A stretch of DNA of 53,543 nt, the filler included, from Sluysia triapertura (lineage: Eukaryota), in NCBI GenBank assembly GCA_046118255.1. It is 4 parts of 4 records of this genome, joined end to end, with 100 filler letters (N's around TTAATTAATTAA, not from the genome) between each part and the next. Parts side by side here need not be neighbours in the genome. Positions count along the whole stretch, not along the records: positions 1 to 14,901 come from JBJNIA010244875.1; 3 more parts are not named here. One strand, written 5' to 3'. Both the position numbers and the translations under genes were made by a program. Below the pieces are notes generated by a model. That model had not been told where the DNA came from. It did not search any database and saw only the letters and a list, made by a program, of their open reading frames with translations. Below are positions 1 through 53,543 of this stretch, piece after piece (within the stretch, counting starts at the first letter, position 1; every line of letters starts with the position of its first letter).

Positions 1-995
1 GGAACTCCATGCTTTACATTTGACTTCACATTATTCAATAAAACATATTGCCTTCTTTCTTTTAAATAAAAATTTTTAAGTGAATAATTTATAATAAGAT
101 ATAAAATAATTAAAATATAATAATTTATTAAAGAAACTACTTACATAAATCAAAGATATCTCGATCGAATAAATCAATCAATCCTCGTTCTGATAATACT
201 AAAATCGTAATATTACACTCCCTATTTGGCACTATCCAACTTTGGGATTGAAAGTAATCTTAACCTAATTACGTCGTACAGCAAGTAAATTAATAAACGA
301 TAAATTAGATATTGAGGTAATGATATACAAAGAATTATTTTCAAATTAAAAGGTTCATTTTTGAAAAAGTTAAATTTTATATTAGATTCAATTGATAAAT
401 AAATGATAAGTGAAACATTCTCTTGTGAAATCTAACGAAACTCTAAGCCTCTAAATTATGAAAATGTGTTTAACTAATATTAAGAATGAAATACATTACC
501 AATTGCCACATACGTTACAATCATAATCGTCTTATTTCCAACATAGTTAAGTTTTAACTTCATTTCATTTTCAAAACGGACTTCAAGCTCAACTTTTAAA
601 CATGCCAACTCATTGTAAAAATTCATCATATCATAAAGCACGAATTTAAAGTTTTCTTTTACTTTTCTTCAAGAATTAACTTGGCAAAATCTTCAATATC
701 TGTGTTTAGCACTAATCATACCATAACCGGTCATCAGATTTATAATAATGTAAATTTAATTGTTTGTATATAAAATTGGTAAAAACAGTACTATTTCATG
801 TGACGGTACGTGTTATTTTTCTTTTGGTGATAACGTACTCGATGATAACTTTAGTATGCCAGATGTCGCGATTAGTTTTGGAGTAGGACAATGATGCATT
901 CGAAGATACCTTTTGTAAAATTGGTATTTGACGATTTTATATTGCTAATCCTTATTCTTTATTATAGTGATCTAAAACCGTCAATTAAAACTTTG
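1..995 (-). pseudogene. Decayed intronless ORF remnant, orphan; possibly related to the cassette ORFs
   Basis: Minus-strand frames give protein-like stretches broken by stops and frameshifts: ISNIKSSNTNFTKGIFECIIVLLQN; VLNTDIEDFAKLILEEK; KENFKFVLYDMMNFYNELACLKVELEVRFENEMKLKLNYVGNKTIMIVTYVAIGNVF. Boundaries approximate. Confidence 0.4.
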
Positions 996-1009
996 TAGAA
1001 TCATTGCGC

Positions 1010-1050
<41 letters not shown>
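1010..1050. repeat. (ATT)n microsatellite
   Basis: Perfect tattattatt... run. Confidence 0.95.
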
Positions 1051-1051
<1 letters not shown>

Positions 1052-3029
1052 GTTGGTATAATGACATTATACAATTTACTACTATTATAACTTTATTGGC
1101 TTTTAGGAAATTGGATTGTATTTTATGGATCTGAAGTTAATTATCCACTAATCTTAGCCAAAGCCTTATTCACATAAATTAAGAAAATTGATAATTTTAT
1201 GTTTTTACCATGTTAGCTTTACACTTCACACTTATTAAATGATAAAATTAATTTAGAAAAAAAAATTAATTTTTTGCACAATATGATTTGCTTATTAATG
1301 TGAATAGATAATACGCGCAAATAATGAAATTTTAAAAATAATATTTTTATTTGAAAGTACTTACTAATGTAAGTACTTAAATATTGAATTTCATTTGTGA
1401 GTAACTAATATACATTCCAAGGCAAAATTCAACCACAATTAATTTTGGTTTGTACAGAAAACTAATTCATTCCACAAATCAATTCCGGACATCATCTTGA
1501 AAAAACATTTCGACTTCTAAAGATTTTATATTTTAATTAGTAAATATAGAATTATTATAAGGTGGTTCAATCACTGAACCTTACAATCTACTAAAATTAT
1601 TATTTAATTCATTGTTTGGCCTACTTACTGAAGGCTAAAATTCTCATAATTTCGATTTTAATCTTAAAATAATTCTTTTTTTGCTATTTCTATGTCTAAA
1701 ATCTTTTAGTTATTTTGTTTTTATTAAATATTAGTGTTATATTGTTTGAAAGAAAATTTATAACAAATTTTGAATGAGTCATATTAAGATTGTTGTCAGA
1801 ATAAACTCGATAATCTCAATTTGAAATAAATTTCACATTAAAACTGTTCACTTATAACTACGTCATAAACCGGACCCTACTAAAAAATTTTTTCCCATAA
1901 ATTTTTAATAATGAATAGCAGGTTAGGTTAGTATCAATCGAAGATATAAATATATACTTAATATCGCATAATTTGAAAAATATTGTATAAATAAGTGAAA
2001 CGTACATGATCGGATACGTACAATAATGTAACACATTCTTGTATAAATTATATAAGTCTGGTTGGTTGTCAGATTAAGTGAAATGTAACTAACCAATAAA
2101 ATTAACTGAATAACTGCCCACTTTATATTCTCTAAACCCAAATCGTTTTCAATTTACAAATGTCTAATCAAGAATTAAAATAATTGAACAGTAACAGTAG
2201 TATTCCTCAGAAAATGCTGTATTAGTTAAATTTGAATATGAATAGTAGTTACCAAATTGAATGTACAATATATAAAGAATACACAAAACAAAAAGATTAG
2301 TGATATTTTATATACCGTTTGTTTCAAAAATCTACAACTAGATAGTTGGAAAGTTATAAGATATTTAAAGAAATTTCTTCATTATTCATAAATATTAAGA
2401 ATGACAACATAAATTAATAGAAAATATTAGTGGGACATCAATAATTTTTGTATAATATTAAATAATTAATTAATGAAATGTTTTTATAAAAAAATTAAAT
2501 TTTAAATTTTGAAAAAAATAATTCATTAATATAATTTTAATTGAAATTATTTTTCAATATTTTGTAGTTAAAATAAACTTAAAGCAAATTTAATTATGTT
2601 TTAATAATTACTGTACTGATTATTGTAAATTATAAATATAATCATATGTTAAATATTTATTTGTTATTTTTATCAATTTTTTCTATTTTTATTACCATAG
2701 TTTTTCATATAAATTAAGTATTTAGTCATATAATTTCTGATCTTTTTAGAAATTAATTCGAATATTGTAATTGTAATGCTTATATTATTCATTAAATTGA
2801 TTTTGATATTCCTTTTAATTATTTGATTGATTTTAAGTTATTGAAACGTTATTATAATTATTCTAATTCTAATTATAATTATTATAAAAATAAAATCGTA
2901 AAAATTGAATATATTGGTGATTAATCCACTCCATAATTATTAATAAACTTAATATTAACATGGAGGAGATAAAGTCAGTGATACTTGCAATATTAGTTGA
3001 TGTTGTAGTCTACAATGGTGGCCAGATTA

Positions 3030-3270
3030 TTAGACTAAAGACCGGCCAGCTGTTTCACAGTTGCTATGATACAAACAGGGTGAAACTCTTCAAAAGGTGG
3101 CCTTCTTATCCAATACTCGTCACGCAACACACTTAACTCTAGTCATTCTCAGTTAAATGTTGGTATTGCTTAGCTCTGCCAACCTTTTTGCTTTCTTCTG
3201 GGTCGTCTCGCTCGCAAACCATTGTCTACATGTCTTTTTCTGCTTCTAACTGTTGCTGCAAAGTCACATA
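3030..3270 (-). mobile_element. Degenerate Tc1/mariner (Tc1-type) transposase fragment
   Basis: Minus strand with frameshifts reads TVRSRKRHVDNGLRARRPRRK / KRLA..AKQYQHLTEND*S*VC..DE / EEFHPVCIIATVKQ. This matches the Tc1 pattern GLxARRPxKK...RLxWAxxHxxWTxxxWxxVxFSDE...PxCxxPTVK. Confidence 0.8.
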
Positions 3271-3599
3271 GGTAGCTTAACGATTCTTCGTAGAAAGTTT
3301 CACAAAATATCTATAATTTCTAGCGATTTAGAACATAACTACTTTATATATTGCATTTTATATATTGTACATAATATATCGTATATTGTATATAATATTT
3401 CATATCTTAAACATTCAATAGTGAGCAAATATTAAGAAAATCAAATAAAATCATATTCTTCCTGTTTTAGTCTAATAATTTTGTCACTACTGTAAGTAAT
3501 AATAATAATAATAATAATAATCATCATCATCAAACATACTAAAAATAATTATGAAAGTAATAAATTTTTAGTACTAGTCATTGTTGTGAGATGCCAGAG

Positions 3600-3905
3600 A
3601 ATCAGTATTGCCTAGTGGGAATAGATATTGTTGGAATAAGAATGATGCAGATGAAAACCTTATTAATTTATAAGAATCTCTTTGACATTTTAAAATAATT
3701 TGAGAAATAAAATCATTGTTATTAATATTGGAAATAAATTTGAAAAATTGATAATTAACATAAGGAAGTAGAAAAGGGAATCAGATTGGTGAAGGTGAAA
3801 GCATCTAGAGCCCCTGAAATCTTTAAACATAAAGAGAGACTAAGATTAACTAATTAAAATCTTAATTAAATCTTAATTTTGTTTTTGTGAATAATGTTTG
3901 AATGA
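3600..3905 (+). repeat. Dispersed repeat family R1, copy 1
   Basis: gaaggtgaaagcat and ataaatttg..ataattaacataaggaagtaga match the reverse complement of 14530-14650 and 40500-40610. gattaactaattaaaatcttaatt..gtttttgtgaataatgtttgaat matches 14178-14245. Confidence 0.75.
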
Positions 3906-3989
3906 GGATTGTTCTGTCAGAGTTGTAATTGTGTGTGTGTGTGTGTTTTAAAAAAACTCGCATTAGAAAAACTTCATATTGTTTTAATG

Positions 3990-4990
3990 AATGTAGATAA
4001 AAATAGAAATTTAGTTAATCATTTAATGTAACTGAAAAGCGTTATAAAAATGGACCGAAATGCTCGGTTTATTATTATTTATCATAAGCTGAAACTAATA
4101 AATTTAATGTACTTTTCTAAAGTGATGTAACTGAAGACTTTTACCAAGAACAAATTTCTGTGAACTGTGTGCAAAAATTGTCCATATATGACAAATAATA
4201 AATATATTTGAGGGAGAAAATCTAGAAGTATTAATTCCTTATTATAAACGCTCAGTTCGTTCGAAAAGCTTTTTCAATACCTTTTCAAATATGTGTAACC
4301 TTAAAATTAACAAGTTTCTACGATGGAAATGGAATTTCGTTTAATGAATTTTACAACTTGATGTTAGATTGTCTTTGTTGATAAATGTCATGTTCTTGAA
4401 GTTTTCTGAATTTTGGTTATATTTACAATGTTCTAGAAATTTGTATTCAATCAAATATGAATGTAGCTTATATGATATTTTCTAAGATAGATGGTTTCAT
4501 TCCTTTTGTAAAAGCAATTAAAACTGGATTTTACGTTAAAGGTTTGAATTTCTTTCAACTTTTATTAATAAATTTATCATAATTTATTATAATGAAGTTT
4601 TCACAAAGAATTTAAACATGAATATTCGATAATCTGAAAAAAATGTGTGAGTTTAGTGAATTAAATTGTAATTTAAAATGATTAAGATTGGATATTTTGT
4701 TATATATTTTATGAGTTGTGATTGTGTGATGTAAAAGCAATAAATCGTGCTACTAGTTCTTTTCGAGGTAGTGTTTTAAATTGATAATGAGTTGTTTAAC
4801 AAATGCAGTTTAAGATAAATGTATTTGTAATTAGTAAACATGATATTGATTATTTAAAATGTATGAAAAGAAGAGATAGATGTAAACTGAAGAGTTGCAG
4901 TATCAATGCAGGGATGTTTAGTTTTATATAATAGTTTTTGTGAGAAGTGGATTTGAAAAATTTTCACTTTCGTGAAAAATGAAATTGTGT
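3990..4990 (+). pseudogene. Decayed member of the G/T-skewed 'VVxCxC' orphan ORF family (solitary arm)
   Basis: Open stretch SFLNFGYIYNVLEICIQSNMNVAYMIFSKIDGFIPFVKAIKTGFYVKGLNFFQLLLINLS. YFMSCDCVM at ~4705-4735 aligns to YVVSCNCDL of 17384-17578. It is preceded by aaaaactcgcatta, resembling the module motif aaaaacgcataa. Confidence 0.5.
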
Positions 4991-5666
4991 CTTATGTAAT
5001 GAACCACACAAAATAGTAATATCGAATACTCCTTTGATATTATTTCTAGAATGAAATGTCAACTTAATTTAGTTTATAAAAGATCTAAAATTTTCCTATG
5101 ATACTATTTTTGTACAATGCAAATTTGATTATGCTTGTTTATAATTATTTTTTAGATTTTTTATTTAAGTAGGAGTTAACAGAGATGTTTCAACGAATTA
5201 TTATTTATTTATTATTATTAATCGAAAAAATATTAATAAAATACTATTTTTGACTAGACATATACAGTATCAATGCGATTGTTAATAATAATTTTGCTCT
5301 ATTTTAAATTTACAATGTAAATATACACAACGCGTTGCATTAAGTAGATCAATTTAAAATTTTAATAAGAAATTAGTAACTTATACTGACAACACACGTT
5401 TGTATTAATAAATAAAATTATTTAAATTGCACATATACTAAATTTAAATTATAGTAAATTATTATAAATTTAAAATAACTAAAAATATACCTTAAATATC
5501 TTAATAATTGTAAAAGATTAAGTATTGTAGTAATTATTGTAATAATATGTCAATATTAATAATAATAATTTAATCAAAATGTAAATGAAATTAAATAAAA
5601 ATGGAATATATTAAACATAAATTAGTAAGTTATGAATCAGAAACATTACTGGCATAATAAAATATA

Positions 5667-6305
5667 TGTTCGGTTGCCATCACAACCCTGCAAAATAATT
5701 TCAAATGTCATAATGACACCTTAAAATTATTTAAAACTATTTAAAATTATCAAAAAATTAAATAAAATCATAAAAAATGTTTCAAGACCATTTATTAATC
5801 TTTAAAATTACTTTAAAAAGAAAATAAAAATTCTAAAAAAGAAAGTTGGCTTCTAAAAATAGTATAGAAGCTTCTAGAATGTTGTAGAATATTCTAGAAC
5901 ATTCCATCGATTTTCAATGGATGATGCCTATCATATATATAAACTAGCCATTTGTAATAACATTAATTTTCAAAAACAAATTCATTTGCACAGCGCCACT
6001 TTGGTAAAATCGTTGGTAAACAAGTATTGGAAAATTATTCGTCAATTTCGATTAGGAAAATCTATTGGAAATTTTTGTAAACAGTTCACATTTAACATCC
6101 ATGCATAAAGTAATTTGTTTTTCTTAAGATTTGATATTAACTTTTTGGTATTAATATTATTGATATATACTTTATATTTGTATGTTTATTTACAAAAAGT
6201 CCTATTTTTAATAAAATCGTAATTAAGACTTGCTTTATTATGTTCTTTACATTGTTATTAAATATTATCTTTACATTTAAAATTTCCTTCTTAGTTGTAT
6301 TAACA
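5667..6305 (+). mobile_element. LTR-like dispersed repeat family R2, copy 1 (possible solo LTR)
   Basis: Begins TGTT(cggttgccatcacaacc) and ends (gtatt)AACA; contains TTCTAGAA-type arrays and a TATA-like tatataaa. Homologous to 11100-11377 (-) and 16680-16840 (+). No clean TSD. Confidence 0.55.
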
Positions 6306-6364
6306 ATAAAAGATACTCCAAAAAAATTATTTATTATTACAATGAAGAATTAAAACTTTTATAT

Positions 6365-7548
6365 CTAGATGCCTACTTCTGCATGACCCCTCAGACCTAT
6401 TATTGTTTCACTACCTGAAAAAAATTTAATAAAATCATCATCATTATAAAAAATTGAATTAAATTTTACCTTATTAGAATATACATTATGATTGTTACTT
6501 ATAAATTTAGGAGTTGCCAAATTGATGCTTTTAACTAATTTCATGATTTGTCCATTGTTCATGCCGTGTAAATATTTACATTTATTTCCATATTTTGAGC
6601 AAACTTCTAAATCAGTTGAAGAAAATGGGCAGAAGCAATGTCACTAATTTCAGGATTCATTTTTATCTTATCATTCTTGTAAAAAGGATTGACATTATAA
6701 TCTTTTTCATACATATGTAATTATGTTCATTGCTAATGACATTGAACCGTTGGATCATCATTAAGTTTTAACTTCTTTGTTCATATTACCTTGATCACAG
6801 TTAATGTTTTTCTGATGATCAAGAATCCAACTAATGTAAATTTTATAACATTTATAAAAATTATCACATTTAATTTCTTTATAAACTTTTAAAATCATAT
6901 CATTACATGGTGATTTCACAACAAAGTTTTATTTAGAACATGTTTCGGAAATGTACTAATACTGTTTGAGTACTTATTGCCTTCAACATTACAGTGCACT
7001 TTATTGTAACAGTTAAATTAACGGTTAACACAGTTACTATTTCTCAAGATTAGACATCCATAGTTATCTGAGTTACTTTGTCTTTCATTGACGATGATTG
7101 TGATCATCCTTTTATTACACTCATGAGTAGATGATTTCATAATACGTGATAAATAATTGATATTGAAAACAGGTACATCTACAACATATATTAATACAAT
7201 GATGTCATTATATTTTACACTATTTTGTGACATCAATTCAAATACGCAACTACTACATTTACTTCTGTCGAGATTACCCGAAATTTTTTGTTCGGTGTGA
7301 GATGAAATTTTATTACTAAAATAATCTTTATCAACCATTAATGATATTTCTTTAAACATTATCATTAATATTTTGTCTGTTACTAATTTTCGTCTTACAT
7401 ATCTTGATAATTCAGCATATCTATAAACCGTTAATGACGATAATATACAAGTTGTAATTTGACATATATTACTATTTTCATAAACATTCAAACCAAAAAC
7501 ATCATCGTCAGCTAAACTCGTAACACCAATTTCGATAATTTTAATCAT
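6365..7548 (-). pseudogene. Unit 1 main-arm orphan gene, intronless, interrupted; C-terminal CCCH-like motif
   Basis: The 176-aa ORF 7548-7018 continues in frame past TAA (FNCYNKVHCNVEGNKYSNSISTFPKH), then via frameshift (NFVVKSPCNDMILKVYKEIKCDNFYKCYKIYISW). 6640-6365 reads HCFCPFSSTDLEVCSKYGNKCKYLHGMNNG... Confidence 0.65.
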
Positions 7549-7764
7549 AAAGTATAATAATTGATTTACCGTGAATTTGTTTAACTATTTTTTTAACAAA
7601 GTGATATAAAATTTTTATTTTTATTACGAAGTATAATTAAGAATTAATTTTTATCGCCTTTTTAATTCTTTTTTAATTGAGCCAAATTTATTAAACTTTT
7701 ATTTGTTATTGACCATTAAACATTTATTTTTATTAATGACTAATCTTGCATACCTTTAAACTTG

Positions 7765-8180
7765 ATTGGTTGTCCAGCCAAATCACTTAATAAGAATCAG
7801 TATAATGAGTGACTTGTTTGGACAACCAATTCGCTTAGTTGGTTAATTTTTAATTGAATAAATCACAACAACTTGATGATGATGTCAACTGTGATGAGTA
7901 CCATCATCGTCAGTGACAAAATTACAATTGCAAAGTAAAGTGTCACTGTTGATTATGGCGGTAACACAGACGATTGTATTAGCTCAATTTGAATCAATTT
8001 TTATTAAGCAATGATAATGATTAAATGATAATAATAATAATAACAATAATGCTATTATTATTATTATTTTGAAATTTGAAATTTAAAAACGCATAAATTC
8101 TTGTTCTATCTTTATCTTACACGAACTTTCTTTAAATTTGCTGCTTTTCTAAACATATTAAATCTGATGAAATGAAAATT
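7765..8180. promoter_or_regulatory. Conserved hairpin module, copy 1 (hairpin B 7765-7830, hairpin A 7901-7958)
   Basis: Arms ATTGGTTGTCCA/TGGACAACCAAT and CCATCATCGTCAGTGACA/TGTCACTGTTGATTATGG. These are followed by the GGCGGTAAC motif, an (AAT)n spacer and the block cgcataa...ctttctt...ttctaaacatat...aaatgaaa shared with copies 2 and 3. Function not known. Confidence 0.8.
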
Positions 8181-9050
8181 TATTCAAAAATTGTTTCGAA
8201 AATATTATTAAGAAAAGAACATATTTGTTATTAGGTTCAAAGTATAGTTATAAAGCCCATGTCATTAAGTCAGTACTTACGTATGTGAATGTTAGAATGT
8301 TTTGTGTAGCTGATAGAACCTAACCAATATTCCTGAATTAATAATATCTCTGCTGAAAGTGTAAAAGTTCCAAGGTGTAAAATGCTGCGCAATGCGTTTT
8401 AATGTACTTTTCTTTTATTTCTGCAATTAAGGTGAATTAATTTTAGTTGTTAGATGAATTAATGTTTATAGAGCTTTTTAGGTGTTTATTGCTGTTTTTA
8501 AGTGAAAGTGAAAGAGGACGTTGTGGGAATATTAAATGTTTGAGATAGTTGATTTTGATTTTATGTAATTGTTTCTGATATTCTGGCTGAATAATATTAT
8601 TGTCTAAAGTGTTATTAATGTATGGATAGTTTTGAAATGAAAGCCTAGAATAAGATAGACGTTAGAATGAGTAATGGTGGTGTTTGGTTGTGAATGTTGA
8701 TGTTATTAGGTTTTTTGGGATGGAAAAATGTAAAATAAATATTTTGAATTATATTTTAATGTGTTTTGATGGTTTGGAGTATTATTGTAATTTGGATGTT
8801 GTGAGGTGTTGTGTAAGTGTTCTTGATGGATTTCTAGCTATGAGTTGATGGTATTTTATTATGAATTGTAGATTTGCAGTGTATTAAGAAATAAATTTTT
8901 GCTTTGTGAATTTATGAGGTTTTAATTATATATATATATTTCGGAATTTTCTCCGAATAAAATGATTTTAGTAAGGATTTTAACTCAGGCGAATGATTGA
9001 GTGAATTATTAAAGATAGTTTGAGTGTATTTTAACGCAAAATATTAATGC
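8173..9050 (+). pseudogene. Unit 1 partner arm: decayed 'VVxCxC' family ORF
   Basis: DVIRFFGMEKCKINILNYIL and VLMVWSYYCNLDVVRCCVSVLDG (8763-8830) align to RRCEVGTF...LLMLWNSIKCTCGLYVVSC. Strong G/T skew; many stops. Boundaries approximate. Confidence 0.55.
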
Positions 9051-11099
9051 GATAAACTTAGACAGAACTAGTTTACTTATTTAGTATGGATTCTTGAATA
9101 GAAATTGTAAAATCCCAAATGATAAAAATGTCCTAAGTACAGTTTCTCCAACAAGATTCTTCAGTAATAACAAGATTTTTCTAACTATCTCCACGAGAAA
9201 AGGAATGTTCTAAGTAACAATAATGTCTCCAACGAATTAGGTTCAAAATAATACTTTCACGACAAATTTGAGCACAATACATATAAACAACTTTCGTGTT
9301 TATTGTGTGTGTTTTAAACTAATTCTGTCTTTTATATATTTAATTAGAACTTTGATTTTTGCCGACAAAATAAAAATTTTCAAAAGTGTTAATTACGAAA
9401 AAAATATTATTTGATAATAATTATTTTATATTTTTGATAAAAGATAAAACTTTTAAAAGATAAAATTAATTTATTAATTAACTTTTTCTAATATTGCATT
9501 AAGATTTAATTAAAATTTTTTTAAATTTCAATTATTAAAAATTATAATAAAAAATTCCTAAAATATTTAAATGTTTTGAAAAATATTTACTTAAAATTTA
9601 CAAATATTCATTTTGCTGTGGTTTTTATATCTTAACCTTACTCAAGCAGCAAAATTCAATAAAAAGATTCGCCTATAATACACGACTTACGAATCGCGTG
9701 GCTGTAGATACGTAAAATAATAAAGTGAAAGTCTTCAAATAAAATTTGTGAAATAAGTGGATTGTTACTTAGTGACTGCAATAATATTATTTTATCAAGT
9801 TTCTTTATTATCGGTATGTTTGAAATCTTTAGAAATCTAATGTGCTTTATTATAAACTTATCTAATGTTAAACGTTGTCTTTATTAGAAAATTATTTACT
9901 TAAATAATCAATACTCTAGACTTTTACTTTAAATATTAACTTATCTAAATATTCAATTATCCAAAATTAAATAATGAACACTTCAATATTTATTATCTAC
10001 AATATTTATGACGACAATATTAACGTAAAACTAAATATTTAATTAACAACAAAATATCTAGAAATCCAATTAATTTAATAATATAATCAAAATAAAGTAT
10101 ACAATAATAATATACAATAATAAAGTTTGTCTTTTAAAAAGACCTAGTCTATTAGAGGCTCGGCCAGAAATTTTAATTAGTATTAAAATGCTTTTATCAT
10201 TGGCCTTAAGGGCCAACAGAAATAAGATATTTTGCGTAAGATTTTATGATTCTATTCGAGTTCAATCTATAAAAATTAGACTTTTTTTATAATTTTTAAG
10301 CATAATTTGTTGGCCAAAATCAATAAAATTCCGCTGCTGTATCTCGACATTAGCTTGTTGAAACTGTCGTTGAGTGTTAAGAAAAAAGTTCACAATTGAA
10401 TCCTCAGAGAAACATAAATTGAATAAGCATTTTAATCACAAAATCTTATAGGTATCTCGTTGACGTTCACTTCTTAAGTTAGTTTTTAAATAAAACAGTT
10501 TGCAATTATAACATTATTTGACGGATGTACATTTCTGAGTATGAATGCAAATGGGGTTATTTGGCGAAATATCACTAATTTTCTTTAATTCACCAAGATT
10601 TAATGTGTTGGGTTGTCATCAGTCCCTCTCAGATCATGAAATTTCTTAACGCAAATAATTTAAAATCGTTAATTTCCATAAAAGAAAATTATTTTCTAAA
10701 AATGAAGTCGAAATTTCTAGAACATTCTAGAATTTTAGATAAATTTCATTAATTTTGATTGCCTGATTACATTTAAAATATTAAAATATTACAAATTACA
10801 TTAGATTTACTACACTTATTTTTTAATATTTACAACTAAAATTCTATTGAATCTTTAATTATATTGATTAATTTTAAATATAGAAAATTCCCCTCACTAT
10901 AAAGGGGCAAAAAAGTAATTTAACAAAAGATTTTAATTTTAAGATGTTATAATTTTTATCTCCTCTGGGAAGATAAAAATTCCTTATAAAAAATAATTTC
11001 CCGCATTCATGGAAGGAAATCGATGTAGAGAATATCCAAATATCCAATATTGACTGTCGACAATATCCAAATACCAAAATGGACTGGTTAAAATCGTAA

Positions 11100-11377
11100 C
11101 AAAGTAAATAGCAAAAAACAAAGATTGCAAAAATGTTGTGATTAAAAATAACGTGTGTTGAAAATTAAACTGATGCTAGTTTATGTGCTAGTCATCAGCC
11201 AATAGAAATTGATGGAATGTTCTTGAAGCTTCTATTCTATTTTTAAAAGCTTATTTTCTTTTTTGGAAAATAATTGTTTTTAGTTATTTAGAATCTTTAA
11301 AATATTTCTTAAATGATTTTAAAATTTTTAGTGATATAAAAATTTTAGTGATATTTGGTTGCGATGGCAGCCAAACA
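11100..11377 (-). repeat. Repeat family R2, copy 2
   Basis: Reverse complement tgtttggctgccatcgcaacc...aaaaatagaatagaagcttc..acattccatc..ataaactagc matches 5667-5950. Confidence 0.7.
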
Positions 11378-11513
11378 AATTTAAATTTGCAAGCATAAGA
11401 ACCTGTAACTAGTATAGGAAAAAATCAAGACTAAATTGATATATACTAAATCGAAAGTTTCACAATAAAAACGATTAAATTAGTTACATGAACGTCATAA
11501 GTCTTTAGTGATG

Positions 11514-13024
11514 TTAACGAAATGTTAACTGAGAACAATCTAACTGATTCATTTCATGAATTATAGATTTTAATTTGGAGCAAGATAATATGATTAAGTC
11601 TTGAGACGCTAGACCTATATGAAGACAATTTCTTTTAATGATAAGTTCTTTAACTTGGGAATAAAAATAATTATAATCTCTATTCATATCATTTGATCTC
11701 ATTTTTTTATGACTGTTAAATTTAATATCTTTATGCAAGTTTAAAATCAAAGATTCAATAAAGTTTATGAAATAAACAAATAAAACTGTAAAAATTTCTT
11801 TATTTTTAAACGAAACAATTAATTTAAAATTTATTGCAGAATCCTTGTGTAACGCAATTGGCCTTGCTTTTAATTTGTCGTCTAAATAAAAATTAAAATT
11901 AAAATTGTATAATGAGTTTACAAAAGAAAAATTTACACTGTTATTACACCACGAAATTTCCGAATTCCACACTTTTGTATTTGGATCTTGGGACGTCAAG
12001 CAGCATGAGCAACTGACTACATGGCGAGAAGATTTGTAGTATCGAACATGGGTAATTCTAACATAAATTCAGTGACAATATTATAAAATTCATGAATCGT
12101 TATGTTACTCACGTGTCTACTAATACTCATAAAAACATCTTTAAAATTATCAATAATATCTTTAACACTTTGAGCAAATTTATCATCTTTAAACTTTTCA
12201 AAAACAGTATTCCTATTATGATCTAAAAGTATTGACAAACTCGATGCTCTTAGAATACTCATGAGACATAGATTACATGAGGTAATTATAAGATCAGTAA
12301 TCATAATGTTACGAAAATTAATGTGATGACTAGTCATATGATATATGAAAAAGCTATAAACATTTATTACATATTTAGTTGTTAACATATAAAAAAATAA
12401 ATAATTAATGAATACGAACAGATATGTAGCATTTAGTAAAATATCATCTTTAACTGTATATTTCATGTTTTCTTTACTAAGAACGATCATTAAAATGTTG
12501 AATGCCACGGTGATATTGCCTTTGTCACGACTGTGGTCTTTTAGAAAATAGATTAAGAAAATAATGAATTCATACGCCATATTAACTTGATTTATTATAA
12601 TATTACTCTTCTCCTTTTTGAATATAGTCTTTATAATTAAACGATTGTCGAAAATTATAATGTATCTCGTTACCGAGTTGCATGTTAATAACTGAACTTG
12701 TTCCTTGATTAAAAACAAACGATCATGGTATGTGCGAATTGGATCCGATGATATAAAACTATAAACTTGTAACAATCTCTTCATCCATTCCAATTTTGGA
12801 AATATGCAACCTGAATTGAGTACATGCATAATTTTTGAACCAGATAATTTGTTGTTGTTCTCAGTTAATACTAAAGAATACTTCGTAGGGATATCAACTG
12901 TTCGACACATAAGATTATATCTCTCTCGCAAAAACTTTATAAATTCATTCTTTGATTGACTTGAAAATATAATGATTTTTATTTCTAGATTTAGTGAGAA
13001 ATAGAACTGTGAATTTTCATCCAT
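11514..13024 (-). pseudogene. Unit 2 main-arm orphan gene (~500 aa if one frameshift near 12020-12028 is repaired); F-box-like N-terminus
   Basis: The 335-aa ORF and the 161-aa ORF overlap in different frames; the second frame reads ...HVVSCSCCLTSQDP. The joined sequence FYNIVTEFMLELPMFDTTNL(L)HVVSCSCCL aligns with FYISSILLMLWNSIKCTCGLYVVSCNCDL (17384-17578). The N-terminus FSLNLEIKIIIFS resembles the F-box core LPxEIxxxIF. Could be an intact gene if the frameshift is an assembly error. Confidence 0.65.
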
Positions 13025-13193
13025 CTCTTGTCAACTGTAAATTTTTCAAAAATTTCTGGTTTAACCAATTTAATAACATAAAAATTTTTTTGAAATTTAT
13101 AACAATCTTCGTTCTGTTGGTTCGACAAAAAATTGCAAAATGAAAAACTTATATTTGAGTTTTTATCAAATTCTTTTTTTAATTAGATTAATG

Positions 13194-13657
13194 ATTGGTT
13201 ATCCAACCAAATCGTGTATATGATGTCTAGACATACACGTTTTTGGTTGGATAATCAATATAGTAGTTAACTGTTGATGATTAAGCCAACAATGATGGCC
13301 GTCATCGTCATCGCTGATATATAATTTTAAATGTTAAACGAAATTTCACCGATGATGATGGCGGTAACAAAGCTGGTTTGACGTACAATTTGTGCTGCTT
13401 AAATAATTAGTATTATTATTATTATTTTGATTATTATTATTGTTACTGTTATTATTTTTATTATTATTATGATTACAATAATTATTATTATTATATACGC
13501 ATGCATTTCTTTATATTCACAATAAAACAAGATCTTTCTTTCTCTTCTTGAAACTTCTAGACATATTTTGACTTGAAATGAAATAGAAAATAATAGAATT
13601 GGATGTAATAACAGCAGTAATAAGATGAACAATGTTATGGTTATTGCTGTTATTACA
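13194..13657. promoter_or_regulatory. Conserved hairpin module, copy 2 (B 13194-13259, A 13299-13364, C 13604-13657)
   Basis: B: ATTGGTTATCCAACCAAA-TCGTGTAT / ATACACG-TTTTTGGTTGGATAATCAAT. A: CCGTCATCGTCATCGCTGA/TCACCGATGATGATGGCGG, then TAAC. C: TGTAATAACAGCAGTAAT/GTTATTGCTGTTATTACA. Confidence 0.85.
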
Positions 13658-14110
13658 CTGCATAAACATTTGGATTCCTTAAAAACTGTACACGAACTTG
13701 CTTTTTGAATATTTTAAATTTCTAACATATTTTAACTAAAAACCTTTAAGTGGAGGTTGATTTGAGTATATGTTAAAGAGATGAATTGTAGTCTACTCTT
13801 GCTATATTCGAAAGTTAATCGCACCTTGTTCTCTTCTTGTTTCTGAGTGGTATTGTCTTTGTGCTGTTAGTGATTATGTGATAATAAATGATGAATATGA
13901 AAGGTTGCAGTTGATTCGAAGATGTCGAGTGGGTAATTTTAAGTGGTTAAGGTTTGATTATTATAAATATAGAGTAACATGTTTTTAATGGATCTGTTGA
14001 TGTAATGTGATTGTATTAGGTGTGAATGAGATTTGGATATTATGACTTATTTTTGGTGGATGAAGTGTTTTGTGAGTGTATTGGAGATAGATATGTGAAT
14101 GTTGAGGTGC
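13600..14110 (+). pseudogene. Unit 2 partner arm: decayed 'VVxCxC' family ORF
   Basis: NSSNKMNNVMVIAVITLHKHLDSLKTVHELA and INDEYERLQLIRRCRVGNFK (13884-13943) align to KSNDNRVYGARVIVAASLYKMNSYKTVFNFA and MNNVFEMLYLNRRCEVGTFY of the unit 3 partner. Confidence 0.65.
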
Positions 14111-14159
14111 TGAAAAATTAAATTAATTTTTTTATAAAATTTAATAGTTATAAAGTTTG

Positions 14160-14901
14160 TCCACCACACTAAAAATAGATTAATTAATTAAAATCTTAAT
14201 TACTTTAATTAAGAAAAAGTACGTTTTTGTGAATAATGTTTGAATACAAAGTTGAAAGTATACACATTTGTTTTCAAAAGACCTTTAGATAAAGATATAA
14301 TATGATCGGGTTCATACAAAACAGTCTAGGTCGTTTAAGACATGAAAGAAATTGATTGATAAAATTGGATGAAGAAGATGTGTAAAATTTAAAATGTGAA
14401 GTTATTTTTGGCGAATTTTTTATTTTCAATTTGTAAGAATAGTTTATATTTGTTGTGTCACCCTTAGTTTATTATATTATCTGTATTAATTAATTAATCT
14501 ATAGATTTTATGATGGTTGAAAAGTATTTTATATGCTTTCACCTTCAACCCTTTGATTTTTTCATCTACTTATTTATGCTAGTTATTATTGTATCAAATT
14601 TATCTTTATTATCATTAACAATGATTCCATTGCTCAAATGTTATAAAGATTTATTAAATTACTCAAAGTTCTAAAGTACTTATCAAAGTTTTAAGAATAC
14701 TTAAATAATCTCAAGCTTCCACAAGTTCTCACACCTCATAAATATATTTGGAACTCAAAAATATTCGTTAGCTCTCAACATTACCTTAGATACTTTCATC
14801 TTCCTAATTCTTACTCCATCATTATTTTATTGTTTTACTCATTGTTTTGTATCAATTCTTTCTCCATTTTCCAATTCCACATCTTCTTCATCCAATTCAT
14901 T
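14160..14901. repeat. Repeat family R1, copy 2 (rearranged, two orientations)
   Basis: 14530-14900 is colinear with 40500-40920 (atgctttca, tatctttattat, ctcaaatgtt.taaagattt, ttggaactc, ccaattcca). 14178-14245 matches 3844-3903. Confidence 0.75.
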
Positions 14902-15001
14902 NNNNNNNNNNNNNNNNNNNNNNNNNNNNNNNNNNNNNNNNNNNNTTAATTAATTAANNNNNNNNNNNNNNNNNNNNNNNNNNNNNNNNNNNNNNNNNNN
15001 N
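14902..15001. other. Artificial contig-join linker N44-TTAATTAATTAA-N44
   Basis: Identical 100-nt construct at three places; the 12-mer gives stop codons in all six frames. Confidence 0.95.
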
Positions 15002-15008
15002 CATAGTA

Positions 15009-15059
15009 AAATCCAACGGCTGGCCCTAACCGGTAAGTCCAGTACGTTGGTGGACTCAC
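15009..15059 (+). repeat. Dispersed GC-richer repeat R3, copy 1
   Basis: 48/51 identical to 47573-47623; internal stem CCAACG..CTGG/CCAG..CGTTGG. Confidence 0.85.
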
Positions 15060-15427
15060 AATAAGTTTTTCATTTCTTGTATTCTCATTCCCACAACTCT
15101 GAAATTTTAATTGAAATTTTTCATCTAGCAATTTTAAGTTGCTAAAATCATATCAAAATATTTGAATTTTTTTTAAAGCGAAACCTTTTTAAATAAGAAA
15201 GAATTTAATCTTTCTGAACCTTGTAAGTCATATAAAATATCATCTTAGTTATTTATTAGTTAAATTATATTAATACCCTAAATTATCAGCAACATTTTGC
15301 AAATCACATTTTAAATAGTGATTTAAATTTCAGCGAATACATGTTATTTCATGTTGACCTCTACTTCGTTAAGAAAATTTAAAATTATTGCGCAATACTT
15401 GTCAATGGATGTAAATATTTTCCTTCA

Positions 15428-15648
15428 TTTATATGTATTTATTTTTATTTATTTGAATATTTTATATGTATTTTATTTTTATTTATTTGAATATTCTACA
15501 TGTATTTTATTTTTATTTATTTGAATATTTTATATGTATTCTATTTTTATTTATTTGAATATTTTATATGTATTTTATTTTTATTTATTTGAATATTTTA
15601 TATGTATTCTATTTTTATTTATTTGAATATTTTACATGTATTTTATTC
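15428..15648. repeat. 34-bp tandem repeat, ~6.5 copies
   Basis: Unit tatgtattttatttttatttatttgaatatttta; gaata recurs at 15455, 15489, 15523, 15557, 15591 and 15625. Confidence 0.95.
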
Positions 15649-16679
15649 ATAATTTTGCATAAATTTATGCATTTTTATTCAAATTTGTAAAACTAACGAT
15701 TAATAATAATATTTGATATAATTTTAATAAATTCGATAATAATAAAGAATTTAATATAAATATTTTAATTTCGACAAAATAAGAATAATAATAAAATAAA
15801 ATAGTTCATTAAAGTACTAAACTACAGGGTTACGACCTTTTAAGGTCATTTGATTATTGAAAAGTATAAGGTGAGAATTATTGATTTGTAGATATTATAA
15901 AATTTTTGTTGCATATTTAAAAATATTTGAAACGATTGTTATAAAACCAATTTATGAAACTTTTGGAGAAAGTTGGTAAATTACAGCAAATCTAATTTTG
16001 ATCAAACCATCAATTACAGTTCTTATATCAAATTCTGGATTCTTTATTAGATAGTTTTTTCGATTAGTCGTTAGTTTTAAAGTTGTTAAGGCTGACACAT
16101 TTTAAATGTGTCGAGTAAAATCGTACTTAATTTTATAAAATTTATAAGATTAGATTATTGTTTCATAATAATAATCAGATAATATTATTTTATTTGAGTT
16201 GTTAATATTAAAGAATTTAATATTCGTATTTCACAATACAAAATATCATCTTTTAACATTCAAACATTTTTAATTATAAATTGTAACATTGAAATTATTT
16301 GTAATTAATTGAATTTACAAGATTTTAATTCAGATAGTTTTAAAGTTTTTTTAAAATCCCATAAATTGTTGAATAAACCTAACTTTTAAAGGCAGAAAAT
16401 TATATTTTCAACAGATCCGTATTTGTGGTAAATACTTTTTTAACCTCGATGATAGCGGACTTTAATACATATCGAAATTTCAAATTACTAAGAATCTTCT
16501 TTAACAATATTAATCTCGCTGAAAAACGGAAAGTTAATCTCACTTTTATAAATATAAACAATTTTAAAATACGTTGGAACAATTTTCATACCTGTTTTAA
16601 AATCGGATTGTAAAATATATTATTTATGTAGATCCTGTTTAAATATTTTAGGTTGATAACACAAACTTCTAAAATTTAA

Positions 16680-16840
16680 AATACCATCACAATCTTTAAA
16701 ATTATTTAAAAATCTTATTTTCCAAAGAAGAAAAGTCGTTTCTAAAAATAGAATATACAATTCTAGAATATTCTATTGGTTGATTAATAGTTCATTAATA
16801 GTTACCATCTTATTCGCCACTTTAGAATTTGTCAGCCATT
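16680..16840 (+). repeat. Repeat family R2, copy 3 (internally deleted)
   Basis: ccatcacaa..ttaaaattatttaaaa..tctaaaaatag..ttctagaatattcta..cgccacttt shared with 5667-6005. Confidence 0.65.
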
Positions 16841-17109
16841 TTACTGTCAGTCATTTTTGTTATCAGCGATCTGTCAACTTTGCTTAGCAGCAGGTAACTC
16901 ATCAGAGTTTAAAATCAATAATTTTGTCAATTCCGAGCGATTAAATCAAGATTATTCGTAACAATATTTGCAATTTTCCGTAAGCTATTTTTATTAAGGA
17001 AATATTACCTTTCTTGAAAATTAATATATTAAAATCCACTCAAAATCTCTACGTTGTAAGTCGTTTACTATTACCAGACCATGCTTAAAACATTTCGTTG
17101 TAGGTTAAG

Positions 17110-17990
17110 TGTTAAGAAAACCACAATAAAGAGGATCGATGGGTGGCAAATACTCATAATCACTAAAAATTTATTAAAATTTCACAACATCTAAATCACA
17201 ATCATATTTAACACTACGAAACCACATTAATTAACTCATAAGAAACAAGACTCGGCAGTTACAATAATCCAACAACAAACACATCTCAAACAATCCATCT
17301 AATACTTTCGAACCTTCATTTCACACTACTCTGTAACAATCAATACCAAATATTTAATAATATTTACTCAATAGTTTATTGGCTTAAATCAAATCACAAT
17401 TACAACTTACAACATATAAACCACAAGTACATTTAATACTATTCCACAACATTAATAATATACTCGAAATATAGAAAGTACCTACTTCACACCTTCGATT
17501 CAAGTACAACATTTCAAACACATTATTCATATATGCACACAGAACAACAACACTAAAAACACCAAACAAAATAATCATACGAAGAGTTATATTGTAATTG
17601 CCCTTTTAAATTCAATAAATTACAACCTTCTCAATAAGCCCTTTATCCACAATATTTCAATGCATAAATCTTGTTTTCAAATATAGATTTCAATCAATGT
17701 ACAAGAACTTATTCTAACATTCTCTAATTTACTCCAAGATTCATATCAATTATTATACCTTCAAAGGTTAAATATATTTATCAATTCTTTTAAGACAATT
17801 CTTACTCAGAAATTTAGTCTCTAATACATTTCAATTCATTTCAACATGTTAAAAATCAGTAAATAGTTAAGCAAAATTGAATACAGTTTTATAAGAATTC
17901 ATTTTATACAATGAAGCAGCAACGATAACTCGAGCACCGTATACCCTGTTATCGTTGCTCTTTCATACAAAATCAGCAATCTTTATTTCA
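17110..17990 (-). pseudogene. Unit 3 partner arm: decayed 'VVxCxC' family ORF
   Basis: Includes ORF 17384-17578 (…MNNVFEMLYLNRRCEVGTFYISSILLMLWNSIKCTCGLYVVSCNCDLI) and upstream KSNDNRVYGARVIVAASLYKMNSYKTVFNFA. C/A-rich on +, i.e. G/T-rich on its sense strand. Confidence 0.65.
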
Positions 17991-18340
17991 TTTTATTTTT
18001 ATATGTTTAGAATAAGTATAAAAAGAAAGAAAAGATCTTCTAGAATACATTTAAAAAGACTTTTATGCGGTTTTTCCTTTTATTGTTAACAATAATAACG
18101 GCAATATTGTTGTTGTTATTATTGTTATCAATTTTAAAGTAATATAAATTTAATCTTTATAATTTTTACAAAATTAGTTCAACGAGTTGCTGCCATCATC
18201 AGTATTGATACTGCTTGTCAAAATTTTCATTATCGTGTCAATATTGATGATGGTTAATCATCAGCGATTACATTTGTGCATGTCACCCAATCAGAGCTGA
18301 TATTGATTAATGTTCGTTCTCGGGGTTCTGATTGGATGAC
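17918..18340. promoter_or_regulatory. Conserved hairpin module, copy 3, inverted (C 17918-17959, A 18193-18253, B 18282-18340)
   Basis: C: AGCAACGATAAC/GTTATCGTTGCT. A: CCATCATCAGTATTGATAC/GTGTCAATATTGATGATGG, preceded by GTTGCTG. B: GTCACCCAATCAGAGC/GTTCTGATTGGATGAC. Shared block tttcattt..atatgtttagaa..aagaaag..agatctt..ttatgcg. Confidence 0.85.
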
Positions 18341-18490
18341 CAGTCAGCTATTATTCTTACTAGCTAATTTTAAATTTTTTGGCAAAAGTTCGTAGATGAT
18401 AAAAATTTTTAATTAAAAGAGGAGATATACTTTATACTACTGGGCAAAAAAAATTTGAATTACGTTTTAGAATCTTCAATTACATAAATA

Positions 18491-19563
18491 ATGATTAACT
18501 GTGCTAATGTAGCTATATTCTACAAATATTCAAAAGCATTGGGAGCAGAATCCGGCTATCGTAAAGCTCAAATGAAACGGAAATTGTTATCAAGAATTAT
18601 GGATCATAGATATCTTATAGTAAATGCAAAGAGTCATCCACAAGAGTTTAGAAGGATTAAAATTGTAACGATTCAAGAAGATAATGAACAAGAAGAAATC
18701 TTGTCACAATGTTTAAATTACATTAAACAAATATATGAACTAATAAACAATACTGATCATTCTTACATCCCAAATTATCATACATTTATAATAAAAGAAG
18801 ATCTGATGACTCTTCAAACGATGCTCGCTAATAATCTATGTGATTCAATAATAGATGATACTCCGAACGAAGTTATAAAACATTATCATGACATTATTGT
18901 TAGATTTCCACGTAGTGAACGTATTATGGGTCACGTGACTCAAACAGCGGTAGACGAACTTGTTAAATATGTATATAAAGTTAGATCAGTAAAATTAGAG
19001 TCAGATAAACCGGTTAAAGATGTATATAAACTTAAATCAACAAAATTCGAAGTAGACAAACCTATTGGAGATATGTATCTAATTAACCGATTGACAAACT
19101 TGTCACAGATATATATAAAGTTGAACGAATCTGTATAGAATTCGATAAATCGACTACTACGGTGGTAAAGTGCATTTTGTACACGACCCAAGATGATATA
19201 GACATTATATTAAGCAGAATAATGAGAGCAAATAATAAAGTTATCCAACAACAGTATCGATTCAGCCAAAATGGAAATATGAGTTTAGTCGCAGTTAATA
19301 ATGAAAATCTAGAAGAGAACATTATCAGTAAAATATTATCAGTAAAATTCTGTTTTGTTTACGTTGATCATTATCTAAACTATTTAAATTTTTTAGGATT
19401 ATGTTCCAGTTATTGGCTCAAGGTCATTACCAAGGATGTGGTGCGAAAGATATTGCGAAATGACAAAACGAATAATATGATCCCAAAATGTATTAACAAA
19501 TTTTTTAAAAGAATTCCTAATGTGTTAATAATTATTAGTTATAGTGTGCTTAATACTTGTTAA
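18491..19563 (+). pseudogene. Unit 3 main-arm orphan gene, frameshifted within a 51-bp repeat; may extend to 19886
   Basis: The 215-aa ORF is joined to the 133-aa ORF by a frameshift near 19085; the second frame continues the repeat (IDKLVTDIYKVERICIEFDKSTTTVVKCILYTTQD). Confidence 0.65.
18953..19150 (+). repeat. Coding 51-bp (17-aa) tandem repeat, 4 units, third shortened to 38 bp
   Basis: Units start at 18953, 19004, 19055, 19093 and (partial) 19144: DELVKYVYKVRSVKLES / DKPVKDVYKLKSTKFEV / DKPIGDMYLIN.. / DKLVTDIYKVERICIEF / DKS. Confidence 0.85.
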
Positions 19564-22500
19564 TTAATAAATGTGTTTGCATTAATAAAAATCTTTTATA
19601 TTTTAAAGTAAAAGTGAACATAATGTATTACGTCGCCCTCAGTAGATTTTTGCCAGGATGTGTAGTTCACAGGTTAATAATCCAAATCAAAGTATCATCG
19701 TGTAGATACTTTAAATCTAAGGGAATTATAGACCTAAATAATGAACTAATATTAGAGATTTTAGGGTCCTTAATTTTAAAAGGTAATAATAATTATTCAT
19801 CACCACCAAAAACTGCACATACCTTAAATTTGTGTCAAGAGTTCACTCTTAAAACTCTAAATATTACTCTCTATCTAGAAGTGTAATATTGAATACTCAT
19901 CTCACTTGTTTAAGATGGAAATGCTTAATTGAGATTTCAATTCACTTGTTTCTAGTATTTTCTAACGACTATTTTCTGATATTTGGTACTTATTTCCATT
20001 TTATTGATTTTAATTCCAACCCCTTTGTTCTATATTATATGCAAATAAAATACAGAAAAATAGTGAATACTTATTAAATAAATTTTAAATTACGCAAAAC
20101 ATTAATTTTAGTTTAATCAACATGTAACAAAAGAAAATAAAGTTTAGTAAATATTACTTACTTGAATAATAACAAAGTTTCTCCGAATGTTCTTGAATTT
20201 TCAATAGTCTCTGGTGATGTTAGTGTTGTTGATTTAATTGATCAAATGTTCTAAATCTTCAAATGTTTCAAGAGACTCTCGTATTGCTGATTTTATTATT
20301 GTTGTGTGTTATAAAAAAAATTTTACTATATTTATATCCGATTAGCAGTAATTATAATGACGTATTATTAGTATTGTTATTTAAAATTATTAAAAAATAT
20401 TTATTTAAATTATTATTTATAATAATTATTAAAATTATTAGTAATAAAATAGTTGTATATTAATAGTAGTTGTATAACATTAGTAACTATTTTCAGTCAG
20501 TAATATAAACAGTAATAATCATAATAGTAGTAATTATTTACAGTCAATTATTAACAGTATTTATACAATAATTGCAATTAACAAGACAAATTTACAATAT
20601 TACCAAAATTACATTTCACTAAATGAAATTTAAATGAATATTAAAAATTACATTAAAATTTTGACATTAAGATTTAGATGATATTGATTAAAATTTTAGA
20701 TGAATATGATGAGTAAAATTTAAATGATAAAATATTCATTATTTTAAATTATTTTATAATTTAACGATTATTTTAACATTATTTTATAGTAAAAATGAGT
20801 ATTATTTTTAAGATGGGACATTATTTTATAAAATGAATATTTATAATATTACATTAATATCATTTCCATTTTAATAAATCACGGCTTCTTCGTTTTCCAA
20901 CGTTATTGATTCATCCGTACTCTTTTGGACTTCTCAATTTAGATGTAACAAGTTTAGATCTACATTTCTTGTGCTTCATTGTTTTCTATCAGTTATTTTG
21001 TTTTTAGGATATTTTTGGATATTTATTTCGAGGTTATTGAGGTAGATTTAGATTTATTCTTATTTTAAGATTATTAAGATCTTTTTTATTTAAAATTACT
21101 AACATTAACTTATGTATTTACAATATTAATATATAAATGTGAACATCGAAAAATATGGAAAATAAAATGATTTAGAATTTTTCTATTAACTAAAGCTCTG
21201 GTAATCCCATGATATACTTTTCATATTTTTAGAAATTAATTTAATATTTTAAAATTAAACCACAAAATAGCGCATAAAATAGCATATAAATAAACAGCTT
21301 ATAACAAATTATTATTATAAATTATTACATTTAAAAGAATTCAAAAATAAAAAAGCTAATTTTACTACATAAATTAGAGTGATAAATATTTTTATACAAA
21401 AATGTAATATTTAATATTTAAATAGTAAATAATGATAACTTCATAAATGCATACATACGTACAAATATTTATTATTGATTGTATCCAGAAGGATAGTCGA
21501 TTATTAGAATATTATAAATTCTTATTAATATCAAAAATGATTCAGATAGTATTGAAACATCACATTTGAATAATTGATGTAATTATCTTTTTAGATTAAC
21601 AGTAATATTAAATTTTAATGAATAAAACGAATTGAAAATATCATTCAGATATTAAATAAATGAAGTTTAATTACTTAGCTATTTGAAACATGTTTTTGAA
21701 TTATCAATATTATGTATATTATATTATTATTTAATTTCAATTTTGATTACAATATCTAATTATCAGTTTTATATTATAATATAAGTTGTTATAGTAAATA
21801 GTAATAAACAATGTAATAAATAATGTTGATTTTACTTTTCTATAATAATAATATTGAAGTCTAAATTTAAATATCGTTCACAAACTATATTATTTAATAA
21901 CGCTTATGTTATATAAAGAACAATGTAATGTATTAATTTTATGAGCATTCAAAACCTTATTTGGTATGAACACTATGACTTGAAAAGACATTAGCATCAA
22001 ACATAATATGGCACTCTACTATATCATAATTTTCTCAACTGATTGCCTGTAAATTGTCACTATAATTCTTACAAAATATTTCTTACAAACAAATAAAATA
22101 ACTTATACAAATATTTATCTTTTGAAAACTATAATCATTAACAAAAACGGGATATTAAACTTTTTAAAACTATTTTAAAAATATAAATCTATTTTATGTA
22201 TTATTGATAAATTACGTGTATTTTAATTTTAGTAATTGGTTTTTAGTTATAATTATAATTGTCGCGTCTTTGAAATTATTAGTTTAATTTACTTAAATAG
22301 AATATCAATAATTTCAATACTCACTAGATCAAGTATAAATTATCACAAATTTTCATATTTATTCAACCAAAAAATTACGTTCTTCAATTGAAATTATTAG
22401 CAATAACTCAATAATATAATTATTACAAAATCAAACATAAATTTCTATTATAAGTCTTCACATTAACAATAATATGAGTGAATTAGCTAAAAATGATTAA

Positions 22501-23656
22501 ATCTCAAAATTAACAATAATTTTTATAACAATATTAAGCGCACAATAATCAGTCCTAAAAAACCAGAGATGACGCTACAAAAATCAAAATATCAATATCT
22601 AAAAAGTTAAAAATAATAATAATACTTATATATTTTCGAATAATTTTATTCTAACTTATTAATAGAGCTTTATTTAATCACTTTATCAATAGCTTAAAAA
22701 GTAAAATTAAAATAATAATCAAATATTTAAATTAAAATATTTCAAAATAAATCTGGCAGAGAGTCTTCCAAAAATCAATTTATCAATAATTTAAAATTAA
22801 AGTTAAAATAATAATCAAATATTCAACTTAATCTAAATATTCAAATTAATTTTTAAATTAGAATTATTTTTCCTACTCAAGTAAAATTAAATTAAATAAA
22901 ATGAAAAAAATGGCAGAACTGTTAGAATGTGAATTGTAGCTCATTATTATTATTGTGCTGCGAAATTTTCAAGTTTTTATACTTACTCATCATCCAAACA
23001 ATCCTGAGTTTCACAATCAAACACTCACTCACACAAATCGAGAATTAGACCGACAATTACATGGTACAGCATGTCAAACTTCATTAGGTACAAAACACAA
23101 GAAATTGATTTATTATCAACCATCATTTTCGTATACTCTACTCTGCAAATCTTTTAACCTTGCAAAAATAATTCTAGAGCTCAGCTCGCCTAATAGATAC
23201 GACTTAAATCTGGACGAAGACGGTCTACAAGGATTTTAAAATTAGTCACGTAGTAATTTATACGTAAAGTAGTAATCTGTCACGTAATCATTATTTTTAA
23301 CAATTATGTTCAACTTTCAAAAAAATCTTTAGAAATCAATTACAAATATATTGAAATTTAAAATGATATCTTAATTTAGCCTTTAATGAAAAACTCAGAT
23401 TTTTAGTTAGCCTTTTACGGTCGAACCAAATAATTATGTATTTTAAACGTTAAGCTAGCCTTGTTACGGTCTAGCAGGGAAACAATGATTTTATTTATTC
23501 ACAATGAAAGAACAGTAAGACCCTAAAGCATATTGCAAAATTATACGAAGTGTTTACTAGATAAAAATAATTAGTTTGCCACTTAAATATATCTTGTGGA
23601 TTTTATTTTAAAATTAGTTTAACTTAGCCTTATTTAAATCAACATCATTTTGTTGT

Positions 23657-23811
23657 GGTAAAAAGGCCTAAAGTGCCATTTGGTAAAAATGACTATAATA
23701 TAATAAAATCGTTAGACAGGGCTGATATATCAGTGGTAGAGCATCGAAATGTCTAACGATTTTATTTTATTATAGTCATTTTTACCAAGTGGCACTTTAG
23801 GTCTTTTTACC
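23657..23811. repeat. 62-bp-arm inverted repeat with a tRNA-5'-half-like 31-nt loop
   Basis: Arms 23657-23718 and 23750-23811 (3 mismatches); loop GGGCTGATATATCAGTGGTAGAGCATCGAAA. Confidence 0.9.
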
Positions 23812-25624
23812 TCCACAATTTGATTTCATTAATTCAGTAATATCTTTAGATTTTGAAGTAATTGGGAGTTCCATTGAAATATTTGTAGTATCATTAATAA
23901 TTAGTCTAATTTTTATTAAGTCTTTGGGATTCTTTTCGCTTTCTTTTCTAGCTTTCTTTCTATATAAACTATCTTCTTTACTTAATATAGCAAGTATTAA
24001 TTTAATATCATAGCCATTTTGAATACTCAATTTTAATTTTAATAATTCATCCAAATTTTCGTCTAAATATTTAGCTTTTGTTATACCACTAGCCAAATCT
24101 AATAAAAATTATTCGACCTTTTTGTCTCTTTGTAACTCTGTGGTATCCATTTTCTCGTTTGCTAAAATACACATTCATTCATTTCCTAATTTATTAATTT
24201 TTTTTAATTTTTATTGATTATTTCTTCTTCCATATCTTCGCTGGCACTTCTTCTTCTGAATCGATTTATATTTCTTCTGCTCGTAATTCTTTGTCATTTG
24301 TTTGTCTGGTAATATCATTTTCTACACCTGATATAACTTCTTGATCATCACTCTCAATAGATTTCTTCTGAAAATCCTTCTCTTATGTTTCATCTTCTTC
24401 TCTGTTACTCAGTTCACTTTCTTTATCATTCATTTCTTCTTCTGATTCTGGCTTTGTCTTTTTATTAATCTTTTCTGTTTACTTTCCCCTTTATCGATTA
24501 ACTGTTGAATTCTTTGTTTCATCTCTTCATTTGTAATTACATCTTTGATTTCTTTAATATGTTCGATCATTTCTTCTATAGGTTTATTGAATATTTCTTG
24601 AATTCTTACTTGAATTGATTGTATTGTTAATTGATTTTCTTTTCTTTCTTTTTGTTCTCTTCGTTTTCTATCTTTCTTGCATATCTATCATGCATATAAC
24701 TCATAAAGACTTCTTCTTCATCTTGTTTATTTTTGAATCGATTTTTATCACAATCTAATCCAGTGAAATAGAATTCTCGTAACGTAGTATTATTTTCTTC
24801 ATCTGTTATCAATTATCCTCTGCTCCACTAAATTTTCGCATTTCTGGTAAGACCATTAAAGGACGAATATCTCTTGCTAATTGTGAAATACAATCTTTAA
24901 AATCATTTGGCAAAGCCATGTAGTGTCTTAATGTAGCTCTATAATCGTCAAAAGGTACAATTTGTTTAGCAATCTTATTCAAATATTACAATTCTTATCA
25001 AATTAGAATTTATTATTATGCTTTATTCTTTAAATCTTATAAAACCCGTAAATTAATTCGTATTAATTGAGTAATCACTTATAAAACTTATTCAAGTAAA
25101 ACTTATTCGATAATAATAAAAACTTATTCGTATAAAATTAGAACTTATTCAACCAGGTTATAATAAAACTTGTACTATTCGTACATAAAACTTATTTAAT
25201 AATGACAAGGAACAATAAAACTTATAGAAAAATCGTCTATAAACTTCAAAACTTATAGAAATTTATGTAATTTATAATTTAGAATACTTTTGCTTATTAT
25301 AATCAGAACTTAATAGGGTTATGTATAATTTACTTTCTTATTCAAATATATATCTTTATTTTATTTTAATGTATGTTTATGCTGCTAGTCTTCACTCTGG
25401 GCACCAGTTATAATATGTGGAATTTTGTTATGAGATTGGATCAAGATTTGCTTTATCCTTGCCGTCAATTCTCTGTGTTACTCATTAAAGGGCCAGCACA
25501 TAGATTCGCATCTTTTGAGAAAGGAAAAACAAGAATTGGAGGCTTTGATATTTAATTTTAATGCTACTTTTTTCTTAGTTTTGGATAGCTATTGACTCTT
25601 CTCAATTACGATTTTATTATAACT
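23797..25624 (-). mobile_element. Gypsy-type LTR retrotransposon 5' part: LTR, PBS, repetitive leader, decayed gag-like ORF
   Basis: LTR 25406-25624 has terminal inverted AGTTATAATA...TATTATAACT. A PBS-like TGGTGCCCAG overlaps the LTR end (tRNA-Lys-type TGGCGCCC with one transition). The leader has repeated AAAACTTATTC (25080-25260). A broken charged ORF runs 24980-23797. No second LTR seen. Confidence 0.75.
25406..25624 (-). repeat. 5' LTR (219 bp) with AGTT...AACT ends
   Basis: 10-bp terminal inverted repeat AGTTATAATA; adjacent PBS-like sequence at 25397-25406. Confidence 0.75.
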
Positions 25625-26559
25625 TGAATCAATATTAAAAATTATCTGTGACAATTCAAATTTATTTTTCTTAAAATACTATCAATTAAAAAACACAAAA
25701 AATACAAATTCGTATGTATTATAAATTATATATCAAAAAGGCAACAAGTATTACAATAGAAATTATTAATCATAAAATGCAAACAAAAAGAGTCTATACA
25801 AAAGAAATTAGACGTTTTTTGATAATATAATCAAAATTTAAAAAATCCTTTTATATAAATATTTCACGATATTAATTTATAATTAATACGCTGTATTTAA
25901 AGGTTAAAATTGAATTTTGTACAGTATCAAAAATGCTTTTATTCTTTTTATAAAAATTAGTTAAGTGTATTTTATATCGTTACAAATATAACTAATCTTA
26001 ACAATGTGAAATTAACGATTAATTTTCTTCATTTGACAATAAATTAATTTTTCCAAATGTTAATAGTTAATTCTTCTGAATTCAAATAATTAATCTTCTT
26101 AAATTCCTCAATATTGATCACTGTTTTTCAAATGTTTTAAATTAGCTATAAAATATCGGCAACTGTTTCCAAATGATAATATTTTACAATTAAAATCAAT
26201 AATTTTTAAACTTTTATTACGCTATTTTTATAGTGTTTTTGAACACTATTTTTTAGTAAGTCTATAAATAAAATGGTATACTTACTATTTAAAACAATAT
26301 ATTCTTAATAATTTAATATTTAATATATTATTTTAAATTTAATAATTATTTAATGTTTTTAATAAATATATTATTTAATAATAATTTAACTTAATATTTT
26401 TAATAAATATTTTTAATAAATATATTATTTAATAATGATTTAACTTCAATAACATTTAAATAAAATATTAAAAATATAATATACATATAACATAATATAA
26501 TATATATACATTACAAAAATATTAATTGTATTGTTAAAATGTGTAAATATAAATTAAAT

Positions 26560-27300
26560 AAAATATCAAGCATTCGAAAATTTATTAATAAAGAAACAGC
26601 TGAACTTATGGTTCATTCATTGATAGCTAATACCGTATTTTCTTGTGTATATTTCGCACTTAATGTATAGTTCGCATTACAAAAATCAACTTCTTTTAAT
26701 ATAACCAGCGCACATATGAAACATATATGGTTTAATATTTTTTGATCAAAAAATATCTTATATCACCAAATAAGTATAAATTTAATTACAATTTCAAGGT
26801 TTCTATTTAAATTATATTGTTTTTGGTTCATTGGAAAATTAATATTTCTTTAGGATCAATAAAATAAATTTCTAAACTATTGATGTATTACCCACACCAT
26901 AAAAATACACTTTTTTCAATATATAGCCCGCGGGCTATAGGCAAGAAAATACGGTAACATAAATTTTAACAATGGTTTGGTTGCTAATAAAAGGAAGAAT
27001 TGAATTCAAAATCATTAAAATAATTTACATTACGGAAGTCCTGAATATCTTTTAGAAATATTTGGAAACCAAAATAATTATTTCATTCGGAAAAAATAAT
27101 ATACACAGAAACCACAGTGATAATAAGCTAGGGAATAGGTTGTTTCAAAAATATACAACCAGTTACCAGAGAATGTCAAATTATTGGAAGATTATGGAAT
27201 ATTTAAGAAAAAGGCAAATTTGTTTCTGTTTCAGAAATATTACAGTTAATAATTTAATTTAAGGTTTTGAGTACTTATGCAGTACATATGAGCGCAATAA
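26560..27300 (+). mobile_element. L2/CR1-group LINE ORF2 3' fragment, interrupted by a MITE
   Basis: Across the MITE it reads SIRKFINKETAELMVHSLIANNINFNNGL..WLLIKGRIEFKII..PEYL..GNRLF..QLPENVK. This matches the post-RT pattern IRxxLxxxxAxxLVHALIxSxLDY..WLPIxxRIxFK..PxYL..GxRxF..WNxLP. Confidence 0.75.
26633..26954. mobile_element. pogo/Tc1-mariner-type MITE with TA target-site duplication
   Basis: TA|CCGTATTTTCTTG ... CAAGAAAATACGG|TA perfect TIRs; removing it restores the LINE frame. Confidence 0.9.
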
Positions 27301-27713
27301 TAAATATTATTATTAAGTTTCATGTTTGTAAGAATGACTGATTTTCTGTCCAGCGTTTCAACAAAACGATTTATTGAAAACCTCAATACACAAAATAATT
27401 TTCATTATTTATTTTAAATTTTTAATTTTAATTGTATTTGACATGTTTTTTATCAGTAAGTTTGCTATTACTTTATTAAATTTTAAAGTTGTTTAATATA
27501 CTAGTTTTTTATTGTTTATAACAAAATTGTTATTAATTAGCAACCTTGAAATTAGATAGATTTTGTATAATGGTATAATAATATTTTCAAGTCGTATTTA
27601 GAAATCTGGTGCATATTTCATTAGTAAAATTCATATTTTAAATTATTATTTTATTGAAACGTAGTCTATATAATTTATTGATGTAAATTGTTTAATTAGT
27701 TAAATTATATAAA

Positions 27714-28355
27714 ATGTATAAAAATTGTCCGTTAATGTTCTGTAATTTTTATTGTATTCACACAAGCGTGTCACATTATACTTATGGATTTCTTTCTCTT
27801 AATTTCATGCATTTAGATGGTGGTGCCTTATTGGAGAAGCACAGGATTAGTATTCCAAGAATTATTTATCAAAATTTGAGATTTGTTCAAAAACGTACAA
27901 TTCCTAAACAACCTCCTGATGTGTCTCCAATAAAGCATTTGAAGCACAAAGTAAAGGAAAAATCTAAGTCTCAATCATGGCGAGAGTTATTTATAGAAAC
28001 TATTTATGATTACGCTTCAATAATTATGAATTATTTTTTACGAGGTACACAATTTGGGGCTGTATATTCGATCTTGGCAACATTTGGATACGGATTATCT
28101 TTTTGTTTAGTGTATTTGTAGGTTAATAAATAAGAAAAATAATTGTTTTAGTATTATTGTTTTAGTATTACCTTAAGTCCAATTAAGGTAAATTTAGGAG
28201 AAACATCCGCAACTATTATAGATACTATTTTGCTGGCAAAATTATTAGTACCATTCAAAATTTTGTTGACAACTTATATCAACAAAAAACTTAAGAATCG
28301 TGGTATTTCGTTAGAAAAATATATAAAAGAATTTTTTCAGTCTGATGATAAATAA
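27714..28355 (+). CDS. Spliced host gene, 172 aa, predicted membrane protein, weakly DUF1279/FAM210-like
   Basis: Exons 27714-27741, 27817-28117 and 28166-28355 (GT-AG introns of 75 and 48 bp; 519 nt, in frame). Basic N-terminus, then GTQFGAVYSILATFGYGLSFCLVYF..DTILLAKLLVPFKILLTTYI, resembling the FAM210 AxxKxxxPxRxxxT segment. Intron 1 is in frame and optional. Confidence 0.75.
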
Positions 28356-29212
28356 TCATTTTTGAAATATATTAAAGTTTTTGTTAATATATTCACTTCT
28401 TCATTTAGTGAATGTTTAATGTTGATTTTGTCTTGTGAATTCTTATTTCAATGAAGGTGAACAGTGCTATTTGTAATTAATACATATTTTAATTATATTT
28501 ACAACGTTAATATTTAAATATGTTTTTATTTTCATGTTAATTAATGAGTTAATCTTTCTTATATGTAGATTAAAATTTAAAAATAAAGTTTTCAAAACTT
28601 AGATTTATATTTCACATTATTAGACCTAAATGTCGTTTTTTTCACTTTAGAAATCATATATAATTTAAACATATTTCATTGTTATTAGTAATATGAAAAT
28701 AGGTTGCATGTTGTGAACTGCAAAATCCAAGTATAAGAAAACAAGTTTCAAATAAAATCAAATTTCAAAAACAAATAAGTTCTGTGAAAGTAAATTTACT
28801 TGAAAATAAAGCTATCATCATCAATCCATGCATAATTTTCGAAATGAAATTTCGCATACATAATTTTGATATTGAAATAATAATTTTAAAATATTAGGTA
28901 GAACTAATAAATTACAATATATATAAATTTTCAAAACTTAATTTTATTCAGAATTTTAAAACATACTGTAATAGTAGTATAAGCATATAAAATGCTTAAT
29001 CAAGATAAAATAATGAAACAATACGAAGAAATAAGCCTTTGCAGTGTTTTATCTGTTAAAATATTAAAGTACATTTGTTAATTAATTCAATTATAATTTG
29101 TTTAATTTCATAATTCAATAAAAATGTTTGCTCAATATAAAATGATATTGGATTTAGTGTATAATATTGAGTTTTGATAGTGTTTTTAATAATAAAGCAT
29201 TGCGAAGCACGT

Positions 29213-29312
29213 NNNNNNNNNNNNNNNNNNNNNNNNNNNNNNNNNNNNNNNNNNNNTTAATTAATTAANNNNNNNNNNNNNNNNNNNNNNNNNNNNNNNN
29301 NNNNNNNNNNNN
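29213..29312. other. Artificial contig-join linker
   Basis: N44-TTAATTAATTAA-N44. Confidence 0.95.
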
Positions 29313-29384
29313 ACTTTATGAGATGAGTTATAGTGAATATTGTGTGATGAATTATGATGGATACCGTATGACGAGTTCCCTACA
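29313..29384 (-). repeat. Repeat R4 (LTR-like TG start), copy at contig edge
   Basis: Reverse complement of 53259-53330 (TGTAGGGAACTCGTCATACGGTAT...AACTCATCTCAT). Confidence 0.8.
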
Positions 29385-32300
29385 ATAACATTTAACAGCG
29401 ATATAATTTCAGCTTAACTTTAAATAATTTTTTTTCTATTTATAATAATTTTTAACCCATGGAAACAATTTCCAATATGTAGTACGTCTGATTAAATAAA
29501 CATTAAAATTGGGAACATGCTTCAATAAAGTTTCATATTATAAATGATTCTAGTTCATCCGATTATTTCATCGTATGTAACTATTTGTTAAAACATTCAG
29601 AAATAATTTTTCGCAATAGTATTTCTATTATTCAATGTATCAAAGATCAATCACATATATCTTTACACGTATTCACATATATTCATATATATATTTTAAT
29701 TATATTTTAATCAATAAATCTAAAAATAAATTATTAATAAATCTTGAAATAAATGGCATTATTATTATTGTTATAAAAATTGTACTTTTAACAAAATAAT
29801 TTTAATACATCAAAATTTTAATTGTTTTGAAGGTCATTCAGTTAGATATATATAATTACTATATTTTCAAAAAAAATCAGAGTACAAGTTCATATTAACA
29901 TTAGTTTAAGTTGGTTTAAAATTTTTACAACGATAATTTTTCCGAGATTTTTGTAACCCGTCTTTCATTTTCTTGGTGGATCAATTCAATTAATTTATCG
30001 AACTAGTTGTGGATAAATTAGTTCTCGATTTAGTTCATTTAAAGTAAGATATCTATTTTAATAAAGATAGTAAACTCATTACGTAATTTTAATTTAAAAA
30101 TATTCATACTCTTTTTAATATATAGAGTTACAAAATTTCCATTCAAAATTTCAACTACAAGGATTATACATTAATTCTAATAAAATTTTTATATTATAAT
30201 ATTAGTGCCATATAAAAGTTTGTAATTGTTTTTAATTCAGTATATTGTATTATAATATTGGAATCATATAAAATTTTGTAATCATTGTATTAAATATATA
30301 TTTATTAAAAAATTTTTTCATGATTGATTACTTTACAATAAAGCCTACCGATTTTACTCGGTTGTAAAATCCACTTAAATTCGTTCTTTAAAAGAATTAT
30401 TAATAAGGTACCGTTTTTATAACACGGTCGCAATATATACTTAAAATTATTGGATTTTGACTTTATTAACAATAGTATTACGTAATAATTTAATGTACCA
30501 TTATCAATAGCCTTATTTACCTCCAATTAAAATCTTCTTGATTTGCTGTTTACAACTTAGCCCTTAAGTGAATAAGACTAGGATTGTAAGGAACTCACCA
30601 CATAATAAGTGCATAACTGTTCAGAAAAAACCATAAGACGTCTTCTTAATTTAATTAAGTTAAGTAATCAATATACATTTACAAATTTTTAAGGTCTTGA
30701 GAGCCTTTTTTAATATCACCTTTCCTGTCGTGTACGATTTACTGGTAAATCATTAATACTCCATNNNNNNNNNNNNNNNNNNNNNNNNNNNNNNNNNNNN
30801 NNNNNNNNNNNNNNNNNNNNNNNNNNNNNNNNNNNNNNNNNNNNNNNNNNNNNNNNNNNNNNNNNNNNNNNNNNNNNNNNNNNNNNNNNNNNNNNNNNNN
30901 NNNNNNNNNNNNNNNNNNNNNNNNNNNNNNNNNNNNNNNNNNNNNNNNNNNNNNNNNNNNNNNNNNNNNNNNNNNNNNNNNNNNNNNNNNNNNNNNNNNN
31001 NNNNNNNNNNNNNNNNNNNNNNNNNNNNNNNNNNNNNNNNNNNNCTTTATTAATTATTCGTAATTTTATTAATGTTTATAATAATAATAATATTATTATT
31101 ATTAATTATAAATCTGGCGGATTGAAGTTCCTCCAATTCAACTTCATATTCTGAATAAAGTTTTTATACGACATAACCCTAATAAATACTGACCATAACT
31201 CTACATTTATAAACTATCCACAATTGTTCTGATTAATTCTTTAGTAAGAACAATTACAATTTTTGCTGTCCACTTTTCAATAATGAAAATATGTCTATTA
31301 ATAATTTGACGAAAACTAATAAAATAGTCGATGACATTTAAACTGAGCATATATCATAAAAACAAATAAAACGAATATAGAACGATTTGTTTGTTATGTA
31401 TTGCATTTCATAAATATTTGCAAAGTTAACATTCGAAGTTTTGTATAAAGTTAATTTAAAATCAAATGCAATAAATTGTAGAACATTTTTGTTGTAGAAT
31501 ATACACATTTTTATATGAAACACATTTCTAACAACGTTATATTAGAACATAATATTGTTACACTTTTGTAAAATTTTTATTTTTACACATATAGTAAACA
31601 TTGACATATTTGTATTATTGAATTACACTGTGTTTTTAATATTTTCTGTATTTTTAATTATTATTTGTATATTGATAAATAAAAGTAGTAAAAATTTGTT
31701 AAAAAATATAGTATCTTCAAAATGTAACAAATGTTATTATTAATAATATATTATTTATTAAAAAAAGTTTTATAAAATGAATGTTAGTAGATTCTGATAG
31801 GTTAGAGGGGAAAACATCAAAAAATGTAGCGAATTCTGGTTAATCTATTTTAAGAAGTCAAACCAATGATATAAACCATAGAAAAATGCAATCAAAACAT
31901 TATAAAATTTAAAGGACGGTAATAATAGTTCATGATGAAACAGTCATTATATTTTGCGATATTTTTAGATTTATCTAGAATACTTCTAAATTTTACAGTG
32001 ACTTTTCTTTTTGGAATTTTATACTTTTCTTCATTTCTTCATGAATAATTTAAATCATCTGACACTTAATGCTAGAAATTTCATAATCAATTAAATCATT
32101 GCCGCAAATAAATTTTAGAAGTATATTTTCTACCTATTTCTTTTATTTTATGTACTATTTTTTACTGTTTAATGAATCCGATTTTCTTATTTAAAGTTTC
32201 ATTAGCCACTCGATGAAAATAGACATTTAATTTATAATTGTTATCGCGTATTGATTTTTAAAACGAATATTTAATATGGTATTTTAATTATTGACAAAAT

Positions 32301-32643
32301 TATTAAATAACAGATAATTAATAAAATTATTATAATATAATTATTATAAATTAAAATAATTATTTTTAAGATTCAACAAGAATTCTTAAAATATTTTATT
32401 TTATTTAAATTTTATATTATAAATATTTCAAATATATTTTAAAAATAAATTTTTCAATTTAAAAAAATAAACTGAAAAAGTTTTGTTATTTGTATAACTT
32501 TTCAAAATAGCTTTCATAAAATTTCAAAACAATTGTCATTATTTAAATTCAAATCTATTATTATTCAAATTCAAAAATGTGAAAAATAAACGGCGAAATA
32601 TAACAAATAATAAGTGAAATTAACTGATGAATATCATAAAAAT

Positions 32644-32678
<35 letters not shown>

Positions 32679-33799
32679 TTATATTAATTTAAAATTATAA
32701 ACTAATTTTTAAATGAATAATTTTACCATTATTAATTTAATTTCGAAAAATATCTTTTGATAAATCAATATAAAACATTTTCTGATTAAATCGAAACATT
32801 ATGTGCATCAGTTATTTCCTATTTGTATTTCTTCGACATAATCTAGCTTAGAATTCATGTGAACTGTGATTGTGAATACAATTTAAGAATCATTGTTCCA
32901 TATGACAAATTATACACAAAGTCATCTTTTGTAATAATTTCTAGTTTATTTAATAATTTTTTAAAGATACAATACATTAAAAATTCAATTATGAATCTAA
33001 AAATTTCGTAGTCTACATATTTAACTACTTATTATAAATGGTAACAAATTTTTATGAAACATAATTAACAATAAATTACTTACTTATAAAAATAAATAAG
33101 TTAAAAATTATTTTTACTTCATATATGTTTTAGTAATACACCAAAAATAAGCATACTTGCAAATTAATAACAGTTTTTTCAATGAGCTCAATTCGTTTGT
33201 GAAAGTTAACATAATCTTCTCTCATTTCCGTAACTCCTCTGAAAATTGTTTGTTGAGTCTGAAAAATTAATAAAATTACTAATTACTGATATTTTTACAG
33301 AGAAAACGTAGCTTTAGTAAATTAAATTTTTAAAATAAATTAAATATTCAGAAGTGCATATCAAGTAAATCTAATTATTATGGTTAGACCAAAAATAATA
33401 GAGTAAAAAAGGTTTTATATCTTAGGTTTACATTGTCAAGCTGCTATTTTCTTTTTTGAAGCTTTTTTTACTAATATTTTGATTGTGCAACAATGACTGT
33501 TTTTATGATTAATTTTTAGGATATTTTGGTAGATCATTTTCGATTATCGGCTATATGTTAAATTTTGAAAGATTACTCGTCAACCAATAGTAAATTTTCA
33601 GAGATCTTTATATTAAATTAAAGATAATGGCAAATCGGTATTGTCAATAAAAGAAATTTTTGACTATTTTATTTCATTGTTTCTCGAGTTTATGCCAAAA
33701 GATTTTAGTACTAAAACCCTTTTATTATTCGTGTGATGGTTATTTCAACGTTTTCTCAATCATTTTGGTCCAGAAACAGATATATTCAGCAATTCAGAT

Positions 33800-34380
33800 A
33801 CTATTTGTTATTACGATTCAAGTGATGATGAGACAGATCTAAGTGATGGTATTGAAAATAATTCTACGAATTGGATAGGCGGAAATTTTATGCTGAAATA
33901 TTGATTTTTAGCGCAAGTGAAGAAGTTGGAATTGATGAATAGAATCCACTGGGTTACTTTGAATATTTCTTCGATAGCGAAACAATGCAATACATAGCAG
34001 AACAAACAAGCTTACATCAAGAACAATAGCAACAACCATTCATTCCATCTTGAAAACAGGCAACATGGAAAAATTTCACTAATTAAGAGTTTTATGTATT
34101 TATAGCAACTAATCATCAAAGACTACTGGTCAACAGATTCGCTTATTATGAGCCTAATGTTTGCGTAATTATTTACCATGGAAATATTTTTATTTATTGT
34201 GAGGGAATGAACTTTTCAAGTTAGACAGAATCATGAAATACACAAAACAAACGTTTACGATGCATTTATGGAAAGAAAGAGTTAAGTTTCTGGAATATAT
34301 ATCCCATCAAAAAAGCATGGATTTATGTGATTGTGAAACAAAATATACCCTAAATTTTATTGTTTGTATGTGTAGACTAT
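33800..34380 (+). mobile_element. Degenerate piggyBac-like transposase fragment
   Basis: PLGYFEYFFDSETMQYIAEQT..WKNFT..EFYVFIA..IKDYWSTDSLI..HLWKERVKFLEYIPSK..LCDCETKYTLNFIV; typical PGBD motifs (DYWS, xWKGRxxFxQYIPSK, LCDxxTGY). Confidence 0.85.
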
Positions 34381-34476
34381 TTAATTTAATAATTGGTGCA
34401 AATTTAAATTTTAAATTAAGAAGAAGAATCACCAGCTTCATGTTCTACAATATTAACAAAGTATTTGAAATTAAAT

Positions 34477-34477
34477 A

Positions 34478-34543
<66 letters not shown>
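34477..34543. repeat. (ATT)n microsatellite
   Basis: Perfect run. Confidence 0.95.
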
Positions 34544-34761
34544 ATAAAATAATATACTTTCTTTTAATAAATTATCCCTTTCATTATTTATTATAAAAAA
34601 AGCATTTGAAAAGCTTACATAGAATTAGTTCCAAATTTATTTGTTTTTCTTATACGATAATATATGATATTGTTTTTTCAAATCCGTAGAAGAAAATAGA
34701 AAGATGTATTTAGTTGTTATTTAATATTAGGTTATGTAATATAATTTAATTCTTATTTATT

Positions 34762-34850
34762 ATTTTACTATATTATTTTACTTTATCATTTTACTTTATT
34801 ATTTTACTTTATTATTTTACTTTATCATTTTACTTTATTATTTTACTTTA
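34762..34850. repeat. 13-bp tandem repeat (ttttactttatYa)n
   Basis: About 6-7 consecutive units. Confidence 0.9.
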
Positions 34851-35509
34851 AATATTGTGATTTTTCAGATTATCTTTTGCATTTTAAATTATTATGAAAT
34901 TATAACTTCACCAAGGTAGAATTATTTATTTGATTTCTAATAAGTATTATGAAAGGTTAACTTTAAAATACGACAGATAATTTTCATTTTCATACAAATT
35001 CTGTCAATTAGACTGTGCATTGTGGCAGTTAATACTTAACTAGACACCAAGACGATTAAGATGAAAGTGCATAATTTAATAGTTAATTTAAAGCTACATC
35101 TTTAAGGTTTATGTGATGAAATTGTAAAAGAATTAAACTAATAAATATTACAAATTTATTTATTTAATTTTGTAATAAATAAAATTACCATAGAAAATTA
35201 AGATAAGTAATTTATTTATATATTTCGTAAATACATAAATTTTCTTAAACTTAGCTTAAAATACTCGTAGTATTCATATTTTATATTGATGACAAAAAGT
35301 GTATTATCGACCTTAAGCTTAAAAGAAATTTTAGAAAGAAATATACGAATAAAATTTAGGAATAAAAAATCTATTGAAACAAATTCACTCAAATAAAAAA
35401 TACGTCAAGGAATAAAATATTATACATTTTTTTATATTTATAAATTGAACTATGTTAAAAATAAAAAAATATTATATTATTTTTCTTCTGTAAGAAAATT
35501 TTTGTTGAT

Positions 35510-35566
35510 ACTTCCCCGTCCTTAAGAGTTGTCCCGCTTTGCCCATCTAAAAATATGGTCACCTTA
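35510..35566. mobile_element. hAT (Blackjack-like) terminus remnant
   Basis: gtcccg subterminal motifs followed by ATATGGTCACCTTA (cf. the TAGGGTGACCATAT TIR). Other end not found. Confidence 0.5.
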
Positions 35567-38500
35567 TATATACTTTATACTAAGTTTTGCACCTCTACCT
35601 AAAATGAGAGTTGCACATGTGCTGTATTTTAAAGAAATTACAGAAATAAGGAAAAAACGACACCTAATTACTATTTTCGTCATAAATCGATATTATAATT
35701 TATTTATTGACAGATGATAATCTTTAAATAGATAAGTTATACTTTGATAATGATGCTATAAGGCGCCTTAAAATGTCTATAAAAAATAATTAAAAAATGA
35801 TTTTACGAAGCTATTTAAAATCCGTTCAACAGTTTAAATAAAAAACTAACGATAAATTTCGATTTGTAAAATCATTTGTCGTAAATGATAAATTTTAAAT
35901 TTGTTACTAAAATTAGCTTGAGTTAAAAATTTGTATTTGCTAAATCACAATGTCTTAAATTTACTGTCTATTGTACCAAATACACTACGCCATATGAGAA
36001 CGGTCCTGTTTTACAAAAATTCTACACTATTTGTGATGGTATATCATGAAGGCATGCGAGTATGTGTATGCGTGTATTATTATGCCCAAATTTTGATCTT
36101 AAAGGTCTTTAAATTGATTAATTTTCTTTTATTATTATTGTATTATTTGCATTATTATTGTTTTTTACATTACTTTATGTCTACTCATCATCAATAACAT
36201 TTGTTTCAACTTAACTGTAAAGATTACCATACTTTAATCAAATATTATGATTGCATTTGATAAAATAATAATTTTCATGATTATTCCAAAAACTATAACT
36301 AGAAATTTCAATATTATAATATGGTCAATAAATTCTTCAACTGTACATTAATAAAGTTTCTTCGATAATATTGTTTTGCCCATACTATAGTTTATTTATA
36401 CATTCACGTACATTTACTTTGTTAATTATATTAGTTTGCATTTTTTTTATGATTTTCGTTTTCCCGGTATTATAAGTTTGGAATTACCGAGACATTTTAT
36501 TAGTGTAACATTACTGGAATTACGTGTTGTACTTTATTTTAAATTTCATAATTAATATTTAAAATGTCCTCCACTGAACAGAAATAATTAATTTCAACTA
36601 CCATAATACAATTATGACAAGGTTTTTTTTACAAATTATTTGTCATTGGCAACAGTATTTTTCTTATTTGATGATTTAAGTCATTTCTATGTATGATATA
36701 TACATTGAAAAAAGCAAACGTTGTAATTCCATATAAATTACATATAATAAATAGTCAGATGGCAACTTAGAGTTAAAATAAAAGCAAGGATTAGACTAAA
36801 TGTAGGTTTATATTTTTGAAAATTACAAAGAAAATCTTTTAGTCTATTAAATGTTGGAAACTCTTTTTGATGATATCGTTTTTCACATTTGTTTTATGTT
36901 TTGTGTATTGTACTTTTGTAATTTTTAACTAAATATTTAAATTATTAATGACCAATTTATAGGATGGATAATATTTTTTTCAAAATATTTAAAACTACAT
37001 CGTATATAATAATAAAATTAAGTTGATGATTTATTCTTATTTTCATTTAAATATAAAAATTGACAAATGTTTTTAAAATAATTCATTAAGTTGTATCCGA
37101 AGGTAAATGGTATATCAAGAATATTATTAGGAATATATGCAATTAAGTTTTTCAATTTCCTTATTTTCTCCGCCAATAGGAACTGAAGAATTTTATTCTT
37201 TACTTGAATCTTACTTATTTTAAATATTCTAATGCTTTTATAATTGGTTTGATAATATTTTCTATGGCTAATTGTATAAACATTTACTTACGCTTATTTA
37301 GACTTTATTTTTTGAAATCCAAAGATTCTATTTTCAATATTGCATTATTTTATCATCACCTTAATTGCATTGTTAATTATTAAAAATATTCCATGTTAAT
37401 TGAAGTGGTTTATGAAATTTTATAATGCTATAATGCATAAGTATAAATGAATGAATGTCTATATCCTGTTTTGTAAGCAATAATAGTAATTGTAATTACA
37501 GAAAAATAAGAAAATTATAAAATTTAATCGAAATTTAATTTGTATTAAAATCTGTGTGTTAAGTAGTAAAATAATTTAACGTAACATCTTATTTTATAAT
37601 TCATTATTGACACCGAATATTAGAGATTTTTCTAATCACTTATTGACAATTGTAGTTGTTCGATGATGAAAATGAAAACAAGTTTCTTTTTATTTCAGAA
37701 ATATTATGACGAAAGAAGTATTTTATGTACGTGTATGTACTTATTTCAAAATTAATATATTATTACTTTTGTTATAACTATTATTATTGTCATTATTCTT
37801 ACTATTTTCTTAATATTGTAAATATTAAAAATTATAAGAAAATATGATTACCTAAAACAATAAAATATTAAATGTTGTAAATAAATTTTGTTTAATAACT
37901 TTATAAAGAATTTTAGAAAAATTTACATTAATTAATAAGTACAAATTTAATATTTCTATTATTTTAGAGAAAAATTCTTTTATTTCGATAAACAAAATCT
38001 CATTAATCATATTTTTCTTTTTTTTAAAATAATTGCCGCAATTAAATCGCCGGCATACTCTAAAGACTTTCGGCTTAGTTCACAAAATTGATTCAGTATA
38101 AATAGATTGCGATTTCTGGCTAAAAACACACAATTTTAAAGCATAATTAAAAGAGAGAAATCACAAAACTTCGTTGGAAGATTCGTGGTAAATTTGTATC
38201 AGCTATTAAACCTGATTCGGAATATATATTTCGTGGATCGATTACATTTGGATTTGGATTCTAACTGTTCTAGCAGCCAACATTAGACTATATTTTTAAA
38301 CATCCATGAAATCGTAAGCTATTTATTATAAGTGGTTCACAATAATTATTTTGTGTTAAAATATACGTAAATTATCATAAACAATTTCCAAGCCCAAGTA
38401 TTCACCTGGATTAAAATCTTCTTAAAATTCTTATTTATATTAATTAATCTTAGGAGAAATCCTAGAATATAAACCATTATATATTGATCATATTTATTTT

Positions 38501-38960
38501 GTATTTAACCTATTTATTTAGTTTGTTCATAATATATATTCGATAGATAACTGAGTTTTTTAATTTTGTGTAGGACTAAAAAATAATTTGTTAGTGTTAA
38601 GTGAAATAAAGGATATTAGTGTTAAGATAAATTGAAAGATATTCTGTGCTAACAGATTAATTAACAGACCCTCTGACAATTGTTAAAGAATTAGACTTTA
38701 ATTAGTGAATTGTGCACCAAATATTAATGATTCCTTATCGCAGAATATTTTTGACTGTTGCTGGTGTTTTTATATAATTTAACTTACACTGATAATTTAA
38801 ATTATCTGAGGGTTCAGTCCACATAATATATACGTTTTATACCAATTCTGGAGACGTACTATTAGGGTTTTAAATCAAGTAACTTAACTTAAATCACTAA
38901 TCAGTATAACCAAATAAACTCAACTCAACTGCTTGAATCTTTTGATTTTAATTAGGTTAC

Positions 38961-39297
38961 ACAACCCTTTTATTAAGGTGTTGTTGAGAAAAATAAGTTA
39001 TACAACTCTCTTACTGAGATGTTGTATCGAAAGGAATGTTTTATTTATATTACACAAACCTTTGATTAAGGTGTTGTTGCAAAATAAGGATTTTAACTTA
39101 GTGATTTATTTAGTTATACTTTCTTTAATAGAAACTTAATAATAACTATTAAACTCTCTAATAATTTATTTTTTCACTTATCAAATACGAACAAAAAACT
39201 AGTATAGTAACAATATGAATTTAAAATGATTCAATCTCTCGATTGATTATATATATTTTAACTTGAAAATTACTCAACCCTGTTTTGAGGTGTTGAA
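38961..39297. repeat. Four bulged stem-loop repeats, probably in an LTR-element leader
   Basis: acaac-cctt-ttatt-aagg-t-gttgt; atacaac-tctc-ttact-gaga-t-gttgtat; acaaa-cctt-tgatt-aagg-t-gttgt; tcaac-cct-gttttg-agg-t-gttga. Confidence 0.75.
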
Positions 39298-40289
39298 AAA
39301 TATGCAGTAAATTTTAGATATTCCCACTTAGGGTGAATATGTAAACCTTAATAATAAAAAATTACTTGTTCACTTTATTTGACATAATCGAAACAAAAAT
39401 ATTGAAGATTTAGCTCTTAATCTTGTCTTGTTGCTGTTGTGCTAGTAAGTTGATCACTTGTGCTAATAACTTGTGTCTAAATTGTTTTAAGTTATCCTAT
39501 TTATACTTACTTGGACAAAATTTTATTATTTATTTTTTCTTTGTGAAATATTAAATTTTTTCCTAAAAATAATTTTTCTTTATTATAATTTTCCTAAAAT
39601 AATTTTTCTTAATCCTAAAAATAAATTGTTTAATTTAAACAAAAATAAAAATTTACTTAATTTTCTTTATTTAAACGAAATTAATTTTTCTTTAATTTAT
39701 ATTTTTATCTTTTAATTTTTATAATTTTTTATTTATTTAATTTTATATTTTTATTTTAGCTATAATAATAATATTTATAAAATAATAATAATATTTATAA
39801 ATAATAATATTTATAAAAACTACTATAAAATACACAAATAAAATAAACAAATAAATTATACCTTTACACTGTCATTCCTATAACTACGTCTTCCTTAGGA
39901 CTTAAATCGTAGATTATAGGCGAACCCATAAATTATAAAAACTATAATTGTTGAATAATTAGAAGAGATACCAACATTTGCAATTTAAAATTAATTTTAA
40001 ATTTACATTAATTATATGCTAAAATGTGTCACGATTCTTAGATAGTTATTTTGTAATTTTTTAACTTCCTCTTTGTCTTAAATGTTTAACGCAGTATTCA
40101 ATTTGAGAGTTATCTATAATAATCACTGATATAATATTTATCCAGTACGTACAATCACCTTTTTTCTAGTGTACATGCAAAACACTAGAGTAATAATAAT
40201 AAATGGGTTTACAATAAACAATATAATGATGTTGCTTCTTTTAATTTGAATTTATAACCATAACTTAATGACAAAATTAATTTAACTTG

Positions 40290-40930
40290 AAATCTCACTA
40301 TATTTAATCGCAAAATCAAACAAATTATTACAATGAGTTTTTTCTACTTTATAGACAATATAACTCAATTTGTTACTTCTTTAGTAAATGAGATTTTAAT
40401 TAATTAATCTATTTTTAGACTTAATCTTATTTCGTGCTTAAAGGTTTTATTAAAGTTCTAAAGTTATTTAATACATTATAAGGCACTCAGGGATTTCTAA
40501 ATGCTTTCATCTTGATTCCGATTCCTTTTTCTACTTTATATTAATTATCAGGGTATCTTTATTATTAATAACAATAACTCCATTTCTCAAATGTTTTAAA
40601 GATTTCAAATATTTTCTAAATTACCCAAAGGTCTCGAATGCTTATCAAGTTTACAATAATACTTTAAGGTTTTAAATGATTTCAAGGTTCACAAGTTCAA
40701 AGCTACCTTAATACCTCTCGATATTTTCCAAGCTCATCTCAAGTCTCTATAAGGTCTCGGCACCTTATAAAGGTTTTGGAACTCCAAGATATTCTTTAAC
40801 TTTCAATTATAATTATTTTCATCTTCGTCATTCTTAGTCTAGCAATATTTTATTTTTTCGCCCATAGTTTTGTATTCATTCTTTCTACATCTCCAATTCC
40901 ATATATTCTTCACCCGTTTTCTATTCATCA
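40290..40930 (-). repeat. Repeat family R1, copy 3
   Basis: Colinear with 14480-14900 and reverse complement of 3690-3880. Confidence 0.75.
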
Positions 40931-40999
40931 GTTTGATAATTAAAACAATAAGACACTTCTATAAAATTGGATATACAATTGACATATTTTTATTAGAAC

Positions 41000-42378
41000 T
41001 TTTCAAGAATTATTATTAAATAAGGTACTCAAATTGTTCCGTAAGATTTTGTTCTTAATTTTTCATTACAAATTTTAAAATATGTTTTATAGCTAGTTTT
41101 ACATTGAATCTAAAGTACAATAGTGTGTGGAGAGCAAGAAATAAACAAATTTGTAAAATCTATTATTATTTTTTATGAAAATTGTTTATAACTTTAATTG
41201 AACCAAAACGTCTCAACATTAATTTAACTATTTGTAACAAAATAGGCGTAAGGTCTGTAACAATTAACGAATTTAAAACGATAACGAAATTTGTCATTTT
41301 ATTAATTAGAAATAATAAATAAAAACGAAACAAGTAAAATGTAAATAATAATAATAAAACCATGTGTTTTTGTATATCCACTAGAATATCTGCCAGAATT
41401 TTCAATAATTTCAATAAACGATTATGTGGTACTATTTTACATATTGTTTGGAATCGCACCATAAATCTTGTAACCATATTTGTACATTCAATACGCAACA
41501 TGTTCATGCCATAATCTTGACTACTTGCCATAATTATGCACAACAAAATTGATAATTCAATTTGTAAAGATTTGAAAAAAACAGCCGATCTTTAGTAGTA
41601 TCTCTGAATAACTATAATTAGAATTTTTTAATACTCGTACTGGAACATCATTCATTTTACTATAAATATAATCATCACTTCCTGATGATTTCAATATAGA
41701 TTTAGTTAATTCACGTGTTGATGTGCATGATTAAAATGATTTAATATATCATTCATTTTATTAAATATATTATTAGATGAACTGCTTCGTTTAAGAGTTT
41801 TTTTGATAAATTTTTATTAAAATTTAAATCAGCAGCTCCAACACTTTCATAATGGTCAATTAGCATAGGATACGGTTTTGGATTTTTAAATGTCATTTTA
41901 ATAATACATTACCAAAGAATCATTTATTGATTTTTTTTAATCTTTTTTAATTAATTCGTATTAATTATTATTTTATTATTAATACTAATATAATAGGTAT
42001 ACTTATTTAATTTGTAGTAAATTGTGTTATCAAATTGTAAATAAATATAATTTCTATATGTTTTGAATCTTCGTATTTTTATCTATTTTAACGAAGTGAG
42101 TGAACAAAGTACTGATTAATTATTTAATATTTTGAATAGTTTTATGAATCGTTATATAAATAGATAGACGTAGTTTTTACAATACCATTTGTTGATTGGC
42201 TATTGACAAGAATAGATTTAATGTTTCCATTGATATTAGAAGTTACAGATAGAGGATATTTATTTTCAGAAGTATTCAAGCAATTCTTGTGATTTTCATT
42301 ATAATTTCTTTCAGGTACAAAGGTAGCACGGCGATATTTTGGTGATCTAACCATTTCTTTGAATTGTTGACGTTTCAT
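41000..42378 (-). pseudogene. Unit 4 main-arm orphan gene, heavily interrupted
   Basis: ORFs 42378-42142 and 41546-41166 plus intervening open stretches (LISTLFTHFVKIDKIRRFKTYRNYIYLQF; MTFKNPKPYPMLIDHYESVGAADL; TRELTKSILKSSGSDDYIYSKMNDVPVRVLKNS). 5' end abuts a gap. Confidence 0.55.
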
Positions 42379-42393
42379 ATTTGAGGCATTTAG

Positions 42394-42493
42394 NNNNNNN
42401 NNNNNNNNNNNNNNNNNNNNNNNNNNNNNNNNNNNNNTTAATTAATTAANNNNNNNNNNNNNNNNNNNNNNNNNNNNNNNNNNNNNNNNNNNN
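42394..42493. other. Artificial contig-join linker
   Basis: N44-TTAATTAATTAA-N44. Confidence 0.95.
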
Positions 42494-42515
42494 TTTCTAG
42501 TTCTCCTTGGTCGCG

Positions 42516-42583
42516 CATCATCAACGTCACTCATTGAAATTAATAAATTATGAAAATTGTATTACGTGGTAGTGGTTCACAAA
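42516..42583. promoter_or_regulatory. Degenerate hairpin-A-like remnant (module copy 4)
   Basis: CATCATCAACGT...ACGTGGTAGTGGTTCACAAA vs copy 2 CATCGTCATCG...TGATGGCGGTAACAAA; same position between a minus-strand arm and a plus-strand partner. Confidence 0.45.
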
Positions 42584-42619
42584 AATTGTTTTTATATAAT
42601 AAATAATTGTTAGAAAATA

Positions 42620-43060
42620 TTATAAGAGTTAAAATGGGTTTTAGGTCGTTAAATTGATTTTTAGTGATTATTGCGAAATAATTTTTTACATGCTATAATG
42701 TTTTTGCAAATGGTTATGGATGATGAGTATGGTTGTGTGACGTGGAATTGGAATGTTATTGTTGATTGTTGTTTTAGGTGAGATGATCTTTGTTTCTGAA
42801 TGTTATTGTATTTGTGATTTGTGAAATTCGTGTTATGGTTCTGACTTGTTTGTTAAGGTATTTAATGAGTGAATGTTTTGAATTGTTTGAAATGGATGTG
42901 AGAATTTATTGAGTTGGGAATGTTAAGATATGGATTAATTTGTTGTTGGATGTAGTTTGGTGAAATGTTAAGATTGTATATTATTGTTTTATGAGGTGAA
43001 TTGAGTGATGTTTATATTTGAAAGATATTGTTGTGAGTGCTATTATTTTGAGGAGATTTA
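42620..43060 (+). pseudogene. Unit 4 partner arm: decayed 'VVxCxC' family ORF
   Basis: IRVMVLTCLLRYLMSECFELFEMDVRIY*VGNVKIWINLLLDVVW (42826-42960) aligns to MNNVFEMLYLNRRCEVGTF..LLMLW and RVGNFK. Strong G/T skew. Confidence 0.55.
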
Positions 43061-45079
43061 ATTTAATCTTAAATTTAACATAATTAAAGTTAAATTTATA
43101 TAGGTTGTAATGCCTTCACTTCCAATAAGAGAGCTGCTTGTCACATTAGTGGTAAACACTGCGCTTGAGGATTTGTCTTTAGCAACCGATGCAATGCAAC
43201 TATTATTGCCATTAGTGATCTACGTTTTTATTATTTGGGTATCGACATTTTTCATGTTGTATTATCCCTGTATTTTTCTTTTTTAATCTACTGCATACGG
43301 ACAGTTATTCATAACTTTGAATTTATATATCGTTATTAAAGAATAATTGATAATTTGTTATTTTTGTTACTTTTAAAATATATACCGAGAATACATGTTA
43401 ATTTAATTGTTGAATTATCATTGAATATTTTGAATAAAGACACAACATATAGAATTAGTCATAATTTTGGAGATATGTATAATGTAAATGATTCCTCATA
43501 TTTCAAATATTGATCGCACAGCGTACTCAGGTGATCTAAAATATAATAAAATTAAAAATACTACTTTATTGCATCATGGCATTTAGAAAATAAACATTTA
43601 TGTAATATAAATAAGAAGTTTAACAAATGAAAATTTCCACTACTCTGCGACAGAATGCATAAATTAAAAATAGTACAACTTTAGCAAAGAAAAAACTAAA
43701 ATTTGAAATAAATTTTTAATTGCTATTTTGAATTGAATTTTATAGACTAGTCACACTTAATTAAAACAGAAAATTTCGTAGTGAAATTCAACACACAAAT
43801 TTCAAACAATGAAAACTAATTTCATTAATATGAATTAAAATTATTAATTAAATTAATAATATTATTTACATAAATATATACTGTGATGATTTATTTTATA
43901 AAAATATTTGTTTTCAGGTTTTATTTGAAGTAAAATTATTTTTAATAAAAGTATTTAATATTTTTATACATTCTGAATATATTATTTATTAATTATATTA
44001 ATAATAATCTTTAAAAAATTTTTGTTTTTAATCTAACATAATCTACTTATATATACTACTATTGTCATGTAAACCTAAAACGTTCCAGTTATTATTGCTC
44101 ATCAGACATTTTATCGAATTTCATAATGAACTGATCTTATATTCTAATCTTGAGCAGTCAATTTCCTGAAGTCTGNNNNNNNNNNNNNNNNNNNNNNNNN
44201 NNNNNNNNNNNNNNNNNNNNNNNNNNNNNNNNNNNNNNNNNNNNNNNNNNNNNNNNNNNNNNNNNNNNNNNNNNNNNNNNNNNNNNNNNNNNNNNNNNNN
44301 NNNNNNNNNNNNNNNNNNNNNNNNNNNNNNNNNNNNNNNNNNNNNNNNNNNNNNNNNNNNNNNNNNNNNNNNNNNNNNNNNNNNNNNNNNNNNNNNNNNN
44401 NNNNNNNNNNNTATTTAGTGTTTCTTTAGAAATAAACACGAATTAATTAAATATGTTAACATGAATTATTGTTACATAAAATAATATAATTATCATAATA
44501 TAATTATAAACAATGAAGAATGTACTAAAAATAGAATTATATTAAATAATAATCAATAAATTGACGAAAAAGATAGAGTAAATATTGACATCAATGACAT
44601 TTATTATTAAAATCAGTATTATCATTATAACTGGAACTAAAAATATGCATAGGAATAAGAAACATAATACAAAAGAAATGAGAAAGAATACAGAAATAAA
44701 ATAATAAACACAACCTTACACCTTCAATTTTCTCTTCAATTTTTTTGCCTGTATACTCGAAATAATTTTGTTTAATCAAACTATTTTTCAAATATTATCA
44801 GTGCGATGGCTCAGCCTTAACTTACAATTTTAACATTCATTAAGTCAAACATCAGCTTAGATCAATCCTATAATATTTTTATTACATGCAATTTTCATTA
44901 TTCACATTTTTTACAATACTGACACGTCTTATAATTCTATCACTCACAAATTCGCTTAAACTACCAAATACAATCATTTTTAATTCTAGTATATCACAAA
45001 CATTACAACCTTTCAGTTATACATTTGGTGTTTTGTTTTACATACTTAATCGACGTAATTTGTTAAGATAAGAAGTTGA

Positions 45080-45890
45080 TATTGGAATATATGAAGCAAA
45101 AAAACTGAGTATTCGGAGACAAAACCATAAGAAACTGTATACGAATTTGTTTGTTCAAAAGAATCATGTAGCAAAAGCAAAAATTCCAGATGATGAAAAA
45201 AAGGTATAATTTTAATAGATAATTTTAAGAGTGGATTATGTCCCGAATTGAGAATTTACGTTAGTTTGGTAGAAAATCAGTCATTTAAGGAAATAGTTAA
45301 TAAAATTAAGAGGCATCGAGAGATCTCTAGTCGAAGAAAAGGATAATACAGGTTAAATAAGTAATGAAAGTAAAGAAATAAGAGTCCTGAGTATAACTCA
45401 AAAATTAGTATAATTATAAAAATAATTACAGTAATATCAGCAATGAAAGAAATAATTTTCGAAATGTATGAATAATGTTAATTAGAGAATAGATGATTAC
45501 CCAAGAAGATGAATACTCACAGATTCGAAATAATGCCAAAAAACAATGACAATTCTCGAAATTTTGAGAAACGACCAGTACCTAGACGGCTTAGTATTAA
45601 AAATGACAATTTTCTAAATAAAAGTAAGAATCAGAATAGATCAAATAATAATAATTATTATTATTATAACATAGAAGAGAAACAATATGACACAGTTGTG
45701 TCAAGAAGGGGCGTTATGCCTGCAGTTGCAGAAAGGTAAAATCTGCCGTTTTAATCAAGAATTAACAAAAATGGGAAGTTATCAATGACCTAGAAAACAG
45801 AGCTCAACGAAACAGTAATAATAAAAATGACAAAGGACAAATGAACTGCATTTATGCCAAAAAGACAATAAAAATCGAAAGGTTACACTA
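45080..45890 (+). mobile_element. Decayed Ty3/gypsy gag remnant
   Basis: With frameshifts reads RRQNHKETVYEFV..DNFKSGLCPELRIYVSLVENQSFKEIVNK, then an Asn-rich linker and a degenerate CCHC knuckle *HSCVKKGRYACSC near 45690-45730. Confidence 0.7.
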
Positions 45891-46299
45891 GATATGATGA
45901 CGAAAATTGTAAGCTACATCTTTTAGGTAGTGGTGTTTTTATTTAAAGCGATTTTAATTATTATTAATAATTTTATATTTCCACACACAATCACTAAGGG
46001 CCTAAAAATAAAATTATTGTTATAAAATTATCATATTATCGTCATTACAGTCCTATAGAAACATTTTATAAGAATAATTTTTCTTTTTCTTCTCACTTAT
46101 TGTCACCTTTCTTTGATTTTGTTTCCTTTTTAATTTTTCAATAACAAGTTAATATGTTATATCATCTTATTTTAAAGATTATTAAAGTTTTTTCTGCGTT
46201 TGAATTAAAATTAAAAAATGATTTGTATTTAGTGTTAATGAGTACTTAAACAGAGTTTATAATAAGTAATGAATAACTAAAGAATTTAATATTGTTTGA

Positions 46300-46650
46300 T
46301 AACGTAGCATATTTTGCTACGTTGCTAATATTTATTTAAACCTTAAGTTAAATAGTTTTATTATTTATGTTAGGCTGTTGCTATTGTATATGATGATGTG
46401 TACTTGATCATGCACGATATGGTTCATTGATACGTTTGATAAGAAAAAGCTTTAACGAGTAACGCCGTAAAGCAATTTTCGAAGATCAAAGAACACAGTT
46501 ACAAGGTGATTTTGTTGAATAAAGTTGAAATGAATAAGATTGGAGATTTCGTTGCATTTGTAATTGTGTGTACATAAATGTTATATAATCTTCGTATTGG
46601 TGTGCTCGTATTGATATGAGGTAACTAATGCACTAATATATTGTTAACTT
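46300..46650 (+). pseudogene. Possible decayed orphan ORF remnant
   Basis: AVAIVYDDVYLIMHDMVH and SNAVKQFSKIKEHSYKVILLNKVEMNKIGDFVAFVIV; weak likeness to the 1-995 remnant. Confidence 0.3.
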
Positions 46651-47572
46651 ATTCGATTATTGATTATTTGTTCATTGTAATATTTGTTTATACTATTAAT
46701 ATTATTTATTAATACTATTTTTAATTCATTTTATATTTCTTTGTATTTTTGAATATTCAAATTTTTACGTAATTGTAATTCATTTAATTTTGGAAATAAA
46801 TCTTATTAAAGTAAGAAATTATATAATGTTAATTAAAAAATCATATATCAATTAAATTAACGTAATAAATAAATTTTAATATTTTGTTTTAATAAATTAA
46901 ATATCAATCTTTTGTTTTAATCTGAAGGTTGGATTGAAAACAAGTATAAATAAACTCGAATTTTTGTAAACAATTCACAATTTTTAACATAATCTTTTAA
47001 CGTAATCTTTAACATAATTTCGTGGTCTACGTTTTCGGAACAAGCTCACTGTCTAAAAACTCGTTTAGTGTTACGTTAGTTTAAATATTGTAAGATGCGA
47101 TATTAATAATAATATCTACGAAAAATCTTACTCAAAATCTTTTTATTAAATATTTGGATCTTATAGTAGATCCTACGAAAAAGCATTAATAAAATTATCT
47201 GATTTCTTAAATTTTAACCTTCACTGAGTTAAAATACGCAAAATAATATTGTATTATATATTTTTTTATTATTACGTCATCATTGTTTCATAATAAATTA
47301 TTAAAAACGAGTTTTATTATTCAATTTATATAGTTACAAATTTTAAAATCCGTAGAAGAAAGTGCTTTCAACAACTGGAATCTAAATCCAATTACGTAAA
47401 ATCTCTTTAATATTCCATTTCAAGGAATCTACGTAAAATAACTCAAATAACATTATTAATAACGTTTCATAAATTTTCTTAATATCAGAATGTACCTCCA
47501 GACATTTAAAGATATAAATTCGTATCGCTAGCAAAGTCCTAGCACTTCTTACTTAAGAATCCTTTTATTCAC

Positions 47573-47623
47573 AAATCCAACGGCTGGCCCTAATCGGTAA
47601 GCCCAGTACGTTGGTGAACTCAC
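47573..47623 (+). repeat. Dispersed repeat R3, copy 2
   Basis: 48/51 identical to 15009-15059. Confidence 0.85.
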
Positions 47624-49499
47624 GTTAAACCATTTCTATATTCTATTAGCTTTACTTTAAATAAATTTCCACATAAATAATAACAATGTGTTCTGAATTG
47701 AGCCATCGCAACGGCATTTTAAATAACTGTGTAAATTCTAATATAAATTTCAAACATTATTTTAAAAGTTCAATATCTTTTAAAATTAAGATTCTCTTTT
47801 AAAAGAATTCTGCATTTTCTGCTTATGTATGTTGATATTTGTACTTTATATAACACTAGATTTTTTATTAAAATATTAATTATTTTGTTTGTTTTTAGTT
47901 TATTATTTGATTTTGTGGGATAATTTAAGTTAAAAACATGTTATATAAAATTATTTAGGAATGATTTCCTGTAAAACTAATTGATCCTCATAAATTAATT
48001 TACTGACCTCCAGATTAAATATAGTTTATTTAATAAAATCCTATAGAAAAGCCTATGCTCAGTTATAAGACTTTGACTAGAAGCGAACTCATAAAATTTT
48101 AAGTTTAAAAAATATAATAAAAATCAACTCATCAAAAAGAGGTGTTATTTCTTAAAATTAAAATTAAAGCTGAAAATATAATCTTTCTTCTTAATAAATG
48201 CACGATAAAATTAAAGTAGCACTTCTACGTGAAAAAATCTTTATTTAAGATGCCTTAGATCCGTGATCTGGGAACTTTTACCTCCACTAACTCAATATGA
48301 TTTTAGTAATTTTGTCATTGCCTCAAAAAATGTATCCCTCATCCCCGATTACGGTTTTAACGGATTTATACTATACCGACATACAGTATAATCGATTACA
48401 GTGCTACAACTTGAAATCGGAAATAGCTGACTAAAACTAAATCCTAACTACATGCAATAAATATCAGAATATTTGTTACCTTTTTCTAAGATTAAAGAAT
48501 TATTAAAATACAAATTATAAAATATTCTGCAGTTTGTATCTTACATAGTAATGTTCTTTTTTCAAGTTGAATGTTTGTTAATGGTAAATTTGTTTTGAAA
48601 ATTAAAATTATTTAAATATTTGATCATCGTCATTATCCTACTTGAGTTAATTTATCCCTGTAAAATGTAAATTGTTCTAAATCAATATTCATAAGTCAAA
48701 TTAAGTAAATCTAAGTATAATTAAAAATAATCTAAAATTATGAAAAATAAATCTCATTAAAAGAAGTAATTATTTTTCTCGAAATTTGTTTTTATCAAAT
48801 CATGATTTTTCTCTGTGTTTTATCGAAATGAATTGAAAAATATCAAAACCATTGCAGAAAATGTTTTAATTTTCATTGATAATTAATATGTCAGACTTGA
48901 GTTCTTTTATTCTATTTTCTAGCATTAATTAAACATTTTTGTTGCAAAAAAATGTAATTAATTTTTCTCAAATTAATAATTATTTATTAAGTTATATATA
49001 TAAAGAATTTATAATTATATATTTTATATGAAAATTGATGTTAATTTAGTAATATATTTATTATAACGATTTCAGGTCAAATTTAATAATATTCTCTCTA
49101 AATTCGTTAAATTTAGTAAATTGAAATTTTCACAATTGCATTATAAAATAGTATTTTTCATTTTAAAGGTTGTAGCTTTATCTAAACTTTAATTGAAAAT
49201 TTACTTTATTATATGGGTCTGGCTTATAACACAGAATGAAAGCATTTGTATTAGGAGAATGTTGAAATATTTAATATTAAACGAAGCGTTAATTATGTTT
49301 AGAGTATCAATTTCAAGAACAATATTTATATTTTGAAGTTAAAATGTTTCGTAGGTAGTTAAATATGCTTATTACTTTACTATTATTATTAACAAATTTA
49401 TACGATTCTAAAACACAAAAATCTCTTTTTGATTTGACTTAGTGATAACTGTTGGAAAAACTTGTAATATTTGTCTGTCAGTAGAAGTATAGTGTAAGT

Positions 49500-49560
49500 C
49501 AGGGGTCGGCAACATTTTGGCTGAGTGGCCGAATTGCGTTTTTTGAGACTGTCGGGCTGG
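49500..49560. mobile_element. hAT (Charlie-like) terminus remnant
   Basis: CAGGGGTCGGCAAC start typical of hAT/Charlie TIRs; partner end not identified. Confidence 0.55.
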
Positions 49561-49740
49561 AAGGGTTCTAAAAGATATTACAAGAAAGCTTATAAAAAGT
49601 ATTTTTTCATATTGCTTAATATCAATAAAATAATGAAGATTCTTAAAAATATTGTCAATAATATGTACTTTTTTTGTACTTATAAATTATATTTATATGT
49701 ATTTATTGTTATTGATTATTGATTTTGTTAGATTTCATAA

Positions 49741-49780
49741 AATCGAACCCGGGACTTCTCGCTCTACACAGTGAACCCCG
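49741..49780 (-). mobile_element. tRNA-derived (SINE-like) B-box fragment
   Basis: Minus strand GTCCCGGGTTCGATT, a tRNA T-arm/B-box sequence. Confidence 0.45.
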
Positions 49781-50639
49781 TAAATTATTATTATTAATAA
49801 AATAATGATTTGTAAACTTAATTTCGATAAAAAATAAAATAATAAAGTATTTATAAATCTAATTTTGATAAAACTAAATAAAAAATATAATTTTTTTGTT
49901 TAAATTAAGAATAAAATTATTTGTTTAATTAAATTAATGTCAAAACAAATCTTACTATAAAAGCTAGTACATAATAAAGTTTAAAACACAATTTTGTAGA
50001 CGATAGTTGATACAATGTTTGATTATTAACAAATTTTTTCAAAGAGACATACATAATTTTGGAAAAATATTTGTGAAAGAAAACTTTAATTTAAAAATTT
50101 TTTTAGTTTTATTTGATAAGTTTTATAGCAATAGTTTAATAATATTTTTCAATAACTACCAAAAATATTCTTTATTTCGTCTATAGAATTAAAGCAGAAT
50201 TTGTCGTCAAATAAGTGAATCAAGCAGTACTCTTATCTTTGGATTAAAAAGAACAAACACTGAAAAAAGTTGTTTGCGATATCTAATTTCATTCATCCCT
50301 TTGTTTAAATAGCTTGATGAAATATTTAATTAATCACAAATGTAACTAGATACGATTTTTTCATTCTCATAAAATATTTGTCAATTGTTCTTATTGAAAT
50401 ATTAATTTTACTTTCTTGATACTTTTCTACTCAATTTTATGTTGTCCATAAGAATTTCATGGTTTGGCATTTTTTAAAAGAGTGACACTTCCGCATTCGT
50501 TATGAGCAATAAGTGAAAATTGATTATCTGATTGATTAAAACAAATTACTTTTTTTCTTTATATTTATTTAAGGTTTAAATTTAAATTAAATATTTAATA
50601 TTGTTTAATAATGATATTTAATAATATTTAGTAATAGTT

Positions 50640-50658
50640 ATAATAATAATACTAATAC

Positions 50659-50699
<41 letters not shown>

Positions 50700-50712
50700 T
50701 TACTATTATTAT
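50640..50712. repeat. (AAT)n microsatellite
   Basis: Long aat run with a few act variants. Confidence 0.9.
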
Positions 50713-53258
50713 TAAATAAAAATTTAATACATATATTTTACATTTTATAGTTGAATTCCGTTAATAGTTGATTGATAAAATTTCATTTCCAAAACTTTTT
50801 CGACAGACAAAACTTATACTTTTTATAAAAGTTTATGTTTCCTTGGCGATAGACAACTATTATTTAAATATTAAATTTAAATAAAAAGGTTTTCTATTAA
50901 TATTTTAGTATTGTAAATTAGTAAAATTACACAGTATTATATATTTTACAATAATAATTATTATTATTATTACTACTTTATTATTATTACTATTATTATT
51001 ATTATTACTATTATTTTTATTATTATTATTAAACATTCATCCCAACTCTAAACTGAAAGTGAAATCATTTATCATTACAAAACATCACATGAAATATTAA
51101 GAAAATTAAAGAAATAATTGAAAATATAAAAATATTTGGAAATTTTAAGTTTAATAACCACATGAAAAGTAATACGTGACACGTGTGTCCCCTACGATCC
51201 TATAATTATTCATTTTGGGGCTAGTCCTTAGGTATCAGCTAAAACAATAGTGGAGGTTTATTTTTGAATTCAACTATTGTAGTAAATCCTTAAGTTAGTC
51301 CTTTAGCTTGTTAATGCTAATACAATTAATTCTTTAATTATAAAATCAGTGATAATTAACAATTTAAGTAGGATTTGCTACCTTGTAATTAAAAACGCTA
51401 TTCCTTACTAAATCAAATCCCTTTACAAATAGATTGAGTGTACTTTTACGACTGTGTAATTATAAACGGCGTTTATTATTACAATTCGTGAATACTCAAA
51501 TTACAAACTAAAGTATATTAATGACAAAGATAATTTTTAAAATACAAGAATATAAAAGTTACAAATGAACGAATAGAATATAAATAATATTCATTAGATT
51601 AATATATAATCAGTAATTGATTTTAATGAGGATTTTAATTTGCAAGACCGATTTAAAAGGTCTATTAAAAATTTATAAAAAGATTATAAATTATAATATT
51701 TGTGTATTAATGTTATCTATTTTAAATTACCAAATTATATTATTTATGTATTAACAATAGATATATCGATTATATATTGCAAATTCTATTAATATTTTGT
51801 CCTATATAGTTTAGACGCTATATATTTATTAGATTTATTTAATTAATATTTAATACATTTAACATATGTGATTATTGACATAATTGACAAAAATGTCAGA
51901 AAAACACAACAAAACAATCGGTGATTTTAAACATCTTATCACTGGAAAATCGAAAAAATAGTGGCACATTCTTCTGATAAGTCTTTCTGTTGCCAATGCA
52001 AATATTTAATCTGTGCTCACATTAAGGTGTCATACAAACTCTAACAAATAAATAAACAAACTGTCAGCTTCAACTTATTCAAATCAATAACAAATTAAAA
52101 AAATTTTAATAGCACATTAATGGAAACATTAATCAATGTAAATATTAATGTAATAAAATAAAAAATTGTTGATGTTTTTACAACTTACTAGTTCTTCTGT
52201 AGTAAGAATTTTACAAGCAGGAAATTAAATATCAAGTGAATTAAGAAATTCACTTCGTGTTTAGGATAGTTTTAGCGGTTAAAATTTAGTCTTTACTTCG
52301 CACGCACTCTTTCGTAAACTTAATATTTCGCCAAAAACGGATCCTTACTTCAACCAAGTTGAAATATGGGAGGTTAAATAAATGAAAATGTACTTAGTTA
52401 TATTTTTCACTAATATGTTAGCTCTTTTCTGTAGTGGTACTTATACAGAAGTAAAGCTTAATAGGTTTTATGATTTTTAAGTTATATACTCTAAGTAATT
52501 TAGGTGCTGAAACTTGAATTCTTTTGAATTACATTTTGAACTTTAATCTTATTAATTAACCCTGTATGTAATTAATTGTTACTTCATTGGTTGGTACAAA
52601 CAGCCTGTTCATTGTATTAATTTTGTTAAAAGTTCCTGAAGCAGTAAAAATTTTTCCAATGTAAATATATTTGTTATTTCAGTTTCAACGACTACAACAA
52701 ATGCACATCATGTAGTTTTTTGTGATGCAGATGAATCTGACTATCGTACTATCATGTCATTAAATTTTAGATTTCAAATGACTGAAAACTTTCACATTAC
52801 TCTTATGTTGGTATTCTAGATAATAATAAACATATTTGGTTAAAGTTTCTCCAAATACGAACATTCATCTAAAACATCACCTTCATAAACTTAAATTTTA
52901 GCTAATTTTAAATATATAAATATGTTCATATTTTCTAATTGTATATTTTGTACATTATATGTTCTGTGATATAATAATAATAATTATTATTATTATTACT
53001 ATTGCCTTGTCTCCTCGCAATTAACAAATCTAAACTATGGTGACCAGGAATTATAAATAATGATACAAATAAAATCGATTAAGAAATGAAGTTTGTTCAC
53101 AATCAATTCAGTTATGAAATACCCGGTATTTAAATTGAAATAGATGTGAGCCAGAAGTCAACGCCTAATTTTCAGCTAAATAAAATTATGATCAAATAAA
53201 TTAAATATAAAAGCGAATCTGCTATTACTGGAACAAAGATTAAATAAGATAATAGTCA

Positions 53259-53350
53259 TGTAGGGAACTCGTCATACGGTATTCACCATAATTCATCACA
53301 TAATATTCACCATAACTCATCTCATATAGTTCATCACAACTCATCACTTA
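53259..53350 (+). repeat. Repeat R4 (LTR-like 5' end TGTAGGG)
   Basis: Matches the reverse complement of 29313-29384. Confidence 0.8.
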
Positions 53351-53543
53351 AAAACGATACACACATACACAAACTATTAAACGAACTACTAAACTCATTC
53401 AAAAGCAAACACGACCACCTCATCTAACTATCATGAACTGTCATTATTATTATTACGATTTATATTTTATCAAAACTTGAGTTTAAAATTATAATCTGTA
53501 TTGTTGTATAATATATTCATCAAATAATAACTTCTATAATAAC

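Follow-up and report, generated by a model that had tools for sequence, protein, structure and literature searches.

A conserved two-hairpin non-coding module in three decayed orphan-gene units of Sluysia triapertura, candidate non-autonomous mobile cassettes

The window (the whole 53,543-nucleotide stretch of DNA analyzed here) contains three units of ~2.5 kb that share the order decayed intronless ORF, hairpin B, hairpin A, (AAT)n tract, conserved block and arm. We tentatively read them as copies of a lineage-specific, non-autonomous ~2.5-kb mobile cassette in which the hairpins act in cis and the ORF is exchangeable cargo, a reading that is a substantial possibility while still short of probable. 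Alignment of the module in three copies bears out the order and orientation proposed in the first-pass annotation, with unit 3 inverted, and the units are alike in length (2.55, 2.6 and 2.4-2.9 kb for units 1, 2 and 3). The same annotation had described an amplified two-gene cassette; the amplified unit with a structured non-coding core stands, whereas the two-gene head-to-head layout does not, the partner side having no coding signal. Because the arms lack such a signal, the unit is better described as one gene plus a conserved non-coding half than as a gene pair. No published description of this layout was found in the literature, chiefly open-access main texts.

Each module carries two imperfectly paired hairpins of 58-70 nt. 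Hairpin B lies at 7763..7832 in unit 1 (~70 nt, with a CCAAT-like word in its stem), 13192..13259 in unit 2 and 18280..18346 in unit 3, and hairpin A at 7901..7958, 13298..13365 and 18193..18253; both hairpins rest on folding and compensatory pairing in every unit. Next come the triplet tracts, (AAT)n/(ATT)n at 8010..8070, (ATT)n at 13406..13494 and (AAT/AAC)n at 18085..18135, the first and last of which are self-complementary, and then conserved block C, placed by three-copy alignment at 8088..8178, 13498..13588 and 17985..18072. Against trinucleotide shuffles (0/60 each), the alignment z-scores are 10.5, 3.8 and 4.4 for the hairpin part, with pairwise identity of 55-62% among the three units, and 3.8, 6.2 and 3.0 for block C. 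On the two strands hairpin B folds with z of -5.1/-6.7, -6.4/-6.8 and -2.8/-1.9 in units 1, 2 and 3, and hairpin A with z of -2.0 to -5.5. Across both hairpins, 8 of 33 stem pairs have changed on both sides in a compensatory manner and 93.9% of cells are paired; the controls gave 0/500 for shuffles and 0-1 when slid. The profile HMM and covariance model scan that had been proposed for the module returned exactly three full copies in the window. No tRNA was found, and no hammerhead or other ribozyme family, such as a Penelope-like element or retrozyme would carry, appeared among the Rfam matches up to E 10.

In contrast to the module, the main ORFs cannot be aligned with one another as DNA (z of 0.0, 1.2 and 2.1), and their protein alignment scores are at or barely above the shuffle maxima; the claim that the ORFs are barely alignable while the module is clearly homologous therefore holds in shuffle-tested alignments of both kinds. 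M1 (6365..7548, minus strand) is an intronless, Cys-rich ORF of ~390 codons in which a premature stop (7018-7020) is followed by several frameshifts, M2 (11514..13024, minus strand) has 335 open codons, a frameshift near 12017-12068 and ~500 codons in all, and M3 (18491..19563, plus strand) has 215 open codons and, after a frameshift near 19087-19138, another 158. Outside the first-pass coordinates, M3 probably continues, or another decayed ORF follows, at 19564..20077 (plus strand; 2 breaks vs 7.6 in shuffles, 1/300; no family match). All three main ORFs are broken in the window and they give its strongest coding signal, reading through them requiring 7, 3 and 3 breaks vs 21, 20 and 15 in shuffles (0/200 each). 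Remeasured, the ATG lies 215, 168 and 145 bp from hairpin B, in agreement with the 217, 170 and 151 bp first given apart from a few-base difference in anchor.

The protein searches, which covered open pieces of ORFs, gave no significant match in Pfam (6, 48 and 6 ORFs; the M1 tail vs zf-CCCH, at E 0.018, is below the cut-off), PHROGs (10 ORFs), NCBIfam (9 ORFs) or PDB (5 ORFs including M1, M2 and M3). Pieces of M2 and M3 had no homologue in a set of 5.8 billion proteins, nor had M2 among 1.84 billion representatives; exact look-up of six proteins, and searches of phages with M2, plasmids with M3 and IMG/VR with M1, M2 and M3, likewise returned no match. In the ESM Atlas, the single M2 match, a BRCT cluster at 0.76, fell short of the usable range, and M3 had none. 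Single-sequence AlphaFold models reached pLDDT values of 34 and 37 and were unusable, so that the 0 Foldseek matches at E 0.001 are no evidence either way. A YVALSR run after M3, which we take to recall motif VI of Pif1/Helitron helicases, was rejected as a helicase trace, no helicase family or structure having matched. Unlike the intronless main ORFs, a host-like gene located at 27.7-28.4 kb is consistent with a short-intron model; no homologue was found for it either, and the orphan status of the main ORFs consequently says little.

The non-coding half ends in G/T-rich arms of 530-810 bp, located at 8180..8913 in unit 1 (plus strand; G 157, C 46; stopping where another repeat starts), 13590..14120 in unit 2 (plus strand; G 117, C 42) and 17180..17990 in unit 3 (minus strand; G 168, C 54). 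Their G:C ratio is near 3:1 (p 2e-15, 2e-9 and 8e-15), a skew absent from the modules. Arms 2 and 3 form the sole pair clearly homologous over its length (z 5.5), arm 1 giving z of 1.9 and 2.3 against the others, and a 49-nt block is common to arms 1 and 3 (0/200 shuffles). Internal repetition is significant in arm 3 only, where a 50-nt repeat recurs 225 bp apart. The partner ORFs, which the first-pass annotation had called alignable paralogs, found no support in three tests for coding on either strand. Neither strand of the arms is more open than its shuffles; a short-intron model found no coding signal in them, while its control on the spliced host-like gene worked (0/30); and eight homologous arm blocks show neither a synonymous excess nor a lack of stops (summed over the blocks, p 0.22/0.18 for the G/T strand and 0.07/0.08 for the C/A strand). 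An alternative genetic code was considered and rejected, all three stop types occurring in every G/T-strand arm frame and no single reassignment clearing a frame.

With no measurable coding signal in the arms, a protein toxin-antidote pair also loses its main basis. A two-gene selfish cassette, pairing a variable toxin with a conserved antidote (protein or small RNA) and having a partner gene now decayed beyond recognition, we regard as very unlikely. It has a precedent in Caenorhabditis tropicalis, where klmt-1/kss-1 and pzl-1/kss-2 combine unrelated, fast-diverging toxins with recognizably paralogous antidotes (PMC12680543, as far as its excerpted text goes). The units resemble these elements as duplicated modules with one side diverging fast, but here the conserved side is non-coding and no F-box or LRR family was matched. 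Two of the eight arm blocks have one G/T-strand frame devoid of stops (p 0.015 and 0.049), 7 synonymous codon changes fall in one block (p 0.09) and inspection by eye picks out short L-x-L-x-x-C-like runs, yet the pooled tests find no coding signal. Similarly, M1 contains a perfect 12-nt match to unit 1's hairpin A (p 0.005), which is to be expected by chance given that over 96 arm-ORF comparisons own ORFs did no better than others (mean z 0.14 vs 0.28); the suggested small-RNA antidote against the unit's own ORF is thus unsupported overall. Neither two linked protein genes nor small-RNA complementarity to the linked ORF was found in the units, and in each of the three the antidote, expected to be the intact gene, would have decayed more than the other side.

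Several observations argue for the mobile cassette. The non-coding half is conserved beside unalignable ORFs, the stems are kept by compensatory change and the skew is confined to the arm. The units also have similar lengths, one inversion, unrelated repeats between them, intronless ORFs and a suggested copy number in the tens. Finally, the hairpins, microsatellite, core and internally repeated region appear to follow a DINE-1-like order. In such a cassette, the hairpins would fold in single-stranded DNA or RNA and could be recognized by a protein for replication or transposition that comes from elsewhere. The G/T strand of the arm may stay single-stranded for long during copying, as in rolling-circle elements, with deamination removing C and A. 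Through its CCAAT-like words the module might also act as the cargo ORF's promoter, the cargo ORFs being swapped or fast-diverging while the cis half is constrained, and the copies in the window would have decayed after insertion. According to the excerpted text of PMC10030826, a strand exposed in single-stranded form is recognizable by its G+T excess, but transcription alone also yields G+T skew, and the excess marks non-template strands.

Against the mobile cassette stands the lack of any TIR, LTR, subTIR, shared terminal stem-loop or transposase, together with the fact that transcription too produces G+T skew and that an old local gene cluster would be compatible with three copies inside 13 kb as well. 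The absence of a transposase, TIR and target-site duplication had been claimed from the start and was upheld: eight end-to-end comparisons at approximate ends revealed no TIR or duplication (best 14/200 shuffles), and the window ORFs searched gave no match to a Rep, helicase, transposase, RT, RdRp or capsid. No LTR or long direct repeats flank the ORF, module and arm occurring once per unit, and no motif or stem-loop is shared among the ORF ends or arm ends, which are approximate.

Canonical Helitrons begin with 5' TC, end in 3' CTRR with a short palindrome and insert between A and T; Helentron-type elements insert at TT and have an autonomous Rep/helicase partner with identical ends. Closer to the units are the HINE/DINE-1 elements, Helentron-derived and non-coding, which the excerpted text of PMC4067079 describes as having a hairpin region, conserved core, microsatellite and internal repeats and as being mobilized in trans. 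The units likewise have a hairpin, core and microsatellite, with internally repeated DNA significant in arm 3, and no transposase of their own. They differ in their hairpins of 58-70 nt and in the whole intronless ORF, pointing away from the arm, that comes with each copy. The 11-15 bp subTIR of Helentron, HINE and DINE-1 was not found, no 11-12-mer of the hairpin region being inverted in any arm or arm end and no inverted match existing between unit ends; a Helentron/HINE-type 3' stem-loop is missing at the arm ends of units 2 and 3, and that of unit 1 belongs to the neighboring repeat. The genome is full of small repeats, and the order of module and arm resembles DINE-1, as would be expected if an ordinary MITE- or DINE-like repeat, consisting of module and arm, lay by chance upstream of three unrelated host genes. 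We find this scarcely credible: long ORFs are rare in the window, all three module copies lie 145-215 bp upstream of one in the same orientation, and there is no subTIR or TIR.

If the units are instead a fast-evolving host gene family, which we consider somewhat unlikely, the module would be a bidirectional promoter giving mRNA one way and a non-coding G/T-strand transcript the other, with two microRNA-sized hairpins cut into small RNAs and the skew made by heavy transcription. Clustered pre-microRNA hairpins at a bidirectional promoter are of comparable size, with imperfectly paired stems, G-U pairs on one strand and CCAAT-like words. The units' imperfect hairpins have the size typical of such a cluster, ~60-70 nt, and all six one-sided stem changes give G-U on the G/T strand, a bias that follows equally from mutational skew. 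On that strand the 5' arm of hairpin B is better conserved than the 3' arm, whereas the best-conserved letters of hairpin A lie at the stem base and beyond, off the seed position. No Rfam family reached its gathering score in the module (best weak match mir-219, 27 bits vs 54.5). The modules hold four of the five CCAATCA words in the window, a count that is not independent because the copies are homologous. The fixed spacing between module and ATG and the G+T excess of non-template strands also favor a host family, but the usual transcription skew is much weaker than 3:1 G:C, all three ORFs are broken in the window, and unalignable proteins beside 55-62% identical non-coding DNA would be unusual for paralogues. 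Were the units such a cluster, proteins would have diverged beyond recognition while regulatory hairpins still paired.

A further alternative, quite unlikely in our estimation, is that the units derive from an unknown multipartite virus or multi-component replicon whose segments have integrated, with one gene per segment, a common region bearing origin hairpins and iterated protein-binding words, and skewed filler that keeps the size near 2.5 kb. Nanoviridae and bipartite begomoviruses have components of similar size in which a common non-coding region with a stem-loop and short repeated words accompanies unrelated proteins (excerpted text of PMC10880892). The units match this layout in size and in joining a common region to unrelated single, intronless ORFs; moreover, the shortest arm goes with the longest ORF, and of the 30 occurrences of TGATGAT or its complement in the window, 7 lie within the three modules. 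They differ in having two large hairpins rather than one small one, no TATT/AC nonamer in any loop and, among the window ORFs, no HUH Rep of the type that one component of a multipartite CRESS DNA virus encodes, and none of the 46 ANTATTAC matches falls inside a module. The excerpted text of PMC12282112 describes monocistronic RNA segments in Fusarium asiaticum vivivirus 1 that share a C/A-rich region upstream of the ORF. The units, too, have one ORF each behind a shared C/A-rich region, but this region exceeds 1 kb and is rich in hairpins, the ORFs lack a following poly(A), and neither an RdRp-like ORF nor a capsid match was found. Furthermore, the three copies are chromosomal and opened at the same place, a single permutation that random circle integration would not give, and the constancy of size is weaker if M3 reaches 20077. 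IMG/VR held no match to the strict hairpin patterns of A and B or to M1, M2 and M3, and the strict hairpin A pattern was absent from JGI metagenomes as well; were they of multipartite-virus origin, the units would preserve as fossils a group absent from IMG/VR. The 2 and 60 loci returned by a looser pattern were rejected as chance matches, with 0/62 at E 1 under the covariance model and none matching an ORF.

Should the preferred mobile cassette be correct, it is a route to amplification and exchange of whole orphan genes in a eukaryote, all under a single structured cis element, and the end signatures used by repeat classifiers are all absent. In a bolder version, which we think unlikely, this is a new eukaryotic mobile or multi-component replicon: a size-constrained cassette whose inherited core would be the two-hairpin cis module and strand-skewed arm, with unrelated whole genes slotted behind it like multipartite-virus segments or integron cassettes, each gene type being present tens of times in a nuclear genome. 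With the covariance model, the family and an autonomous partner could be searched for directly in the assembly.

Copy number was approached through one sequencing run, which may be the window's own source. Among the 40 of 926 variant rows listed, at most of the sites inside units 1 and 2 the window's own letter makes up ~1-6% of the summed depth, which is no copy number in itself; exact unique contigs in the same run have depths of 9-16. This suggests tens of related copies, ORFs included. The spacer at 9.6-10.3 kb has the same depth pattern among the variant sites listed, which means that the units do not stand out in being multi-copy. One listed variant site falls in the codon of M1's first premature stop, and this stop thus looks private to the window's copy. 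A candidate contig joint, 6441-10286, was set aside; the sequence is AT-rich on both sides and the likeness was set at 80.

A fourth unit may be represented by M4, a decayed orphan ORF at 41166..41730 (minus strand; 1/300 shuffles). No module was seen beside it, an assembly gap (42394-42493) occupying the expected place. Beyond the gap, a G/T-rich tract at 42650..43080 (plus strand), for which no homology to the three arms could be shown (z -0.7 to 1.5), points away from M4 and contains 105 G and 13 C.

The repeat is real and odd. It combines a single gene with a structured non-coding half that is conserved, and is not the head-to-head gene pair that the first-pass annotation had proposed. Each unit (~2.5 kb, the third inverted) joins a main ORF to a module made up of hairpin B, hairpin A, an (AAT)n tract and block C, and to a G/T-rich arm. 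The main ORFs of units 1, 2 and 3, here called M1 (6365-7548, minus strand), M2 (11514-13024, minus strand) and M3 (18491-19563, plus strand), are real, broken and mutually unrelated. Reading through them requires 7, 3 and 3 breaks, respectively, compared with 21, 20 and 15 in shuffled sequences (0/200 shuffles each), and in a coding scan of the whole window 14 of the 19 flagged windows overlap the main ORFs or the stretch after M3, where the coding signal extends to ~20077 (1/300 shuffles). The three show no alignment with one another at either the DNA or the protein level, in keeping with their earlier description as barely alignable, and searches with their open pieces returned no family, structure or homologue. 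This orphan status is weak evidence of novelty, because a host-like gene in the window (27696-28355; two exons, fitting a short-intron model), which we take to resemble FAM210/DUF1279, likewise yielded no Pfam match and no homologue; its intron is short, ~48 nt by eye. M3 contains an internal tandem repeat (18950-19062) of 51 bp, or 17 codons. In the frame that follows it (19554-19886), the residues YVALSR presumably recall motif VI of Pif1/Helitron helicases; no helicase family or structure was matched by this frame.

The three copies of the module can be aligned with one another, and the hairpin part outscores trinucleotide shuffles, as does block C (0/60 shuffles in all six comparisons). 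In most copies the folding of each hairpin is much stronger than that of shuffled sequences, the weakest folds being those of hairpin B in unit 3 and hairpin A in unit 1 (z -1.9 to -2.8). When the three copies are aligned, 93.9% of the 98 cells are paired, 8 of 33 stem pairs are altered on both sides, and all one-sided changes (n = 6) are G-U when read on the G/T strand. In the slid controls there were 0-1 double changes, and the pairing was reached in 0/500 shuffles, a figure that is not a probability since the structure was derived from the same sequences and from only three of them. The shuffle tests and the double changes support the earlier claim of a conserved structured non-coding element. 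Conversion between the two arms of a DNA palindrome could also produce the double-change pattern. The size of the hairpins, the strand bias of the G-U changes and the presence of CCAAT-like words would all be accounted for if the units were a host gene family with a bidirectional promoter and a hairpin RNA, a reading that we regard as unlikely (PMC10030826 for the strand skew).

The window was scanned with two models of the kinds suggested in the first-pass annotation, a profile HMM and a covariance model, each derived from the three copies; they recovered those copies and no fourth full one. Against Rfam, the hairpins gave nothing at the gathering score and weak generic hairpin matches below it, and strict hairpin patterns had zero matches in IMG/VR and JGI metagenomes. 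A looser pattern returned 62 loci, all of which failed the covariance model and were rejected. By eye, the G/T strand of every block C copy finishes with ATG-AAA-stop (8165-8175, 13576-13586 and 17985-17995), with a different stop codon each time, and the opposite strand has an ATG that would start a short basic peptide.

The G/T-rich arms (8180-8913, 13590-14120 and 17180-17990) are the sites of the supposed partner genes, and here the gene-pair model is not supported. On both strands their openness is no greater than that of shuffles (best 28/200), a short-intron model brings no gain (best 6/30; control 0/30), and eight homologous arm blocks, when pooled, have neither a surplus of synonymous change nor a deficit of stops. 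Two arm blocks contain no stops on the G/T strand (p 0.015 and 0.049), and a very old coding origin is thus conceivable. A toxin-antidote pair (PMC12680543) is very improbable: its second gene is missing, and over 96 comparisons a hairpin arm matches the ORF of its own unit no better than it matches other ORFs. One of these matches, 12 nt long and exact, joins the beginning of M1 (7500-7511) to the 5' arm of hairpin A in unit 1 (7902-7913) and is not significant over those comparisons.

What defines the arms is composition. Their G:C counts are 157:46, 117:42 and 168:54 in units 1, 2 and 3, with T exceeding A as well, whereas the modules have no strand skew. Skew at this level occurs in 7 of 100 gap-free 500-bp windows, four of them arms, two similar tracts (4.5 and 42.5 kb) and one an A/G-rich coding remnant (24 kb). 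Arm 2 is homologous to arm 3 (z 5.5), and the homology of arm 1 is weak. The tract at 42.65-43.08 kb faces away from a decayed orphan ORF (41166-41730, minus strand) across an assembly gap, and together they may form a fourth unit, a candidacy to which arm homology does not contribute. A fifth G/T-rich tract (4400-5000; G 102, C 39) has no module and no upstream ORF, and comparison did not demonstrate its homology to the arms.

Of the words sampled from units 1 and 2, 57% occur in one public sequencing run that may come from the source sample. The contigs of this run were placed at 80% likeness on 3000-14880, which covers both units; exact unique contigs have a depth of 9-16. At the listed variant sites in M1, the module of unit 2 and both arms, nearly all of the summed depth carries a letter other than that of the window (1442 of 1473 at 7297, 331 of 342 at 13283 and 4692 of 4728 at 8704, among the 40 listed of 926 rows). 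A 323-bp contig on M2 has 26 differences, and summed depth, which is not copy number, peaks at the distal end of each arm (3383 and 1871, versus 280-650 over the modules). In this one run, the other-letter depth, the divergent M2 contig and the depth peaks point to tens of related copies. Two observations limit this inference: bins under the unique contigs already total 109-409, comparable to the 278-471 of M2, and the inter-unit spacer has the same pattern as the units.

Any explanation must accommodate a non-coding half that is conserved and constrained by pairing, an unconserved gene whose distance and orientation are fixed, a mutational signature of single-strandedness confined to the arms, units of similar size, a probable presence in many copies and the decay of the local copies. 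Most of these facts are accounted for by a non-autonomous cassette whose copying would pass through a single-stranded stage, a reading that we tentatively prefer and whose mechanism we infer throughout. In behaviour the units come closest to a non-autonomous element that carries cargo, or to a segment of a virus, but the defining ends were found for no family tested. In none of the units are the two ends linked by a direct or inverted match, the ORF ends, spacers and most arm ends have nothing in common, and neither a subTIR nor a common terminal stem-loop was found in the units. These absences count against the known rolling-circle families (PMC4067079). The arm of unit 1 stops at ~8913, where a repeat begins that recurs at 38283-38492. 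Endogenised segments of a multipartite virus would explain a common region beside unrelated genes, as PMC10880892 and PMC12282112 describe, but such an origin seems rather improbable: no CRESS nonamer lies within any module, and all copies share one permutation. No description of this layout appeared in the literature listings searched.

The window as a whole is AT-rich eukaryotic DNA (GC 17-29% per kb) with assembly gaps, numerous small repeats and few long ORFs. A decayed coding remnant at 33700-34450 (openness 6/200 shuffles), presumably a piggyBac-type transposase judging by eye, had no Pfam match. Two short repeat families (3843-3903 and 14177-14245; 5797-5948, 10653-10767, 11175-11323 and 16691-16799) have very high summed depth in the sequencing run (bins 42,000-200,000) and are probably MITE-like. 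A decayed A/G-rich ORF region (23797-24985, minus strand) has a 75-bp inverted repeat at its end (23644-23824; 91% complementary, 31-nt spacer). Also present are a tandem array in which a 34-bp unit recurs 6.5 times (15428-15647; 94% matches) and two inverted copies of a C/A-rich repeat (29313-29384 and 53259-53330) that are 93% identical.

Follow-up and report, generated by a model that had tools for sequence, protein, structure and literature searches.

A hairpin with compensated arms, repeated ahead of three orphan reading frames of Sluysia triapertura, as a candidate microRNA precursor

What holds the two arms of a short inverted repeat in register while its copies diverge, and what would such a hairpin be doing at a near-constant distance from otherwise unrelated genes? 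The question is raised by a stretch of 53,543 nucleotides of Sluysia triapertura (GCA_046118255.1), here called the window, which consists of four parts of the genome joined by filler, has ~23% GC, and contains many simple repeats, few long frames and eight N runs. A module of ~600 bp with 3-4 hairpins is repeated three times in it, in each case ahead of a different open reading frame (ORF); the final element of the module, hairpin B, is a 66-73-base inverted repeat present once per module copy. All comparisons reported below are of these three copies within the window. The components of the three cassettes are as follows:

7763-7832, no strand assigned: hairpin B copy 1, with its 22-base block at 7763-7784.
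13192-13261, no strand assigned: hairpin B copy 2, an inverted repeat with 27 Watson-Crick pairs.
18277-18346, no strand assigned: hairpin B copy 3, the weakest fold, with its 22-base block at 18325-18346.
13192-13213, no strand assigned: 22-base block of copy 2, a candidate mature small RNA (5p on the plus strand, 3p on the minus strand).
13296-13367 (copy 2), 7893-7967 (copy 1) and 18187-18259 (copy 3), no strand assigned: hairpin C, which also covaries, both partners being changed in 5 of 20 consensus pairs.
13400-13495, no strand assigned: (TAA)n/(TTA)n tract, or hairpin A, weak in copy 2; clear copies at 8028-8067 (copy 1) and 18082-18132 (copy 3).
13495-13602 (copy 2, minus strand), 8085-8194 and 17966-18074: block E, conserved, not a hairpin.
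13604-13657 and ~17915-17960, no strand assigned: hairpin D, with no clear copy in cassette 1.
13807-14131 (plus strand), 8481-8897 and 17106-17584: G+T-skewed tract, on the strand opposite to the ORF.
12017-13024, minus strand: 335-codon orphan ORF, its start 167 bases beyond hairpin B copy 2; a 184-codon overlapping frame follows at 11514-12068.
7018-7548, minus strand: 176-codon orphan ORF, its start 214 bases beyond hairpin B copy 1.
18491-19138, plus strand: 215-codon orphan ORF, its start 144 bases beyond hairpin B copy 3, with overlapping frames to 19886.
6566-6631, minus strand: C-x9-C-x6-C-x3-H zinc finger motif, in cassette 1 only.

The cassettes show a shared order when read in ORF orientation: a C+A-rich tract of 300-500 bases is followed by hairpin D (copies 2 and 3), block E, the (TAA)n tract, hairpin C, hairpin B, 144-214 AT-rich bases and then the ORF, this last distance from module end to ORF start being found in all three cassettes, whose ORFs are the three longest of the window. 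The eight most stable non-overlapping folds among 4357 segments of 76 bases all fall inside the three modules. In the tract beyond the hairpins, the strand that faces away from the ORFs' sense strand is rich in G and T, with a GC skew of 0.52-0.78. Skew is tied to the direction of transcription by a general transcription-linked mutation bias, and the tract would fit transcription directed away from the ORF, but also a strand displaced in replication. The scanned frames gave no match to a transposase or reverse transcriptase, the cassettes showed no recognizable element end, and no terminal repeats enclose all three cassettes in the window; the contig of copy 2 ends at a gap, at position 14902. 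A fourth, lone G+T-skewed tract resembling the cassette leader lies at 42662-43079, is cut by the gap 42394-42493 and has no adjoining hairpins. A separate repeat, R, occurs near all three cassettes in inconsistent orientation (5796-5943, plus; 10632-10784, plus; 11173-11328, minus; 16661-16815, plus) and consists of alternating GAA/TTC unit arrays, which we take to resemble heat-shock elements, with a small 5' palindrome and a CCAAT-like end. It was considered as a terminal repeat of the cassettes and rejected for its orientations and for the E-value of 0.53 of the only possible right-hand copy for cassette 3.

The ORFs themselves stand out by length: their stop-to-stop frames of 337, 216 and 188 codons are the longest in the window, the longest in each of 30 shuffles being 90-185 codons, and they show a coding-like first-position purine bias of 0.62-0.68. 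They are mutually dissimilar (best E 0.013 among all frames of at least 40 amino acids) and their products are orphans in the searches made. The 335-residue product gave no word-search hit, none at E 0.001 among 1.84 billion representatives and none in viral contigs, with one weak Atlas lead at 0.76; the 215-residue product had no match in the Atlas or in viral contigs and only a cyclophilin-like stretch at E 0.5; the 176-residue product had no match among longer proteins, those of near length being left out, and one PDB row at E 0.025. In Pfam, 0 of 15, 0 of 8 and 0 of 5 proteins reached the cut-off, and the zinc finger motif of cassette 1 scored below it against zf-CCCH (E 0.018) and zf-CCCH_UNK (E 0.19). 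AlphaFold models of ORF products have pLDDT values of 37 and 35, and Foldseek searches with them returned nothing at E 0.001. A resemblance to the cyclin box, noted by eye, found no support in the Pfam or Foldseek searches. Splice acceptors stand just before two of the three ATGs, with a chance of ~0.11 each, and are given no weight here. In cassettes 2 (12017-12068) and 3 (19087-19138) the overlap between the first ORF and the frame that follows has the same length, 52 bases, which is probably a coincidence and possibly a shared splice or frameshift geometry. Elsewhere in the window, 27714-28355 (plus strand) is a probable two-exon host gene, with a likely short GT-AG intron near 28120-28165; by eye it looks FAM210-like, but Pfam and homologue searches of its separate exons gave nothing.

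Hairpin B is a specific and well-folded feature of these modules. All six arm strings quoted in a sequence-only reading of this locus are present, and the size of 59-66 nt given there agrees with stem spans of 66 (7765-7830), 66 (13194-13259) and 59 (18282-18340). A strand-neutral alignment of arm to arm gives 23, 27 and 19 Watson-Crick pairs for copies 1, 2 and 3. The arm motif occurs without mismatch at 7763-7780, 13192-13209 and 18329-18346; with up to three mismatches it has eight matches in the window, all of them in hairpin B copies, against 0.44 expected, and a covariance model built from the three copies matches in the window only those copies and their reverse strands, the next site having an E-value of 0.1. 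Fold z-scores of copies 1, 2 and 3 are -7.4, -8.1 and -2.1 on the ORF strand (6 of 200 shuffles fold as well as copy 3) and -5.3, -7.0 and -3.6 on the opposite strand. The spacing of the arms varies by a single base, as against 45 bases for the distance from hairpin C to hairpin B. The inner stems are unrelated across the copies (1 of 12 and 3 of 14 positions invariant), yet paired within each.

Three pair swaps that keep the stem had been named from the sequence, and all are real: G-C to A-U at alignment columns 14/66, U-A to C-G at 13/67, and C-G to U-A at 20/60, where copy 1 is mismatched. Each is a double transition within the 12-bp core. A fourth, at 8/72, is not counted because it lies beside two broken pairs and is absent from copy 3's own fold. 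RNAalifold, the check that the sequence-only reading had suggested, gives 26 pairs and nine double changes on the ORF strand, those of the inner stem being in columns with almost no identity, and 16 pairs and four double changes on the opposite strand; we count as robust the three swaps in the 12-pair core, three sequences falling short of R-scape grade. Over the 16-pair outer stem, 9 of 500 shuffles reach four double changes, a control figure that is not a probability, and slid registers give 0-1. When the arms were made to drift independently (40,000 simulations under 12 parameter settings), at least three double changes together with at least 32 of 36 cells paired arose with P = 0.00005-0.0018, and three double changes alone with P up to 0.16 in the most extreme setting. 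Moreover, each 5' arm pairs most strongly with its own 3' arm (-32.8, -29.3 and -24.5 kcal/mol, versus -10.6 to -25.8 for swapped partners).

Thus, the arms were held matched while the copies diverged, since the swaps outdo drift and own-partner pairing is the best. The proposal that either selection on pairing or arm-to-arm conversion is at work is upheld by the own-partner energies, the shuffles and the simulations as far as the matching of the arms goes. The swaps alone are no proof of selection on an RNA, because template switching can create and repair stems in a single step, as set out in the relevant passages of bioRxiv 10.1101/2021.04.15.439925; in this respect above all, the sequence-only reading gave the swaps too much weight.

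One arm carries a 22-base block with 20, 17 and 15 of 22 positions identical between copies in ungapped comparison, against 14, 10 and 9 of 22 in the partner arm and a background around the block of 4-7 of 18 on the inner 18 bases and 5-6 of 20 on the outer 20. Of 18 columns in the conserved arm's outer part 13 are invariant, compared with 7 of 16 for the partner arm and 0 of 9 for the loop. MicroRNA precursors are conserved in the order mature, star, loop, and the same order is seen here, i.e. block, partner arm and then a loop at background. The 18-base consensus of the 3' arm proposed earlier, with its CCAAT-like box, is retained as regards the box and outgrown as regards its extent, being only part of the 22-base block. 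The 22-mer duplexes have 17-18 pairs and loops of 24-29 bases in all three copies under both strand readings, and each copy lies within the size range of animal microRNAs (arms of 20-27 nt, at least 16 pairs, a loop of at least 8 nt); the remark that the hairpins are of pre-miRNA size was accordingly right, and the block strengthens it. For comparison, the parts of the MirGeneDB account that treat precursor structure give arms of 22 +/- 1 nt with 19 +/- 1.6 pairs, U as the base at both position 1 and position 9, a first U that is mismatched where the mature arm is 5p, and loops that are unconstrained in some phyla (PMC11701709); animal microRNAs are recognized by 20-26-nt reads from both arms, 2-nt offsets and uniform 5' ends, in the relevant sections of bioRxiv 10.1101/076190.

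The sense strand of the ORF, on which the hairpin was first read, has no support over the opposite one, G-U and A-C juxtapositions being 5:5. Counts of G-U pairs on the ORF versus the other strand are 5:5 for hairpin B, 8:6 for hairpin C and 24:22 over 12 stems (P 0.88), the last being a tally of low power in which two stems barely fold and decay after copying would blur a bias; the wobble preference for one strand expected of a structured RNA is seen neither in hairpin B nor over the 12 stems. The better-folding strand is the opposite one for all four hairpins of copy 2 and the ORF strand for seven of eight in copies 1 and 3. Read on the opposite strand, the 22-mer would be the 5p arm of a 72-73-nt precursor and starts with U in all three copies; the minimum-energy folds of copies 1 and 2 leave this U unpaired, and these two copies have the same nucleotides 2-8, from which copy 3 departs at a single base. 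Read on the ORF strand, it would be the 3p arm of a 68-69-nt precursor and starts with G, and in copies 1 and 2 the block extends exactly 2 bases beyond the last pair. The seed (nucleotides 2-8) has one variable position of seven on the opposite strand versus four of seven on the ORF strand, so that the opposite strand gives the 22-mer the closer likeness to a mature microRNA, a difference that is not significant (P 0.24). The lower stem is good in a single copy on each strand, with 3, 10 and 4 pairs per 15 bases on the opposite strand and 8, 5 and 4 on the ORF strand. Over the six readings, a basal UG and a CNNC motif are each found in none and an apical UGU in two; such motifs are common among animal microRNAs and not obligatory. 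In hairpin C the better-kept arm is a ragged block of ~27 bases, the most conserved end of which would be a seed only on the ORF strand, the reverse of hairpin B.

Taken together, these features lead us to propose hairpin B, tentatively, as a lineage-specific candidate microRNA precursor in a multicopy cluster, a reading that is quite possible while falling somewhat short of probable. It would account for the length of the block, its one-sidedness, the spacing and the clustering; it fails on strand bias and on the lower stems, two features that decay in old copies. The cluster would be transcribed as a single primary RNA, from which cutting by Drosha and Dicer would release the 22-mer. Selection would then keep the sequence of the 22-mer, but only the pairing of its partner arm, for which template switching might supply the matching change in one step. 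The RNA and the ORF may share a promoter in the 144-214-base spacer and be transcribed from it in opposite directions, an orientation of the RNA only slightly preferred over the ORF strand. No Rfam family reaches its threshold, and the microRNA rows obtained are all sub-threshold, of a kind that any long hairpin attracts. Since the 22-mer is nearly palindromic and has a CCAAT box, a DNA promoter site or template-switch repair retains part of the probability. These three leading readings (microRNA, DNA and promoter) are not mutually exclusive, and the probability left over by the alternatives goes to other structured RNA.

The best-surviving alternative, which we regard as rather unlikely, is that hairpin B acts as DNA, either as a structural end, or a replication signal, of a mobile element now decayed or as a functionless inverted repeat, with its arms re-matched by template switching, in which case the swaps would say nothing about selection on RNA. 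The strand symmetry of the wobble pairs speaks for this, as do DNA folding energies of the two strands that lie within 1.5 kcal/mol of each other, inter-cassette similarity that halts at the outer base of hairpin B, and inner stems that are paired within copies despite being unrelated across them; the G>C and T>A skew of 0.52-0.78 beside the module fits an often single-stranded strand. The mechanism is available in that template switching makes or repairs a stem in one step, according to the sections of bioRxiv 10.1101/2021.04.15.439925 on this process. However, the copying of arms leaves unexplained why the conservation covers exactly 22 bases of one arm and why the spacing is constant, inside a cluster whose hairpins are of similar size. 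Nor did the window yield a third arm copy at the far end, such as HINE/DINE-1 elements have, a terminal repeat enclosing all three cassettes or, among the scanned frames, a match to a transposase or reverse transcriptase. Were the DNA reading to hold, hairpin B would be a clean case of compensatory swaps arising without RNA selection, and a warning for covariation-based RNA discovery in repeats.

Under the next alternative, which is unlikely, a protein would bind the conserved arm, a 7+4+7 dyad containing an NF-Y-type CCAAT box, and this arm would be the promoter site of the orphan gene downstream; conversion would keep the other arm, a partial copy in inverted orientation, matched to it. The sequence CCAAT(C/G)(A/G) occurs at least once in each of the three hairpin B copies, and 4 of the 10 such sites in the 53.5 kb lie inside them, an enrichment that represents one ancestral event spotted post hoc. 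The site precedes each ATG by 144-214 bases, which is compatible with a CCAAT box at -60/-100 from the start site, the position given in the parts of PMC12065363 dealing with these boxes. The dyad's 4-base spacer contains two of the three swaps, and that the three longest ORFs each follow a module has a chance of ~8e-8. The dyad is marginal, however: the 22-mer as a near-palindrome has 6 of 7 pairs and folds on itself with up to -6.9 kcal/mol, with a shuffle P of 0.05-0.07. The block extends 4 bases beyond it, and the outer CCAAT of copies 1 and 2 is altered in copy 3, whose box sits on the other half. A binding site would, moreover, need neither a paired inner stem nor hairpins C and D. The dyad accounts for the one-sidedness of the block and for its placement ahead of the ORFs; it leaves the inner stem, the 4 further bases and the additional hairpins unexplained.

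These readings could also be combined. We consider it improbable, albeit worth stating, that the whole is a mobile cassette in which an exchangeable orphan gene stands head-to-head with a microRNA cluster belonging to the cassette, the 22-mer serving both as mature RNA and as CCAAT promoter site and the arms being re-matched by template switching; if so, it would be a portable means of delivering a new gene and its small-RNA regulator at once.

Hairpin B is not mir-219 (RF00251), and a descent of its copies from this conserved animal microRNA is very improbable: copy 1 gives the best Rfam match of the module (27.4 bits, ORF strand, with identities on both arms), but this is half of the 54.5-bit threshold and has an E-value of 0.06 over the window, copies 2 and 3 have no mir-219 row, the consensus seed is absent from all three copies, and the likeness to mature mir-219 lies on the less conserved of the two arms. 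That the pairing and swaps are chance products of AT-rich, low-complexity DNA may be dismissed as close to negligible: the sequence is ~23% GC and rich in simple repeats and the copies are only three, but z-scores of -8.1 and -7.4, eight motif matches against 0.44 expected, a drift probability of at most 0.0018 and a covariance model that finds three sites alone (next best E 0.1) all stand against it.

No relatives of the module were found outside the window in metagenome contigs, viral and prokaryote contigs or a phage collection, the last of which gave no match. Pattern searches did return eight loci in metagenome contigs for hairpin C and two viral and one prokaryote locus for hairpin B; the first ten are of 35-55% GC and have no BLAST match to the module, and on all 11 the hairpin B model scores at most 23.7 bits, on another palindromic repeat, and they were set aside. 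The loci L002, L003 and L005-L008 are unrelated long palindromic repeats, the arms of which hold what we take to be a hammerhead-like core, as in Penelope-like elements. An origin of the cassette from a virus segment likewise found no support in the viral-contig searches. Within the window, a hammerhead ribozyme of Penelope-like elements was rejected for hairpin B, there being no Rfam match and no CUGANGA/GAAA core in it; of seven loose hammerhead core patterns in the window, one spans hairpin C copy 3 and one lies in block E copy 1. A Helitron 3' end (a hairpin followed by CTRR) was rejected by eye, as spacing and letters differ between the copies.

The window has other repeats. An inverted repeat at 23644-23824 has 75-base arms that are 91% complementary and encloses what looks by eye like a tRNA fragment; ARAGORN finds no tRNA in it. 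A broken series of charged, coding-like frames (23797-24980, minus strand) enters this repeat and has no Pfam match. A GC-rich, stem-capable element of 51 bases occurs twice (15009-15059 and 47573-47623, 94% identity), with no Rfam match; a 72-base inverted pair (29313-29384 and 53259-53330) is 93% identical and G+T-rich on one strand; and a third, decayed repeat family is found at 3664-3809, 14530-14893 and 40496-40915 with 72-77% identity.

Among known systems, the non-autonomous Helentrons DINE-1 and HINE (PMC4067079, as far as its descriptions of element ends go) are alike in their terminal inverted-repeat hairpin, inner microsatellite and association with gene fragments, and the subTIRs of the mite HINE have a palindromic arm, as does hairpin B. 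They differ in that their arms are 3-22 bases apart, versus ~40 in hairpin B, and in that extra hairpins occur here. Elements of this class insert at TT, have defined ends and have an autonomous Rep/helicase partner. Neither the second subTIR nor the 3' stem-loop of such elements was found at the far end of the cassettes in the window, where the contig of copy 2 runs to the gap at 14902; a 12-mer arm search at up to two mismatches gave 20 matches against 17.4 expected, those with zero or one mismatch all being in hairpin B. These searches give no support for hairpin B as a HINE/DINE-1 end. Inverted repeats maintained by template switching (bioRxiv 10.1101/2021.04.15.439925) are alike both in double changes that keep the stem and in wholesale differences of the inner stem; template switching is, however, a mutation mechanism and not a function, and in the form given in the relevant part of that work it predicts no 22-base block on one arm. 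NF-Y/CCAAT promoters carried by transposable elements, in the portion of PMC12065363 concerned with them, resemble the present case in that a dispersed repeat places a CCAAT box ahead of a gene, and the presence of such boxes in mobile elements is well established; unlike these, the candidate box here lies inside a covarying hairpin.

The closest parallel to the favoured reading, that of a candidate microRNA precursor, is presented by the fast-evolving multicopy microRNA clusters of Tribolium, which are alike in their dispersed, rapidly diverging short hairpins, in lacking homologues elsewhere and in having one arm better conserved, and in which clusters show conservation of the seed, all as presented in the parts of PMC4691753 on these clusters. 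Those clusters are defined by small-RNA reads, whereas hairpin B is known from its sequence. A search of the literature by general terms yielded no description of an element like hairpin B, which is weak evidence that none is in print. Unlike the Tribolium clusters, as far as they are described in those parts of PMC4691753, each cluster here abuts a different orphan ORF at a near-fixed distance and has no strand bias, and it is this fixed link of a hairpin cluster to orphan genes that is new.
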